Shown piece by piece: positions 1 through 64,000 of a stretch of 64,000 bases of DNA. Both the position numbers and the translations under genes were made by a program. The notes under the pieces were generated by a model that saw nothing but the letters and a program-made list of their open reading frames with translations, was not told the DNA's origin and did no database searches. Within the stretch, counting starts at the first letter, position 1, and each line of letters opens with the position of its first letter. Where the stretch lies: positions 29,450,001 through 29,514,000 of the forward strand of contig NW_027361751.1 in assembly GCF_039654945.1 (NCBI RefSeq), written 5' to 3'. This stretch comes from Dendrobates tinctorius (Eukaryota).

Positions 1-279
1 CAAAATTCCTCCTGACATGTGCGCAAACCTCATCATCAACAACAAAAAACGTCTGACTGCTGTGCTTGCCAACAATGGTTTTGCCACCAAGTATTAAGTC
101 TTGTTTGCCAGAGGGATCAAATACTTATTTCTCACTGCAAAATGCAATGTGATTTTCTTGATTTTATTTTTGATATTCTCTCAATGCTAAAATTAATCTA
201 AATTATAGAATGCTTATGTCTTTGTCAGTGGTCAAATATACAAAATCAGCAAGGGATCAAATAATTATTTCCTTCACTG
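1..279 (+). mobile_element. Tc1-like transposon, 3' end and right TIR (family of the 59675-61173 copy)
   Basis: Highly similar to 60884-61173; ends ...TTCACTG followed by TA (280-281), abutting an L2 fragment. Confidence 0.85.
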
Positions 280-745
280 TAGATGGTACAGGAAGCCATA
301 GTATTTTATGAGTTGTCCCAGGCCAACAGTGTAAATGGAGAAGAGTACAGGTCCTAGGACAAGAGCCTTGAGGGACACCAACAGAGAGAGGGTGAGATGA
401 GGAGGTAGTGTGGGAGTAGGAAAGGCTAAATGTGCGGTTGGAAAGGTATGAGGAGATCCTGGATAGGGCAAGGTCTTTGACACCAAAGGAGGAGAGGATC
501 TGTAGTAGGAGGCAGTGGTCAACTGTGTCGAAAGCAGAGGACAGGTCTAGAAGGAGGAGTATAGGGTATGGTCTGCTAGCTTTGGCTGTAAGTCTTTGGT
601 AATTTTGGGCAAGGCAGTTTCAATGGAATGGTGGGGACGAAAGCCGGATTGTAGGTTGTCGAAGAGTGAGCTAGATGCTAAGTAAGAGGAAAGGTCAGCG
701 TGGATGTGCTGCTCAAGGAGTTTGGAAGCAAATGGGAGAAACAAG
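280..745 (-). mobile_element. L2 LINE reverse transcriptase fragment
   Basis: Minus-strand FDNLQSGFRPHHSIETAL..KIT and LGPVLFSIYT motifs; homologous to 19870-20330. Confidence 0.85.
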
Positions 746-2393
746 TATGAAAAATATGAGCAGCAAGTCGTTCTTAAATATAAATGGATTTGTTAAATCT
801 TTTGAGCATTTTCTGGGAGTTTTTTTCAGGCAGAAATGCCGGACGAAAGAGACATTGTGTGAACATATCCCTATGGGGAGAGAGATGGATTCTCGTAAGA
901 ATTGGTTAAAGGTTTCACAACACAATCTCTGCTGACTTACGGCACTGATCGCACTCGTGAAGGACACTTCTGGGTGGTTGCTAAATTGCGGCAATCAACA
1001 GGATGCTAAGATTATTCAAAACGAGCAAACAATTTAGTCAGTAACCAAGAGACTAGCGTGAAGTGACAGAACTTTTGTGCTTTTTGAGCACAGCGACTGA
1101 TTTGTAAAATAAATGATCTCTTTAGTGGCTTCTGTAAGACGCCGTCTCTTTAAAGCTCAGCTTGACACAACCTTAGTGCAGAAATTACTATGTGCGGATT
1201 TGAGGGAAGTTGGGATCATTTCTGAGGGAGTCAGCGGGATACCCGGCTCATGATTAATGCCCTCTATCAGCGAGGATTATTGAAAGTCTTTGATGACAGG
1301 TCTGTACTGTAACACTGGCTTCAAATGGTAGATGGTTCAACGGCTGAGATGTAAAGTAATACCATTGTATCACTTCACATCACACAAGTGCTGAAAAATT
1401 AGAAGACACAAAAAAAAGGAATAAGAAACAGGAAATTCGGTGAACTTACTGCTTAAAAAAAGTTGTACTGTAAGCGTGAAGATATATGTTCACATTTAAT
1501 CAGAGGTCCAACCATTATTATGTCTGCATATGGGATGGTGCTCTGTTAGGGGCCATCAGATTGTGGCTGTCTATAGTCTCCACTAGGGGGAGCTGACTGA
1601 AGACTGATCTCCAGAACTTCCTGCTAAACTTGTAAAATACCTTATCTCTGAAATGTGGCTTCTTTTTCCACTGGTGAGACACTTCTCCTCCCGGCTCGAA
1701 GCAGGGGCAAAGAGAAGTAGTGAAATACACACATAAGATGCTATCGTTTTCTAGTAAGGGTGATATCTCACTCCAGAGCTGTACTCACATCTGCACTGCT
1801 CAGTATATATGCTGTTGCTACTGCTTGTAAGGGAGTACTATAGAGATATAACGAAATAGGATCTCCTCATGGATCTGTGCACTGAATATGGATGACAATA
1901 TAGCAGATAGTCTACACCCACTAGCTCAGGGACAAGAGCAGTAACAATCCAGGATATAAGTCATATGATGGAAAGAAATCGCTTTATTCTTTAGGTACTC
2001 AGATAAATCTGAAGGTTACCTGAAACTGCAGGTATGCTTTCAAAGGGATTTTTGACTACTATAATGAGGTTTTGGTCATCGATATCAGATCAGTGGAGGC
2101 CTGACAAGAGGCATCCCCACGGATCAGCTGTTATCAGACGGATGTGAACGGCACATGGAGTGTAACACTGTGGCTTCTTCTCACTCTTTAGTTGCCGCTC
2201 CTGGCTACAGCAGGTCAGCCCCAACAGGCTATTCATGTACAATGTGGACGGCCACTCGTTTGATATTAGGCACCATCTGCAGCTGTCTGCTGCTGGTCTG
2301 AAAAGTCAAACATGCAAAAATCAAATGATCGCCACTTCTGACATTTAAAGAGCTCACGTAGTGGAAGAACCCCTTTAAGGAACCTAATCTTAA

Positions 2394-2795
2394 AGGAATC
2401 TGTCAGCAGGTTTTTGCTACCTAATCTGAGAGAAGCACAATGTAGGAAAAAGAGCTTCCTGCAATGTATCATTTAGTTAACTGGATGTAACAATTGTGAT
2501 ACAAGTTTTTAGCTGAAGCATGTAGCAGAGCTCAGAAAGCTGCACCCACCAATTCCACAGTTTTCTATGTATACTGTCTATTGACAGTGAGCAACTAATC
2601 AAAGCTGGGGGTGGAGTTGGACCATATCTCAAGCAGGCACCAGTCTGGGCAGCGATAATCTCCTGCTAATAAAACACTCATTGTATTAAAACAACAGCAT
2701 ACATCCTAATAAGTGACACATTGCTGAAATTAGTGTCTCAGACCCTACTTCATGCTGCCCTCAGATTATATAGGAAAAACTTCTGACAGATTCCT
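2394..2795. mobile_element. T2/Kolobok-type MITE
   Basis: TTAA|AGGAATCTGTCAG ... CTGACAGATTCCT(T)|TTAA terminal inverted repeats. Confidence 0.7.
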
Positions 2796-4480
2796 TTTAA
2801 AGTGGATGTGCAGGTAATAAGTATGAAATAATGATGAATCAATGAATAATGAAGGTCATTACCAGAAATGACTGAAACTGAAATCGTACATGCAAGTCTG
2901 CGGTTGCACTTAGCCAAGCCTTTATGGTTAGGATTTCATAAGCTCTCACTCACCAGATGGAGGTCAAAAGTGTGTTCTCTTGGCCGCCATCTTTTTGGTA
3001 TGTCAGCGTACGTACAAAGGAAAAAGAAGAGGGCAGCAGACGGCACTTTCCTATACAGACCAGTGCAAAAGACATATGTGAACTGCAAATACTGCAGAAA
3101 TACAGATCTCCAGAGGCCACTGTCAACCATGCCCATTGATAAGGTATATGGACAACGATGGTCTGGGGTTGCCACGGCATGTGTCCATAATAGGGCTCCT
3201 TTCATGGCAACCCTAGACATTGGCAATCGTCATCTGTACACCCTATAGGCGTGTAGCGTCTGTGGACCCCAGAGCTACGTGTCGTTTCTGCATATTTGTA
3301 TGAATTTTTAAAAACCCCATTGAGATATTTCTGTAACATAACTGGCGGGATTCTCTGCCTTCCCATTTAAACTTCCTCCACGAGCACCACACCGGAACCC
3401 GGAGTGCCGACCACTTCTTGATTTGTCCCTTAATTTAATACATCTCAGCTCTACTTATTCATATTGGCTGCGGTGTAGAAGGACGGACTGCACAAGGAGC
3501 AAAATCAATAAAACCTACAAGCAACTAAACTACCAGACAAAAACAAACAAAGGGAAACCACTGTAATTACAATTATGGCAAGTAAAAAAACTGCTCAGTA
3601 TATTATTCTCCTTATGCCTTCAGGAAGTGTTGGATACTGCACATGAAAACTATGGCTTTTTTGGGGACACTATATAATATGCCTGCTACATCTTACAGCT
3701 TTACTGCCACCTGAAGATATGCGATGCTGACGAATATATCCTAAACCAAAATAAAAAAGCGTCTCAATCCACACTGCCACAGGGGTGATGCTACCAACAC
3801 ACTGCAAACTAAACTGATTAGAAAAATACAGTGAGTATGACACAAGAGAACACCAAATATGATTTATAAGACATAACATCTTATTATTGTTACAAAAGGA
3901 TAATATACAAACAAAAGGAAACAATCACTCTATTCATGCTACCCAAACCAGCCGACGAAAGCAGGTCTGAAACGCGCGCCGGGGCGGACACACGTGTGAC
4001 TGAGCTTTCCTCTTAGTGGTGTCTCTATTAAGGTATGGTACCATTGTGTTTAATTGTCTAATACAGTGACTGTATTAATGGCTATGATGCCATGATGGCA
4101 TGATTTATTGACACCTAGCCACTTGGTGTTTATAGAGGCAATAGAAATAGACTGTATGTTATGAATACTGGTTGCTAGTATAGACAGTCACTGGTCCACT
4201 ATCTATTCATATATATAATCTCCATCTCTGCTCTCCTTCCATATGTCCCATGCACCTTTGGGCCACACATATGCACTTTTTCTTCCTCTTGCCTGTATTA
4301 ATACATATTTTATAATAATGTGATTTAATCTTTTTGATTACACTTTGGGCTCCCTGATCGTTCTTCTTTTCTTTTTCATGTCTCCAGACTGAGAGAAGAA
4401 TGAATCAGAGCCGGCTGCACAATGACAAGCAGTGATCTTTTCTCTGAAACGTTTAGGCGTTTCTCAGTATACAGTTTTAA

Positions 4481-5175
4481 CCCCTTAATGAACACCAATA
4501 CAACTTAAAACTGACCTGTGATGTAAGAGAATAGCATTCCTCTATGGGCAACAATCCTGCAGCTGTCGGCTGTACACTATAGGTGACAAATTGCGGCATC
4601 AGCCACGATCAATGTTGGCACCGATCATGGCCGTTTAACCCCTTAAATATAGAGTGTGAGGGCTTGCTCTTTAACCCCCATCAGCATCCTAAGATCTTGA
4701 TCGTGTGGTCCTTGAGCTTGCTATGGCAATTCATGGCCTAATAATGGCCTTAAAGTCTTCCAGCTATAGCGGCCTGTTCAGAAGGAAGAAACGCTTAGGT
4801 GGTAAAAATACATATTTTCTTTCCTGTCATGCCACTTTGCACTAATTTCTGAATAGCACCAGAAGGGTTAATAAACTACCTGAAAGCAATTTTGAATACA
4901 TTGAGGGGCACTGATTTTAAAATTGTAATCTGGATTAAATGGATAATCATTCCAAGTTTGAAAATTATTAATTTTTTGGACATTTTTGTCAAATTTGTAA
5001 TATTTTTATAAATAAACACAAAACATATCAATCTAAGTCTATCATTATCTTAAAGTATAATGTGTCACGAAAAAACAGTCTCAAAATCACTGGGACATGT
5101 TAAAGCATTCCAGCGTTACTGCTGCATAAAGTGACAATGGTCAGCTTTAAAAAATTTGGCCCGGTCACTAAGAGG
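4481..5175. mobile_element. piggyBac-like non-autonomous element
   Basis: TTAA|CCCCTTAATGA ... TCACTAAGAGG|TTAA; a related terminus occurs at about 62276. Confidence 0.6.
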
Positions 5176-5995
5176 TTAAAAATCTGGACAAGGACCATAG
5201 CTGGAGACTAGGCTTGTTCGGTGGTGCCCCGGCAGCTTCAAGTGTCTGACAGATCTCTTGCATGTGTGTACATTATCTGCATCAGCACAGGGAAAAGCCG
5301 GCCAAGGGTAGCATCAGACTAGAAGCCATCTTCTGAAGTTCCGGTCATGCGAGGTGCACTTCTGAAGAAGGGAAGCGTACACCCGGCTTCAGACACGCAC
5401 TGATGCTGCCGAAATGAGCGGCGCACATGCGCGAGATTTGCAGGGGCTGGTGATAACATAATTTGCAGGAGCTGTTGTCATCAGGCCCACAGGGGCGTGA
5501 TAACATGGAAGGAGGGCTGACTAGTCTGGGGCAACTAACTAGTCAAAGACCTCATTAGCAAGTCAAACGGCGACAATATAAATGCTTTTTAAAGCATAAT
5601 TTTTACCTAAACAACTTATACAGGGCTTGTTAGGCAAGGAAGTTACTGATACATAAGTGAATGGTGCTCGGTTGGAGGGCATGCGGGACTTAACAGGTTC
5701 CCTTTAAGTGAAAGTGCGAGACTTTCTCAATTATATATTTTACATAGAGTTTATAAAAACCAAGAGTTTTTTAAGAAACTTGGAATTATTCAGGATGCCA
5801 CTTGTCCCAGGTGTGGCACAGACCAAGCCGATGATCCACATGATTTGGTCCTGTCCGAAACTTCATCGATTTTGGTCTGGGATACTGGACCTTCTAAATA
5901 ATATATTCAATACTAACATACCCAAAGACCCTAAGACATGTATACGTATCCTTGGCTATGGAGAAGAATTAACAGTTGACGTGTTTGGTAAATCA

Positions 5996-7052
5996 TAAGG
6001 ATAAGCGAGTATATTCGTAAGGATTCGGTACTCGCAGTGCTCGAATCCTGGCGAGTAAAATTCACTACTCGCCTCGCAATATTCGGCACAGCCCGCACAG
6101 TCCCCGCACAGCCCGGCACAGTTCCCACACAGCCCGGCACAGTCCCGCACAGCCCGGCACAGTCCCCGCACAGCCCGGCACAGTCCCCGCACAGCCCGGC
6201 ACAGTCCTCGCACAGCCCGGCACGGTCCCCGCACAGCCCAGCACGGTCCCCGCACAGCCCAGCACAGTCCCCGCACAGCCCGGCACAGTTCCCACACAGC
6301 CCGGCACAGTCCCGAACAGCCCGGCACAGTCCCCGCACAGCCCGGCAGTCCCCGCACAGCCCGGCACAGTCCTCGCACAGCCCGGCACGGTCCCCGCACA
6401 GCCCGGCACGGTCCCCGCACAGCCCAGCACGGTCCCCGCACAGCCCAGCACAGTCCCCGCACAGCCCGGCACAGTCCCCGCACAGTCCCCGCACAGCCCA
6501 GCACAGTCCCCGCACAGCCCGGCACAGTCCTCCCACAGCCCGGCACGGTCCCCGCACAGTCCAGCACAGTCCCCGCACAGCCCGGCACAGTCCCGCACAG
6601 CCCAGCACACCCCCGCACAGCCCGGCACAGTCCCGCATAGCCCAGCACGGTCCCTGCACAGCCCAGCACAGTCCCCGCACATTCCAGCACAGTCCCCGCA
6701 CAGCCCGGCACAGTCCCTCACAGCCCAGCACACCCCCGCACAGCCCGGCACACCCGCGCACAGCCCAGCACACCCGCGCACAGCCCGGCACAGTCCCGCA
6801 TAGCCCAGCACAGTCCCGCACAGCCCAGCACAGCCCAGCACAGTCCCGCACAGCCCAGCACACCTACGCACAGCCTGGCAGTCCCGCACAGCCCTGCACA
6901 GTCCTGTACAGCCCTGCACAGTCCCACACACACACAGCCCATTACTCGCATTTCCCATAGTCTTACATTGGACTCGCTACGAGTCCCCGAGTATTAGGAG
7001 CTACTCATAACGAGTACAGCGAGTCGAGTATTTCATTACTGCCTCATCCCTA
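5996..7052. mobile_element. hAT-type non-autonomous element carrying a minisatellite
   Basis: TIRs TAAGGATAAGCGAG / TGCCTCATCCCTA; 8-bp TSD GTAAATCA / GTAAAACA (7/8). Confidence 0.75.
6085..6930. repeat. GC-rich minisatellite, about 20-21 bp unit (CACAGCCCGGCACAGTCCCCG) made of 10-11 bp subunits
   Basis: Directly visible tandem array; accounts for the low-complexity ORFs at 5931-6960. Confidence 0.95.
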
Positions 7053-9144
7053 GTAAAACACCTATTGGACGTCTATTGCACACAGCACGTAAATGGACAT
7101 TGTATTCGACCTTCCCACCGACCAAGAGAGTTTATTAATAACGTTAACTCGGTCATAATATGTTGAAAGTATAATTACATTAAAAGAAGAATATATGGTA
7201 AATATGAAAAATTGTGGTCAATGTGGCTGGAATTCCCAGGTGTAACACTGTCCTCTATGTTTTACAATTGTGATATATAAAATGATAATAATAATTGTAT
7301 TTGTTGTAAGTTGTTAATATGAGATGTTTGTATAACAGGGTCATCGATAATCCAACTTAAGTGCCTTTTTAAAAAAAATTAGTAAGGTCCAAGATTTTGG
7401 GGTGGGTTTCCCAAGAGCAAAAAGACAAAGCAGGACTAAGTATTGTGTAGAGTGAGCGCTAGTCTGATTTGAATCCATGTGTACGGGGGTCTGCTGGAAT
7501 CAGTAAGGAAATTCCACCGCTAAGAAAATGTCATCCCCTCATTCCTGGCCAACGTTTTCAACTCTGTTTTGTGAAACGTGGCAATGTGAAGGAGTCGGAC
7601 TCGGATTCATGTTGCTCATGGTTCGGCCATTATCAACCAGTGGACAGGTTTTATTTTGTGTGGCTTTATGACGCTGTCTGAATTAGTCGTGTATAATGCA
7701 CAAACATTTTGGGTCCTCCAGAGAGGGGACATTTCTTGTAGTTACTCTCGGATCATACATGAAAGAACCAAAACTGGTTCATACGCAGCGTTAGAAACAT
7801 AAAGCCATAGGATGGGGGGAAGAGTAATCATTGTACGTACAGCGGGCTGTTATATACCAAAAAAAGAAAGAAATAGAGGGAATAAAGGACACAAATATCC
7901 CAGCCAGTAAAACTATTGATCAGACACTTGAATATACTTATGGCGTTGTCTCTCTTGGCAGCACATTGGCATTGCCATAAACAATAATGGAAAATCATTG
8001 CTTCAATCACAGCGTCCTCCTTCTTTGGATCCACATTGTTTTTACGAGGTTTTTTGCTTCAGATTTTTACATTTCTACTGCAAATTAAGCAAATTTATTG
8101 AGATGATAGGCAGAAAGGGATATTTACTGCCATTGAGATGACTGTCTTACTGACATGCCTGCCCACGGACATTTACAAATCGCCCTTTTGCAGGCTGATA
8201 AACGAAAAAGTTCCTATTCAGAGGCAGCAAGCGGAGGTCACCAAAATGGTGGAAATTAGAAGTCGCCTAGCAAGGAGTATGGTGGTCAGATATAAATATG
8301 TCTGGGCCCAATGACGTGGCGGTCATTTATGGTCCATGGTCTGTCTCTACGATATCATGCACCCACAGACGGCCCACCGCCCAGGCCTAGTCACGCTTGC
8401 TACTCCTTGAACTGCAGTATTCATCTCATGGTCAGACTTTGCCATTGTACAAAGGACACAATTGCTGCGTTCTGGGATTTGGAGAGACATCAATCACTGG
8501 CGTAAATTACCTCAGTTTATAAAGCAACTAGTCTCAATGTAATACGGAAAGTGTGTAAGAAATGACGGCCTCGCTCTGCCCGGGATCCGCCATCAGCGAG
8601 TCTACAGTGACATCTACTGGTACCGACGTCTGTTCTCTACAGCCCGGCCCTGCAGAAATGGAGCCGGAGAATGATGAACCCACAAGTATAGAAAACTGCG
8701 GCACCTGATGACCACGGCAGATCTGTCCACAGCATGGCACCTTAAGTGGCCGATTTCACCCTTTCTGTTATTGCCGCCTTCAGGTCCTAACAATGTGATC
8801 TCACAGTTGCTTTTACATGGATTTTGACGTGGATCCGTGCCAAAATCAATATTAAAAACACTTTAAATATTCTACAAAAAAGCTGCTTATTCATTTCAAT
8901 GGGAAATCCACATGAAAGGTATTAATAAATCGCGAAGCATAAAATAAATGGAGAGACTTGGCACTTCATTTTTTATGTGGCTTTTGGAGTGTTAGCATGG
9001 AGGATTTTCAGGGGGGGGCATAAAATCTATCGAGGTTTTCAACGTAAACCCATTTCAAAAATCAATGTATTTTTTGATGAGGGTTTTCAGATCTGAAGTA
9101 ATTTTTAAACATTTTTTTTCCTAACACATTTTTGCAGTCTTTTA

Positions 9145-9706
9145 GGCTATGGTCACAAGTTGCATTTTTTTATGTGTTTTTTTTTCCCACGGAAAAAACT
9201 GCTCTTTTGGAATTAAGAAACTTGCCTCAAAATAACAGATTTTGCTTCATTTCTGTTGCGTCTTTTGCTGTTTTTGGATGCGTTTTTGTCAGGTTACATT
9301 TGTCTCTTGTCCATGCTGAAAAAGTTTATTGCAAAAAAAAAAAAAAAAAAAAAAAATACCTGAGTCTACTTCATCAGGTTTTGGCAAAGAAAAAAAAAAA
9401 AAAACCGCAGCAAAACCTGATAATTGTGTTTTTGCAACCTTTTTTTTTTTTTTTTTAGCATTTTTTTGCACCATTCATTGCTTTCAATGGCTGATAAATG
9501 CTGAAAAAACAGTGGAAGAAGTGACTTGCTGCACTCTGCAAAAAAAAAACAAGGTATTGCACAAAATACTGAAGACAAAAAAAACCAAGCTATGCGCATG
9601 CCATTTCTGAAATCTTAGACTTTGCTGGTACTGTAAAACGCAGCTGAAAATTTGCATTAAAAAAAAAAAAAAAAAGCTGAAAAAAACGCAACGTGTGAAC
9701 CTAGCC
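9145..9706. mobile_element. PIF/Harbinger-type MITE
   Basis: TTA|GGCTATGGTCACA ... TGTGAACCTAGCC|TTA; 3-bp TSD; palindromic A/T-run interior. Confidence 0.8.
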
Positions 9707-10366
9707 TTATCCTTCAATGCAGAGTTTTGTGCAGATTCCGCAAGGATTCCATAGCATATGTTTAAAACGTCACTTTGATGTATCCTTGGTGCGGTTTTCA
9801 AAATCTTATGGGGGACAGCAATGTGGATTTTGACCATGCAATCGTAAGGAAAAATATTCAAAGAGTAATTGAAGCAGTTTTGGAGAAGATCCACATAAAA
9901 AAAAAAATTAATCACACTACAGCCCATTCTGACAGTGTGGCGGAGCATTACATACCAGGGGGAAACATACCAGGGGTCCGGCCAAACAATTACTCTTTTC
10001 TATTGATGTACAATTATTCTCTTACTGCTGTCTGCCGTGACACCAGAAGATTTCCATTCCTCTCACACATTTATAAAACATCATATTGCGGCAAGTCTCC
10101 AAATCAGTCATTTAGGATTGTACGAGAACGCGTCTTCCCACTATAAATTGTCAGTGATGAATAAATCAGAGCCTGCATTATGGATGAGGCCGCGAGAATG
10201 AGGCCAGATTTGGTCTTTGCACTAACACACGCTAAAACACATCACAATTAATAATTTACATTGGTTTTGTATCGGGGAAGTAGAAGATAAAACCTCGCCA
10301 TGATGAGAGGAGTGCAACAAGAAAGCAACAACCTGAGACGCATTGCACTGGAAAAATGGGACTTAC

Positions 10367-10467
10367 TTCGGAGCCACCCTTCTCCAGTAGCGATCGATCC
10401 CGTTCTTAAAGTAGAGTACGGCGAGCCATCGCACGTTCACATCCAGGGAATGATTGGTGAAGATATT
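10367..10467 (-). CDS. IPO11: Importin-11, second coding exon (NIFTNHSLDVNVRWLAVLYFKNGIDRYWRRVAP)
   Basis: 101 nt; TAG acceptor and GTAAGT donor; in frame after the first coding exon; matches the recalled vertebrate IPO11 N-terminus. Confidence 0.95.
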
Positions 10468-11619
10468 CTACGAGCAAAAACAAAGAAGCTACAGGCAAAG
10501 GAAATGCAAGAAGTGACAAAGAAATAAAGCCCTTTGCAATAGTATATTTTCCTTGTTCACACTGGTATCTTTTTTTTTTTTTTTTTTTTAGTTTCAGAAT
10601 TTTGTATTTTGCAAGGCAAGAATACCAAACTACAAGAAAAAATGTAAAAAAAAAAAAAAAAAAAAAATACCAAACTCAACACATCGAGAGTGATCAGAAT
10701 CGCTTTGAAAACATATAAAGGCCATTTTATCCAGAGTGGGGATTTGTATGCCAAGGGTGCGCCAGAGTGGGGTGCACCAAATTCATTCATACGTGGACAT
10801 TTTAATGAATTTGGTGTGTATTTCAGAGGCAGAAATGTTACTCCAGTTATTGACATTGATGCCTTAAATTTACGCTGTTTTTGTGGAGTCAGTTATACCA
10901 GTTTTGATGAATAACATCCAGCGAATAATCAAAAGATAAAATTTAACTTTTAATGCAAACAATAGTTAAAATTCCATTTAAATATAGTCCAGCACAATAC
11001 ACACACCGGCTCAATGCCGCTAATGAACAACACGTTTCAACCTATCAACGAAAAGCATTGATCATTAGCGGCATTGAGCCAGGATGTTATTCTTCATTAC
11101 TGGATTCTGCTGTGGTTGCTTCACCCTTGTCCGTGCGGAGCTCCATGAAGCAAGCTGGACATCTAGATGGACTAAAAGTGGTGAGCTGACTTCTCGTATT
11201 TTTTCAGTTATGATGCGTGGAATTTGTTAGGCCGGGCTCAAATATTGGGTGGAGTGGACTTTAAAAAAAAAAAAAAAAAAAAAAAAACTGTAAAAGGTTA
11301 GAAGAATTTAGTGGAAGTAAAAAAAATGTGGACACGGCAAACAGTTTTACATCAGATGTCTGAAACCATACGATGAATCTGCCCCATGGGGTGGAAATTA
11401 TCAAACTATCTGAGCCACTTTTTTTGGTAAAAAATAAGACGCACGCCATATCTGAGCTAAAATGTGCAACTTTTGTCACCTACTGAATGCCCCATTAAAA
11501 GGGAACCTCACATGCTGCACTGTCTGAGCTATGTCATAGAGCCGCTACTTGTACCAGGCTGGTGAGATGTGACTGATGAAGGACACCCAGGCTGCCTTCC
11601 CGCTTTCGTGCGATGGATG

Positions 11620-12719
11620 TGTGGCACCCCAGAGTCCGGTTGCCACGGTGACATTGCCTCCCTCTAAGGCATGATGTCATGCTTGGAGGCAGGGGGGGGT
11701 CCCCATGCCAGGTAACACAGTGTACATGTCAATTCCTGCTCTAGGCCAGAAAGGGGAGCTTCCTTATCAATTCTGGCCAGCAGGTGGGGTTAGTGAGTCA
11801 GAAAGAAGTCAGCTGAGAGTAAACAGGAGAGTTGTCATGGAGACGGAAGCCAGCTGGAGCTGTGACAGGACAGTGAGAGAGAAGAGTTGGCAGTTGGTCT
11901 GTGGAGAGGGAAGGTCTCTGGGGAACTAAAATTGAGTATAGCTGACCCCAGAGCGGAGCGCTGATAAAAAGGGACCCCAGAGTCCTTAGCTGGGTGGGTG
12001 CTGTACGCCCTGACAGCCGAATCTGGAGGGCAGGGGACTGCAAGCTCCCTGGCCACACTGAACACCTGAAAGCATGGCAGCAGATGAAGAGCCCGGGGTT
12101 GACAGTGAAAAGGACAGTGCCCGTGAGGGCTGACAGTGAAAAGGACAGTGCCTGTGATATAGGCTCACGCTGTCTGCCATACAGGTTAGAAACTATCACG
12201 CAGGAGAGGGCCACGGCTTAGCTACAAGCAGCAGAGACCCGAAAAGAGAGCGCAGAAGGAAGGTCCCCAACCCCACCTGGCAGCGTGGATCCCCTGAATG
12301 CCTCCAGGCAAGCCAAACTCAACCCGTCATCTGTAAACGGTACCCCAGATTGCATCTACTTTCAAGTAAAAGGTAAAGAAAACTACACCTCTCTATGTCC
12401 TTCACTTATTCTCTGCACCCCAACGTTCACCACCATCTGAACAATCAAATATATTTGCCCTGGGGCCCCGTTCTACCCGTGGGGAGCCGAACCATCTTTG
12501 CTGCGTCACCATCAGCCCCAGTGGACCAAAACCGCAGCGTTGGCCACCCATTGCCAAACACCACGGGTGGCGTCACGATTAAACACCACATAACTATTCT
12601 CTATTTTATGTTTTATGACACGGCCAGGGCCACGAAAACGGATCACGGCCCCGTGACCTCCCCCATAGAACTGTCAGATCCGATTCCTAGTACCCCACGG
12701 CCCTGGTGGGCGTGTCACA
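11620..12719. mobile_element. Solo LTR (about 1.1 kb)
   Basis: TGTGGCACCCC ... GTGTCACA termini; its start matches the reverse complement of 54000-54069; TSD not clean. Confidence 0.65.
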
Positions 12720-15259
12720 TGCTTGACCTACGCTCCACTCATTTCCAATTTGTCTGCCAATTGTTGTGCTCTGCTTTTTCTGGCAGCCCTATAGAGAATG
12801 ACTGGAGCAATGGTCGGGCATCTGACCTGCTCCATTTAACAATGAGATAAAAAGTTCCACGTTGAGTATAAAAATTCCCCGATCTGCCGATAGGTGCAAC
12901 TTCCAGCCGGGGGTCACCCCCTAATCATAAAGTTATCACTAAAAGTTACAACTGATGACCAAGTCAATTGAAAATCTGCTGTCACCCGCCTGCACAATGC
13001 TGATGTCCGCCACCAGCCGGAGCAGTATCTGATCTGTGTAGGGCCCAGGTGTTGGACCACCACGAATCTCACATTGATGACCTAACCTGTGGATAGGTCA
13101 TCAACTGTTAAGTACCAGCCAACCCTTTAAAATATTTATACAAAAAAATAGAAATCTTAAATTCCAAACCTTTGTGAATCTCAGCAAAGCACAGAGATCA
13201 AGGCTTTAAAGCAAAAGGGATCAGACGCAAAACAGAGGAGACGTTCTCCTCACTGCAAAAAGATGGTTTGAAATGAGTAGTGAAATAAATCCTCATTTAC
13301 ATGGTACAATTAAATGGATCTTAGAAACTGTCTCGGTGCTGACTGAACGGAGGGATCTTCAGCATAGTGAAAGAGAAAGGCCAGACAGCCGCCATCATCA
13401 CAAATATCCCTCCCGCTATTTGCATTTTAAGTGACTGTTCCAGGACGGGCCCCGAGGAGAACAGACGCGCTGACCACGACGTACACTTCTCTGTAAAACG
13501 AATCTGTATTCATCATTGTGTTTAAAGGTGAATATTAAATCCCGCTCCGAATGGTTATTCCCAAAATTAGCCGCACTCAGCACAATAAACCTGTCGAGGC
13601 CGTGACACAAGCGCTTATAAATGAGGCACAAGATAATTTTATCGAAGCCTAAATAACAAAGCGCAGGGATACGAAGGGTCAATGCTTAACGCAGACATCT
13701 ACATAACAAAGGTCCACAACCACGATGGACTATTTCATTTTGGGAGAAGGGTAGTATGCCCATTTTTGAGGTTGCGGGAAGAGAATGGCTCAGGGGTTAG
13801 ACCTGAGGCACCAAGGCCATAGGTTCACCCAGATGAAGAAAATGTCTCCTCAGAGTCTGACCAACCTCCAATTGCTTGCTATGTTTTTTTGGTCATGTTT
13901 CAAAATGAACCTTTCAGCGAATAGATCAATGTGGTATGGGGTCTTATTTACATGACTGTTATTCTTCACCGTGTGACAGATGTCGATAACAAAGGATCCG
14001 GATCATGAGGACACATATCCAGTTATGGTGGAGCAGAGAGTCAATGGCTCCCTGCTCTGCCTCCGAGGCTCGGAGCAGAGATCATCAGCATCCAGTGCAA
14101 AGTCATCACTTCACTGCATTGAACAGGAAGATCCTGTGGCTCGTCATCGTAATAATGGACTCTAGCTACGCCCCTATGGGCGCATCCCTGTTCTTAAAGA
14201 GGACCCTTCACCTAGTCAAAAGTGTCCAGTTTTGCTTTTATTGCGCTCCAGTTTTAATCAAATCCGCGCTTTTATTAAAGAAGCCCTCCTCCTCCTCCCA
14301 TCAAAATTTTTATCCTGTTAATATATTGCAGTCATCATATTATACAGCACTGTGTACTTACAATTGCTCATTTTTCCTTTCTACCCAGATAATTCTTCTC
14401 TTTCCCATTAGGTCAATGACATCACGTGATTAAAATCTGACTAGCATGATTGCCTGATTCCCAAAGTTACATTTCTCTCCGCTCATTCTTTGCCTGACCC
14501 CAGAGGCTGCTTCACCTGGAGCAAAGAGGTTTGGGGGGGGGGGGGGGGGGTTACGCACATTTTGGTGGTAGGTATCGGTGCCAGATGGTCCTGCATCTGT
14601 CAAGCATTTATGGCCTATGCAGGGGATAGACAATAAAGGTGTAAGGTGGGAATACCGCTATAACAAAGTTTGAGAGTGCATATAAATACGCAGGATTTCG
14701 TAGTGAGCGGTCTGGAGCTATTGATGTGAAGTTTTTGCAGACTGAGTGCAAAATAAAATTTGAGCAGAGAATAAAATAAAATAAAATAAAATATGTCATG
14801 TGTAAAAGAAAAGATCAAATCCTGGAGTCAGAAGAACAGAAAAAAGGATAAGAAAACATTAAAAAAATGCCACTTGGAAAAGATAAAATGTGACAATGCA
14901 TCTGACAGCAGAAGAAAGGCCTGCCAATAGAAAGTGAGATAAATGAAGCAAGCGTGGCTCACTGAAAGTCAAATGACAGGCGGAAATCTTCGCGGATCAG
15001 ACTGACGCCAAGAGATGCACAGGAGACACAAAGACCCATAAACAGGAGTCTTTATTAATCCATTCAGTGTAAGAAGAAAAGAGCCGTCACCTCACGGGTA
15101 CTAGACGGCGACAGCAGAGGAACCACGAGAAAGACGGTGTCGAAAGCTGAAAGTTCCACACGAGGCTGGAAGACCCTCACTTACAAGAAAAGGGGTCCCC
15201 CAATTACTGACTCCCTTGCTAGGTGGGTACATACCGCTGCACCTGAGTGGGGGCTGCTG

Positions 15260-16175
15260 ACACTAGCGAGATCGCTGATTTTGTGACACCACACGAGATC
15301 GCTGTGTGTGACAGGGATCAGCGACCGGCCCCCCTGCCGGGTATCGCTGATTGTGCCTGGGCCATTTTTTTCATTGCTGGTCTCCCGCTGGCCAGCACGC
15401 ATCGCTGCATGTGGCAGCGAGAGACCAGCGATCAGCGACGCTGGATTCTAATGTAAACAGAGGGTATCCAGGAGCCGCGGCTCTTAGATACCCGATGTTT
15501 ACATTGGAAACCAGCTTGCTCGCTGGAGGGGCTGTCTATGTGACAGCTTACCAGCGATCAGCCTAACGAAGTCCCAGTGATCCCATCCATGTCGGATCGT
15601 TGGTGGGACCGCTGGGACAACGTTATGTGTAACGGGGCCTTTAGGCTATGTGCACACCACAGGTATTTCAGGCAGGTGACCCTGCTGAGCTTTTCAAGAA
15701 AAAGACGCTTCAAGGAAACACCAGTGTTTTGGGTTTTTTTCCTGGAGCACTTTGTGGGTACTTTTTTGGAGGGGGCCATTTCCTGACCTTTTTTCTTTTT
15801 TTTTTAACTGCTTGTGTTTTTCTTTACTGGTGTTTTCTGGAAGTTTTTTCTCTTCTTTTTAACCCCATTCAATAATGAAGAAACCACTAGGGTTTATTTA
15901 AAGATAAAAATGATGCCAAGATACTCGAAAAGACATTGAGGATTCTATGGAGGCTTCCCACTGTCTTGTGTTGTAAAATAACCATCGTCTTCAGACTAAA
16001 GATGCCTGAAGAACGGTCAGCTCGCTTGTTTTTTTATAACTGCTAAAAGACTGAACAGCGAGTCGTTTTTCCATAAAAATGCTTGTTATTACATTTTTTA
16101 GCATTTTCTGGGTGCCTTTTTCAGCCGGGGGTTTCAGATCAGACCTGCCTGAAAAAGATGACGGGTGCACATACA
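15260..16175. mobile_element. Two adjacent Harbinger-type palindromic MITEs (about 15260-15640 and 15644-16175)
   Basis: ...TGTAACGGGGCCT|TTA|GGCTATGTGCACA... junction; internal inverted repeats. Confidence 0.55.
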
Positions 16176-16332
16176 CACGAGCCATATTGATGCAGTATTT
16201 TAGTCCAGTGTCAGGAGTGGGAGAGGGGAGGAATTACACAGGAACGACTCTACGTCTGCCCTTTTTGCAATCGTCTCATGGTTTAGGCGTAATAATCAGC
16301 GGGAACGCTGTGACAGCGCCCTTAGGACCTAC

Positions 16333-16470
16333 CAGGAGAACGGTGTAGAAGCCAGGCTGGGTCTCCCACTGCTTGAGCTGCTCCCCCGCCGGCTTCAGGA
16401 CCCTCGAATCTTGGCTGCTCGCCTGGGTCAGGACCTGAAGCACAACGCTGCTGGCACTGTTCAGATCCAT
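16333..16470 (-). CDS. IPO11: Importin-11, first coding exon (MDLNSASSVVLQVLTQASSQDSRVLKPAGEQLKQWETQPGFYTVLL)
   Basis: ATG at 16470; 138 coding nt; TTTGCAG acceptor (exon starts 16483, 13 nt UTR); GTAGGT donor; matches the recalled IPO11 N-terminus. Confidence 0.96.
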
Positions 16471-17099
16471 CAGACCCAGGAATCTGCAAAAGAAAAAGCA
16501 CAAAAATCAGCAAATGTCCTAACACCAGCAAAGGCGAATAAGACCTTGGTGTGAAATGATCGCTCCCGATCCCAAGAACAGGTCAATTTATGCTGTGGAT
16601 TTTTTTTTTTTTTTTTTTTACATCACATGAGAATCAGATCCCATAAAATCTCATCCACAATGCTGCCGTATCAAGACGCATGGGATTTTCAGGCCAGAAA
16701 TTTGCTGTGTTTTCATTTAATACTTACATGAAGATACTGATTTGAGGGAGATCCTGCAATTAGTAGGTAATTGTTACCCTGAAGGGCTCGCCGGAGTGTA
16801 TGTTCATGCAAACTTTTTTTTTCCAGATTTTTTGTTATTTTTAATATGATCCACTTTGAAAATGATAAAAAACACGAAAAACAATCCTAAATTTAATATC
16901 TTGTTGTTTATGTGTTCAGGTTTTTGAGCGTGTTTCAAATACTTTAGCTTTACAAAAACGCCAAGAAGTGAGCTGACCAATCTTCAAGAGATTTCTGCTT
17001 GGAAGAATCTCCATAGTTTACAACTTAAGTCAATGGGAAGGCGCCAGCGTTTTTTTCCTTGCTTAGAGCGGTTGTCTGGGGTACAAGTTTGCATATACA

Positions 17100-18664
17100 C
17101 ACTGCTCAAAAAAATAAAGGGAACACTGAAACAACAGAATCTAACTCTAAGTAAATCAAACTTCTGTGAAAACAAACTGTCCACTTTGGAAGTAACACTG
17201 ACAATCAATTTCACATGCTGTTGTGCAAATGGAATAGACAACAGATGTTAATTATTGGCAATTATCAAGACACCCTTAGTAAAGGAGTGGTTCTGCAGGT
17301 GGGGACCACAGACCACATCTCAGTACCAATGCTTTATGGCTGATGTTTTGGTCACTTTTGAATGTTGGTTGTGCTTTCACACTCGTGGTAGTATCAGACA
17401 GGCTCTACAACCCACACAAGTGGCTCAGGTAGTGCAGCTCATCCAGGATGGCACATCAATGCGAGCTGTGGCAAGAAGGTTTGCAGTGTGTCAGCGTAGT
17501 GTCCAGAGGCTGGAGGTGCTACCAGGAGACAGGCCAGTACACCAGGAGACGTGAAGGGAGCCAAAGGAGGGCAACAACCCAGCAGCAGGACCGTTACCTC
17601 AGCCTTTGTGCAAGGAGGAACAGGAGAAGCACTGCAGAGCCCTGCAAAATGACCTCCAGCAGGCCACAAATGTGCATGTGTCTGCACAAACGGTTGGTCT
17701 GTGTGCCCAACGTCCACAGATGGGGGTTGTGCTCACAGCCCAACACTGTGCAGGACGCTTGGCATTTGCCACAGAACACCAGGATTGGCAAATTCGCCAC
17801 TGGCGCCCTGTGCTCCTTACAGATGAAAGCAGGTTCCCACTGAGCACGTGACAGACAAACGTTACAGAGTTTGGAGACGCTGTGGAGAGCGATCTGCTGC
17901 CTGCAACATCCTTCAGCATGACCGGTTTGGCAGCGGGTCAGTAATGGTGTGGGGTGGCATTTCTTTGGAGGGATGCACAGTCCTCCATGTGCTCGCCAGA
18001 GGTAGCCTGACTGCCAATAGGTACCGAGATGAGATCCTCAGACCCCTTGTGTGACCATATGCTGGTGCGGTTGGCCCTGGGTTCCTCCTAATTCAGGATA
18101 ATGCCAGACCTCATGTAGCTGGAGTGTTTCAGCATTTCCTGCAAGATGAAAGCATTGAAGCTATGGACTGGCCCGCTCGTTCCCCAGACCTGAATCCGAT
18201 TGAGCACATCTGGGACATCATGTCTCGCTCCATCCACCAACGTCACGTTGCACCACAGATTGTCCAGGAGTTGACTGAAGCTTTAACCCAGGTCTGGGAG
18301 GAGATCCCTCAGAAGAACATCCACCACCTCATCAGTAGCATTCCCAGGCGTTGTAGGGAGGTCATACCAGCACGTGGAGGCCACAAACAATTCTGTGCAT
18401 CATTTCTTTGTCTTCAAGTATTTCTACTGAAATTCGATCAGCCTGTAATTTGATTTTGATTTGAATCTGCACTTTGATTTTCAGTATCCTTCCAAATCCA
18501 GACCTCCATGGTATATTAATTTTGATTTTCATTGATAATTTCTATATTTTATTGTTCTCAATGCATGCCACTATGTAATGAATAAAGATTTGCAACTGGA
18601 ATATTTCATTCAGTGATATCTAGGATGTGGTATTTTAGTGTTCCCTTTATTTTTATGAGCAGTG
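17100..18664 (+). mobile_element. Tc1-like DD34E transposon, full length, decayed
   Basis: TIRs CACTGCTCAAAAAAATAAAGGGAACACT / AGTGTTCCCTTTATTTTTATGAGCAGTG|TA; TDESRF, QDNARPH and [13 protein letters not shown] motifs with frameshifts and stops. Confidence 0.92.
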
Positions 18665-19249
18665 TATGTGATCAGGTGCCGGGCTACACATCCGTAGCCT
18701 AGATCAGTACAAGTGAATTGTAACTCAGAAAGTGGCTGGGAGTATGCATTTCACATACGGCAACCCATTTTCCAAGCTATAATACTCTCGCCCAGGAACA
18801 GAAGAGATCCATAAATTGATATAAAATAAGTTTATTCATCAATATATTAAAAAATAAGTTAATAAAAAATAAGTATATTATTGGGAATGTATCAAAAAGA
18901 GACACACACTATAGCTGGCATAAAAAGTGATCAAACAGGAACAGAACATAGTGTCAAAATAATCTATTAAATAATTCCAAATTCAGTGTTTATTAGAAAT
19001 TACATACCCTAGAAAATTTGCAAAATCAACAGTGTATTAAATACTTATTTTCCCCACTGTATGTGCCCATATAGGACAGATATATACATCCAACGCAGAC
19101 CCCGACCCCTCTCTTCAGGACACCACGTTAATAAAGGCTCCATGAAAGGGGTAGGGGCTCTGGGTTACTTTTACTATCTTCCCCTATTACTCAAAACATT
19201 TAGCACCTATCAGAAGATAACCGGCTCCTGGGCATGATAATGTCATGTT

Positions 19250-21416
19250 GAACTGGACAAACGCTGTAATAATGCTTCAGCAAGCATCCAGAATTGCAGA
19301 ACGGCGCTGGAAGAAAACACATTCGCAAGATGACTTCACTGCACTCAAACAAGCAACACTCACATTCAAATCAGCTCTCACCTCTGCTAAACAGGCCTTC
19401 TTTACATCCCTTGTATCTTCCTTATTCCACAACCCCAAACAGTTGTTCAATACTTTTAACTCCCTCCTCCGCTCACCACTGCCCCCTCCGACTTCCTAAT
19501 CCCTGACAAGGACTTTGCCGCACACTTCAAAAACAAGATAGACCAAACACGGCAAGTCTTTATTGCCCAACCACCACAATCCCTTTGAATACCAGACCAA
19601 TGCTCAAACCCCATAACCTCTTTATCTAACATCACTGAAGGGGAGCTTGCTCATCTTCTCTCCAAATCACACCTCACCACTTATGCACTTGACCCCTCCT
19701 CCCCAACATCACCACCACTCTTATCCCATCCCTAACCCACCTCTTCAACCTATCACTAACTTATGGTAGCTTCCCTTCTGCTTTCAAACATGCCACAATC
19801 ACGCCTATCCTTAAAAAGCCAACCCTCGATCCAACAGCCACGTCCAGCTATCGCCCAATATCGCTGCTCCCATTCGCTTCTAAACTCCTGGAGCAGCATG
19901 TCCACGCTGAACTTTCCTCCCACCTCTCATCTAACTTGCTCTTTGACAATCTACAATCTTGCTTCCGTCCCCATCACTCCACCGAGACGGCCCTGACCAA
20001 AATTACCAACGACCTAAACACTGCCAAAGCTAACGGACAATACTCTATGCTCCTCCTTCTAGACCTGTCCTCTGCTTTCGACACAGTTGACCACTGCCTC
20101 CTACTACAGATCCTCTCCTCCTTTGGCATCAAAGACCTCGCCCTATCCTGGATCTCCTCATACCTTTCCAACCGCACATTCAGAGTTTCCCGCTCCCACA
20201 ATACCTCCTCATCCCACCCTCTCTCTGTTGGAGTACCCCAAGGCTCTGTTCTAGGACGCCTACTCTTCTCAATCTATATACACTTGGCCTGGGGCAACTC
20301 ATAAAGTCCCACGGATTCCAGTACCACCTTTATGCCAATGATACTCAGATCTACCTCTCTGCTCTCCAGAATCCCAGAGTGTCTATCAGCCATATCCTCC
20401 TTCTTCTCCTCTCGCTTCCTCAAACTCAATGTGGACAAATCTGAACTGATTATCTTTCCCCCATCTCACAGATCTTCCTTACCCGGCCTTTCTATAACAA
20501 TTGACATCACACTTTTCCCCATACCAGAGGTATGCTGCCTCGGAGTTAACCTTGACTCTGCCCAGTCCTTCAAACCACACATCCAAGCTCTCTCCACCTC
20601 CTGTCTCCTCCAGCTCAAAAATATCTCCAGAATCCGTCCCTTCCTCAACCTTCAATCTACTAAAATGCTTGTGCATGCCCTCATCATCTCCCGCCTCGAC
20701 TATTGCAACATCCTTTTCTGTGGCCTCCCTGCTAACACCCTTGCACCTCTCCAGTCCATCCTCAACTCTGCCACCCGACTAATTCATCTCTCTCCTCGCT
20801 ACTCCTCCGCTTTTCCCCGCTGCAAATCTCTTCACTGGCTCCCACTCCCTCAGCGTATCCAATTCAAATGACTAATACTGACCTACAAGGCCATCTATAA
20901 CCTGTCTCCACCATATATCTCTGAATTAATCTCCCGATACCTTCCCTCACGTAATCTCTGGTCCTCCCAAGACCTCCTTCTCTCCTCCACACTTATTCGC
21001 TCCTCACCCAACCGCCTCCAAGACTTCTCCCGAATAGCCCCCATCCTATGGAATTCCCTGCCCCAACACATCCGGCAATCGACCACACTCGGATCCTTCA
21101 GACGGAACCTGAAAACCCATCTCTTCAGGAAAGCCTACAGCCTGCAATGATCCCCGCTGCCTCCTCACCACTACTGGAGCTACCGCCTCACCATCACTGG
21201 AGCTGCTGCAACCCCCCCCCCCCAACCTACTGTCTCCTTCCCCACCATCCTGTAGCATATAAGCCCGAAAGGGCAGGGTCTTCTCTCCCCTCTAAATCAG
21301 TCTGTGATTGTTAGTTTGTTTACTGTAAGTGATATCTGAAATTTGTATGTAACCCCTTCTCATGTACAGCACCATGGAACCAATGATGCTTTAAAAATAA
21401 TAATAATAATAATAAT
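19250..21416 (+). mobile_element. L2 LINE, 5'-truncated, ORF2 RT pseudogene with 3' tail
   Basis: [28 protein letters not shown] (YADD equivalent), ISRLDYCN and LHWLP motifs; ends in (AAT)n. Confidence 0.93.
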
Positions 21417-21639
21417 GGCTGCAGAATAAAGAGTTTAATTTTGCCTTTCAATTGCGTACATATTAGCAATCAAAGTACTGGGGACCTAATGAGTTAACAT
21501 TTGTTAAGTCCAATGTGGTGTTATCAGAGAGATTTTACTAGGGGAGTGTACTTCTCACTCTATGATGATGACCAATCATAAGCAGGCAACAGCAGAAACA
21601 AACACACCCCCATATGTATTTTAGATTTCTCGGTGTGAG

Positions 21640-22070
21640 AGATGTGAAGATACAGCCTCTGATCTCCTGGTCTAACCTCCTGCGTGATTTGGAAGTGCAG
21701 CCGAGGTTATCTGTGCCACATTACAACCCCTTCTATCAGCTCTCCCCACTGTTTGCTCTGCTGTACCCCTTTGAAGATGTGTCACTCTTATGTCTTTTGT
21801 GCTCACAGTATCTTGTAATCCCTCTGCAGTGAAAACATACCTGATATAATTTCATCTCACACAGGAGTCGCTTCTGCTCAAACTACACAGGGATTGCAAG
21901 ATTCACTTAGCACAATGGACATAAGTGTGATTACTGACTCATCTCCAGACAGATAGTATGAGGGGAGGGACAGAACAGCAGCGCTGACTGTGCTGTGCAG
22001 CCCGTCCCCACCCCCACACTGATTCATGCAGGAGGTTAGACCAGAAGATCAGGGCTTTATCATTACATCT
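21640..22070. repeat. Palindromic MITE-like element
   Basis: GATCTCCTGGTCTAACCTCCTGC and GCAGGAGGTTAGACCAGAAGATC are mirror copies; interior also inverted. Confidence 0.55.
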
Positions 22071-22530
22071 TAGGGTGCCTACTGGAGACGAAAATGATGA
22101 GCCGAAAGAGTGAACGTGGTCTCTGTTGTGTCTTTGTAGTCTATGGCCCCGTCGGTGCATATGCCAGAATAATATTTTGCGGGGGAGGGGGGGGTTCGGA
22201 AGTATGCCCTGAAGGGACCAACGAATGGGCGCAAAAACAGTGTAAAAGCACCATTACACACCAAGAATTCTAAGCTATGGTAGGTTGTGTCCTTTGTCTG
22301 ATGTGCTGTTGCATGCTTGTGATTGCTCAGCATCATATAAGTTCACATCCCCAGTGAAAATAGTCTGAGAACACCAACTTGGACAATATTTGGCACCCAA
22401 TAAATTATTTGCCAATATCTCCACAACGGAGAGGCAAAATTAAGCTGAAGCTGGTGCTGCCGTGGAGGGACCCAGGCGGGCGCTGCCGTGGAGGGACATA
22501 GGTCGGTGATTCTGTGGATATACTGAGGCT

Positions 22531-22678
22531 GGCGACGCCGCGGAGGGATGCGGGATGGCGACGCCGCGGAGGGACGCGGGATGGCGACGCCGCGGAGGGA
22601 CTCGGGATGGCGACGCCGCGGAGGGACGCGGGCTGGCGACGCCGCGGAGGGACGCGGGCTGGCGATGCTGTGGAGGGT
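22531..22678. repeat. 26-bp CpG-rich VNTR (GGCGACGCCGCGGAGGGACGCGGGAT), about 5.7 copies
   Basis: Directly visible; degenerate copies at 22453-22500. Confidence 0.92.
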
Positions 22679-22936
22679 ATTACTCTGACAGTGCTCCGGG
22701 GCTCTGTGATTTGGTGCTCCCTGGAGAGTCCCTCTGTTCCGTTTCCCCGGTGCTGGGGCATGTACGGCAGTGGAGTCAGTACCGGACACGGCGGAGCACT
22801 GACGGCTCTTTATTAGTTGCAGTCTGCACCGGTCACACGGGGTCTCTGGGCAGCACACACACGGGCTGAGCTACACGTGGCTCCCGGGCACACGGAGCGC
22901 GGATGAGGACGGGGCTCGCACTGATCACACACTCAC

Positions 22937-23000
22937 CTCTCTGCTCCCGGCGTGCGCAGTGTACGTGAGAGCAGCGCGAGATGAGCGAGTATCGCGAGAG
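22937..23000 (-). other. IPO11: Probable IPO11 non-coding exon 1 (5' boundary unknown)
   Basis: Strong donor GAG|GTGAGT at 22937/22936 inside the CpG island; weaker alternative CGG|GTGAGA at 23101/23100. Confidence 0.55.
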
Positions 23001-23293
23001 TGCGGCCGTCCTCCCGGCAAGTGGACGCAGTAATACACGAGGAGACTCCCACACCTCCATTACACCGAGCAGGACCGGGCAACCCGGCGCCATCTCTCAC
23101 CCGGGGCCGCTGTGCCACGTATATACTGCAATATTCCTCTCCTGGAGCAGCCACTTCGCAAGCTCAGGACTGCACTTCCCGGCATGCATCTGGCGGCAGT
23201 GTCGCGGCTGGTGACGTCATTCCTCCGCGCAAGCCTGGAGTTTAGCTTTAGCACGTTGCTGTTTCGCTGTTTAGTATCAGAAGAAGATTCAAC
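22950..23293. promoter_or_regulatory. Bidirectional CpG-island promoter for IPO11 and DIMT1
   Basis: GC/CpG-rich between divergent genes; full CRE TGACGTCA at 23212-23219; ETS-like CACTTCC at 23173; NRF1-like GCGTGCGCA near 22950. Confidence 0.7.
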
Positions 23294-23351
23294 ATGCCGA
23301 AAGTGAAGTCTGAGAAGAAAAGCCGCAAACACCAGGAGATCCGGAGCCAGG
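23294..23351 (+). CDS. DIMT1: 18S rRNA dimethyladenosine transferase, exon 1 (MPKVKSEKKSRKHQEIRSQG)
   Basis: AACATG start; G|GTGAGT donor; the 12 exons sum to 921 nt = 306 aa + stop. Confidence 0.93.
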
Positions 23352-23643
23352 GTGAGTGCGGGGCGGCTTCTAGATACCGCATGTAGTGTGCACAGCACTG
23401 TGCTCCGGGTTACTGATCCCACGTGTTATACAGGGACTGCTAATATACCTGACAGGTCTTATGTCCCCCACAACATCTCCAGAATCTTTTCTTTGCATTG
23501 CTCCTTTGTTATTCCTCTTGGAAATCTATAAATAAATTGGGGGCAGTTTTCCTATAAAGTCTGACACCGATCACTGAGCCGTTATTATCAAGTGCGGGGA
23601 CACGCCTCCGACTGGTGCCGCCCTGTTGTCAGATTATTTCCAG

Positions 23644-24859
23644 CAGGGCTGTGGAGTCGGTAAGCCAAACCTGCGACTCCGACTCCTCAATTTCCCTTAC
23701 CCTGACTCCCACATATATTGCTTATATTTAAGTGAAAAATGTATTGTAGTACAATGTGAACATCAGACATTTAATCATTTCTATGATCCAATAATCAAGA
23801 TATGTAGATAGAACATAATATCTATTTATTGGAATACAACGTTAGAACACAAAAAACTGTAATAAATTGTAAATATGTAATACACTGTATAATATCGATT
23901 ACATATACTGTGTGTTTATATATATATATATTCACTATGTAATAGACTATAAGCGGCAAAAAACAGTTTTCAACAAAAACATACTAAATAACATTTGTGC
24001 AGTCTATGAATTTGTTCTGAGAAATAGAATTGCCTCCATCAGATCCTCCCTCATAGAAGACCTACAATCTGACCTAATAATTTTAAGGCCAGAGAACAAC
24101 CTCTCTACAGTAACTTGGGTTGGAGGCAAAGCCGTAACCACATGGGCAACATCTCTAACAATTTCCGGGTATAAAGGAATTGCCTCATGCACAGTCAGTT
24201 TTGATGAACGGTTGAATTTTTCTATTTCTTTGAGAGCAAGTGAAACATTTTGCTGAAATATGGTCAATCTGCTGCTATAGGAGACGGAGTGAAATCTTTT
24301 TCCTTGCGGCAACGCTATGCATGCTCCATGTCATACAAATACTTGTCAAAGTCAAACTCCTCATCTGCCCCCCTGTCTCTCGCTGGCTACGGCCATGATT
24401 CACACACAGCATTTTTGCGGATCCGTTTTTTGCAGTAAAATGCAGTGACTCTGGGCATCCCAGCAAAGTCAATGGGTTACAAGATATGACATTCAGACAC
24501 ATTGTTTTGGAAGGATCCGTTTTTGGGCTGAATGAGCATGTCGATTTGTGCGGCGTTTTTCTAATCTGCTTTTGATATTGAAAACATTATCTATGAGCTC
24601 AAAAACCTTTCAGGTGATGCGGTTTTTTAAAAAGCTGATCTGCTGAAAAACGTATCCTCAAAAACGCTGTGTGTGAATGTAGCCTTAGATCAGGAATAGA
24701 ACTGTCATTTATAGGACATTTCATAACTTTCCCAAATTCCTATGAAAAAATATTCAGCACATTCTGCATTGAACTACTGTACCCAATTTATTATATATTT
24801 TCGGAGTCGGTCCATTTTATTCCAACTCCACCAAAATGAGCACCGACTCCACAGCCCTG
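23644..24859 (-). mobile_element. hAT transposon deletion derivative retaining the C-terminal dimerization domain
   Basis: TIRs CAGGGCTGTGGAGTCGG / CCGACTCCACAGCCCTG; perfect 8-bp TSD ATTTCCAG; ORF 24004-24312 with PPTQVTVERLFSGLKIIRSD. Confidence 0.93.
24391..24684. mobile_element. Harbinger-type MITE nested in the hAT element
   Basis: GGCCATGATTCACACACAGC ... GCTGTGTGTGAATGTAGCC|TTA. Confidence 0.65.
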
Positions 24860-25518
24860 ATTTCCAGGACTAATAGCGGAGGCGCAGATCTCTGAGCGGA
24901 GACCCCCAGGGGTGACCATGCTGAGGACGGCTTCTTATTAGACAGTTAATTTTTTTACAGGTTTGACGACAAAAATGACAGTAATAAAATATAATGCAGC
25001 AAGGCGTCTGATGTGAATGCGCAAACAAGCGGCTACAAAAGTTATAAAAGTGGCATAAAAAGGGGCATCAGAGCGGGCACCGAAGGGTGATATGGAAAGG
25101 GTTAAATTGCACTGGGCCACTGATCGCACACCAGCAATACATACACAGTGACGGCAGCCCGGATGGCTAATGGGCATCAAATGTGTGAAAATTGGCTATC
25201 TGCCTGACCTGATGCCCAGAAGCCATCAGGGCCGGGCTGCCGCGAGCTGAGCTGGATGCGGCCGTCTCTATGTATGTATTGCTGGTGTGAGATCAGTCCC
25301 CCAAAGTCATTTAACCCTTGAAAAACACCAATTATTCAAATCATTAATATCGACCGTCTGCCCCCTGTAAAGGGACGTCACTTGCGGGGGCGACTGCAGG
25401 AGCCAGAACAGGCCGCTTGTAGTTTAGGAAAAAACACCTCCGACTCTAAATTGTGATGATATTTTTCATTCCATAAATGTTACGTCTCCAATATCCCTGA
25501 AATTCTTTACAGTTGTAA

Positions 25519-25707
<189 letters not shown>

Positions 25708-25710
25708 TAG

Positions 25711-25917
<207 letters not shown>

Positions 25918-25919
25918 TA

Positions 25920-26175
25920 GGGCAGCACGGTGGCTCAGTGGTTAGCACTGCATCGTTGCAGCGCTGGGCTCCTGAGCTCAGATCCCACCAAGAACATCTG
26001 CAAGGAGTTTGTATGTTCTCCCCTTGTTTACGTGGGTTTCCTATGGGTTTTCCGGTTTCCTCCCACATACCAAAGACATACTGATAGGGAATCTAGATTG
26101 TGAGCCTCAATGGGGACAGCGATGATGAGGTCTGTGGAAATTAATGGCATTTTAAAAGTGCGTAATATAAATTAA
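25920..26175 (+). mobile_element. tRNA-derived V-SINE with L2-like tail
   Basis: A box TGGCTCAGTGG; degenerate B box; V-domain GGAGTTTGTATGTTCTCCCC...CCGGTTTCCTCCCACA. Confidence 0.8.
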
Positions 26176-26200
26176 TATTCTCCCATCTCGTTCTTTCCAG

Positions 26201-26262
26201 GTTGTCGCTTGTGAGCTGGATATTCGACTCGTCGCTGAGCTTCAGAAGAGAGTCCAGGGCAC
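26201..26262 (+). CDS. DIMT1: DIMT1 exon 4 (VVACELDIRLVAELQKRVQG)
   Basis: 62 nt; CAG / GTAAGT boundaries. Confidence 0.96.
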
Positions 26263-28095
26263 GTAAGTCTACACGGCAGAGAGCCCAAGGGTGCACTATC
26301 CCTTACACCAGCAGGGGGGTCCTTACTTGCTGAGACTTATCGGGGGGCGCCTTTAAACCCAGTGTTTTTAGGAAACAGCTCTGTAGATTCTGTAGCAAAA
26401 AGCCTGTGGCCGGATGTTCATTGCGAGTCAGTAGGGAAATAATTACCGTAATGCAGTGCATGCAATACATTTATTTTTTCCATCTGAATTTTTTTAAGTG
26501 TATGCGGAACTTTTTTTTCTGTGGCATCTGTGTGTGGTTTTCTTTGTTTTGTTTTTTTCATTTTTTACGTTGCAGATTGTATTGTGAAAAAATGCAACAA
26601 AAACAGAGGAACTAATTTACATCAATGGGGCTGTCCAATGAAACCAAGTAATTAGCTATCCACAGGATAGGTGGTAACTCATATATCAGTGGGGGGGGGC
26701 GACCTCTGGGACTTTTCTCCCTGTTAGCATTCAGTCGCAGTGTGGACGCTCCACTGCCAATCTACTCATTCACTATGGGACTACTGAGCGCTGCGCTCGG
26801 CTTTTACCGGCTGCCCAATAGAGAATGAATGAAGCAACAGGAATGTGAACTGTAGCCTAAATTTAATGTGCCCCGTTCTGGCAATTGTCGGGGTCCCAGC
26901 GGATGGACACACACTCACTTTTCAGAAATCACCCCTCTGACTTTTAAAACTTGAGTTTTTTTTAAAACACTTCTTTATCCAAGAGCCATAACTTTAGTTT
27001 TTTCCCTGTCAACACAGCAGCTTATTTTAGGGAGGGACAAGTTGTAGCTTTGAACAACACCATTAACTTCACCATACAATGTGCCGTGCAATCTGACAGA
27101 GCGCTGAACGCACGCAGTCCAGGGAACGCGCCCATCGGCCCTGCCTCGTCATGACCACAAGGTGTCGATGGGTTGCCATCGCTTCTGGGGGTCTTCTGAA
27201 GGAGCCTGTGCTCGCTATGACAGTGAAGACCAGTCACTCATACTATATACTGCAGTACTGCGATGTTGCTTTATATAGTATGAGCGAACAGACAATTGCA
27301 GTTTCAAGTCCCTAAAGAGGAAATAAAAAAAAAAAGATTTTACAATTGTAAGAATAATATAAAAATAAGATCGTCCTCCTTTTATTAAAAAGACAGAAAT
27401 TTTAAAAAATAAAACAGATCTGGGATGGTAGAGTCCGATCAACCAAAATATAACTCGATTATTGTTCAGGCTAATTTGTTTTAAGAGAAAAACATTAAAA
27501 ATGCCAGAATTGCGTATTTTTGGTCGTCACAACATTTAGGATAAATAAAAGCAGTAAAAAGCTAGCAAAAATCCATATCTACCCCAAAATAGCATCAAAA
27601 TAAAACCGGCAGCTCACGACACTAATTACATGCCCTGACACCATGTAAAAATGAAAACGTTACAGGTCACGCAAATTGTTTATATTAGTGTAAATGTATT
27701 TTTTTAAATTAATTTCCAAATTCTTTTACTGCGTAAAGCAAAAAAAAAATCCAATATCTATGACTCCTTGATCTAACTGACCTGGAGAATCCGAATGCTT
27801 GGTCATTTTTACAGCATAAAGAGCACCGTGAAAACCAAACACCAAAAACAACTGTGAAACTTTGTTTTTGGGGGGATTTTTTTTTGTAATTTTTGTAATT
27901 TTTTTGAAGAAAAAAAAAAAAAAATCTGCTACATTGAATATGAAAATGAATAGTAACTATAACTCATCCCTAAAAAAAAAAAATACATAAAAAAGAATCT
28001 ATAAACCTAGAAAAATGATCAGGCATTAGATATTTTTCTTTGTCAATTCTCTGTGAAGCCACTAGATGGCGCGTTCTGCATGTAAATAATGATGG

Positions 28096-28198
28096 AGTGT
28101 TTCCCAACCTGCAGCTGAGGCAAAACTACAACTACTAGCATGCCATGACTGCCTGGTGGGAGTTGTAGTTATTTAACAGCTTGGGGGGGGGAGCACTG
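28096..28198. mobile_element. Small hAT-type palindromic MITE with ACTACAAC motifs
   Basis: AGTGTTTCCCAACC ... GGGGAGCACT ends; inner ACTACAAC / GTTGTAGT inverted pair. Confidence 0.55.
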
Positions 28199-28474
28199 GA
28201 CATCTAGCAGAAATAAATCAATATAGCTAATAAATCTCTAGAAATCTGTCGGTATTCAGCCCCATAATCGACAATGTTAATTTTTCAGGAAATGTAGTTT
28301 TATGTAAATTCCCCAGTTACCAGATTCTAGTTCTGCCAGCCTGACACTGGTGGGTGTGTGCGCCACTATTTCTTCAGGCTGGTCTCATAGAGGGCAGGTT
28401 TGTCTGCCGTGAATCACAACGTTTCCCTGTTTTCGGTAATCGTTCTGGTGTAATATGTAACGCCCGAATAGTGA

Positions 28475-29118
<644 letters not shown>

Positions 29119-29165
29119 TTAATATCCACCATCCCCTGTGTAACGGTGATCATTTTTTTCTGTAG

Positions 29166-29215
29166 ATCTCCTCACCGTTTGTTTTCAAGCTGCTTCTTCA
29201 CAGACCATTCTTCAG
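29166..29215 (+). CDS. DIMT1: DIMT1 exon 6 (ISSPFVFKLLLHRPFFR)
   Basis: 50 nt; TAG / GTGAGT boundaries. Confidence 0.96.
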
Positions 29216-30028
29216 GTGAGTGTTTTTCCAAGTAGATCTCGCATAGACTGATGTGTCCAATCAGTATCTGGATGTGCTGTGATCACTGGGGGACTTTTCT
29301 CACAAACCCTATTAGGAAACATATAGATGTCATAGAGGAAAGTTCTCTGTAGACAGGACCTCCTTCCCTTTATACAGCCGAAAATAGTTACTCTGGAAAA
29401 GTGTCTCTTGTTCAGGTTCATCTGTTCCTTCCATTCTTTACATGCCCGCACTGTAGTGTTGGGGTATGTGCTCGCTGAAGTTTTAAGGAGGTTTTTTTTT
29501 TTAATGGATTCTTTAAAAGCACCCAAGAAAAAACGCTTGAAAGACTTTCTATTATATTGTACAATCACTTTGTTATTCATTCTGTCTTTTGAGCATTTTT
29601 TAATATTTTTTTTTCTGCTTTACATTTTGAAAAACTCTGGTGGGAAAAAAAAAAAGTGCATGTAATTTCTTTGAAGTGGCTTCTGATAGTAAGCACTCCA
29701 CAGTAAGCAGTGTTCAATCAGAAGACTGGGAGGAAAAACAAGACTGCTGGAAAAAAGGAAAATACTCCTTAAAAAGTAACAAAAGAAGGCGTTTTTTCCA
29801 AGCGGTTTCCACTAGTTTGTCATTTTTGACTGTAACAAAAAACACTCCATGTGCAGTTACCTTCAATATCTGATCAGATGCGGCTCTCCTCGGCTCGACA
29901 GCCGATCACACAAGTTTGGGAAGTCCGACCTGTGGAGATGAGCTTCTAACTTTGCAGTCATACACTTTAGATAACTGTGGTTCAAATGCTTAGTCTGCCC
30001 AGGGATCGACCTCCTGACCTCTGCCTTT

Positions 30029-30249
30029 TGGCCTCAGAGGTTCCTGACCCCGCTGCGGTTGGGCCTCGGAGGTTCCTGACCCCGCTGCGGTTGGGCCTCG
30101 GAGGCTCCTGACCCCGCTGCGGTTGGGCCTCGGAGGCTCCTGACCCCGCTGCGGTTGGGCCTCGGAGGCTCCTGACCCCGCTGCGGTTGGGCCTCGGAGG
30201 CTCCTGACCCCGCTGCGGTTGGGCCTCGGAGGCTCCTGACCCCGCTGCG
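30029..30249. repeat. 32-bp VNTR (GGGCCTCGGAGGCTCCTGACCCCGCTGCGGTT), about 7 copies
   Basis: Directly visible, near-perfect copies. Confidence 0.95.
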
Positions 30250-30359
30250 TTTAGATGCATGAAGTTCCCATATACCACAGTTCACACTATAGAACAAGTT
30301 GCTCCTTGCTGCAGATTAGCAGTGAGCCTTGCTGCACTACATGATGTGATACTTACTAA

Positions 30360-30677
<318 letters not shown>

Positions 30678-30841
30678 TGAGCCACATCACATTATTGAGC
30701 AATTCATTCCCCCCCCTGACAGGACAGTACCCAAGTATACTTTGTATCCAGTCTCTGAGATCTAGATTGGTTCCCATCCTGGGCCATGCCATTAATGTGC
30801 TGTTCACTGAGCCATATCATTCTGTGACTACTGTCAGATGT

Positions 30842-31746
30842 TATATACCTAAGAAGAGAGGAAGTGGCAGACAAAGATAAAATGAAATTTTTTTTATTTA
30901 ATACAATTAAAATAGATTCTATACACCAAAGTATAAATGTGGAACAAGGTAGAGTGTGCTCCCTGCGACTACCAAATTACATCAAGTGAGTCAGGTACAT
31001 ATAGCAGCACAAGTACTGTATTAATAATACCAAGAAACAGAAGGCCACTCAGTACAATATAGTAAATCGCAAACAGTTAGAACATATCAAGAAAGCCATA
31101 TAAAGTGCACTGTGCTATAATATGAAATGCCAAAATTGGTCATGTCCTATAAAGTGCAACGTGCTAAATAAGATGCCATGCTGAGATAAGCTTATAAGCC
31201 CAGGGAATATCCCATTGCATAAAGCCCAAGTGCCAAAATGCTGCAAAAGTGCAAATAAGGGCCAATGTAAATAGGCTTGCCAAATCACTGTCAGCAGCAG
31301 AAAATGTGTACCTGATATTGGTGGCAGGGAGAGGAACCCTGACGCGCGTTTCGCTGAATCGCTTCTTCCAAAGGGGGCGTCTGCTGCTGACAGTGATTTG
31401 GCAAGCCTATTTACATTTACATATTATAGCGCAGTGCACTTTATATGGCTTTCTTGATATGTTCTAACAGTTTGTATAAACACGCCAGTTTCAGTTCACT
31501 GTTTCTTTGTATCCACATGGATTTACTATATTGTACTGAGTGGCCTTCTGTTTCTGGGTATTATTAATACAATACTTGTGCTGCTATATGTTCCTGACTC
31601 ACTTGATGTAATTTGGTAGTCGCAGGGAGCACACTCTGCCTTGTTCCACATTTATACTTTGGTGTATAGAATCTATTTTAATTGTATTAAATAAAAATGT
31701 TTTCATTTTATCTTTGTCTGGCACTTCCTCTCTTCTTGGGTATATA
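30842..31746. mobile_element. Inverted-repeat structure, probably an inverted Penelope-like pLTR pair
   Basis: About 290-bp outer arms and about 37-bp inner arms; central GAAACGCGCGTC hammerhead-like motif on the minus strand. Confidence 0.65.
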
Positions 31747-31994
31747 TAATTCCTCTTTTGGAAGTTGACATTTAAATTTTTGGTCTTGCTTTTGGATATT
31801 TTACTGTCAGATGTTGTTGCATTAATTTGGCTCTTGGTTAGACAAAGAAACCCTGATGGGCCACCTATGGACAGTGTTCAGTTTTGGCTAAACGCTGCAT
31901 CCATCAGGTTGATGTGTCTCTGCCCTTTCGTTCTAGTGATATGAGGATTTTTTAGTATTTGATTCTCACTTATATAAGTTTTCAATGTGTCTGA

Positions 31995-32183
<189 letters not shown>

Positions 32184-32630
32184 TGAAAAAACGTCTCGCC
32201 ACAAAAGCTGTGATGGTAACTATCCAGTCCTATACGTCGTAAGGTAAAATGACATGATATAATCTGAGATTACTGGGGACGCAAGGATCATCCTCCAATA
32301 GATAGTAGACATGGTCAACAGGCGTTAGGCAACTGCCATCTGTAAGCCCTTCTGCTGCGGTTTTATAGCCTGATTACAAAGGCCGACCACACTTCCATTG
32401 TCACAGAATATCATTGTTTCCAGGCCAAACATCAACTGTCTACACAACTGAACCTTAAAGGGAGTCATAGAATGACTGTTCAAACCAAGCACAGGCGCTC
32501 AATGCACCCTTGGTGTGGCCAAACATTTTAGTCACCTTCCCATCTACCGTATTGACTATAAGACGCACTTTTTCCCAAAAATTTTTTGGGGGATAATGAG
32601 GATGTCTTATAGTCCAGATGTACTTACAAG

Positions 32631-32855
32631 TAGAGATGAGCAAATTTGTTCGGATTCAGTTCCGAATACGATTGGAATCGAATATTGTTTTTGCAGTATT
32701 TGTCGAATACAGCCGAACGCCATTAGAGTCAATGGGAGTAGAAATATCCAAATATGTTCGGAACCGATCATAAGACATACATTCGGTACGAATATGGCTC
32801 GAATATGTCAAAATCAGATTCGGGGACAAAATCCGAACAAATTCGTTAATCTCTA
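32631..32855. mobile_element. hAT-type MITE
   Basis: TAGAGATGAGCAAATTTG / CAAATTCGTTAATCTCTA; TSD CTTACAAG / CTTACAGC. Confidence 0.75.
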
Positions 32856-33407
32856 CTTACAGCTAGCATGGTGACGCTGCAGGGCAATGATCTCACACCC
32901 ATCCCAGGCTGGTGTGGCAGGTTCAGTTGTGCAGGGGCGTTTTATGAAAGCCCGAAGCCCCTCACACTTCCATTGCTGTAATGCGGTGGCCTTTGGGAAA
33001 ACGGCTGCCGGAGGCGGCACATGTGCAGATTGAGATCTCGGTAGATGAGATCTCTGTGCCGAGATCTCATTCAGCGCATGCGCCGTCTCCAGCAGCCATT
33101 CTCCCAGAATCGACCGCATTACAGCAATGGAAGTGTGAGGGGCTTCGTGCTTTCACAAAATGTCGGCGAAGCCCCCACAACACCAAGCATTGCTGAAACT
33201 GCCGCGCACCAGCCTGGGATGCATGTGTGGGGGGCTCCGGGCTTTCACAAAATGTCGTCGGAGCCGCCAAACCTGCCACACCAGCCTGGGATGAGAGTCA
33301 GATCATCACCAGACCACCAAACACCTCCTGTGACCCCCGCTCTACCAGCGGTCCTGATTTCCCCCCCGGTAAACTGAATTCAGACTGTAAGACGGACCCT
33401 CATTTAA

Positions 33408-34024
33408 AGGGAATCTGTCACCCCATTTTAGCCCTATAAGCTGCAGCCACCGCCATCAGGGGCTTATCTACAGCATTCTGTAATGCTGTAGATAAGCCCC
33501 CGATGAAACCTGAAAGATAAGAACACACGTTAGATTATACTCACCGGGGGGCGGGTGCGGTGGGTGTCGCGGTCCGGCGCCTCCCATCTTCATACGATGG
33601 CGTCCCCCTTCTTACTTCTCGCTCGGCTCCTGCGCAGGCGTACTTTATTTGCCCTGTTGAGGGCAGAGTAAAGTACTGCAGTGCGCAGGCATCGGGAAAG
33701 GTCAGAGAGGTCCGGAGCCTGCGCACTGCAGTACTCTGCCCTTCCCTCAACAGGACAGAGAAAGTACGCCTGCGCAGGAGCTGAGAGAGAAGCAAGGAGG
33801 AGGACATCATCGTATGAAGATGGGAGGCGCCGGACGGGACAACGACACCCATCGGACTGGACCGCCCCCTTCGGTGAGTATAATCTAACTCTTTTTTTCT
33901 TATCTTTCAGGTTACATCGGGGGCTTATCTACAGCATTACAGAATGCATTACAGAATGCTGTAGATAAGCCCCTGATGGCGGTGGCCGCAGCTTTTAGGG
34001 CTAAAATGGGGTGACAGACTCCCT
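33408..34024. mobile_element. T2/Kolobok-type fold-back MITE
   Basis: TTAA|AGGGAATCTGTCACCCC ... GGGGTGACAGACTCCCT|TTAA; almost entirely palindromic. Confidence 0.88.
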
Positions 34025-34270
34025 TTAATGCATTCCTTTTTTTCCCTATTTTCCTTCTGAAAATTTGGGGTGCATCTTGTGGTCCAGAACATCCTATAGT
34101 CCAAAAAATACGGTACTTGCTTTCCATCTATCTCCGCCCTTCTCTAGCCAGAACTGTCAATCATAGAATGGGGGGGTGGAGATAGAGGGAAAGTCCTGTA
34201 CCCATGGGTGTTCTGTAAGGTTTTTGCATTGTCTGACTCATGAAAAATTCCATTCTTGCTTTGTTTCTAG

Positions 34271-34335
34271 GAATGGGACGGTTTGGTAAGAATTGCATTT
34301 GTCAGGAAAAACAAAATCCTTTCATCGGCGTTTAA
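34271..34335 (+). CDS. DIMT1: DIMT1 exon 9 (EWDGLVRIAFVRKNKILSSAFK)
   Basis: 65 nt; TAG / GTAAGT boundaries. Confidence 0.96.
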
Positions 34336-34379
34336 GTAAGTGTTATCTATAATTCACATACACGTGTAATGTAAAGTAG

Positions 34380-34660
34380 TTGGTCAGCACAAAATGACTG
34401 TTCTTTCCAAGTACAGGCGCTCGGTGCACCCTTGGCGTGGCCTGGTTGTTCAGTGCACCTTCCCACCTACTTGTTTTGCTTCTATCTCCACCCCCTTTTC
34501 CTTGATTGACAACTCTGACTTTACTATAGCCAGAAAAGGCCGGAGATAGATGGAAAACAAGTGGGTGAGAAGGTGCAGTGACGTGCTCGGCCACGCCAAC
34601 AGTGCACGGAGCATCTGTGCTTGGTTTGGACAGTCATTTTGTGCTGACAGACTCCTTTTA
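34380..34660. mobile_element. T2-type MITE (same family as about 32459 and 57055-57325)
   Basis: GTCAGCACAAAATGACTG / CAGTCATTTTGTGCTGAC inverted ends. Confidence 0.7.
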
Positions 34661-35009
34661 AACTGAACGTAACTTATTTCTGGGGGCTGAACAATCTGCT
34701 AAGATTTGTCAGTCGCCATTATCCATGTGCATCCTGCCATAACTTACAAATGGTCTCTAAGGTCAAGACGTAGTGCAGAAAACCTCCATCCTGTTGCATC
34801 CATCCCTTTCTCTTCCATGATGTCCGACCCTACATGGCTGCAATGACTGTAGTCAGGATCTGTGAGCCATCCGCTATGTTCTGTGGCCAGCAGTAGCCTT
34901 CTATTGGGAATATAAATATGGTGGCAGCCATCGCTGTTATAGACGTGTATGTATTATGTTCAGTATATATCTGTGTTGCTAAAATACATATTTTTTTTTA
35001 TTCCCCCAG

Positions 35010-35073
35010 ATCCAGTGCGGTCCAGGAACTGCTGGAGAAGAATTATAGGATACACTGCTCCCTGCACAACACT
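35010..35073 (+). CDS. DIMT1: DIMT1 exon 10 (SSAVQELLEKNYRIHCSLHNT)
   Basis: 64 nt; CAG / GTAGGT boundaries. Confidence 0.95.
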
Positions 35074-35715
35074 GTAGGTGTTAATATACAGAATGTCGCC
35101 CCTGGGGTATCACATTTTGCCACATCACCTCGTGGCACCGAGTATTACCAGCTTCCAATTTATTGGTTTAAGTGTCTAGAAAGAAATAGGAAAGATTCAG
35201 GTCACCAAAACAGTGCAGTGGGCGTCTAGCTTTACTGTCCACATTGGACATGATTGTGCCCCGGAAGCGGTGAAACTGACCCCGTCCATCTGTATAGATG
35301 TGACAGATTTTCCAAGTCCTTCTAAAGCTTCACATCCTGTATTGCGTCTGTAGGAAGGAGGTCAGCGGCCTCCGAGCACCCACATGATCTCACCAGATCA
35401 CATTTCTGTCGGGGCTGTCCCTACACACATTAGACTTTATGGATTAGATCTTCTCAAACCTGACTTAATCTGCCAAGAAAACTCTTGTGTATAGGCAGCT
35501 TCTATCTGAGCCCAGACGGCCATATAGTTTGTAGCCGCAATCTGGGGACGTAGGAAATTACACAACGCTGCAATATTTAATTTTGGGGTGGAGAAATGGA
35601 AGCTACATGCATTCGTGTGGGTAATGTGGACTTGTTTGAGGACCGTGAACAATGAGAAATAACATCTATATGTACAGAGACCTGACACAGTGTAACACAA
35701 ACTCTCACTTTCTGA

Positions 35716-35826
<111 letters not shown>

Positions 35827-35918
35827 TGACTTCACATTAAGAGTTGCAAGAATTGGATCTAGAAATTTTATTTACAATTTTATCTAAATGTAATTTTTTT
35901 TTTTTCTTTTTTTTACAG

Positions 35919-35961
35919 ATTGCTACACGGGTTCAATGCAGAAGGAATCCACTTCTCTTAA
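35919..35961 (+). CDS. DIMT1: DIMT1 exon 12, coding part (LLHGFNAEGIHFS*)
   Basis: Long pyrimidine tract plus CAG; TAA at 35959-35961. Confidence 0.96.
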
Positions 35962-36498
35962 ATTATTTGGAGACTTTCACGTTATTATACACTGTTCTAG
36001 GGTATTGTGTTATTTTATATAATATCTGGGATCGGCACAGAGCCACTAACCTGACGTACAGAGAAGTGGCCATGTATGTACCGTAAGTGAGGAACATCAC
36101 CCAGCCGGACCTGCGATGTGCACGTAAGGCTCAGGCGCTGAGCTTGGTCTCCCTTGTACCTATATACAGTCTGACAATCGACAGATACCTTAAGGGCACA
36201 ATCAGACCCCCCGGCTCTCCCGACCCATAGAAAAAATACATGAAGGTGTCACACTCGGGTCAGGAGAGCCTCCGACCAGTCCATGCACTGCTTTCCGATC
36301 TCTGTCCAGTTTATATGGCCATCTGACTGCGCCCTGAGGGATACAGAGAAAAAGGAAACGTATCACGTGTGTAATGATGTCCTTGTACAGCTCTTTATGT
36401 CTATACTTGTTATATAATCCTAAATTACATTTAAGTTCTGCAAATATTTTGCTAGCAGGTGAGTGATTTATCATAAACTGGAAAAATGTTATTTAAAA

Positions 36499-36504
36499 AA
36501 TAAA
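36499..36504 (+). terminator. DIMT1: Probable DIMT1 polyadenylation signal
   Basis: AATAAA about 540 nt after the stop codon, with a downstream GT-rich tract (TGTATTGTTT). Confidence 0.55.
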
Positions 36505-37218
36505 AAAAATGTATCAAATGTATTGTTTCATGATGCATCCTTTCTAATCCTTTATCACTTTTGGTTATGTGTAGGAAAAAAAAAATCAAGTGGAACAATA
36601 AGATTTGCTGGACTGTGGTGCGGTGTTCTCATCGATACTCCTTGGTAGACAGATCAGGGCAATGAGAACTTATTTGGCTTGCCCTCAATTGCCAACATCC
36701 TGGCCTCATGTCATAATGTGCATCCCAAGGTCATGGGGGGCCTCGCAAATGCAAGAGGTACCCTGGGTGCCAGCAGTCAAGTGCCAGCCGAGGAAGTTTG
36801 CACTGCCCTTGTCCAGCCGCCATGCACTGCTGACATGGATGCCAGACCAGGATCTTTTTGCTTAACTTCAGTAAAATATTTTCCTGAAATGTTGCAGTTT
36901 TCACGCTGAGCCTCACAATAGACTGACACAGATTATTTTCTAGTCTGTGTTGTGTACTCTTAAGGGCAGGGTCAGCAATGGTCTAACCATCATTACAGCT
37001 GGAGTACAATGACAGATAAAACTGGAGCCACCACTGACAATAAGTGGTGGACTCTGCTCGGCCTCCTCGCCCTCTACACGGGTAACAGCACTGTAGTAAG
37101 CAGGGGCATTGCTTAGGTTAGAAATTATCAAGGGCCCAAGACATATTATGCCACTCAAAAAATAACAGTGTTAACTCCCTGAGTACAGATAATGTTGTAA
37201 ATGTTTCCGGCTGTGTTA

Positions 37219-38828
37219 CAGTGCCTTGCGAAAGTATTCGGCCCCCTGGAACTTTTCAACCTTTTCCCACATATCATGCTTCAAACATAAAGATACCAAA
37301 TGTAAGTTTTTGGTGAAGAATTCATTACAAGTGGAACACAATTGTGAAGTTGAACGAAATTTATTGGTAAATTTTTGTGGAAATTCAAAAACTGAAAAGT
37401 GGGGTGTGCAATATTATTCGGCCCCTTTACTTTCAGTGCAGCAAACTCACTCCAGAAGTTCATTGTGGAGCTCTGAATGATCCAATGTTGTCCAAAATGA
37501 CTAATGATAAATATCCATCTGTGTGTAATCAAGTCTCCGTATAAATGCACCTGCTCTGTGATAGTCTCGGTTCTTTTTAATGCACAGAGAGCATCGTGAA
37601 GACCAAGGAACACGACAGGCAGGTCCGTGATACTGTTGTGGAGAAGTTTAAAGCCGGATTTGGATACAAAATGATTTCCAAAACTTTAAACATCCCAAGG
37701 AGCACTGTGCAAGCGATCATATTGAAATGGAAGGAGTATCATACCACTGCAAATCTACCAAGACCCGGCCGTCCCTCTAAACTTTCATCTCAAACAAGGA
37801 GAAGACTGATCAGAGATGCAGCCAAGAGGCCCATGATCACTCTGGATGAACTGCAGAGATCTACAGCTGAGGTGGGACAGTCTGTCCATAGGACAACAAT
37901 CAGTCGAACACTGCACAAATCTGGCCTTTATGGAAGAGTGGCTAGAAGAGAGCCATTTCTCAAAGATATCCATAAAAAGTGTTGTTTAAAGTTTGCAACA
38001 AGCCACCTGGGAGACACACCAAACATGTGGAAGAAGGTGCTCTGGTCAGATGAAACCAAAATCGAACTTTTTGGCAACAATGCGAAATGATATGTTTGGC
38101 ATAAAGGCAACACAGCTCATCACCCTGAACACACCATCCCCACTGTCAAACATGGTGGCAGCATCATGGTTTGCGCCTGCTTTTGTTCAGCAGGGACAGG
38201 GAAGATGGTTAAAATTGATGGGAAGATGGATGGAGCCAAATACAGGACCATTCTTGAAGAAAACCTGTTGGAGTCTGCAAAAGACCTAAGACTGGGACGG
38301 AGATTTGTCTTCCAACAAGACAATGATCCCAAACATAAAGCAAAATCTACAATGTAATGGTTCACAAATAAACATATCCAGGTGTTAGAATGGCCAAGTC
38401 AAAGTCCAGACCTGAATCCAATTGAGAATCTGTGGAAAAGGCTGAAAACTGCTGTTCACAAACGATCTCCATCAAACCTCACTGAGCTCGAGCTGTTTGC
38501 CACGGAAGAATGGGCAAGAATTTTTGTCTCTCGCTGTACAAATCTGATAGAGACATACCCCAAGCGACTTGCAGCTGTAATCGCAGCAAAAGGTGACGCA
38601 ACAAAGTATTAAGTTAAAGGGGCCGAATAATATTACACACCCCACTTTTCAGTTTTTGAATTTCCACAAAAATTTAACATATCCAATAAATTTCGTTCAA
38701 CTTCACAATTGTGCCCCACTTGTTGATTCTTCACCAAATATTTACATTTGGTATCTTTATGTTTGAAGCATGATATGTGGGAAAAGATTGAAAAGTTCCA
38801 GGGGGCCGAATACTTTCGCAAGGCACAA
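37219..38828 (+). mobile_element. Tc1-like transposon, Passport-like, full length with stops and small deletions
   Basis: About 200-bp TIRs starting CAGTGCCTTGCGAAAGTATTCGGCCCC; transposase pieces 37596-38612 with WSDETK, QQDNDPKH and SPDLNPIE. Confidence 0.93.
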
Positions 38829-38983
38829 CACATAACAAAATTGATAGTTCTCTTGAGTACAAGTAATTGAGTACATGGGACCTGCAGTCCCATGTAATAT
38901 CTCAGATAAGACCGTGGTAACGTTCTGATTACATACAATGTAGCAGATGTTACCTGCAGTCCCATGTTATAATACACCACATA

Positions 38984-40604
<1,621 letters not shown>

Positions 40605-41420
40605 TATAATAAAATCGATAGTTTTCTGGGTACATATAATATACTATATTGGACTTGCAGACCTATGTAACACCACAGATATCTCCCCCTAGGCAGTAGA
40701 ATTAAATATATTTATATTATATTTTACTTCTCATTATCCCCCTGTAGTGTAGACACATACACCCCTTAATATCTCCACAACCTGCACCGTCCACCATAAT
40801 TAGATTGTCCCCTTTTTAATATCCTCATCCCCTATATTCTCCTTTGTGTAATTATATAAATACTCTACATTATAATCATCCCCGCCTGTTAGTGTAATAA
40901 CACCCATACAAGTAAATGATTCCCTCCGCCGTCCCCCCCCATGTAATTAGATATGCCATTTATGGTCCATCCATTTAGACAGCACAAGGGCCCAAAAACC
41001 TGATTGTGTGACTGTAGCATCAGATGTGTCTGGCAAATTTTAGGTGTAAATTCCAAATCCAATATCTGTTTTCCAAAACCCCTTTTTCAATATGTGGAAA
41101 ATAAATTTGCAGATATTTGGGCACATCGCGCATATATATATTTCAATCTGCAATCAATTTTATGCTGTGAACACAAATTACAGTGGGACTATGGTGGTCT
41201 CTAGAGAACCATTAACCCTTCTGCCTTTTTCAAGCCAATATACCACAAAATGTATAGAATATCATAGTAACAAGTGCTATTCTGTACAATATACAGGAAA
41301 AAAAGGGTAAACTGATATATTATGGGAGGGAAAAGGTGAAAAATACCAGTGTATGGCAGCCATTGGAGGGATAAGTCAAACGGAAGCCAATAATGTCGTG
41401 TATGTGGTCTTATATACAAA

Positions 41421-42722
41421 CTAGCTATGAACCCGTTCTACGCCCGGGTGGTGGGCATTTTTATTGGTATATGGTCTCCCATCCTGGTATGTGCTGCACC
41501 CCTCACCCCCCAATCCTGGTATGCATGGTACCCCCTTATCCATATACTGGTATTCATGGTTCCCTCACCCTCCAATCCTGGAATGCATTGCACCCCCTCA
41601 TCCCTATCGTGGTATCCATGGTACCCCCTCATCCCTATCGTATGCATGGTCCCCTCACCCCCCCTATCCTGGTATGCATGGTCCCCTCATCCCGCAATCC
41701 TGGTATGCATGGTCCCCTCACCCCCCCAATCCTGGTATGCATGGTCCCCTCACCCCCCCCCTATCCTGGTATGCATGGTCCTCTTACCCCCCTATCCTGG
41801 TATGCATGGTCCTCTCACCCCCCTATCCTGGTATGCATGGTCCTCTCACCCCCCTATCGTGGTATGCATTGCACCCCCTCATCCCTATCGTGGTATGCAT
41901 GGTACCCCCTCATCCCTATCGTGATATGCATGGTCCCCTCACCCCCCCTATCCTGGTATGCATGGTCCCCTCACCCCCCCTATCCTGGTATGCATGGTCC
42001 CCTCACCCCCCCTATCCTGGTATGCATCCCCTCACCCCCCCTATCCTGGTATGCATGGGCCTCTCACCCCCCCTATCCTGGTATGCATGGCCCTCTCACC
42101 CCCCTATCCTGGTATGCATCCCCTCACCCCCCTATCCTGGTATGCATGGTCCACTCACCCCCTACCCTGGTATGCATGGTCCACTCACCCCCTATCCTGG
42201 TATGCATGGCCCTCTCACCCCACTATCCTGGTATGCATGGTCCACTCACCCCCCCCAATCCTGATATTAATGTTCCTCCTCACCCCTATTAAACTGCACA
42301 TATTAAAAAGAAAAACATTTATACTCACCTTTCTTCTCTGTGTCCAGCGCTGTCCTGTTCTGGGCGTGTTATGGTGCCGGACTCAGCGCCTGCGCAGTCC
42401 TCGCTTTCCGCCACCATGTTCTTGAAGACACCACTGCAGTGTGTGTTCAACAAAATGGCGGCTGTAAGCGCGGACTGCGCAGGTGCAGATTCCGGCGCTA
42501 CAACACGCCAACTCCAGACACCTGAAGACGCAAGACCCCGCCGGCAACAGCCTCACCGGGTTCAGTAAAGTGTTGCGGAGATCGCGGTATGCGTTCAGTG
42601 CTTACGCATTACCGCGAACTCCTGGGAGTCTGCGTCACTGGGTCCAGACTGCGCAGGCGCGTCGCGCTTGCGCAGTCTATAGAGGCTTCAGACAGAGTGA
42701 CGCTTAGCTGTTATATTATAGA
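41421..42722 (-). mobile_element. Non-autonomous Helitron
   Basis: Minus strand A|TCTATAATATAA 5' end; CTAG|T 3' end; subterminal hairpin ACCCG...CGGGT (41431-41449); no TSD. Confidence 0.82.
41465..42290. repeat. About 30-32 bp C-rich minisatellite (CCCTCACCCCCCTATCCTGGTATGCATGGT) inside the Helitron
   Basis: Directly visible tandem array. Confidence 0.95.
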
Positions 42723-42899
42723 TAATACTGTGCACCTTCCATAGAATATTGCTGCCTAAAGTACACATATACACTCGCTACACAGACTTTCACACAGTCA
42801 TGTTCTCACACAGATGCACAAACTACATTGAGATATATATACACTGCTTAAAAAGTAAAGGGAACACTTACATTGTGTTTAACTCCAAGTCAATTTATG

Positions 42900-43760
42900 T
42901 GTTAGCGACTCCTGGAGTGGACCCTCTGGGTCGCGGCACCAACCCTCCCAGGGCGAGCTAGCCTAGTGAGGACCACCCCCTATACAGGGAGTGTCAGGAG
43001 CAAGCCCCAGGGGATACGATACCACGACAGCTGGCACCAGGCGGCCGGCTCACAGGAGATACGAGACTGTGTGACTGGAGGGTGCAGGATACTAGGGAAC
43101 ACAGGAGAATACACCGGAGTGTGCTGAGTACAGGATAGTGCAAGGCGGGTACACGTGGGCACTTAAGGCGTGTAGCGAGTAACAAATCCGGAGGTAGACA
43201 AAGCAGGACGCGTGCAAGGAGCACGACAGAGTACAGAATGAGGCAGCAGTCGTGCCAGGAGGTGTAACAGAACACAGGAATAAAGTGAATGCCAGGAGGC
43301 ACGACTGAGCGAGAAACAAGGGACAGGATACGAGAGGATGTGCCAGAAGGCACAACTGAGCATGAAGCAACAAGGGTTCAGAGCAAGTGCTAGGAGCACC
43401 ACAGAATAGCAGACAGAGCAGAGGACCTGAGAACAGCGCACAGCCAGGCTGGGACACAGCTGACCCAGCCAGGAAGCACAACAATAATCAGGCACGTCTG
43501 ATATGGCACATGACTACTACTGGTTCCGGGTCAGGACCTAGCCAGAAAGCACATGACTACTACTGGTTCCGGGTCAGGTCCTCCATTACCATAGAGAGTA
43601 CCGAGCCCTATACAGCACTGACAGGAGCACGCAAGCACAAACGTGACATGGAGGAGAAGACCCGGGGACGAGAGCTGCGCGTGCGCACCCGAGGGACCGC
43701 CGTACCGGAGGGAGTGACGTCGGGGCCGAAGCCCCGCCTCCTGGTGAGGGCGGCATAACA
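42900..43760. mobile_element. Solo LTR (861 bp)
   Basis: TGTTA...TAACA termini; perfect 5-bp TSD TTATG. Confidence 0.88.
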
Positions 43761-45052
43761 TTATGAAATCAACCTGTCCAGTTATGAAGCAACACTGATT
43801 GTGAATCAATTTCTCCTGCTGTTGTGCAAATGGAACAGACAGCAGGTAGAAATGATAGGCAATTAGCAAGACAACCCCTATAAAAGAGCGGTTCTGCAGG
43901 GGGTGACCACAGACCATTTTTCTGTTATCATCCTTTTCGACTGTTTTTTTGGTCACTTTTGCATTTTGTCATTGCTCTCACCCCTAGAGTTACAGTACAG
44001 TAGCATGAGGTGGTGTCTACAACCCACAGAAGTTGCTCACGTAGTGCAGCTCATCCAGGATGGCCCATTAATGCAAGCGGTGGCAAGAAGGGTATCTATG
44101 TCTGTCAGCACAGTGTTCGGAGCATGGAGCAGATTCCAGGAGACATGGAGGGGTCATAGTAGGGCAACATCCCAGCAGCAGGACCTCTACCTTCCTCCTT
44201 TGTGCAAGGAGAAACAGTGCCAGAGCCCTGCAACATAACCTCACAGTCCACCATGTCTGCTCAAACTGTCAGAAACAGACTCCATGAGGGTGGTATGAGG
44301 GCCTGAAATCCATGAGTGGGTGTTTTGCTTACAGCCCAACTCTGTGCAGAGCAATTGGCATTTGCAGAGAACACAAAGATTGGCAGTTTTGACATTGGCG
44401 CCCTGTGCGCTTCACGGATGAGATCAGGTTAACACTTGCACATGTGAAAGAGTCTGGAGACGCCGTGGACAACATTCTGCTGCCTGCAACATCCTCCAGC
44501 ATGACTGGTTTCTGGTCCCTGAAAAATGCCCACAGGAAAATTGCCCACACAGAAAATTGCCCACACAGAAAATTGCCGATTGCAGCATCATGAACTTTAA
44601 GATCTAAGATTTTTGAGGTGTAAGGTGAGGATGTTCACATGATATGTGATCAACTTGTGATTTACTGTTGATCTAGTGCAAAACTGCAAAAATGAAGATC
44701 TGTGTTTGTAGCAGTCTGTCATTATCAGCAAAAGATAGATATAGTCTGCTCTCATCTCTCACTGATTCTGCCTTACTCTTCCCACCAGCCTAAAACAGCA
44801 GTACATGCAGAACCAGGAGCAGTGTGTGATGCAGAGGAGCCATCACTGCTATCAGTACTCACAAAAGTATCACTGTATTATCTGTGGAGTTACATGTCAC
44901 ATGTAATACATTAACATCTCAGTGGGAGCCCACCAAAAGCAGGGAGCTGCTGGCAGAGACAGATGTTCCTGGAAGCCCAGAAGGCACAGCAGAAAGCTGA
45001 GATTCTGCAACTTGAACTACCTTGTGTTCTTGCTGAGAATGTATGTTTTTTG

Positions 45053-45980
45053 CAGTGGTGTAACTGGAGTCCGATGGGCCCCAGTGCGAAATTTGGACCT
45101 GCCCCCCCCCCCACACACACACACGTTGGTCAGATGTATGGGCCACTGTAGTGTTCTAAATTCTATAAAGACTTATGAATTGCCCCCTTCATTATGTAGT
45201 AAAATGTCCCCCATCCTGGTATATATGCCCATCATCCTGGTGAATATGTCCGCATTCTGGTATATATGGTCCCCATCCTGGTATGTATGGTCCACATGGT
45301 CTCCATCCTGGTATATATGCCCCCTTCCTGGTTTACATGGTCCCCAATCCTAGTGTATATGTCCCCGTTCTGCCCCTAAAGATAATTAAAAACAAAAACA
45401 TTCTTCTCACCTTTCCTCTGCTCCCACGTCGCCCAGGGTCTTTTGTAGCTACTGTACAGCCCGGCAGCTGACATCGGAGTGTGCGCCATTGCCATGCGCC
45501 GCTCCCTGTGGCTTCTCCGACGTCAGCAACACGATGCATGTAATCTGGATCTGCATCTTCAGTGAGGACGGAGAACCAGCAGAAGCAGGCACCTGTACCC
45601 CTGTGCCTGGTCGTAGCCTTGTTTCCTGCGACCACAGTCGTTGCACCTCTGTGCTTTTTTCTGTTGGTGAACCAATAGTCTTACCAATGTGTGTTACCCG
45701 CACCCTGTGTTGTCTGAGTGGTGTTCTACCCATGGGGATCGAGTGTGGGCATTAAGTGGGATGAGCTCTGGTTCTTGCAGGCTCTCGAAAGACAGCCAGG
45801 CCAGCAGACAAAAGCCTCCACTGACCGGTGTGTCTCCTTAGTGATGTCACTGACCAACAGAGGACCCGGAAGCGCCGCTCTCCTATTCATTGGCAGTGAA
45901 TCTGGCGCCTGCACTTCCTTCCCTGTCCACTTATGGCTACCAAGAGTAAGAGTGAACAGATCCTACGTAGTTATGTATCA
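45053..45980. mobile_element. Degenerate hAT-like non-autonomous element with a roughly 21-bp minisatellite (45205-45370)
   Basis: CAGTGGTGTAACT left end; weak AGTTATG right end. Confidence 0.45.
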
Positions 45981-46503
45981 TACACTTATACTGCAGGTGT
46001 GGGCAGGCATAGGATGAAGGAAAATGCAGAATGGATTGGAATCAGGGTCTCTAGGCTCATACACACCACACTGAGCGTGGAATGACAACTCGTAAGAACA
46101 GAATCTGTCCTCTGGGACTAGGTATGAGTGACCCGAACCTGTAGAGCCCGGAGCAGTCAGCTGGGCCCAGAGACCTGTGGTGAAATCCAGTCTGCATCTT
46201 CTTTGCTGCCTGTGTTGTGCTGTATTGTATTTTAATGGAGCCCATTGAAGTCACCGGACTTTCCTTGTTGACATTATTTCACATGTTCCTTCCAGCACTC
46301 CCCCACCCCCCCAATTGTTTTAAATTGGCAATCCTGTGATTCCTTTTGGTACAACCCCAGTGAACAACGGCTTTCCTGTTGTGCCAGCCAATTGTATTTT
46401 GGTTAAAACATGTACCTTAATAGCTCTATCCCTATATTTTTTTTCAATAAAAGTGTATTTTGAGTTCATCTCAAGTATTCTATTTCTTCATGTAGTGCAA
46501 ACA

Positions 46504-46730
46504 ATGGAGTTTTCAAGACGCCAGAGGAACAACAAAGTTGTGATTTACTTGGGAGTTTGAAGATCTTGCGTTTCATACTATCAGCGCAGCGGTGACTTGG
46601 AAATGACGACTGCATCGCTCTTCAAAGGGCCATTCAGTTCTCAAAACAAAAGATGACAACGTAGTTCAAGAACCAACAGAACATTATCATGACTCCTGCC
46701 CTCAAAAAGCCTAAGCAAATGTGCTGCAGA
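46504..46730 (+). pseudogene. FLYWCH zinc-finger remnant (transposase N-terminus)
   Basis: MEFSRRQRNNKVVIYLG /+1 fs/ FEDLAFHTISAAVTWK*RLHRSSKGHSVLKTKDDNVVQEPTEHYHDSCPQKA; both expected Cys codons are one change from TGY (TGA, GGC). Confidence 0.7.
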
Positions 46731-47786
46731 GCATCTCTCCTAGAATTCTATACTATTCTCCTGTCCTGCAGAGCATCTCACCTATACCTGTATACTATCC
46801 CCCTGTCCTGCAGAGCATCTCACCTATACCTGCATACTATCCCCCTGTCCTGCAGAGCATCTCTCCTAGAATTCTATATTATTCTCCTGCCCTTCAGAGC
46901 ATCTAACTTATAATTCTATATTTTTCTCCTGTCCTGCAGAGCATCTCACCTATACCTGTATGCTATCTCCCTGTCCTGCAGAGCATTTAACCTATAATTC
47001 TATACTATTCTCTGTCCTGCAGAGCATCTCATCTATAATTCTATACTATTCTCTGTCCTGCAGAGCATCTCACCTATAATTCTATACTATTCTCTGCCCT
47101 GCAGGGCATCTCACCTATAATTCTATACTATTCTCTGTCCTGCAGAGCATCTCACCTATACCTGCATACTATCCCCCTGTCCTGCAGAGCATCTCTCCTA
47201 GAATTCTATATTATTCTCCTGCCCTTCAGAGCATCTAACTTATAATTCTATATTTTTCTCCTGTCCTGCAGAGCATCTCACCTATACCTGTATGCTATCT
47301 CCCTGTCCTGCAGAGCATTTAACCTATAATTCTATACTATTCTCTGTCCTGCAGAGCATCTCATCTATAATTCTATACTATTCTCTGTCCTGCAGAGCAT
47401 CTCACCTATAATTCTATACTATTCTCTGCCCTGCAGGGCATCTCACCTATAATTCTATACTATTCTCTGTCCTGCAGGGCATCTCACCTATAATTCTATA
47501 CTATTCTCTGCCCTGCAGGGCATCTCACCTATAATTCTATACTATTCTCTGTCCTGCAGAGCATCTCACCTATAATTCTATACTATTCTCTGTCCTGCAG
47601 AGCATCTCACCTATAATTCTCTACTATTCTCTGTTCTGCAGAGCATCTCACCTATAATTCTATATTATTGTTCTGCCCTGGAGAGCATCCACGTATACTT
47701 GCATATTATCCCCCTGCCTGTCCTGCAGAGTATTTAACCTATAGATCTATGCTATTCTCTGTCCTGCAGAGCATTTAACCTATAAT
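46724..47786. repeat. 41-42 bp satellite (CTGCAGAGCATCTCACCTATAATTCTATACTATTCTCTGTC), resuming at 54070-54115
   Basis: About 25 copies; 332-bp higher-order duplication. Confidence 0.95.
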
Positions 47787-49904
47787 TGGATCACCCCCAG
47801 GGCTGTGGGATACTCGGTACCGGGCCGGTGTCTTAAAGGGATAGGTCGCGGTGGCAGTGACCAGGTCCGTGGCCCTTGGTGTCCATGTAAAATGGGTGAA
47901 ATGTAGCTGAATAAAGTTTATAGGTAGATGATTCGTGACGCCACCTGTGGTGCTCGGTAAGGAAGATGTTAAGCCGACGCTGTGGTGCAGACCCTCTGGG
48001 ACAGATGATGTGGCGCAGCAAAGATGTAATAGCTCCCCACAGGCAGAGCTGTAGTCCCAGGGCAGTAGTAATAGGTGTTGAGGTAGATGGTGTAGTGTTA
48101 GGCACAGAGATGTAGCAGTGCTGAGTGGGTTGCAGGAAGAATTCAAAGAACACAATAGAGTGTAGTTTCTTTTACCTTTACTGAAGGTACAGTCCAGGAT
48201 TCAGATTACAGGTGGTACAGGAATTGGTCAGCCTGGAAGCAACTTGGGAATCTCTCTATGCAGATAGGTTGTGTAGTCTCCTTCCTAGTGCTAATCTGAA
48301 GTACTTGCAGTTCTGAATTACACTCAAGTTCCTCTTGCTTGCTGTTACTTGAACTCCACTCGCATGGCAGGCAGCTGTAGCCTTCTCTCTCTGGCTCACA
48401 CACGTTGCTGCTGTGACTCCGAGTCTTAGGTGGGAACAGAGCATTTACAGCCTCTTGTTCCTCCGGTTTCTGCTGCAGGATCATTAGTATCCATACAGCC
48501 TCGGACACCGGGGTCCGGTCAATGCGCTTCAGCTGGGAGTGAGCTTAAAGGGGTTGTCTGGGCTTTTCACATAATCTCAGTACATATTTGGGCTGCAGAA
48601 TTATGACAATAAGTAATTTACTTTCTGTCACTAGTTTGCACGGTTTTCTAGATATTCTGAACAGAACGTCCAAGGGGGGGGTGTTATGGCATTGAAATGA
48701 GAACTAGTCGTAACCTCCTACTCTACTCCAAACATGCCCTCTATAGCAACAACCCCACCCTCCATAGCTACAGGCCCTCCCCGTCCACATGAAGAAGCCC
48801 TCATCACACAGTAAGGAATAGTGATGGGAAGTTCAGCTCTTTTTAGTGATCCGGCTCATTCGGCTCCGCTCACCATAAAGAGCCGGCTCTTTTGGCTCTT
48901 TAAACGGCTCTTTTTTAAATAGAAATCCGTTTTCCACAGTCTTCGTTCTAGGTCTTTGCCTGTAAAGTGAGGGCCTCATTATACACCTGTATAAGGATCT
49001 AGTGACGCAGTGTAGACTGTTATTCAGCATTGCTGCTTCCTCAGATTGTCAGCTCTTGTGATCAGCCCCCGGCTGAGTGGGTTGCAGGAAGAATTCAAAG
49101 AACACAATAGAGTGTAGTTTTTTGTTAATGTCCTTTGTGAATTAGTAAGTGCTGTGATATGTGTTGGTGCACCTGATGCATCCTGATCCTGATGCAAACG
49201 CAGGTCCGTGCGTCCCTATGTTAAGTATAGGGATGTAATCTGGCTCAGGATGCATCAGGATTGCTACACATCACAGCGCACCGTACCACAACGCTAGTGT
49301 GAACGCAGACCCACTCGTACAGCCCCTAACCAGGTGCCCCCATGTCATATACATGCTCCCAATACATTATCATTACCACACTGTAACACAGGGCATAAGC
49401 CCTTCTAGTGAAACATCACTATATGACAGAGCAGCGTGCGGACATAGTCTATATTATGTCTGCATACTGGTCCCATACAGCACTTCCCTCGCTTCCGAGC
49501 ATGCTCAGTGCCGCAAAACGGATCCCTGCACACGGAAGCACATGGATCCATGTTGTCCTGGATCCGTGCCCCATAGAGCTCCATGTTAATTCCAGACGTG
49601 TAGCCGCGGATCCGTGCGTCTCCCTGCGCCTGCGTGTTTTTCAGATGACACAAAACTGCAACAAGTTGTGTTTTTGTGCATCTTATAAAACATGCCGACA
49701 CAGCGATCCGTGGGAAAACGGTGACATCTGGATGCACAGTCCCATCCTTCACCACTACAAGTCAATGGAGACAAAAACGGATCCGTGTGCATCCAAAATA
49801 TGCAAGTGTGACACCAGCGTCACCCTATATAATGATTGGGGCTGGACCTGATCTCTCCACAGGTTTTGCCTAAAATCACTTTATATTCCTTCCCCTACCC
49901 TTAG

Positions 49905-50118
49905 GGCTCATACTCACTTGCGAGAGAGTCGCGTGATTCTCGTGCGAGTCTCTCGCATGGAAACCTGGCACTGCTGCCGGCACTGGGACTGGAGCGTGCG
50001 TCTGCATAGAAATACATGTAACCACACGCTCCGGTCCGAGTGCTGGTGGCAGTGCCAGGTTTCCATGCGAGAGACTCGCACGAGAATCACGTGTGTCTCT
50101 CACAAGTGAGTATAAGCC
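49905..50118. mobile_element. Harbinger-type palindromic MITE
   Basis: GGCTCATACTCACTTG ... CAAGTGAGTATAAGCC; about 95-bp arms. Confidence 0.8.
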
Positions 50119-50179
50119 ATTAGCAGAAACAACTGCCGCCGTCTATCCTCCTCCCTGTAGTGTTGTCCTGAATCCTCCT

Positions 50180-50498
50180 GGCCCTGCGTTCAACGGGATC
50201 CGTTACATAGCGGCACTAACGCTATGTAGCAGATGCGTTAACGCACCCTTTGGCCGCAATGATACTAACGCATCCAAAATCAGCATGATGTGTTACTTCA
50301 TGACGCACCCTTGAACGCGGTCTGCAGCATTTGTGAGTGCGTCATGAAGTAACGCATCATGCTGATTTTGGCATCCGTTTGGATGCGTCAGTAGCAATAT
50401 GGCCAATGGGGGCGTTAGCACATCCGTTATATAGCGTTAGTGCCGCTATGTAACGATCCCGTTGAACGCAGGGCCATTAACGCAATGTGAACCTGGCC
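50180..50498. mobile_element. Harbinger-type palindromic MITE (left end truncated)
   Basis: GGCCCTGCGTTCAACGGGATC / GATCCCGTTGAACGCAGGGCC; right end TGTGAACCTGGCC|TAA. Confidence 0.65.
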
Positions 50499-51458
50499 TA
50501 ATACTATGAGAAAATGATATACCAAACAATGTGCGGAGTCCCTCCTCCTACACATACCATGTACTGTATGTATAATGAAGTGTATATTTGGGACTAAAGG
50601 TAACACACAGGTCATTGCAGATGATAATGACAAACAATGTGCTGCGTCCCTCCTCTTACATATAGTCACATACCATATATGCCATGGAGAAACTGGCAGG
50701 ATATATTTGGGACTGAAGGGTAAACTCACGTGCATTTATTCACATCTCCTCCTCTCCTGACTGCTCCTCCCCCCCAGATGAGTCACAGTCAGGCTTCACT
50801 AAGCTACCAGGCGCCAAAAAAAAAATATCGGCTCGTTCACCCTGCAGAGCCGACTCATTTCGTTCACAGCAGGGAGCCGGCTCTTTGTATCGGATCGTTC
50901 ACGAACGACATATCACTAGAAATGAATTCTTCCCCTCCAGCAGCCTCAGTGCAGAGAGCAGAGAGCTGCTCCTCCCCCAGACACACACTGAACAGTTATC
51001 TATGGAAAGTGAAACTAGTGAGGAGGTAAAATCGTCCTGTATTCTGGGCCACTCCATGATTACCATACATAACTCATCAGTGATTCCTTCCCTCACTGTC
51101 CTAGGCTGCTGGCAGCAGTGAGAACAGACTATGTGATGGCCAGTGATGGGGGTCTGAAGCTTCTAATCTGCACAGGGGATGGCAGTCACTGATGTAATCT
51201 GTTGTGTGACAAAGCCTCTGCTGTGTGAATGAGACAGCTCTGTGTCACTGATGTCTTCACACAGCAGCAGATTTGGTGCAGTGTATGTGCGAAGCTCCAC
51301 CAAACTCCCAAACTCCCAGCAAGCTCCAGTGACCAGCACCACCCACTGCCCACTCATTGGCTGGCAGTAAACTGCACCAGCACTCATCTTTATCATCATT
51401 CCAGCAATGGAAAGAACACAGCAGTGATCCTGTATTTGTGAAAGCAGCACAATACATA

Positions 51459-53065
51459 CAGTGGGGCAAAAAAGTATTTAGTCAGTCAGCAATAGTGCAA
51501 GTTCCACCACTTAAAAAGATGAGAGGCGTCTGTAATTTACATCATAGGTAGACCTCAACTATGGGAGACAAACTGAGAAAAAAAAATCTAGAAAATCACA
51601 TTGTCTGTTTTTTTTTTCATTTTATTTGCATATTATGGTGGAAAATAAGTATTTGGTCAGAAACAAAATTTCATCTCAATACTTTGTGATATATCCTTTG
51701 TTGGCAATGACAGAGGTCAAACGTTTTCTGTAAGTCTTCACAAGGTTGCCACACACTGTTGTTGGTATGTTGGCCCATTCCTCCATGCAGATCTCCTCTA
51801 GAGCAGTGATGTTTTTGGCTTTTCGCTTGGCAACACGGACTTTCAACTCCCTCCAAAGGTTTTCTATAGGGTTGAGATCTGGAGACTGGCTAGGCCACTC
51901 CAGGACCTTGAAATGCTTCTTACGAAGCCACTCCTTCGTTGCCCTGGCGGTGTGCTTTGGATCATTGTCATGTTGAAAGACCCAGCCACGTTTCATATTC
52001 AATGCCCTTGCTGATGGAAGGAGGATTGCACTCAAAATCTCACGATACATGGCCCCATTCATTCTTTCATGTACCCGGATCAGTCGTCCTGGCCCCTTTG
52101 CAGAGAAACAGCCCCAAAGCATGATGTTTCCACCACCATGCTTTACAGTAGGTATGGTGTTTGATGGATGCAACTCAGTATTCTTTTTCCTCCAAACACG
52201 ACAAGTTGTGTTTCTACCAAACAGTTCCAGTTTGGTTTCATCAGACCATAGGACATTCTCCCAAAACTCCTCTGGATCATCCAAATGCTCTCTAGCAAAC
52301 TTCAGACGGGCCCGGACATGTACAGGCTTAAGCAGTGGGACACGTCTGGCACTGCAGGATCTGAGTCCATGGTGGCGTAGTGTGTTACTTATGGTAGGCC
52401 TTGTTACATTGCTCCCAGCTCTCTGCAGTTCATTCACTAGGTCCCCCCGCGTGGTTCTGGGATTTTTGCTCACCGTTCTTGTGATCATTCTGACCCCACG
52501 GGGTGGGATTTTGCGTGGAGCACCAGATCGAGGGAGATTATCAGTGGTCTTGTATGTCTTCCATTTTCTAAATATTGCTCACACAGTTGATTTCTTCACT
52601 CCAAGCTGGTTGGCTATTGCAGATTCAGTCTTCCCAGCCTGGTGCAGGGCTACAATTTTGTTTCTGGTGTCCGTTGACAGCTCTTTGGTCTTCACCATAC
52701 TGGAGTTTGGAGTCAGACTGTTTGAGGGTGTGCACAGGTGTCTTTTTATACTGATAACAAGTTTAAACAGGTGCCATTACTACAGGTAATGAGTGGAGGA
52801 AAGAGGAGACTCTTAAAGAAGAAGTTACAGGTCTGTGAGAGCCAGAAATCTTGATTGCTTGTTTCTGACCAAATACTTATTTTCCACCATAATATGCAAA
52901 TAAAATGAAAAAAAAACAGACAATGTGATTTTCTGGATTTTTTTTTCTCAGTTTGTCTCCCATAGTTGAGGTCTACCTATGATGTAAATTACAGACGCCT
53001 CTCATCTTTTTAAGTGGTGGAACTTGCACTATTGCTGACTGACTAAATACTTTTTTGCCCCACTG
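51459..53065 (-). mobile_element. Tc1-like DD34E transposon, nearly intact (transposase 52698->51676, 340 codons, one TGA at codon 40)
   Basis: TA|CAGTGGGGCAAAAAAGTATTT TIRs, about 210 bp and near-identical; WSDETK / QHDNDPKH / SPDLNPIE with 34-residue D-E spacing. Confidence 0.96.
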
Positions 53066-55758
53066 TACATACACCCCCCAACACTTCACACTGTTACAGC
53101 TGCTGACTGGACAGGCTGCTCCCATCAGTATTTGTGTCATTAGAGACACAGTGCTCACACGTACACTGCACCAAATCTGCTGCTGTGTGAAGACATCAGT
53201 GACACAGAGCTGTCTCATTCACACAGCAGAGGCTTTGTCACAGAACAGATTACATCAGTGACTGCCATCCCCTGTGCAGATTAGAAGCTGCAGACCCCCA
53301 TCACTGGCCATCTCACAGTCTGTTCTCACAGCTGCCAGCAGCCTGGGACAGTGAGGGAAGGAATTACTGATAATGAGTTATGTATTGTAATCATGGAGTG
53401 GCCCAGAATACAGGACGATTTTCCCTCCTCCTCACTAGTTTCACTTTCCATAGATCACTGTTCAGCTTGTATCTGGGGGAGGAGCAGCTGGGTGGTCTGC
53501 TCTCTGCACTGAGGCTGCTAGAGGGGGAGGATTTGTTACTGTGTGATGAGGGCTGCTTCATGTGGACGGGGAGGGCCTGTAGCTATGGAGGGTGGGGTTG
53601 TTGCTATAGAGGGCATGTTTGGAGTAGAGTAGGAGGTTACGACTAGTTCTCATTTCAATGCCAGAACACCCCCCCTTGGACGCTCTGTTCAGAATATCTA
53701 GAAAACCGTGCAAACTAGTGACAGAAAGTAAATTACTTATTGTCATAATTCTGCAGCCCAGATATGTACTGAGATTATGTGAAAAGCCCGGACAACCCCT
53801 TTAACTTCAGCTCAATCCTTCCTAGTTCGTCTCTCCACGTCCACACTCTTCCCCCTCGCTGCACAATCTTCTGACTAACTTCCCTTTCCGGGCCACAGAG
53901 AGCAGCTCCTCAACAGTTTGTTTGAGCTCCCCCTGCTGGCCTGGAGTGGAAACTGTGCTGTGTGCTGGAATTACCTGATAGAGATCCTTCATTGCTTCGA
54001 AGCATGACATCACACTCCCTAGGAGAGAGGTAATGCCACTGTGGCAACCGTACTCCTGAGGGCGCCACATAATTCTATACTATTCTCTGTCCTGCAGAGC
54101 ATCTCACCAATAACTCGCTACTGTTTTCCTGTGGGTATTCATGTCTGTGGGCAATTTTCTGTGGGTATTTTTCACATATCATGTGAATATCCTCACTTTG
54201 CACCTCAAATATCATAGATCTGAAACTTTGTGATGCAGCAATTGGAAATTTTCTATGTGGGCAATTTTCTGGTCACCACGGTTTGGCAGTGGGTAATTGT
54301 GTGGGGAGGCATTTCTTTGGAGGGTCACACAGCCCTCCATGTGCTCGCCAGAGGTAGCCTGAATGCCATTAGGTACTGGGATGAGATCCTCAGACCCCTT
54401 GTGAGACCATATGCTGGTGCGGTTGGTCCTGGGTTCCTCCTAATGCAGAACACTGCCAGACCTCATGTTGCTGGAGTGTGTCAGCAGTTCCTGCAAGATG
54501 AAGGCATTGAAGCTTTGGACCGACCTGCCTGTTCCCCAGACCTGAATCCGATTGAGCACATCTGGGACACATTATTCCATCCACCAATGCCACATTGCAC
54601 CACAGACTGTACAGGAGTTGACTGATGCTTTAATCCAGGTCTGGAAGGAGATTCCTCAGGAGCCCATCTGCCGCCTCATCATGACTATACTCAGACATTG
54701 TAGGGAGGTCATTCTGGCACGTGGAGGCCACTGTTACACGTAGTATATGGCTTCAGGGGTGTGGTTTGCAGAGCAAGAGGAACGGAGCTCTTAAATTTTA
54801 AATATTTAATCCGGAAAGGTAGGCAGTCTTTATAGGAAAAAAATACACAAAACTGATAAAAAAAAATGGGAACAAAACAATACTGTATATAGAATCACAT
54901 AAAATAAAAGGGATAACAAAAGAAAAGTACTAAATTTGTGTCACGGAAATGGCTCAGTGCTTACCGGAGGCAGGTACTCCTTAGGAAACGGGCAGAACCC
55001 ACAGCAAGCTGTACCTTCCAGAACTGACAAGACCAAAACCCAAACTCTGATTTTTATTAGATGAAGGGTATGCTCTCATACCTCCCCTTCGTAGGCTCAT
55101 ATAGGGGCTGGTTGTAGAATGTGCTAGGTCTTTTAGAATTTTACGAGATCCCCAAATTTCAGGATATCTTCATCCCAGGAGATACTGTCACATTTCCCAT
55201 CACGATTTTACCTTTCTATAGAGATGAATCATCGCATGGATGGCACCATCTATCTGACCATTATTAAGTTGGATCTGTTCAGCCAGCCTTATGGTGATGT
55301 GAGTGAATGTGGTAGGTTTGTCCCTTCACTACGACACCAAAAATAGATCTCCCATAAATTTTGGATCAATGAAAACCCAATATTCATTACTGATCACTGG
55401 ATCCAGGATGTCTAAATCCTTTGAATAGAGGCAGCTCTTATCTCAGAAATGTACTTCTGTGCCTCTGAAGTACACAAATCCAAGCCTCGGTGGCTGGTTC
55501 TCAAAGCAGATCACTGCTCTAATTACCTGCTCATGACAGCGAGCCCTACTCCAAAGGAGGTTGCAGCATTAGCTCTTTTTCATTTCCTCAGTCATAATTA
55601 ATCCCATATGGGCAATATGAGGGTGATATGTCCCTTCTCCGGAGAGGGCTGTATTTTTTTTTTTCTCTGTGACAAACCCTGCATAATGTGCAGGATTTCT
55701 TCAAGACTATTTGAGGATCCTACAGAAAATGCTGCAGACTAACAAAACATCTGGCTTA

Positions 55759-56197
55759 GGCTACTTTCACATCAGCATTTTTTAGCGCAGCGCTTCATGC
55801 GGAATAGAAATGCATGCAAAAACCGCATCATGCGTTTTGCATGCGTTTGCGTTTTTTAGGCGCATTTTAACCAGTTTCAAGCAATGTTAACTCTTAAAAC
55901 GCATGCGTTTTTTAATGCAGGCGTGCGCATGTCTATGGGAACGCAGGCGTGCGCATGGACTGTAACGCATTATTTTGTCGCAAGTGTGCGCATGCTTTTT
56001 TTTACGCCGTTGGACGGACTCAAAAATGCAACAGGTTGCGTATGGCGCGCCTAGGCGCACACCTTAAAAAACGCATGCGCACAAAAACGCATATGAACGC
56101 GTGCAAACGCTAGACCATGCGCACGCCATGTTAAACATAGGTGACGCATGGACGTGCACGATGCACTGCGCAAAAAACCGCTAATGTGAAACCAGCC
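55759..56197. mobile_element. PIF/Harbinger-type MITE
   Basis: TTA|GGCTACTTTCACAT ... ATGTGAAACCAGCC|TTA. Confidence 0.8.
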
Positions 56198-57054
56198 TTA
56201 GTGTTGCTAGTGTATTTCTGAAATGGTGTTTGGGCAGACTTTAATCAACATGTAATGCGCAAACAGACTTTCATGCTAAAAGCTACCGTCGTAATTTTGA
56301 GCCGTACGTGTAATTAGTTCACTCATTTTGCGTCTAGTCCTCCATATGGCGCCGAGTCTGAAAGATGCACTGCCACACTTTGCTTCCATCCCTATCTGCC
56401 ACCGACATAACTACGTGTAGCGCTGGCAAATCTTGCACATGCGAGGAGGCTACGTAGCGAGGCGCATGCGCTAGGTTTTTCTCATGGAAATGCCCACACT
56501 AGGTTACAGCACACACGCTGTCCTTCGACACTGTACACCCTGAAGTGATCGGTTGTACATCAATGAGCGACGTAGGTGCTGCACTGCTGAAGCGTGTCCT
56601 CACACCAGACACCTTATGGCGCAAAGTGAGCAAGTGTAAGATTTTCTGCCCAGCACCTAACGTAAGAAAGACAGCAGCTATCAATCAATAGAGAGGCTGT
56701 ACCAAGCATGTACAAACTTAGAGAACACGCTCCTTGAAACACGCTTACTAACATATGGACTGCTCCGGGCAAACCGCGCCCCATCACATAATCGTGATAT
56801 ATGTTACCGTATGTGTCCTGTGGAATTGCTGGTACTTAGCAGTGTCAGTGAGAAACATTTTTGCGGTCTAGGACCCAAGTATGTAAATGACTTGGGACGA
56901 AGCACCTAATGCTTCATTTGCATATGCAATATAATTTATTTTTCAGGAATAAAGTCACAGAGAGCAAATAGAAAGATGTCAATGCATTAACCTTTAAGTT
57001 ACTTATATGAGCATATAAACAGTTCAGAGGGGTTAAACTTGCTAAGATTCCCTT

Positions 57055-57324
57055 TAGAGACTGTCATCACAAAATGACTGTTCAAACTAAATTCATGAGC
57101 TTGGTGCACCCATGGTGCGGACAAACCTTTACGTGCACCTTCCGACCTACTTGTTTCCATCTATCTCTTCTTCTACAGAACCAGAGCCATCAAAGAAAAG
57201 AGCGTGGGTGGAGATAGAAGGAATATAAGTAGCTTGGGAGGAGTATTAATGGTTTGGCCACATCAAGGGTGCACCTAGATCCTGAGCTTGGTTTGAGCAG
57301 TCATTGCATGCTGACAGATTCCCT
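57055..57324. mobile_element. T2-type MITE
   Basis: CTGTCATCACAAAATGACTG ... CAGTCATTGCATGCTGACAGATTCCCT|TTAA. Confidence 0.65.
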
Positions 57325-58942
57325 TTAACAACTCTGCGTAAATCCCACATATTTCATGAGATACGTTTTATCAGCATGATAAGAAAAAACCATTATCTTC
57401 TTCATATGCAGCCGAGACAGTAAGAAGACAGAGGACGCGCCATTCTTGCCAACATTGTTCTGTTTATTGTTAACTCGTGTGCGAAAGGCAGAAGTTAACA
57501 GAATGAACATAAGGCAGTGACTGTATACTTTATATGGTTCAATGGTCATCGGTAAGGACCTTCTGTATGATGCAATGTACAGATGAACAGCATGGACTAA
57601 CCGCAGACATTGGTTTTGTTTCTTTCGGAATTTAGACAGTAAAACGTGGTGCAAAAGAGGGAATAGCGCCATCACTCTGTCAGTGAAGCAAATGCCGCAC
57701 CTAAACTTCATTAATGGCCGTACTCCTTTCTAATATAAAAGTAAAAAAATGAAACTCTTAATTATACAGTAATTATCCATATGCACTGTACAAGCGGAAG
57801 ATGGAGTCATGGGTGAGTATTTCACAGTAGATGCAGGCACCTTGGACGGCAGTAAGCAGCCAAGTCCGGTCTAGAGTGTACCTAAGAAACTATGGAAGGA
57901 GCAGCTGTATCACAGGAGGCGGGAATTCCTCTATATCTATGTGCAAACCGACAAACACCAAGGGCAGCTCCATATGTACAGCGCCCACATGGTGGCGAAC
58001 TACAGGACCACAAGCGCTCTGTGCCAATGTGGAGGCTACATCTATCCGCACCGTATGATGGAGGCGCAATGCTCCTAGCGCACGTCTCTGGAATACGGCA
58101 TCTGATGGAAAACGCCACAATTGCACTCAGAACTATGGCAGAAAATTTAATAAAAATCATTATAAAGTCAGAGGTGTACAGGAAAGGCACGGCCATGTTA
58201 CACCGGCTGGCACGGAGGTGTGATACGGTCACGGGCATGACCCCCAAAAGTTTTGTGCTTCGTATTCATCTACACCAATTACGCGATCTGCTCTCATTAT
58301 TGCACTTTTGCGGCATTTTTAATACATTTTCCCCTAGTTTTCTACGTTTTGATGCAGTATTTAATGCATTTGTTATTGCAAGGACACCGGGATTCTGCAG
58401 ATAAGAATACAACTGCGCTATTTACATTCATTTTATTCAGGCTCCACGTAGAAAGGGAAAAATGTTTAAAAAAAAAAAAAAAAGCTCAGTGGGTACGAGT
58501 CTTCCTGAAATCACATCCGCTTTGCTTTAACTGTTACATGTTCAGCATTTGCTGCAGAAAGATCTGCTGAAAATAATGCAGTGTTAGCATTAGAAACACT
58601 GCGTAAAATAAGCCCGTTCCTTTTCTTTGGCTACAGTTTTGCATGTGCTTTCATTCCCTTCCCCATTCATTTTAATGGGTAAAAACCGCTGCGAGAATTT
58701 ACATGAAACAGATATAACACTGCTTCAAATATGCATAGAAAAAAAAAAAAAAAATAGGCAACGGGTGCAGGAAATCTCATGCACTTTGCTGGTACGGGAA
58801 AATGCTGCATGAGAACATTGCTCCTGAACGCTGCAGATTTTCTGCTACCAAGAAATGTGTTTATGAAGCGGATAAAAACTGTTCCATATACAATCTATTC
58901 AATGCCCATATTCGAGAACGGCATTATTTATTGCATGACTAC

Positions 58943-59215
58943 GAGTGATGAGTGAACGTGCTCCTATAATGTGTTATCTGAGCATGCTCTGCTGCTGACC
59001 AAGTGTCTTTGGCGTGCTCGAATAATATGCTCGAATCCCCGCGCCTGCATGCCTCGCCGCTGTTCGACACCCGCACCACATTCAGGGATTTCCTGTTTGT
59101 TTGACATCCACAACACAAGCAGGGATTGTCTAACAGCCGTGAGACATGGAGGCACCGGGGATTCGAGCACAAGGAAGACACTCGGTCAGCAACCGAGCAC
59201 GTTCACTCATCACTA
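58943..59215. mobile_element. hAT-type MITE
   Basis: AGTGATGAGTGAACGTGCTC / GAGCACGTTCACTCATCACTA TIRs. Confidence 0.72.
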
Positions 59216-59674
59216 GAGTACATACAGCCATGTATACGGATAGAATGGAAAGGTGGATTGTCCTATTAGGCCTCAAATGCTCCACATTTGTGAACTGTAT
59301 GGAAGTTTGCGCAACCACATATACCTCTGAAATTACAGAGAAGGCGGGGGAGGGGAAAAGGCTTTCCATCAGTTTGCCATATGACAGATAAATTGTTCCC
59401 TAAATGTACGCAGCCCCCTACACCGGTATCCGGCGGGTAGTGCGGCCATCTTTTGAGCGCATGAGAACCACACGCTTATGGGCATCTGATCATACAAGGA
59501 TTCGGGTTTGACGGGCTTAATAATAGCTGGCAGCTGTACAATTTACATTATGTCAACTCAACGGAGAGTAGAGACTGAAGTTTAAAAAAAAATAAAATAA
59601 AACATTTGTAACTTCTTGGAGAAAAATTGGGAAATACCAAAAAGGAGAAAATTAAATAAAAGTATTTATATAAT

Positions 59675-61173
59675 TTTTGTAAGTTTCCCCACTGACAAAG
59701 ACATGAACAGCCTATAAATTTAAGGGTAGGTTAATTTTAACAGAGAGATAGAATATTAAAAATAAAATCCAGAAAATCACATTGTATAAATTATATAAAT
59801 TTATTTGCATTTTGCGGTGAGAAATAAGTGTTTGATCCCCTACCAACCATTAAGAGTTCTGGCTCCTACAGACCAATTAGACGCTCCTAATCAACCCGTT
59901 ACCTGCATTAAAGACAGCTGTCTTTGCATAGTCACCTTTATAAAAGATTCCTGTCCACACATTCAGTCAGACTCTAACCTATACAACATGGGCAAGACCA
60001 AAGAGCTTTCTAAGGATGTCAGGGACAAGATCATAGACCTGCATAAAGCTGGAATGGGCTACAAAACCATAAATAAGACAATAGTAAGAAAATGGAAGAA
60101 ATACAAAATGTCTGTCAATCAACATCGATCTGGGGCACAGGTTCAAAATCTCACCTCGTGGGGTCTCCTTGATCATGACAAAGGTGAGAGATCAGCCTAA
60201 AACTACACGGGGGGGGAACTTGTTAATGATCTCAAGGCAGCTGGGACCACAGTCACAGAGAAAACCATTGGTAACACATTACGCAGTAAAGGTTTTAAGT
60301 CCTGCAGTGCCCACAAGGTCCCCCTGCTCAAGAAGGCACATGAACAGGCCCATCTTAAGTTTGCCAATGAACACCTGGATGATTCTATGAATGATTGGGA
60401 GAAGGTGCTGTGGTCAGATGAGACAAAAATTGAGCTCTTTGGCATTAACTCAACTCGCCGTGTTTGGAGGAAGAGAAATGCTGCCTATGATCCAAAGAAC
60501 ACCATCCCCACTGTCAAGCATGGAGGTGGAAACATTATGTTTTCGGGGTATTTCTCTGCTAAGGACACAGGACTACTTCACCGCATCAATGGGAGAATGG
60601 ATGGAGCCATGTACCATAAAATCCTGAGTGACAACCTCCTTCCCTCCGCCAGGACATTAAAAATGGGTCGTGGCTAGGTCTTCCAGCAAGACAATGAACC
60701 AAAACATACAGCCAAGGCAACAAGGGAGTGGCTCAAAAAGACGTACATTAAGATAATGGAGTAGCCTAGCCAGTCGCCAGACCTTTATCCTATAGAAAAC
60801 TTATGGAGGGAGTTGAAGCTCCGAGTTGCCAAGCGACAGCCTCAAAATCTTTATTATTTTGAGATGATCTGCAAAGAGTGGGCCAAAATTCCTCCTGACA
60901 TGTGCACAAATCTCCATCAACTACAAAAAAAGTTTGACTGCTGTGCTTGCCAACAAGGGTTTTGCCACCCAGTATTAAGTCTTGTTAGTCAGAGGGATCA
61001 AATACTTATTTCTCACTGCAAAATGCAAATAAATTTATATAATTTATACAGTGTCATTTTCTGGATTCTATTTTCGATATTCTATTTCTCAATGTTAAAA
61101 TTAACCTACCCTTAAAATTATAGACTGTTCATGTCTTTGTCAGTGGGCAAACTTACAAAATCAGCAAGGGATC
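59675..61173 (+). mobile_element. Tc1-like transposon, decayed; right TIR runs into the assembly gap
   Basis: [16 protein letters not shown]..., [11 protein letters not shown] and [10 protein letters not shown]; TIRs about 59675-59840 and about 60995-61173. Confidence 0.88.
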
Positions 61174-61339
61174 NNNNNNNNNNNNNNNNNNNNNNNNNNN
61201 NNNNNNNNNNNNNNNNNNNNNNNNNNNNNNNNNNNNNNNNNNNNNNNNNNNNNNNNNNNNNNNNNNNNNNNNNNNNNNNNNNNNNNNNNNNNNNNNNNNN
61301 NNNNNNNNNNNNNNNNNNNNNNNNNNNNNNNNNNNNNNN
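61174..61339. other. Assembly gap (166 N)
   Basis: Run of N. Confidence 0.99.
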
Positions 61340-61710
61340 TCAAACCAACAGCGAAGAGTTGACTGATATGATTCTGCCCCTGGCCACCTGCTCTGTTCTG
61401 TATAACCTCTGTTCTTCCGTATGGCACATCCTGCAACAAATATAGATATATGATAAACTGTAGCTTTACACTGACAAAACGCTGGGGTTTTATTAAGGCT
61501 GTGCGTAACGAAAACATGTCGGGTCAGTAGCCTTCAGGAAGGCACATAGGAGCTGTGCACAGCGAGTCCATAATATCTGTACCTGTACAATCACCGATGA
61601 ATTAGGCAAGCATGCAAGGAGCTTCCAACAGCAATATGAAATTTTGGATGACAAAAGAAAAAAAATAAAAAAAATTGGAGGATTACCTCCGGTACAAAGT
61701 TTTAAAGTTA

Positions 61711-61716
61711 TTTATT
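61711..61716 (-). terminator. KIF2A: Candidate KIF2A polyadenylation signal (second candidate at 61489-61494)
   Basis: AATAAA on the minus strand about 320 nt after the stop codon. Confidence 0.45.
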
Positions 61717-62037
61717 AAAATAAAAAAAAAATGACAAAAAGAAAAAAAAAAAAAGACAAACGAGTGGAAAATGAGACACTGAATAAAGTATTTTGGACAA
61801 AGTGCCTTGTAGTCCCTACCGATAAGTTTGTGCCGTTCAGATCTGAAGGCGTCAGTGTAGTGGTTAGCCCAAAACAGTTATCCGTTCAAGAGAAAGAGAA
61901 AGGACATTTCCACTGACGTTATAAAAAGTTGACTTAACGGTTCAAGTAATGGGGTTTTACGGCCACAGTTTAATAATAATAATGCTATGTTACAGGAGAA
62001 AGTTCTTTATACTGTCGTCCTTCATTCAAGCCTTCCC

Positions 62038-62157
<120 letters not shown>

Positions 62158-62587
62158 TCAGACATCGCATGTGCCATAAATATCGGACAGATCTATCTTA
62201 GGGCCCCTCCATGGATGGAGAGGTATTCAATAGCCCCGCACGTTATGCCGTAAATGTCTCAGGATATCCCTTTAACCACTTTAGGACCTGGCCATTTTTC
62301 CTTTGTGCGCTTTAGTTTTTACCCTGTCCTTTCTCCGAGAGCCAGAACTTCTTTTTTTATTTTTCCTTACTGACGCAGCCATATCAGGGCATGTTTATTT
62401 GGGGACGAGTTGAAGTTCTGAATGACTATCATATAAAGTACTCGACAAACGGGGGGGAAAAGATTCCAAGTAGCATGAAATCGAGAGAAGAAATGCAATT
62501 CCACCATTATATTTTGGGTGATCAATGGTAAAATGACCTGGTGTTCCAATTCTACAGGTCAGTACGATTGCACTGAGGTCAAACTTG

Positions 62588-63787
62588 CTCCAGAGAACAT
62601 GCCCCCATATGCTGCTCCATAGATTATGCCCCCCATATGCTGCCCCATAGAATATGCCCCCATATGCTGCTCCACAGATTATGCTTCCATATGCTGCTCC
62701 ATAGAATATGCCCCCATATTCTGCTCCATAGATTATGCCCCCATATGCTGCTCCATAGAATATGCCCCCATATGCTGCCCCACAGAATATGCCCCCATAT
62801 GCTGCTCCATAGAACATGCCCCCATATGCTGCCCCACAGATTATGCCCCCATATGCTGCCCCACAGAATATGCCCCCATATGCTGCCCCATAGAATATGC
62901 CCCCATATGCTGCCCCATAGAATATGCCCCCATATGCTGCCCCATAGAATATGCCCCCATATGCTGCCCCATAGAATATGCCCCCATATGCTGCCCCATA
63001 GAATATGCCCCCATATGCTGCCCCATAGAATATGCCCCCATATGCTGCCCCATAGAATATGCCTTATAGAATATGCCCCCATATGCTGCCCCATAGAATA
63101 TGCCCCCATATGCTGCTCCATAGATTATGCCCCCATAGAATATGCCCCCATATGCTGCCCCATAGATTATGCCCCCACATGCTGCTCCATAGATTATGCC
63201 CCCACATGCTGCTCCATAGATTATGCCCCCATATGCTGCTCCATAGATTATGCCCCCATATGCTGCTCCATAGATTATGCCCCCATATGCTGCTCCATAG
63301 ATTATGCCCCCATATGCGGCTCCATAGATTATGCCCCCATATGCTGCCCCATAGATTATGCCCCCATATGCTGCCCCATAGATTATGCCCCCATATGCTG
63401 CCCCATAGATTATGCCCCCATATGCTGCCCCATAGATTATGCCCCCATATGCTGCCCCATAGAATATGCCCCCATATGCTGCCCCATAGAATATGCCCCC
63501 ATATGCTGCCCCATAGATTATGCCCCCATATACTGCCCCATAGATTATGCCCCCATATGCTGCTCCACAGATTATGCCCCCATATGCTGCTCCATAGATT
63601 ATGCCCCCATATGCTGCTCCATAGATTATGCCCCCATATGCTGCTCCATAGATTATGCCCCCATATGCTGCTCCATAGAATATGCCCCCATATGCTGCTC
63701 CATAGAATATGCCCCCATATGCTGCTCCATAGATTATGCCCCCATATAATATGCCCCCATGTGCTGCTCCATAGAATATGCCCCATA
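62588..63787. repeat. 27-bp minisatellite (ATGCTGCCCCATAGAATATGCCCCCAT), about 44 copies, in the KIF2A last intron
   Basis: Directly visible; source of the 9-aa repeat ORFs. Confidence 0.96.
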
Positions 63788-64000
63788 AAAAAAAACAAAA
63801 AAAACATGCCATACTCACCTCTCCTGGGTCCATCGCCGCTGTCTGCCGCTTCTTGTGTCAGTGACTGTTCAGCCAGCAGAGGGGCGGCGTGCACTAACCA
63901 CGTCACCGCGCCCCCTGCGGCCTAAACGTCACTGACACAGGATGCAGCAGAGACAGCAGTGAGCAGCGATGGACCGGGGGACAGGTGGATATCGCTGTAC

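What the first reader, a model, noticed from the sequence alone, without database searches (positions are those of the whole stretch)
42842..54740. Seven-level Russian-doll transposon nest with readable target sites
Seen: Tc1 (42842-54740) > Mutator-like element (44514-54277) > 41-bp satellite > solo LTR (47787-54069, TSD TAAT) > Kolobok fold-back (48549-53800, TTAA) > hAT (48819-50918, 8-bp TSD) > Harbinger MITEs (49905-50498). Side branches are a solo LTR (42900-43760, TTATG) and a young Tc1 (51459-53065, TA). About 1.3 kb of Tc1 now spans about 12 kb. The nest gives a relative chronology of six TE groups; the innermost Tc1 is the least decayed, as expected.
Basis: seen in the sequence. Interest (0 to 1): 0.7.

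Follow-up and report, generated by a model that had tools for sequence, protein, structure and literature searches.

The report
Deeply nested transposon pile in frog DNA
A 12-kb stretch is a real stack of jumping genes inserted one inside another (six elements deep, plus two side insertions), which gives the order in which these copies arrived, but such stacks are a well-known, ordinary feature of repeat-rich genomes.

Summary
Removing each proposed insert restores its host. The outer Tc1 realigns with the sibling Tc1 at 17099-18665. The 41-bp satellite resumes in phase. The solo LTR realigns end to end with the distant sibling LTR at 11620-12720. One arm of the fold-back matches the other with exactly 8 extra bases at the hAT site. 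The matching tags are TTATG, TAAT, TTAA, TTA and TA (all perfect), one 8-bp pair (6/8) and one decayed 8-10-bp pair.

Corrections:
- The outer Tc1 ends at about 54731 by truncation; its right end is missing.
- The satellite is an internal part of the long-TIR element, so there are six transposon levels, not seven.
- The "Harbinger MITEs" are two elements, and only the first (49904-50119) has a clean TTA duplication.
- "Mutator-like" rests on structure alone. No transposase or FLYWCH remnant was found, and Merlin fits equally well.
- The young Tc1 is a side branch, not the innermost level.

Only the two Tc1 elements have protein support. The Kolobok/T2 and hAT labels meet published end motifs. 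Assembly support from long reads could not be tested. Nested transposons and their use for relative dating are textbook, so interest is low. Other notes of this scan cover the long-TIR element and the young Tc1 of this same stretch.

The parts
42842..42899 (+). Outer Tc1, piece 1 (left end; TA at 42840-41 precedes CACTGC...)
   Evidence: Aligns to the sibling Tc1 from 17099. The sibling's TIRs are 17099-17131 / 18633-18665, 94%.
42900..43760 (.). Side branch: 861-bp solo-LTR-like element, TGTTA...TAACA ends, perfect 5-bp TSD TTATG
   Evidence: The outer Tc1 is contiguous with its sibling once this is removed. No Pfam hit and no sibling in the window.
43761..44513 (+). Outer Tc1, piece 2 (decayed N-terminal half of the transposase region)
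   Evidence: 73.7% to sibling 17167-17928. Only faint HTH hits.
44514..46719 (.). Long-TIR element, left TIR (about 44514-44649, with 16-bp sub-repeats) and non-coding body
   Evidence: TIR 87% to 54172-54271. The motif GAAAATTGCCCACA occurs 5 times, only at the two ends. No Pfam family in ten stop-free pieces of 72-148 aa in all, seven of them from this element (44696-46250) and three from the hAT body.
46720..47786 (.). 41-bp satellite (about 26 units, 332-bp higher-order period) inside the long-TIR element
   Evidence: The array continues at 54070-54132.
47787..48548 (.). Solo-LTR-like element, left part (TG start); TSD TAAT; ends with the TTAA used by the fold-back
   Evidence: With 53805-54069 it makes 1027 bp, aligned end to end to rc(11620-12720), score 445 against shuffles of at most 58.
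48549..48818 (.). TTAA fold-back (Kolobok/T2-type), outer part of the left arm; terminus AGGGGTTGTC
   Evidence: 97.8% to 53536-53804. TTAA on both sides. AGGRR end motif as in PMC6004289.
48819..50918 (.). hAT-like non-autonomous element (2100 bp including MITEs); ends TAGTGAT...ATCACTA; shared subterminal GAGCCGGCTC motifs
   Evidence: Exactly 8 surplus bases against the other arm; TSD 6/8. YARNG end (PMC3014272). A contig joins 48884 to 50862, and contigs run off into unlike sequence at 50918.
49904..50119 (.). MITE A: 216-bp palindromic MITE, TSD TTA (PIF/Harbinger-type TWA)
   Evidence: Arms 85%. Termini and TTA read.
50179..50476 (.). MITE B: 298-bp palindromic MITE, perfect 22-nt ends (TGGCCCTGCG...); no clean TSD; superfamily open
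50919..51458 (.). Fold-back: inner part of the left arm (to 51292) and left part of the loop
   Evidence: 92% to 53155-53533; alignment.
51459..53065 (-). Side branch: young Tc1, 1607 bp, 210-bp TIRs 99%, TA TSD; transposase frame of 340 codons on the minus strand (52698 to 51679) with one in-frame stop at 52581-52579
   Evidence: Pfam HTH_SB 7.7e-15, HTH_Tnp_Tc3_2 8.6e-24, DDE_3 8.5e-17. Family contigs skip 51461-53065.
53066..53800 (.). Fold-back: right part of the loop and the right arm (53155-53800)
53801..54069 (.). Solo-LTR-like element, right part (begins with the second TTAA copy; ends ...CCACA)
   Evidence: 53993-54069 matches 11620-11691 on the opposite strand.
54070..54132 (.). Rest of the 41-bp satellite (starts with the second TAAT copy)
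   Evidence: 86-91% to units in 46994-47634. The phase is restored: 27 + 14 = 41.
54133..54277 (.). Long-TIR element, right TIR
54278..54731 (+). Outer Tc1, piece 3 (DDE region); truncated, with no right TIR
   Evidence: 86.4% to sibling 17923-18384. DDE_3 2.1e-8. The tail is absent from the window.

Best explanation
This is a transposon nest built by successive insertions into DNA that was already dead transposon.

Order of events on the deepest path:
1. A Tc1 copy landed at a TA.
2. A 3.5-kb non-coding element with roughly 105-140-bp TIRs and an internal 41-bp tandem array inserted into its DDE region, making an 8-10-bp duplication.
3. A 1.03-kb LTR-like element inserted into that array (TAAT). 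Either a full retrotransposon later collapsed to a solo LTR, or the LTR was already solo.
4. A 1.5-kb TTAA-targeting fold-back of the T2/Kolobok type inserted into the LTR.
5. A hAT-like non-autonomous element inserted into the fold-back's left arm (8 bp).
6. A PIF/Harbinger-type MITE (TTA), and a second MITE, inserted into that hAT.

Two side events:
- Another LTR-like element entered the outer Tc1 (TTATG).
- A near-intact Tc1 of a different family entered the fold-back loop (TA).

At some point the 3' end of the outer Tc1 was lost.

What is shown: the containment order, the duplications, the restored hosts, and the Tc1 proteins. What is inferred: the superfamily of the non-coding elements, and that the locus tolerates insertions because it is neutral. 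The nest has no function of its own. It records the relative order of these insertions.
For: - Excision restores the hosts: Tc1 against its sibling, LTR against its sibling, fold-back arm against arm with exactly +8 bases, and the satellite phase.
- Duplications are perfect or near-perfect at every junction.
- Inverted-repeat pairs are strictly nested, with none interleaved.
- Protein domains support both Tc1 elements.
- The ends TTAA + AGGGG match the published T2/Kolobok definition.
- The end TAGTG with an 8-bp TSD matches the hAT definition.
- TTA matches PIF/Harbinger TWA.
- Contigs from public runs of two coded organisms join 48544-48546 to 53801-53804, and contigs from two runs of organism A (X1, X18) join 51460 to 53066. 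Other family copies therefore lack the fold-back and the young Tc1 at these very points.
- Word depth changes sharply at the predicted element borders.
- The window holds the same end motif in another small MITE at 28658-29122.
- Frog genomes are dominated by exactly these DNA transposon superfamilies (PMC4350176).
Against: - No read or contig spans the nest, so the assembly is not independently confirmed.
- The outer Tc1 has no right end, so its own duplication cannot be checked.
- The long-TIR element's duplication is decayed and its length is uncertain (8-10 bp).
- The hAT duplication is only 6/8 although the surrounding arms are 96% alike.
- MITE B has no clean duplication and no empty-site comparison.
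- The skipping contigs come from multi-copy families, not from the orthologous site, and the Tc1-skipping joint differs from the predicted empty site by one CATA unit.
Confidence: 0.9

Rival explanations
1. The nest is real, but one or more superfamily labels are wrong. The 'Mutator-like' element could be a Merlin-type or other element with an 8-9-bp TSD. The two 'solo LTRs' could be other elements with TG..CA ends. MITE B may not be Harbinger.
For: - No Pfam family was found in ten stop-free pieces of the long-TIR element and the hAT.
- No W.C context in six frames of 44514-46720 looked like a FLYWCH motif by eye (an informal check).
- Merlin is defined by 8-9-bp TSDs, TIRs of 24-462 bp and a terminal GG. 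This element has GGT... at both ends.
- A survey could not confirm MULE transposases in vertebrates.
- The side LTR has no relative in the window.
- The sibling of the inner LTR shows no clear TSD.
Against: - Long TIRs with an 8-11-bp TSD are also the MULE hallmark.
- TG..CA ends with 4- and 5-bp perfect duplications and about 0.9-1.0 kb length are typical of solo LTRs.
- The inner LTR has a full-length homologue with the same ends.
Confidence: 0.5
2. Assembly artefact: repeats were stitched together wrongly, so the nesting does not exist in the animal.
For: - The region is all repeats.
- No contig spans it.
- Only about half of its 31-mers are in the best run.
Against: - A mis-join does not create matching duplications at both sides of every insert.
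- A mis-join does not restore host sequence, satellite phase and arm symmetry to the base.
Confidence: 0.03
3. The 5.25-kb 'fold-back' was made in place by an inverted duplication, or is two head-to-head MITEs, rather than one transposed fold-back element.
For: - The arms are long (about 640 bp).
- The inner part of the arms is more diverged than the outer part (92% against 97.8%).
Against: - The unit is bounded by one TTAA duplication and AGGGG ends. The inner arm ends carry no such ends.
- Contigs of other copies carry the same loop without the Tc1, at multi-copy depth.
Confidence: 0.05

Closest known systems
Nested transposon clusters and their use for relative dating (maize intergenic retrotransposon nests; genome-wide 'transposition in transposition' and defragmentation analyses). 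The maize and defragmentation work is cited from general knowledge. Nesting is described as common in PMC6911290, and nested insertions plus chronology appear as search terms in the full text of PMC3403934, which was not opened.
   Same: Younger elements interrupt older ones, each insert is flanked by its own duplication, and the order of insertion is read from containment.
   Different: The classic examples are mostly LTR-in-LTR or SINE-in-SINE. This nest mixes several DNA transposon types with LTR-like elements in one stack six deep. It is a single locus, so it orders copies, not families.
T2-MITE / Kolobok elements of Xenopus (PMC6004289)
   Same: TTAA target duplicated on both sides and a terminal AGGRR motif (AGGGG here). 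The element is non-coding. Internal segments of such MITEs are known to form tandem arrays.
   Different: This copy is a 1.5-kb fold-back with arms of about 640 bp. No Kolobok transposase is present, and its subfamily was not determined.
Sleeping-Beauty-like Tc1 elements of fish and frogs
   Same: TA duplication, roughly 210-bp TIRs, and a transposase with HTH_SB, HTH_Tnp_Tc3_2 and DDE_3 domains.
   Different: The reading frame carries one in-frame stop at codon 40. Activity is not known.
Long hobo-type hAT elements of Anolis that carry nested transposons (PMC3014272)
   Same: A hAT element with YARNG ends and an 8-bp duplication that holds later insertions. The TIR start resembles the CAGTGATGG type listed there.
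   Different: This element is non-autonomous and is itself nested four levels down.

Membership tests
Tc1/mariner (young copy 51459-53065) | TA target duplication and TIRs | tested here: met
   TA on both sides; 210-bp TIRs 99%.
Tc1/mariner (young copy 51459-53065) | DDE transposase with paired HTH domains | tested here: met
   HTH_SB, HTH_Tnp_Tc3_2 and DDE_3 are all above the Pfam cut-offs. There is one in-frame stop.
Tc1/mariner (outer copy 42842-54731) | Homology to a complete Tc1 with TIRs, plus a DDE domain | tested here: met
   77% to the sibling at 17099-18665, which has 33-bp TIRs. DDE_3 2.1e-8. The right TIR and right TA are missing through truncation.
Kolobok / T2-MITE | TTAA duplication and terminal AGGRR (RR end) | tested here: met
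   TTAA at 48545-48 and 53801-04; both ends read AGGGGTTGTC. Definition taken from PMC6004289.
Kolobok / T2-MITE | Kolobok transposase, or descent from an autonomous Kolobok | not testable with these tools
   The element is non-coding, and no eukaryotic repeat library or genome copy set is on hand.
piggyBac (alternative TTAA user) | TTAA plus CCC...GGG termini (from general knowledge) | tested here: not met
   The ends are AGGGG...CCCCT.
hAT | 8-bp duplication | tested here: met
   Exactly 8 surplus bases against the other arm. The two copies are 6/8 alike; the empty site reads GTAACAAA.
hAT | Short TIR starting YARNG | tested here: met
   TAGTGAT at both ends. Definition from PMC3014272.
hAT | hAT transposase | tested here: not met
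   No Pfam hit in the three longest internal pieces. The element is non-autonomous, which does not exclude membership.
PIF/Harbinger (MITE A 49904-50119) | 3-bp TWA duplication | tested here: met
   TTA on both sides, with GGGCT / TGGCT ends. Definition from PMC4482050.
PIF/Harbinger (MITE B 50179-50476) | 3-bp TWA duplication | tested here: not met
   The flanks are CCT / ATT, or TCC / TTA. The inverted repeat may extend further, and the borders are unresolved.
Mutator-like (MULE / Phantom) | 8-11-bp duplication and long TIRs | tested here: met
   The duplication is 8-10 bp and decayed, judged against the sibling empty site. The TIR is roughly 105-140 bp at 87%. Definition from PMC6446971.
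Mutator-like (MULE / Phantom) | MULE transposase or FLYWCH remnant | tested here: not met
   No Pfam family at E up to 1 in the long stop-free pieces. None of the four W.C contexts looked like FLYWCH by eye. Pieces shorter than 55 aa were not scanned.
Merlin | 8-9-bp duplication, TIR 24-462 bp, terminal GG | tested here: met
   GGTCCC / GGTGACC ends. Definition from PMC8101967. No IS1595-type DDE was found.
Solo LTR of an LTR retrotransposon | TG...CA ends and a 4-6-bp duplication | tested here: met
   Inner element: TG..CA with TAAT. Side element: TGTTA..TAACA with TTATG.
Solo LTR of an LTR retrotransposon | The same sequence flanks a gag-pol body elsewhere | not testable with these tools
   The window holds only one distant homologue (about 60%), with no internal region beside it.

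The most novel reading that the evidence does not exclude
The 3.5-kb long-TIR element is a genuine Mutator/Phantom-type (or Merlin-type) family that was active in a frog. Vertebrate MULEs have been questioned, so that would be of interest. Separately, the hAT copy picked up 56 bases of the very LTR it sits in, which would be a trace of template-switch repair at this locus. Neither reading is excluded and neither is shown.
Probability: 0.15. Interest if true: 0.45.

Novelty: already known. Interest (0 to 1): 0.2.

Why it matters
The locus is a clean, fully readable worked example. Every layer can be peeled off to the base, so it orders these eight insertions unambiguously. It could serve as a test case for transposon-annotation and defragmentation software on a frog genome. 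It does not change what is known: nested insertions, and dating by interruption, are standard. The one open point of wider interest is the superfamily of the long-TIR element. That is the subject of another note of this scan and cannot be settled from this non-coding copy.

Tried and rejected
- Pfam scans of 20 stop-free pieces across the nest gave hits only for the two Tc1 elements.
- A six-frame look for FLYWCH-like W.C contexts in 44514-46720 found nothing convincing.
- Rfam at gathering score on 41000-56500 gave no match.
- The missing tail of the outer Tc1 was searched for by BLAST and by Smith-Waterman in 38000-61170. Scores were at shuffle level.
- Siblings of the hAT, the MITEs, the side LTR and the long-TIR body were searched for in the window. 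None was found.
- Public runs returned only short contigs of multi-copy families. They support element borders but cannot confirm the assembly or show the orthologous empty sites.
- Arm or TIR identity was rejected as a clock. MITE A's arms (85%) are less alike than the arms of the older fold-back that contains its host (96%), so arms need not start identical.
- The gene context of the nest (intron or intergenic) was not settled. A scan of ten long pieces at 57.3-63.9 kb found only another Tc1.
- The large protein searches were not used, because no claim here rests on them.
Full report
**Observation**

A self-comparison of 42000-55500 gives strictly nested inverted-repeat pairs:
- 44550-44649 with 54172-54271, 87%.
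- 48545-48814 with 53536-53804, 97.8%.
- 50925-51292 with 53155-53533, 92%.
- 51457-51666 with 52859-53067, 99%.
- Two small palindromes at 49900-50123 and 50179-50476.

Tandem Repeats Finder shows a 41-bp array at 46720-47787 (25.7 units, with a 332-bp higher-order period). BLAST shows the same array resuming at 54069-54132. There are no N runs in the nest; the only gap is at 61174-61339.

**Peeling the layers**

1. Outer Tc1.
   - After removing 42900-43765 and 44514-54277, the remaining pieces align as one sequence to the Tc1 at 17099-18665.
   - That alignment has 1337 columns at 77% identity and passes straight through both excision points.
   - The left end is TA followed by CACTGC, as in the sibling.
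   - Homology stops at 54731, which is sibling position 18384.
   - The last 280 bp, with the right TIR, are not found anywhere in 38000-61170; alignment scores are at shuffle level.
   - The copy is therefore truncated, and 54740 is not a terminus.
   - Pfam finds DDE_3 in 54224-54622.

2. Side LTR, 42900-43760.
   - It has TGTTA...TAACA ends and a perfect TTATG on both sides.

3. Long-TIR element, 44514-54277.
   - Both ends start GGT and carry the motif GAAAATTGCCCACA. This motif occurs five times in the window, only at these two ends, against a chance expectation of 0.1.
   - The sibling Tc1 gives the empty site ACCGGTTTGG. The nest has ACTGGTTTCT on the left and ACGGTTTGGC on the right. 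This is a decayed duplication of 8-10 bp.

4. Satellite and inner LTR.
   - The left flank of 47787 ends with the first 27 bases of the 41-bp unit.
   - After a second TAAT, the right flank of 54069 continues with the last 14 bases.
   - A 4-bp duplication therefore restores the unit exactly.

5. Inner LTR.
   - Without the fold-back it is 1027 bp with TG...CA ends.
   - It aligns end to end with the reverse complement of 11620-12720 at about 60% identity. The score is 445, against at most 58 for 20 shuffles.
   - The alignment runs through the fold-back's insertion point.

6. Fold-back, 48549-53800.
   - It has TTAA on both sides and AGGGGTTGTC at both ends.
   - With the hAT cut out, the left arm aligns to the right arm at 96.2% over 639 columns.

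7. hAT, 48819-50918.
   - The right arm serves as the empty site, reading GTAACAAA.
   - The left arm has GTAAGGAA, then the element, then GAAATGAA. That is exactly eight surplus bases, and the two copies are 6/8 alike.
   - Both ends read TAGTGAT and share subterminal GAGCCGGCTC motifs.

8. MITEs.
   - 49904-50119 is a 216-bp palindromic MITE with TTA on both sides.
   - 50179-50476 has perfect 22-nt ends but no clean duplication.
   - After MITE A's right-hand TTA copy (50120-50122), 56 bp of host sequence (50123-50178) lie between the two, so they are two separate events.

9. Young Tc1, 51459-53065.
   - It sits in the fold-back loop, with perfect TA on both sides and 210-bp TIRs with two mismatches.
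   - Its minus-strand frame has 340 codons with a single in-frame stop at 52581-52579.
   - Pfam gives HTH_SB, HTH_Tnp_Tc3_2 and DDE_3, all above their cut-offs.

Sizes without inserts:
- Outer Tc1: 1260 bp.
- Long-TIR element: 3477 bp.
- Inner LTR: 1027 bp.
- Fold-back: 1535 bp.
- hAT without MITE A: 1881 bp.

**Evidence from public runs**

The runs hold only short contigs, and no piece spans the stretch, so the assembly could not be checked. The contigs still help in four ways:
- Contigs from two coded organisms join 48544-48546 directly to 53801-53804. These are LTR copies without the fold-back, cut at the TTAA.
- Contigs from two runs of organism A (X1 and X18) join 51460 to 53066. These are fold-back loops without the Tc1, at multi-copy depth, and differ from the predicted empty site by one CATA unit.
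- One contig joins 48884 to 50862, a short derivative that links the two hAT ends. Many contigs run off into unlike sequence exactly at 50918.
- Word depth jumps at the predicted borders. For example, it is about 12,000 before 51435 and about 440,000-760,000 (mostly near 600,000) across the young Tc1.

These contigs come from family copies, not from the orthologous site.

**What it is**

It is a stack of successive insertions into already inert transposon DNA. The containment order is a strict order of arrival for these copies:
- Outer Tc1, then the long-TIR element, then the inner LTR, then the fold-back, then the hAT, then the MITEs.
- The side LTR arrived after the outer Tc1.
- The young Tc1 arrived after the fold-back.

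The satellite is an internal part of the long-TIR element, lying directly against its right TIR. It is not an insertion, so the deepest path has six transposon levels. The young Tc1 is a side branch, not the innermost level, although it is indeed the least decayed part.

Arm identity is not a clock. MITE A's arms are 85% alike, while the older fold-back's arms are 96% alike.

**Labels**

- Only the two Tc1 elements have protein support.
- The fold-back meets the published definition of T2-MITE/Kolobok, namely a TTAA target and a terminal AGGRR (PMC6004289). It does not have the piggyBac-type CCC...GGG ends.
- The hAT meets the criteria of an 8-bp duplication and YARNG ends (PMC3014272).
- MITE A meets the PIF/Harbinger TWA criterion (PMC4482050). 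MITE B does not.
- The 'Mutator-like' element fits the MULE structure of an 8-11-bp TSD and long TIRs (PMC6446971). It fits Merlin equally well: 8-9-bp TSD, TIR of 24-462 bp, terminal GG (PMC8101967).
- No transposase or FLYWCH remnant was found in that element. PMC6446971 could not confirm MULE transposases in vertebrates. Its superfamily stays open.
- The two 'solo LTRs' have the right ends, duplications and sizes, but no full-length retrotransposon is available to anchor them.

**Comparison with what is known, and novelty**

Nested insertions and their use for relative dating are standard (and general knowledge of the maize nests and of interruption analyses). [quoted passage not shown] The locus is a tidy example, not a new kind of thing.

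Other notes of this scan already cover the long-TIR element (s1-369604) and the young Tc1 (s1-369712) of this same stretch. I confirmed the latter. I found no FLYWCH signal for the former.

**Limits**

- There was no long-read check of the assembly.
- There was no orthologous-locus comparison.
- No repeat library was available.
- The gene context of the nest was not determined. A neighbouring note places DIMT1 intron 7 at 30.8-31.7 kb, which I did not check.

Noticed in passing
window 49072-49127 and 48120-48174: The hAT-like element carries 56 bases that are 96% identical (49 in a row) to a stretch of the very LTR it is nested in. The distant sibling LTR has the homologous stretch, so the piece is LTR-native. 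Contigs of the abundant family that covers 48972-49074 leave this copy exactly at 49074. It may be filler from local templated repair, or a captured fragment.
   Followed up: partly
window 41499-42286 and 45204-45366: A 31-bp satellite (25 units) lies 550 bp upstream of the nest. It shares its core (CCTATCCTGGTATGCATGG) with a short 20-21-bp array inside the long-TIR element.
   Followed up: no
window 28658-29122: A MITE of about 465 bp is bounded by TTAA plus AGGGGTTATC / AGCGGTTGTC. This is the same end motif as the fold-back, so it is a second T2/Kolobok-type element in the window.
   Followed up: no
window about 59758-61112 (+), beside the N gap 61174-61339: A third Tc1 copy, about 74% identical to the young one, with HTH_SB, HTH_Tnp_Tc3_2 and a weak DDE_3 trace (E 0.0034, below cut-off) in separate frames. 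It is decayed.
   Followed up: partly
window 48811-48818 and 50919-50938: The hAT duplication and the 12 bases after it are far more diverged from the other arm (5 of 16 and 3 of 12) than the rest of the fold-back arms (about 4%). This is a local mutation cluster at the insertion site.
   Followed up: no
window 48819-49074 and 50838-50918, against 49246-49842: In public runs the hAT ends have a word depth 10 to 100 times that of the hAT body. The ends therefore belong to a very abundant short MITE family, and this 2-kb copy is a rarer long variant.
   Followed up: partly
window 42363-42509: A 147-bp palindrome (arms 81%) lies just upstream of the nest. It is probably another MITE.
   Followed up: no

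Follow-up and report, generated by a model that had tools for sequence, protein, structure and literature searches.

The stretch from 44514 to 54277 of the analysed 64,000-nucleotide sequence from Dendrobates tinctorius (hereafter the window) is supported as a single DNA transposon lodged within a decayed Tc1 copy, and we regard it with high confidence as a deletion derivative, non-autonomous and long dead, from a Phantom-type (FLYWCH-MULE) Mutator family of dendrobatoid-type frogs. A first-pass annotation had proposed a Mutator/Phantom-like transposon with a decayed FLYWCH domain, and this proposal was borne out by the FLYWCH finding, by the link between the peptide and the ends, and by the target duplication in sister copies. 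The parts of the locus, compared with elements of Ranitomeya variabilis (L006) and R. imitator (L007), are as follows.

43764-44504, plus strand: host Tc1-like pseudogene, left part (72% identity to the Tc1 copy at 17167-17928)
44505-44513, no strand: left 9-bp target duplication, CTGGTTTCT (length taken from sister copies)
44514-44649, plus strand: left terminal inverted repeat (TIR), 136 bp including extra subrepeats (89% identity to L006 8774-9094; tip as in L006 and L007)
44650-46503, plus strand: 5' non-coding region (44553-44875 and 44946-45688 match L006 8774-9914; from 46436 it matches L006 9933 onward)
46504-46722, plus strand: transposase gene remnant, FLYWCH zinc finger, residues 1-73 (homology to FLYWCH-MULE proteins)
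46720-47787, plus strand: 41-bp minisatellite, 25.7 units with a 332-bp higher order (homologous to the 42-bp array at L006 13274-13737)
47788-54068, no strand: foreign nested insertions, outside the MULE, ~6.3 kb within the minisatellite (the array resumes at 54069)
54069-54128, plus strand: last minisatellite unit(s) beyond the nested insert (87-92% identity to array units; matches L006 13680 onward)
54129-54277, minus strand: right subterminal region and TIR, the latter at 54172-54277, 106 bp (83% identity to L006 13680-13855)
54278-54286, no strand: right 9-bp target duplication, ACGGTTTGG (one difference from the Tc1 target)
54287-54731, plus strand: host Tc1-like pseudogene, right part (86% identity between 54279-54731 and 17923-18384; its ORF matches DDE_3, E 2e-8)

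At the left end, 3.6 copies of a 16-bp subrepeat occupy 44521-44577, and the 100 nt at 44550-44649 pair in inverted orientation with 54172-54271 (87% complementary; the inverted end core of L006 is 95% complementary). The TIRs of about 135 bp with tandem subrepeats claimed previously were recovered as 136 bp on the left and 106 bp on the right with a 16-bp period, i.e. the long (>100 bp) or complex TIRs that serve as a criterion for Mutator elements, and the ends of the family carry a variable number of these subrepeats (2 to 12). The claimed GG...CC ends likewise read GGTCCC... on the left and ...GGTCACC on the right; the same GGT...ACC tips are found in the two Ranitomeya copies, and 24 of the final 28 bp of the right end are identical to the L006 tip. 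Allowing at most two mismatches, the 14-mer GAAAATTGCCCACA occurs nine times in the window against 0.98 expected, with six of the nine occurrences located within the two ends, and motif copies of this type lie in the right end region at 54146, 54160 and 54256. Contigs from four DNA runs span all of 44514-46720, indicating that this species and its relatives hold further copies; in one contig the match starts at 44516 and is preceded by 185 unlike letters.

Since the element was inserted inside the host Tc1 copy, it moved after that copy had landed, in agreement with the earlier claim of movement later than this Tc1 family. Elsewhere in the window, a Tc1 copy without the insertion has CCGGTTTGG as its target sequence (17922-17930), and uninterrupted Tc1 sequence continuing beyond 44511 was encountered in 81-97 contigs per DNA run, and in 33 contigs in the fourth run. 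The duplication of the Tc1 target put forward in the first-pass annotation held only in part: the two 9-mers are as written and 6 bp are unambiguously duplicated, but CTGGTTTCT and ACGGTTTGG agree at only five of nine positions, plus one C/T difference at the target CpG, and the duplication is degenerate. Both bases adjoining the left tip (CT in place of GG) deviate from the Tc1 target. The three differences between the left 9-mer and CCGGTTTGG would be in line with the 72% identity of the left flank to the other Tc1 copy, and the mismatches of the duplication are compatible with flanks matching that copy at 72% (left) and 86% (right).

As the window pair alone does not fix the length of the duplication, the value of 9 bp was taken from sister copies, including L001 and L003 (ENA contigs ctg290643 / ctg301751). 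The duplication of 8-10 bp expected of TIR-bearing copies was recovered in L006 (GCTGGCCGC / GCTGGCCAC; 8 of 9 positions match, the single difference falling at a CpG) and in L003 (GGGCAGCGC / AGGCAGCGC; again 8 of 9), and 7 of 9 positions match in L001. These three duplications represent just two independent insertions, and they are probably best read as 9 bp, 8 bp being also compatible.

The hidden frame reported at 46504 translates exactly as quoted, and both cysteines bracketed in it are real in relatives. In the window copy, this frame contains an extra A at 46554, TGA at 46604-46606, GGC at 46628-46630 (Cys-to-Gly) and TAA at 46712-46714, i.e. one frameshift, two stops and one Cys-to-Gly change, so that both Cys ligands are destroyed. 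Other copies, from the same and related genomes, have T rather than G at 46628 (Gly to Cys) and are without the A at 46554, and both Ranitomeya copies have TGC in place of the TGA. The read-through peptide of the window frame, joined with an X at each break, was aligned end to end with FLYWCH-MULE proteins and showed 78% identity to P0015 over residues 1-76 (120 bits), 74% to P0027 and 71% to P0034; the latter is itself frameshifted, family copies having decayed to differing degrees, and no contig location was found for P0027. Residues 3-62 of P0015, which are aligned to the window frame, pass Pfam FLYWCH (PF04500; 29.7 versus a cut-off of 23.6). The FLYWCH domain is thereby recovered through the alignment of the read-through and the Pfam match of the corresponding P0015 segment, whereas the 35-aa stop-free window piece alone gave no match in Pfam or in a PDB sequence search because it is too short. 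Against 1.84 billion representatives, the same piece matched FLYWCH proteins (E 6e-11 to 9e-4), Pfam FLYWCH being present on four of the five short matches; a word-index protein search with the 78-aa ORF at 46324-46557 found nothing.

A 5.1-kb element in R. variabilis (L006 8764-13878) is collinear with the window copy tip to tip, covering both ends, the 5' region, the FLYWCH start and the minisatellite (41 bp in the window, 42 bp in L006), and the same collinearity was observed for R. imitator L007. A complete family member of ~5.1 kb comprises, in order, the left end, ~1.2 kb of non-coding sequence, an intronless 452-aa gene, a ~1.9-kb spacer, the 42-bp minisatellite and the right end. DNA identity between window and Ranitomeya reaches 86-92% in the best element segments and 76-77% in the remaining 5' region (82% for another repeat), and the window DNA is CpG-depleted. 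P0015 is the open 452-aa protein encoded in L006 and, in addition to FLYWCH (29.7 bits, cut-off 23.6), it passes MULE PF10551 (36.0, cut-off 27.6). Mutator transposases are recognized by a DDE triad whose second D is followed, 15-45 residues on, by a C/D(2)H motif and whose E is preceded by a W (PMC5499845). P0015 contains C34, C42, H60, H62, D177, D239, C260-x2-H263, W349 and E367, with the CxxH 21 residues after D239 and the W before the E of the putative catalytic triad; in an eight-sequence alignment D177, D239 and W349 are invariant, and CxxH and E367 are widely conserved. The proposed link between peptide and ends was confirmed in L006, L007, L001 and L003, where the N-terminus and the MULE domain (PF10551) lie together between ends of the same subrepeats. 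Termini and interior of the window copy are common to L006, whose ORF passes PF10551, as is asked of an autonomous partner.

Compared with L006, the window copy is a deletion derivative from which ~3 kb is missing, encompassing residues ~74-452 and every catalytic motif. A tblastn search of the window with the middle and C-terminal transposase of L003 returned a best E of 0.1 outside the FLYWCH region, i.e. no catalytic remnant; without its catalytic part, the window copy could therefore have been mobilised only by transposase provided in trans. The minisatellite directly adjoins the deletion breakpoint, and its L006 counterpart lies downstream of the transposase gene. A ~740-bp insertion at 45689-46427, flanked by AATAGTCTT / AATAGCTCT, is specific to the 5' region of the window copy and absent from both Ranitomeya copies. 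The outer nested insert is bounded by TG...CA and encloses a long inverted-repeat element (48545-53804), which in turn holds a 2.1-kb insert and a young Tc1 at 51457-53067 whose ORF carries Pfam HTH_Tnp_Tc3_2 and DDE_3. Signs of decay include ends that are 87% alike, four disabling frame changes, the 740-bp insertion and the 6.3-kb nest.

It could be argued that the FLYWCH exon is a captured host gene fragment, in the manner of a Pack-MULE, or that the ends belong to the hAT, P or Merlin superfamily, as the window copy is without a catalytic domain, its duplication alone is also compatible with 6-8 bp, and the host multi-FLYWCH protein P0001 was also matched. We consider this highly improbable, however, since the same ends bound one continuous FLYWCH-MULE ORF in L006 and L007, which already contradicts the capture reading, and since the window frame is 78% identical to the L006 ORF versus 39% to the host-type P0001, with a match that extends past the finger into the transposase linker. 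Moreover, the partner protein contains Pfam FLYWCH and MULE only, and no BED, hATC, THAP or IS1595-type domain. As to individual superfamilies, hAT, which makes 8-bp duplications, was rejected because the BED finger and the hAT C-terminal dimerisation domain are absent, P0015, P0027 and P0014 all showing FLYWCH and MULE only in Pfam. Merlin (IS1016/IS1595-like) had been considered on account of GG at the tips together with a duplication of 8-9 bp, but the partner transposase is a MULE; P and IS3EU-type elements, considered for the GG tips and because 6 bp only are surely duplicated, were set aside in view of the L006 MULE gene between the same ends.

Less probable still is the reading of 44514-54277 as two unrelated solo ends or MITEs facing each other across unrelated DNA: although the 9.7 kb between the ends are mostly foreign and the ends are merely 87% alike, both flanks are one Tc1 copy with overlapping target, the minisatellite is present on either side of the nest, and the part order is that of L006 tip to tip. 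We attach equally little weight to the frog 452-aa gene being a domesticated host gene with the window as its pseudogene copy. Such a history would fit the uninterrupted 452-aa frame of R. variabilis and the gene models annotated for three frogs, but the gene is located between inverted ends with a 9-bp duplication, and copies reside at unrelated sites in at least three genomes (here inside Tc1), with varying decay and many contig variants.

Regarding the position of the FLYWCH-MULE transposon among known elements, a placement in the Phantom clade is supported by its domain architecture and its mosquito and beetle neighbours, rather than by a tree with named Phantom members, and is probable on these grounds. 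A quick tree, with canonical Phantom/Muta outside the sample, places the frog clade inside a well-supported group that also contains FLYWCH-MULE proteins of mosquito and beetle; between the mosquito protein P0029 and the frog protein, identity is 63%. Muta1 of Aedes aegypti belongs to the Phantom group of the Mutator superfamily (PMC5499845, PMC6446971), and its transposition mechanism has been described (PMC5499845). Compared by description, both are small elements (3-5 kb) with ends >100 bp, an 8-10 bp duplication and one transposase gene free of introns, whose product has FLYWCH at its N-terminus and, at its C-terminus, a DDE/MULE domain with C(2)H and a W before the E. They differ in that the frog family has a vertebrate host, a transposase of 452 aa (504 aa in Muta1), ends of 2 to 12 16-bp subrepeats and a 41/42-bp minisatellite past the gene. 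Aphid Phantoms and root-knot nematode Tm1, again likened by description, have similar features (PMC3169594; PMC6446971): their FLYWCH-MULE proteins measure 430-500 aa, the duplications span 9 bp, the ends are complex or foldback-like and contain subrepeats, and non-autonomous derivatives occur; in aphid Phantoms, a minisatellite also follows the transposase ORF. Their hosts are different, and the frog ends are short compared with the foldback forms.

L001 and L003 have an invertebrate-like base composition and carry FLYWCH and MULE ORFs between their ends, in which the shared motif is present in 8-11 copies. They share with the window copy an N-terminus 46% identical over 76 aa, the 14-mer core in the end subrepeats, the right tip GGTCACC, an 8-9 bp duplication and a ~2-kb leader ahead of the gene. 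In contrast to the frog copies, they have 10-11 subrepeats per end, no minisatellite, a GC content of 0.33 and no CpG depletion; one stop and one frameshift interrupt their gene. The 14-mer common to frog and invertebrate-like element ends offers a testable putative pairing of FLYWCH finger and DNA site.

By homology with Muta1, a model may be proposed in which the N-terminal FLYWCH finger would bind the 16-bp subrepeats at both ends, the DDE domain would excise the element via hairpins on the flanking DNA, and re-insertion by a 9-bp staggered cut would generate the 9-bp duplication. The window copy landed in the Tc1 copy and, whether earlier or afterwards, was deprived of everything between codon ~74 and the minisatellite; it could have been mobilised only with transposase from a complete copy, and subsequently decayed.

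No description of a frog FLYWCH-MULE family was found in the literature searched, and the frog protein is listed at NCBI as 'TIMELESS-interacting protein isoform X1' or 'uncharacterized', consistent with the earlier view of a little-described amphibian family; gene models bearing these names call for correction. Dupeyron et al. (2019) found no MULE transposase in vertebrate 'MULE-MuDR' entries and asked whether vertebrates lack MULEs (PMC6446971). These entries (zebrafish MuDR-1..3_DR, mammalian relics) share just the nominal superfamily label with the frog family, for which, unlike them, a MULE domain above the Pfam cut-off was recovered together with ends and duplications. The family thus provides a concrete vertebrate case for this open question, combining the structural hallmarks of Mutator (inverted ends that match, duplications of 9 bp, and the catalytic motifs within a FLYWCH-MULE gene), the window copy itself being dead.

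A scenario in which the poison-frog lineage acquired the family horizontally, its source being arthropods or other small invertebrates, and in which the R. variabilis 452-aa frame is still or was very recently capable of transposition, appears unlikely as a whole; if true, it would provide the first known case of an active vertebrate Mutator element. A scan of viral_contigs with the transposase alignment detected no relative and lends no support to a viral carrier, and P0015 shows private changes at conserved positions and has four residues duplicated close to the catalytic E, which counts against activity. The family is a candidate for a study of arthropod-frog horizontal transfer. Hints of the scenario are as follows: among NCBI/UniRef-labelled matches, the vertebrates are three dendrobatoid frogs only, the others being insects, shrimp and rotifers, the inverted end core of L006 is highly complementary (95%), the nearest Atlas clusters are mostly arthropod, and the frog protein is 63% identical to the mosquito protein and 69% identical to a freshwater-metagenome protein.

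The element at 44514-54277 is bounded by inverted ends in which 44550-44649 pairs with 54172-54271 (100 nt, 87% complementary). A 16-bp unit, repeated 3.6 times in tandem (44521-44577), opens the left end, the right end carries one subrepeat copy at its tip and two further copies just internal, and with the subrepeats included the ends measure 136 bp (left, tip GGTCCC...) and 106 bp (right, tip ...GGTCACC). Allowing up to two mismatches, the 64 kb contain nine copies of the 14-mer core GAAAATTGCCCACA, where about one would be expected, and six of the nine lie within the two ends of this copy.

The flanks on both sides belong to a single decayed Tc1-like copy. The left flank (43764-44511) matches another Tc1 copy in the same window (17167-17928) at 72%, the right flank (54279-54731) matches the continuation of that copy (17923-18384) at 86%, and the two matches share a 6-bp overlap on the uninterrupted sequence; an ORF in the right flank matches Pfam DDE_3. 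When contigs from public runs were aligned to window 44400-46720, 81-97 contigs in each of three DNA runs and 33 in a fourth diverged from the window at 44511 and carried uninterrupted Tc1 sequence onward. The insertion thus lies within the Tc1 copy, and the first-pass annotation was correct in proposing that the element moved after this Tc1. The target in the uninterrupted copy is CCGGTTTGG (17922-17930), and the flanking 9-mers were borne out as originally written, with CTGGTTTCT before and ACGGTTTGG after the element, agreeing at five of nine positions plus one C/T difference at the target CpG. Such decay is unsurprising, as the flanks are 72% and 86% identical to the other Tc1 copy, and this pair by itself cannot fix the duplication length.

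The translations of the hidden frame were confirmed as quoted. Its 35-aa stop-free piece (46607-46711) gave no match in Pfam or PDB, and an exhaustive HMMER search of 1.84 billion representatives with this piece returned seven matches, five of which contain Pfam FLYWCH above the curated cut-off, including four short proteins with 53-61% identity; of the remaining two, one is a repeat protein devoid of FLYWCH. A read-through of the frame, reconstructed with X marking the frameshift and every stop, aligns with FLYWCH proteins over residues 1 to 76, the match extending beyond the finger into the linker. The first stop occupies the conserved Cys of W-R-C, and a Gly stands at the second Cys position. 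Identity of the read-through is 78%, 74% and 71% to the transposases of Ranitomeya variabilis (P0015), Anomaloglossus baeobatrachus (P0027) and R. imitator (P0034), respectively, and 58% to the next best protein. In further copies, drawn from this genome and its relatives, the A at 46554 is missing and the frame is thereby restored; these copies also carry T for G at 46628, which yields a Cys, as well as T for G at 46562. They thus back the reconstructed frame independently. Among contigs aligned over 46482-46520, the variant of greatest depth is missing 37 bp (46483-46519), the ATG at 46504 included; this may represent a high-copy non-coding subfamily. The parasitic nematode Strongyloides papillosus has a 134-aa 'FLYWCH-type domain-containing protein' (P0004, UniRef A0A0N5CIX3) that shows 53-61% identity to the window frame and extends into the transposase linker.

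Using a 300-aa relative (P0009) as query, a word-index search recovered 82 proteins, many of them complete FLYWCH-MULE proteins about 450 aa long, with P0015, P0027 and P0034 as the three frog members. P0015 (452 aa) passes the Pfam cut-offs for both FLYWCH (29.7/23.6) and MULE (36.0/27.6), has the zinc ligands C34, C42, H60 and H62, and further contains D177, D239, C260-x2-H263, W349 and E367, by motif the predicted DDE triad together with the C(2)H and the W known from MULE and hAT transposases (PMC5499845). Its NCBI label, 'TIMELESS-interacting protein isoform X1', appears to be an annotation error that arose because a transposon lies within or close to the gene model. In two ENA contigs (L001 and L003), a FLYWCH ORF is directly followed by an ORF with a Pfam MULE domain, and the pair is bounded by inverted ends with 8-11 copies of the 16-bp unit, the same 14-mer core and the same right tip, ...GGTCACC; the 9-mers flanking the L003 element are GGGCAGCGC and AGGCAGCGC. 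Because of their GC content of 0.33 and undepleted CpG, these contigs probably derive from an invertebrate host.

A complete element of 5115 bp with GGT...ACC tips is present in R. variabilis (L006, 8764-13878), with an intronless transposase gene at 10001-11359 and an inverted core at its ends that is 95% complementary. The two copies of the 9-bp duplication around it, GCTGGCCGC and GCTGGCCAC, differ only at a CpG position. The peptide is therefore linked to the MULE domain and to such ends in L001, L003 and L006, and the sequences establish the architecture as well as homology with a FLYWCH-MULE gene that carries putative catalytic motifs. The predicted duplications of about 9 bp are likewise present in sister copies, clean in two independent insertions only.

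Segments shared by the R. variabilis element (L006) and the window copy
Left end and leader: L006 8774-9094, window 44553-44875, 89% identity
Leader: L006 9094-9914, window 44946-45688, 77% identity
Gene start: L006 9933-10218, window 46436-46722, 91% identity
Minisatellite: L006 13263-13738, window 46720-47787, about 72-85% (most alignments 80-85%)
Right end: L006 13680-13855, window 54074-54269, 83% identity

The R. imitator copy (L007) shares the left tip of L006, and its arrays illustrate strong copy-to-copy variation, with 12 end subrepeats (8496-8680) and a minisatellite of >2.2 kb (18902-21167) compared to two subrepeats and 0.47 kb in L006. A JGI contig (3300042621) with strong CpG depletion (o/e 0.31) and Harbinger and LINE fragments contains a MULE gene with 82% DNA identity to the R. 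variabilis gene and 16-bp-spaced subrepeats at the right end; this metagenome contig probably derives from a vertebrate host. In the L006 ORF (CM120278.1), a 12-bp stretch is tandemly duplicated at 11125-11150. The Ranitomeya matches, along with CpG depletion, are also what points to a frog source for the window.

Compared to the two Ranitomeya copies, the window has an extra A at 46554, TGA (46604-46606) and GGC (46628-46630) in place of TGC, and TAA (46712-46714) in place of GAA. At about 46722 the gene remnant passes straight into the minisatellite, the rest of the gene being absent: L006 10219-13262, corresponding to residues ~74-452 plus spacer, has no counterpart, and tblastn of the middle and C-terminal transposase parts against the window found nothing. 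A 740-bp segment (45689-46427), missing in both Ranitomeya copies and bordered by AATAGTCTT and AATAGCTCT, probably represents a further small insert with a duplication of 8-9 bp. The minisatellite is split by ~6.3 kb of foreign DNA (47788-54068), which may be an LTR-type insert, and resumes at 54069. These lesions, losses and inserts mark the window copy as a non-autonomous family member in an advanced state of decay.

The foreign block starts with TG, ends with CA and has TAAT on either side. Within it lies a long inverted-repeat element (48545-53804), with arms at 48545-48814/53536-53804 (98%) and 50925-51292/53155-53533 (92%), its left arm broken by ~2.1 kb (48815-50924). A young Tc1 (51457-53067; 210-bp ends at 99%) occupies its centre, with a 270-aa ORF matching HTH_Tnp_Tc3_2 and DDE_3.

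The frog family matches Mutator elements of the Phantom type in having a FLYWCH-MULE protein of ~450 aa, a 9-bp duplication, complex ends, non-autonomous derivatives and, as in aphid Phantoms, a minisatellite after the gene. Dupeyron et al. (2019) were unable to confirm a vertebrate MULE and left it open whether vertebrates have them (PMC6446971); RepeatMasker-style tables hold 'MULE-MuDR' entries for anurans and human. No description of a frog Phantom family was found in the literature searched.

Horizontal transfer may be considered as a candidate reading for the frog family. In its favor, the only vertebrates among labelled matches are three dendrobatoid frogs, arthropods make up most of the closest Atlas clusters, a freshwater-metagenome ORF has 70% DNA identity to the frog gene, and a quick tree leaving out canonical Phantom sequences places the frog clade within a larger, well-supported group that includes mosquito and beetle proteins. 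Closest to the frog clade in this tree are two unlabelled JGI proteins, one from a CpG-depleted contig. A search of viral contigs found no transposase relatives.

By analogy to Muta1, a Phantom-group element of Aedes aegypti (PMC5499845), the transposase would bind the element ends, excise the element via hairpins on the flanking DNA and join the excised ends to the target. The 16-bp subrepeats, ranging in number from 2 to 12, are putative sites of FLYWCH binding: frog and invertebrate-like elements have kept motif and finger together, and the only other DNA similarity of the invertebrate-like elements to the window is a short FLYWCH coding stretch in L002, an invertebrate-like ENA contig. A Pfam Viral_Rep (PF02407) ORF is located in L002 at 3119-3490, 6.5 kb upstream of its decayed FLYWCH ORF.
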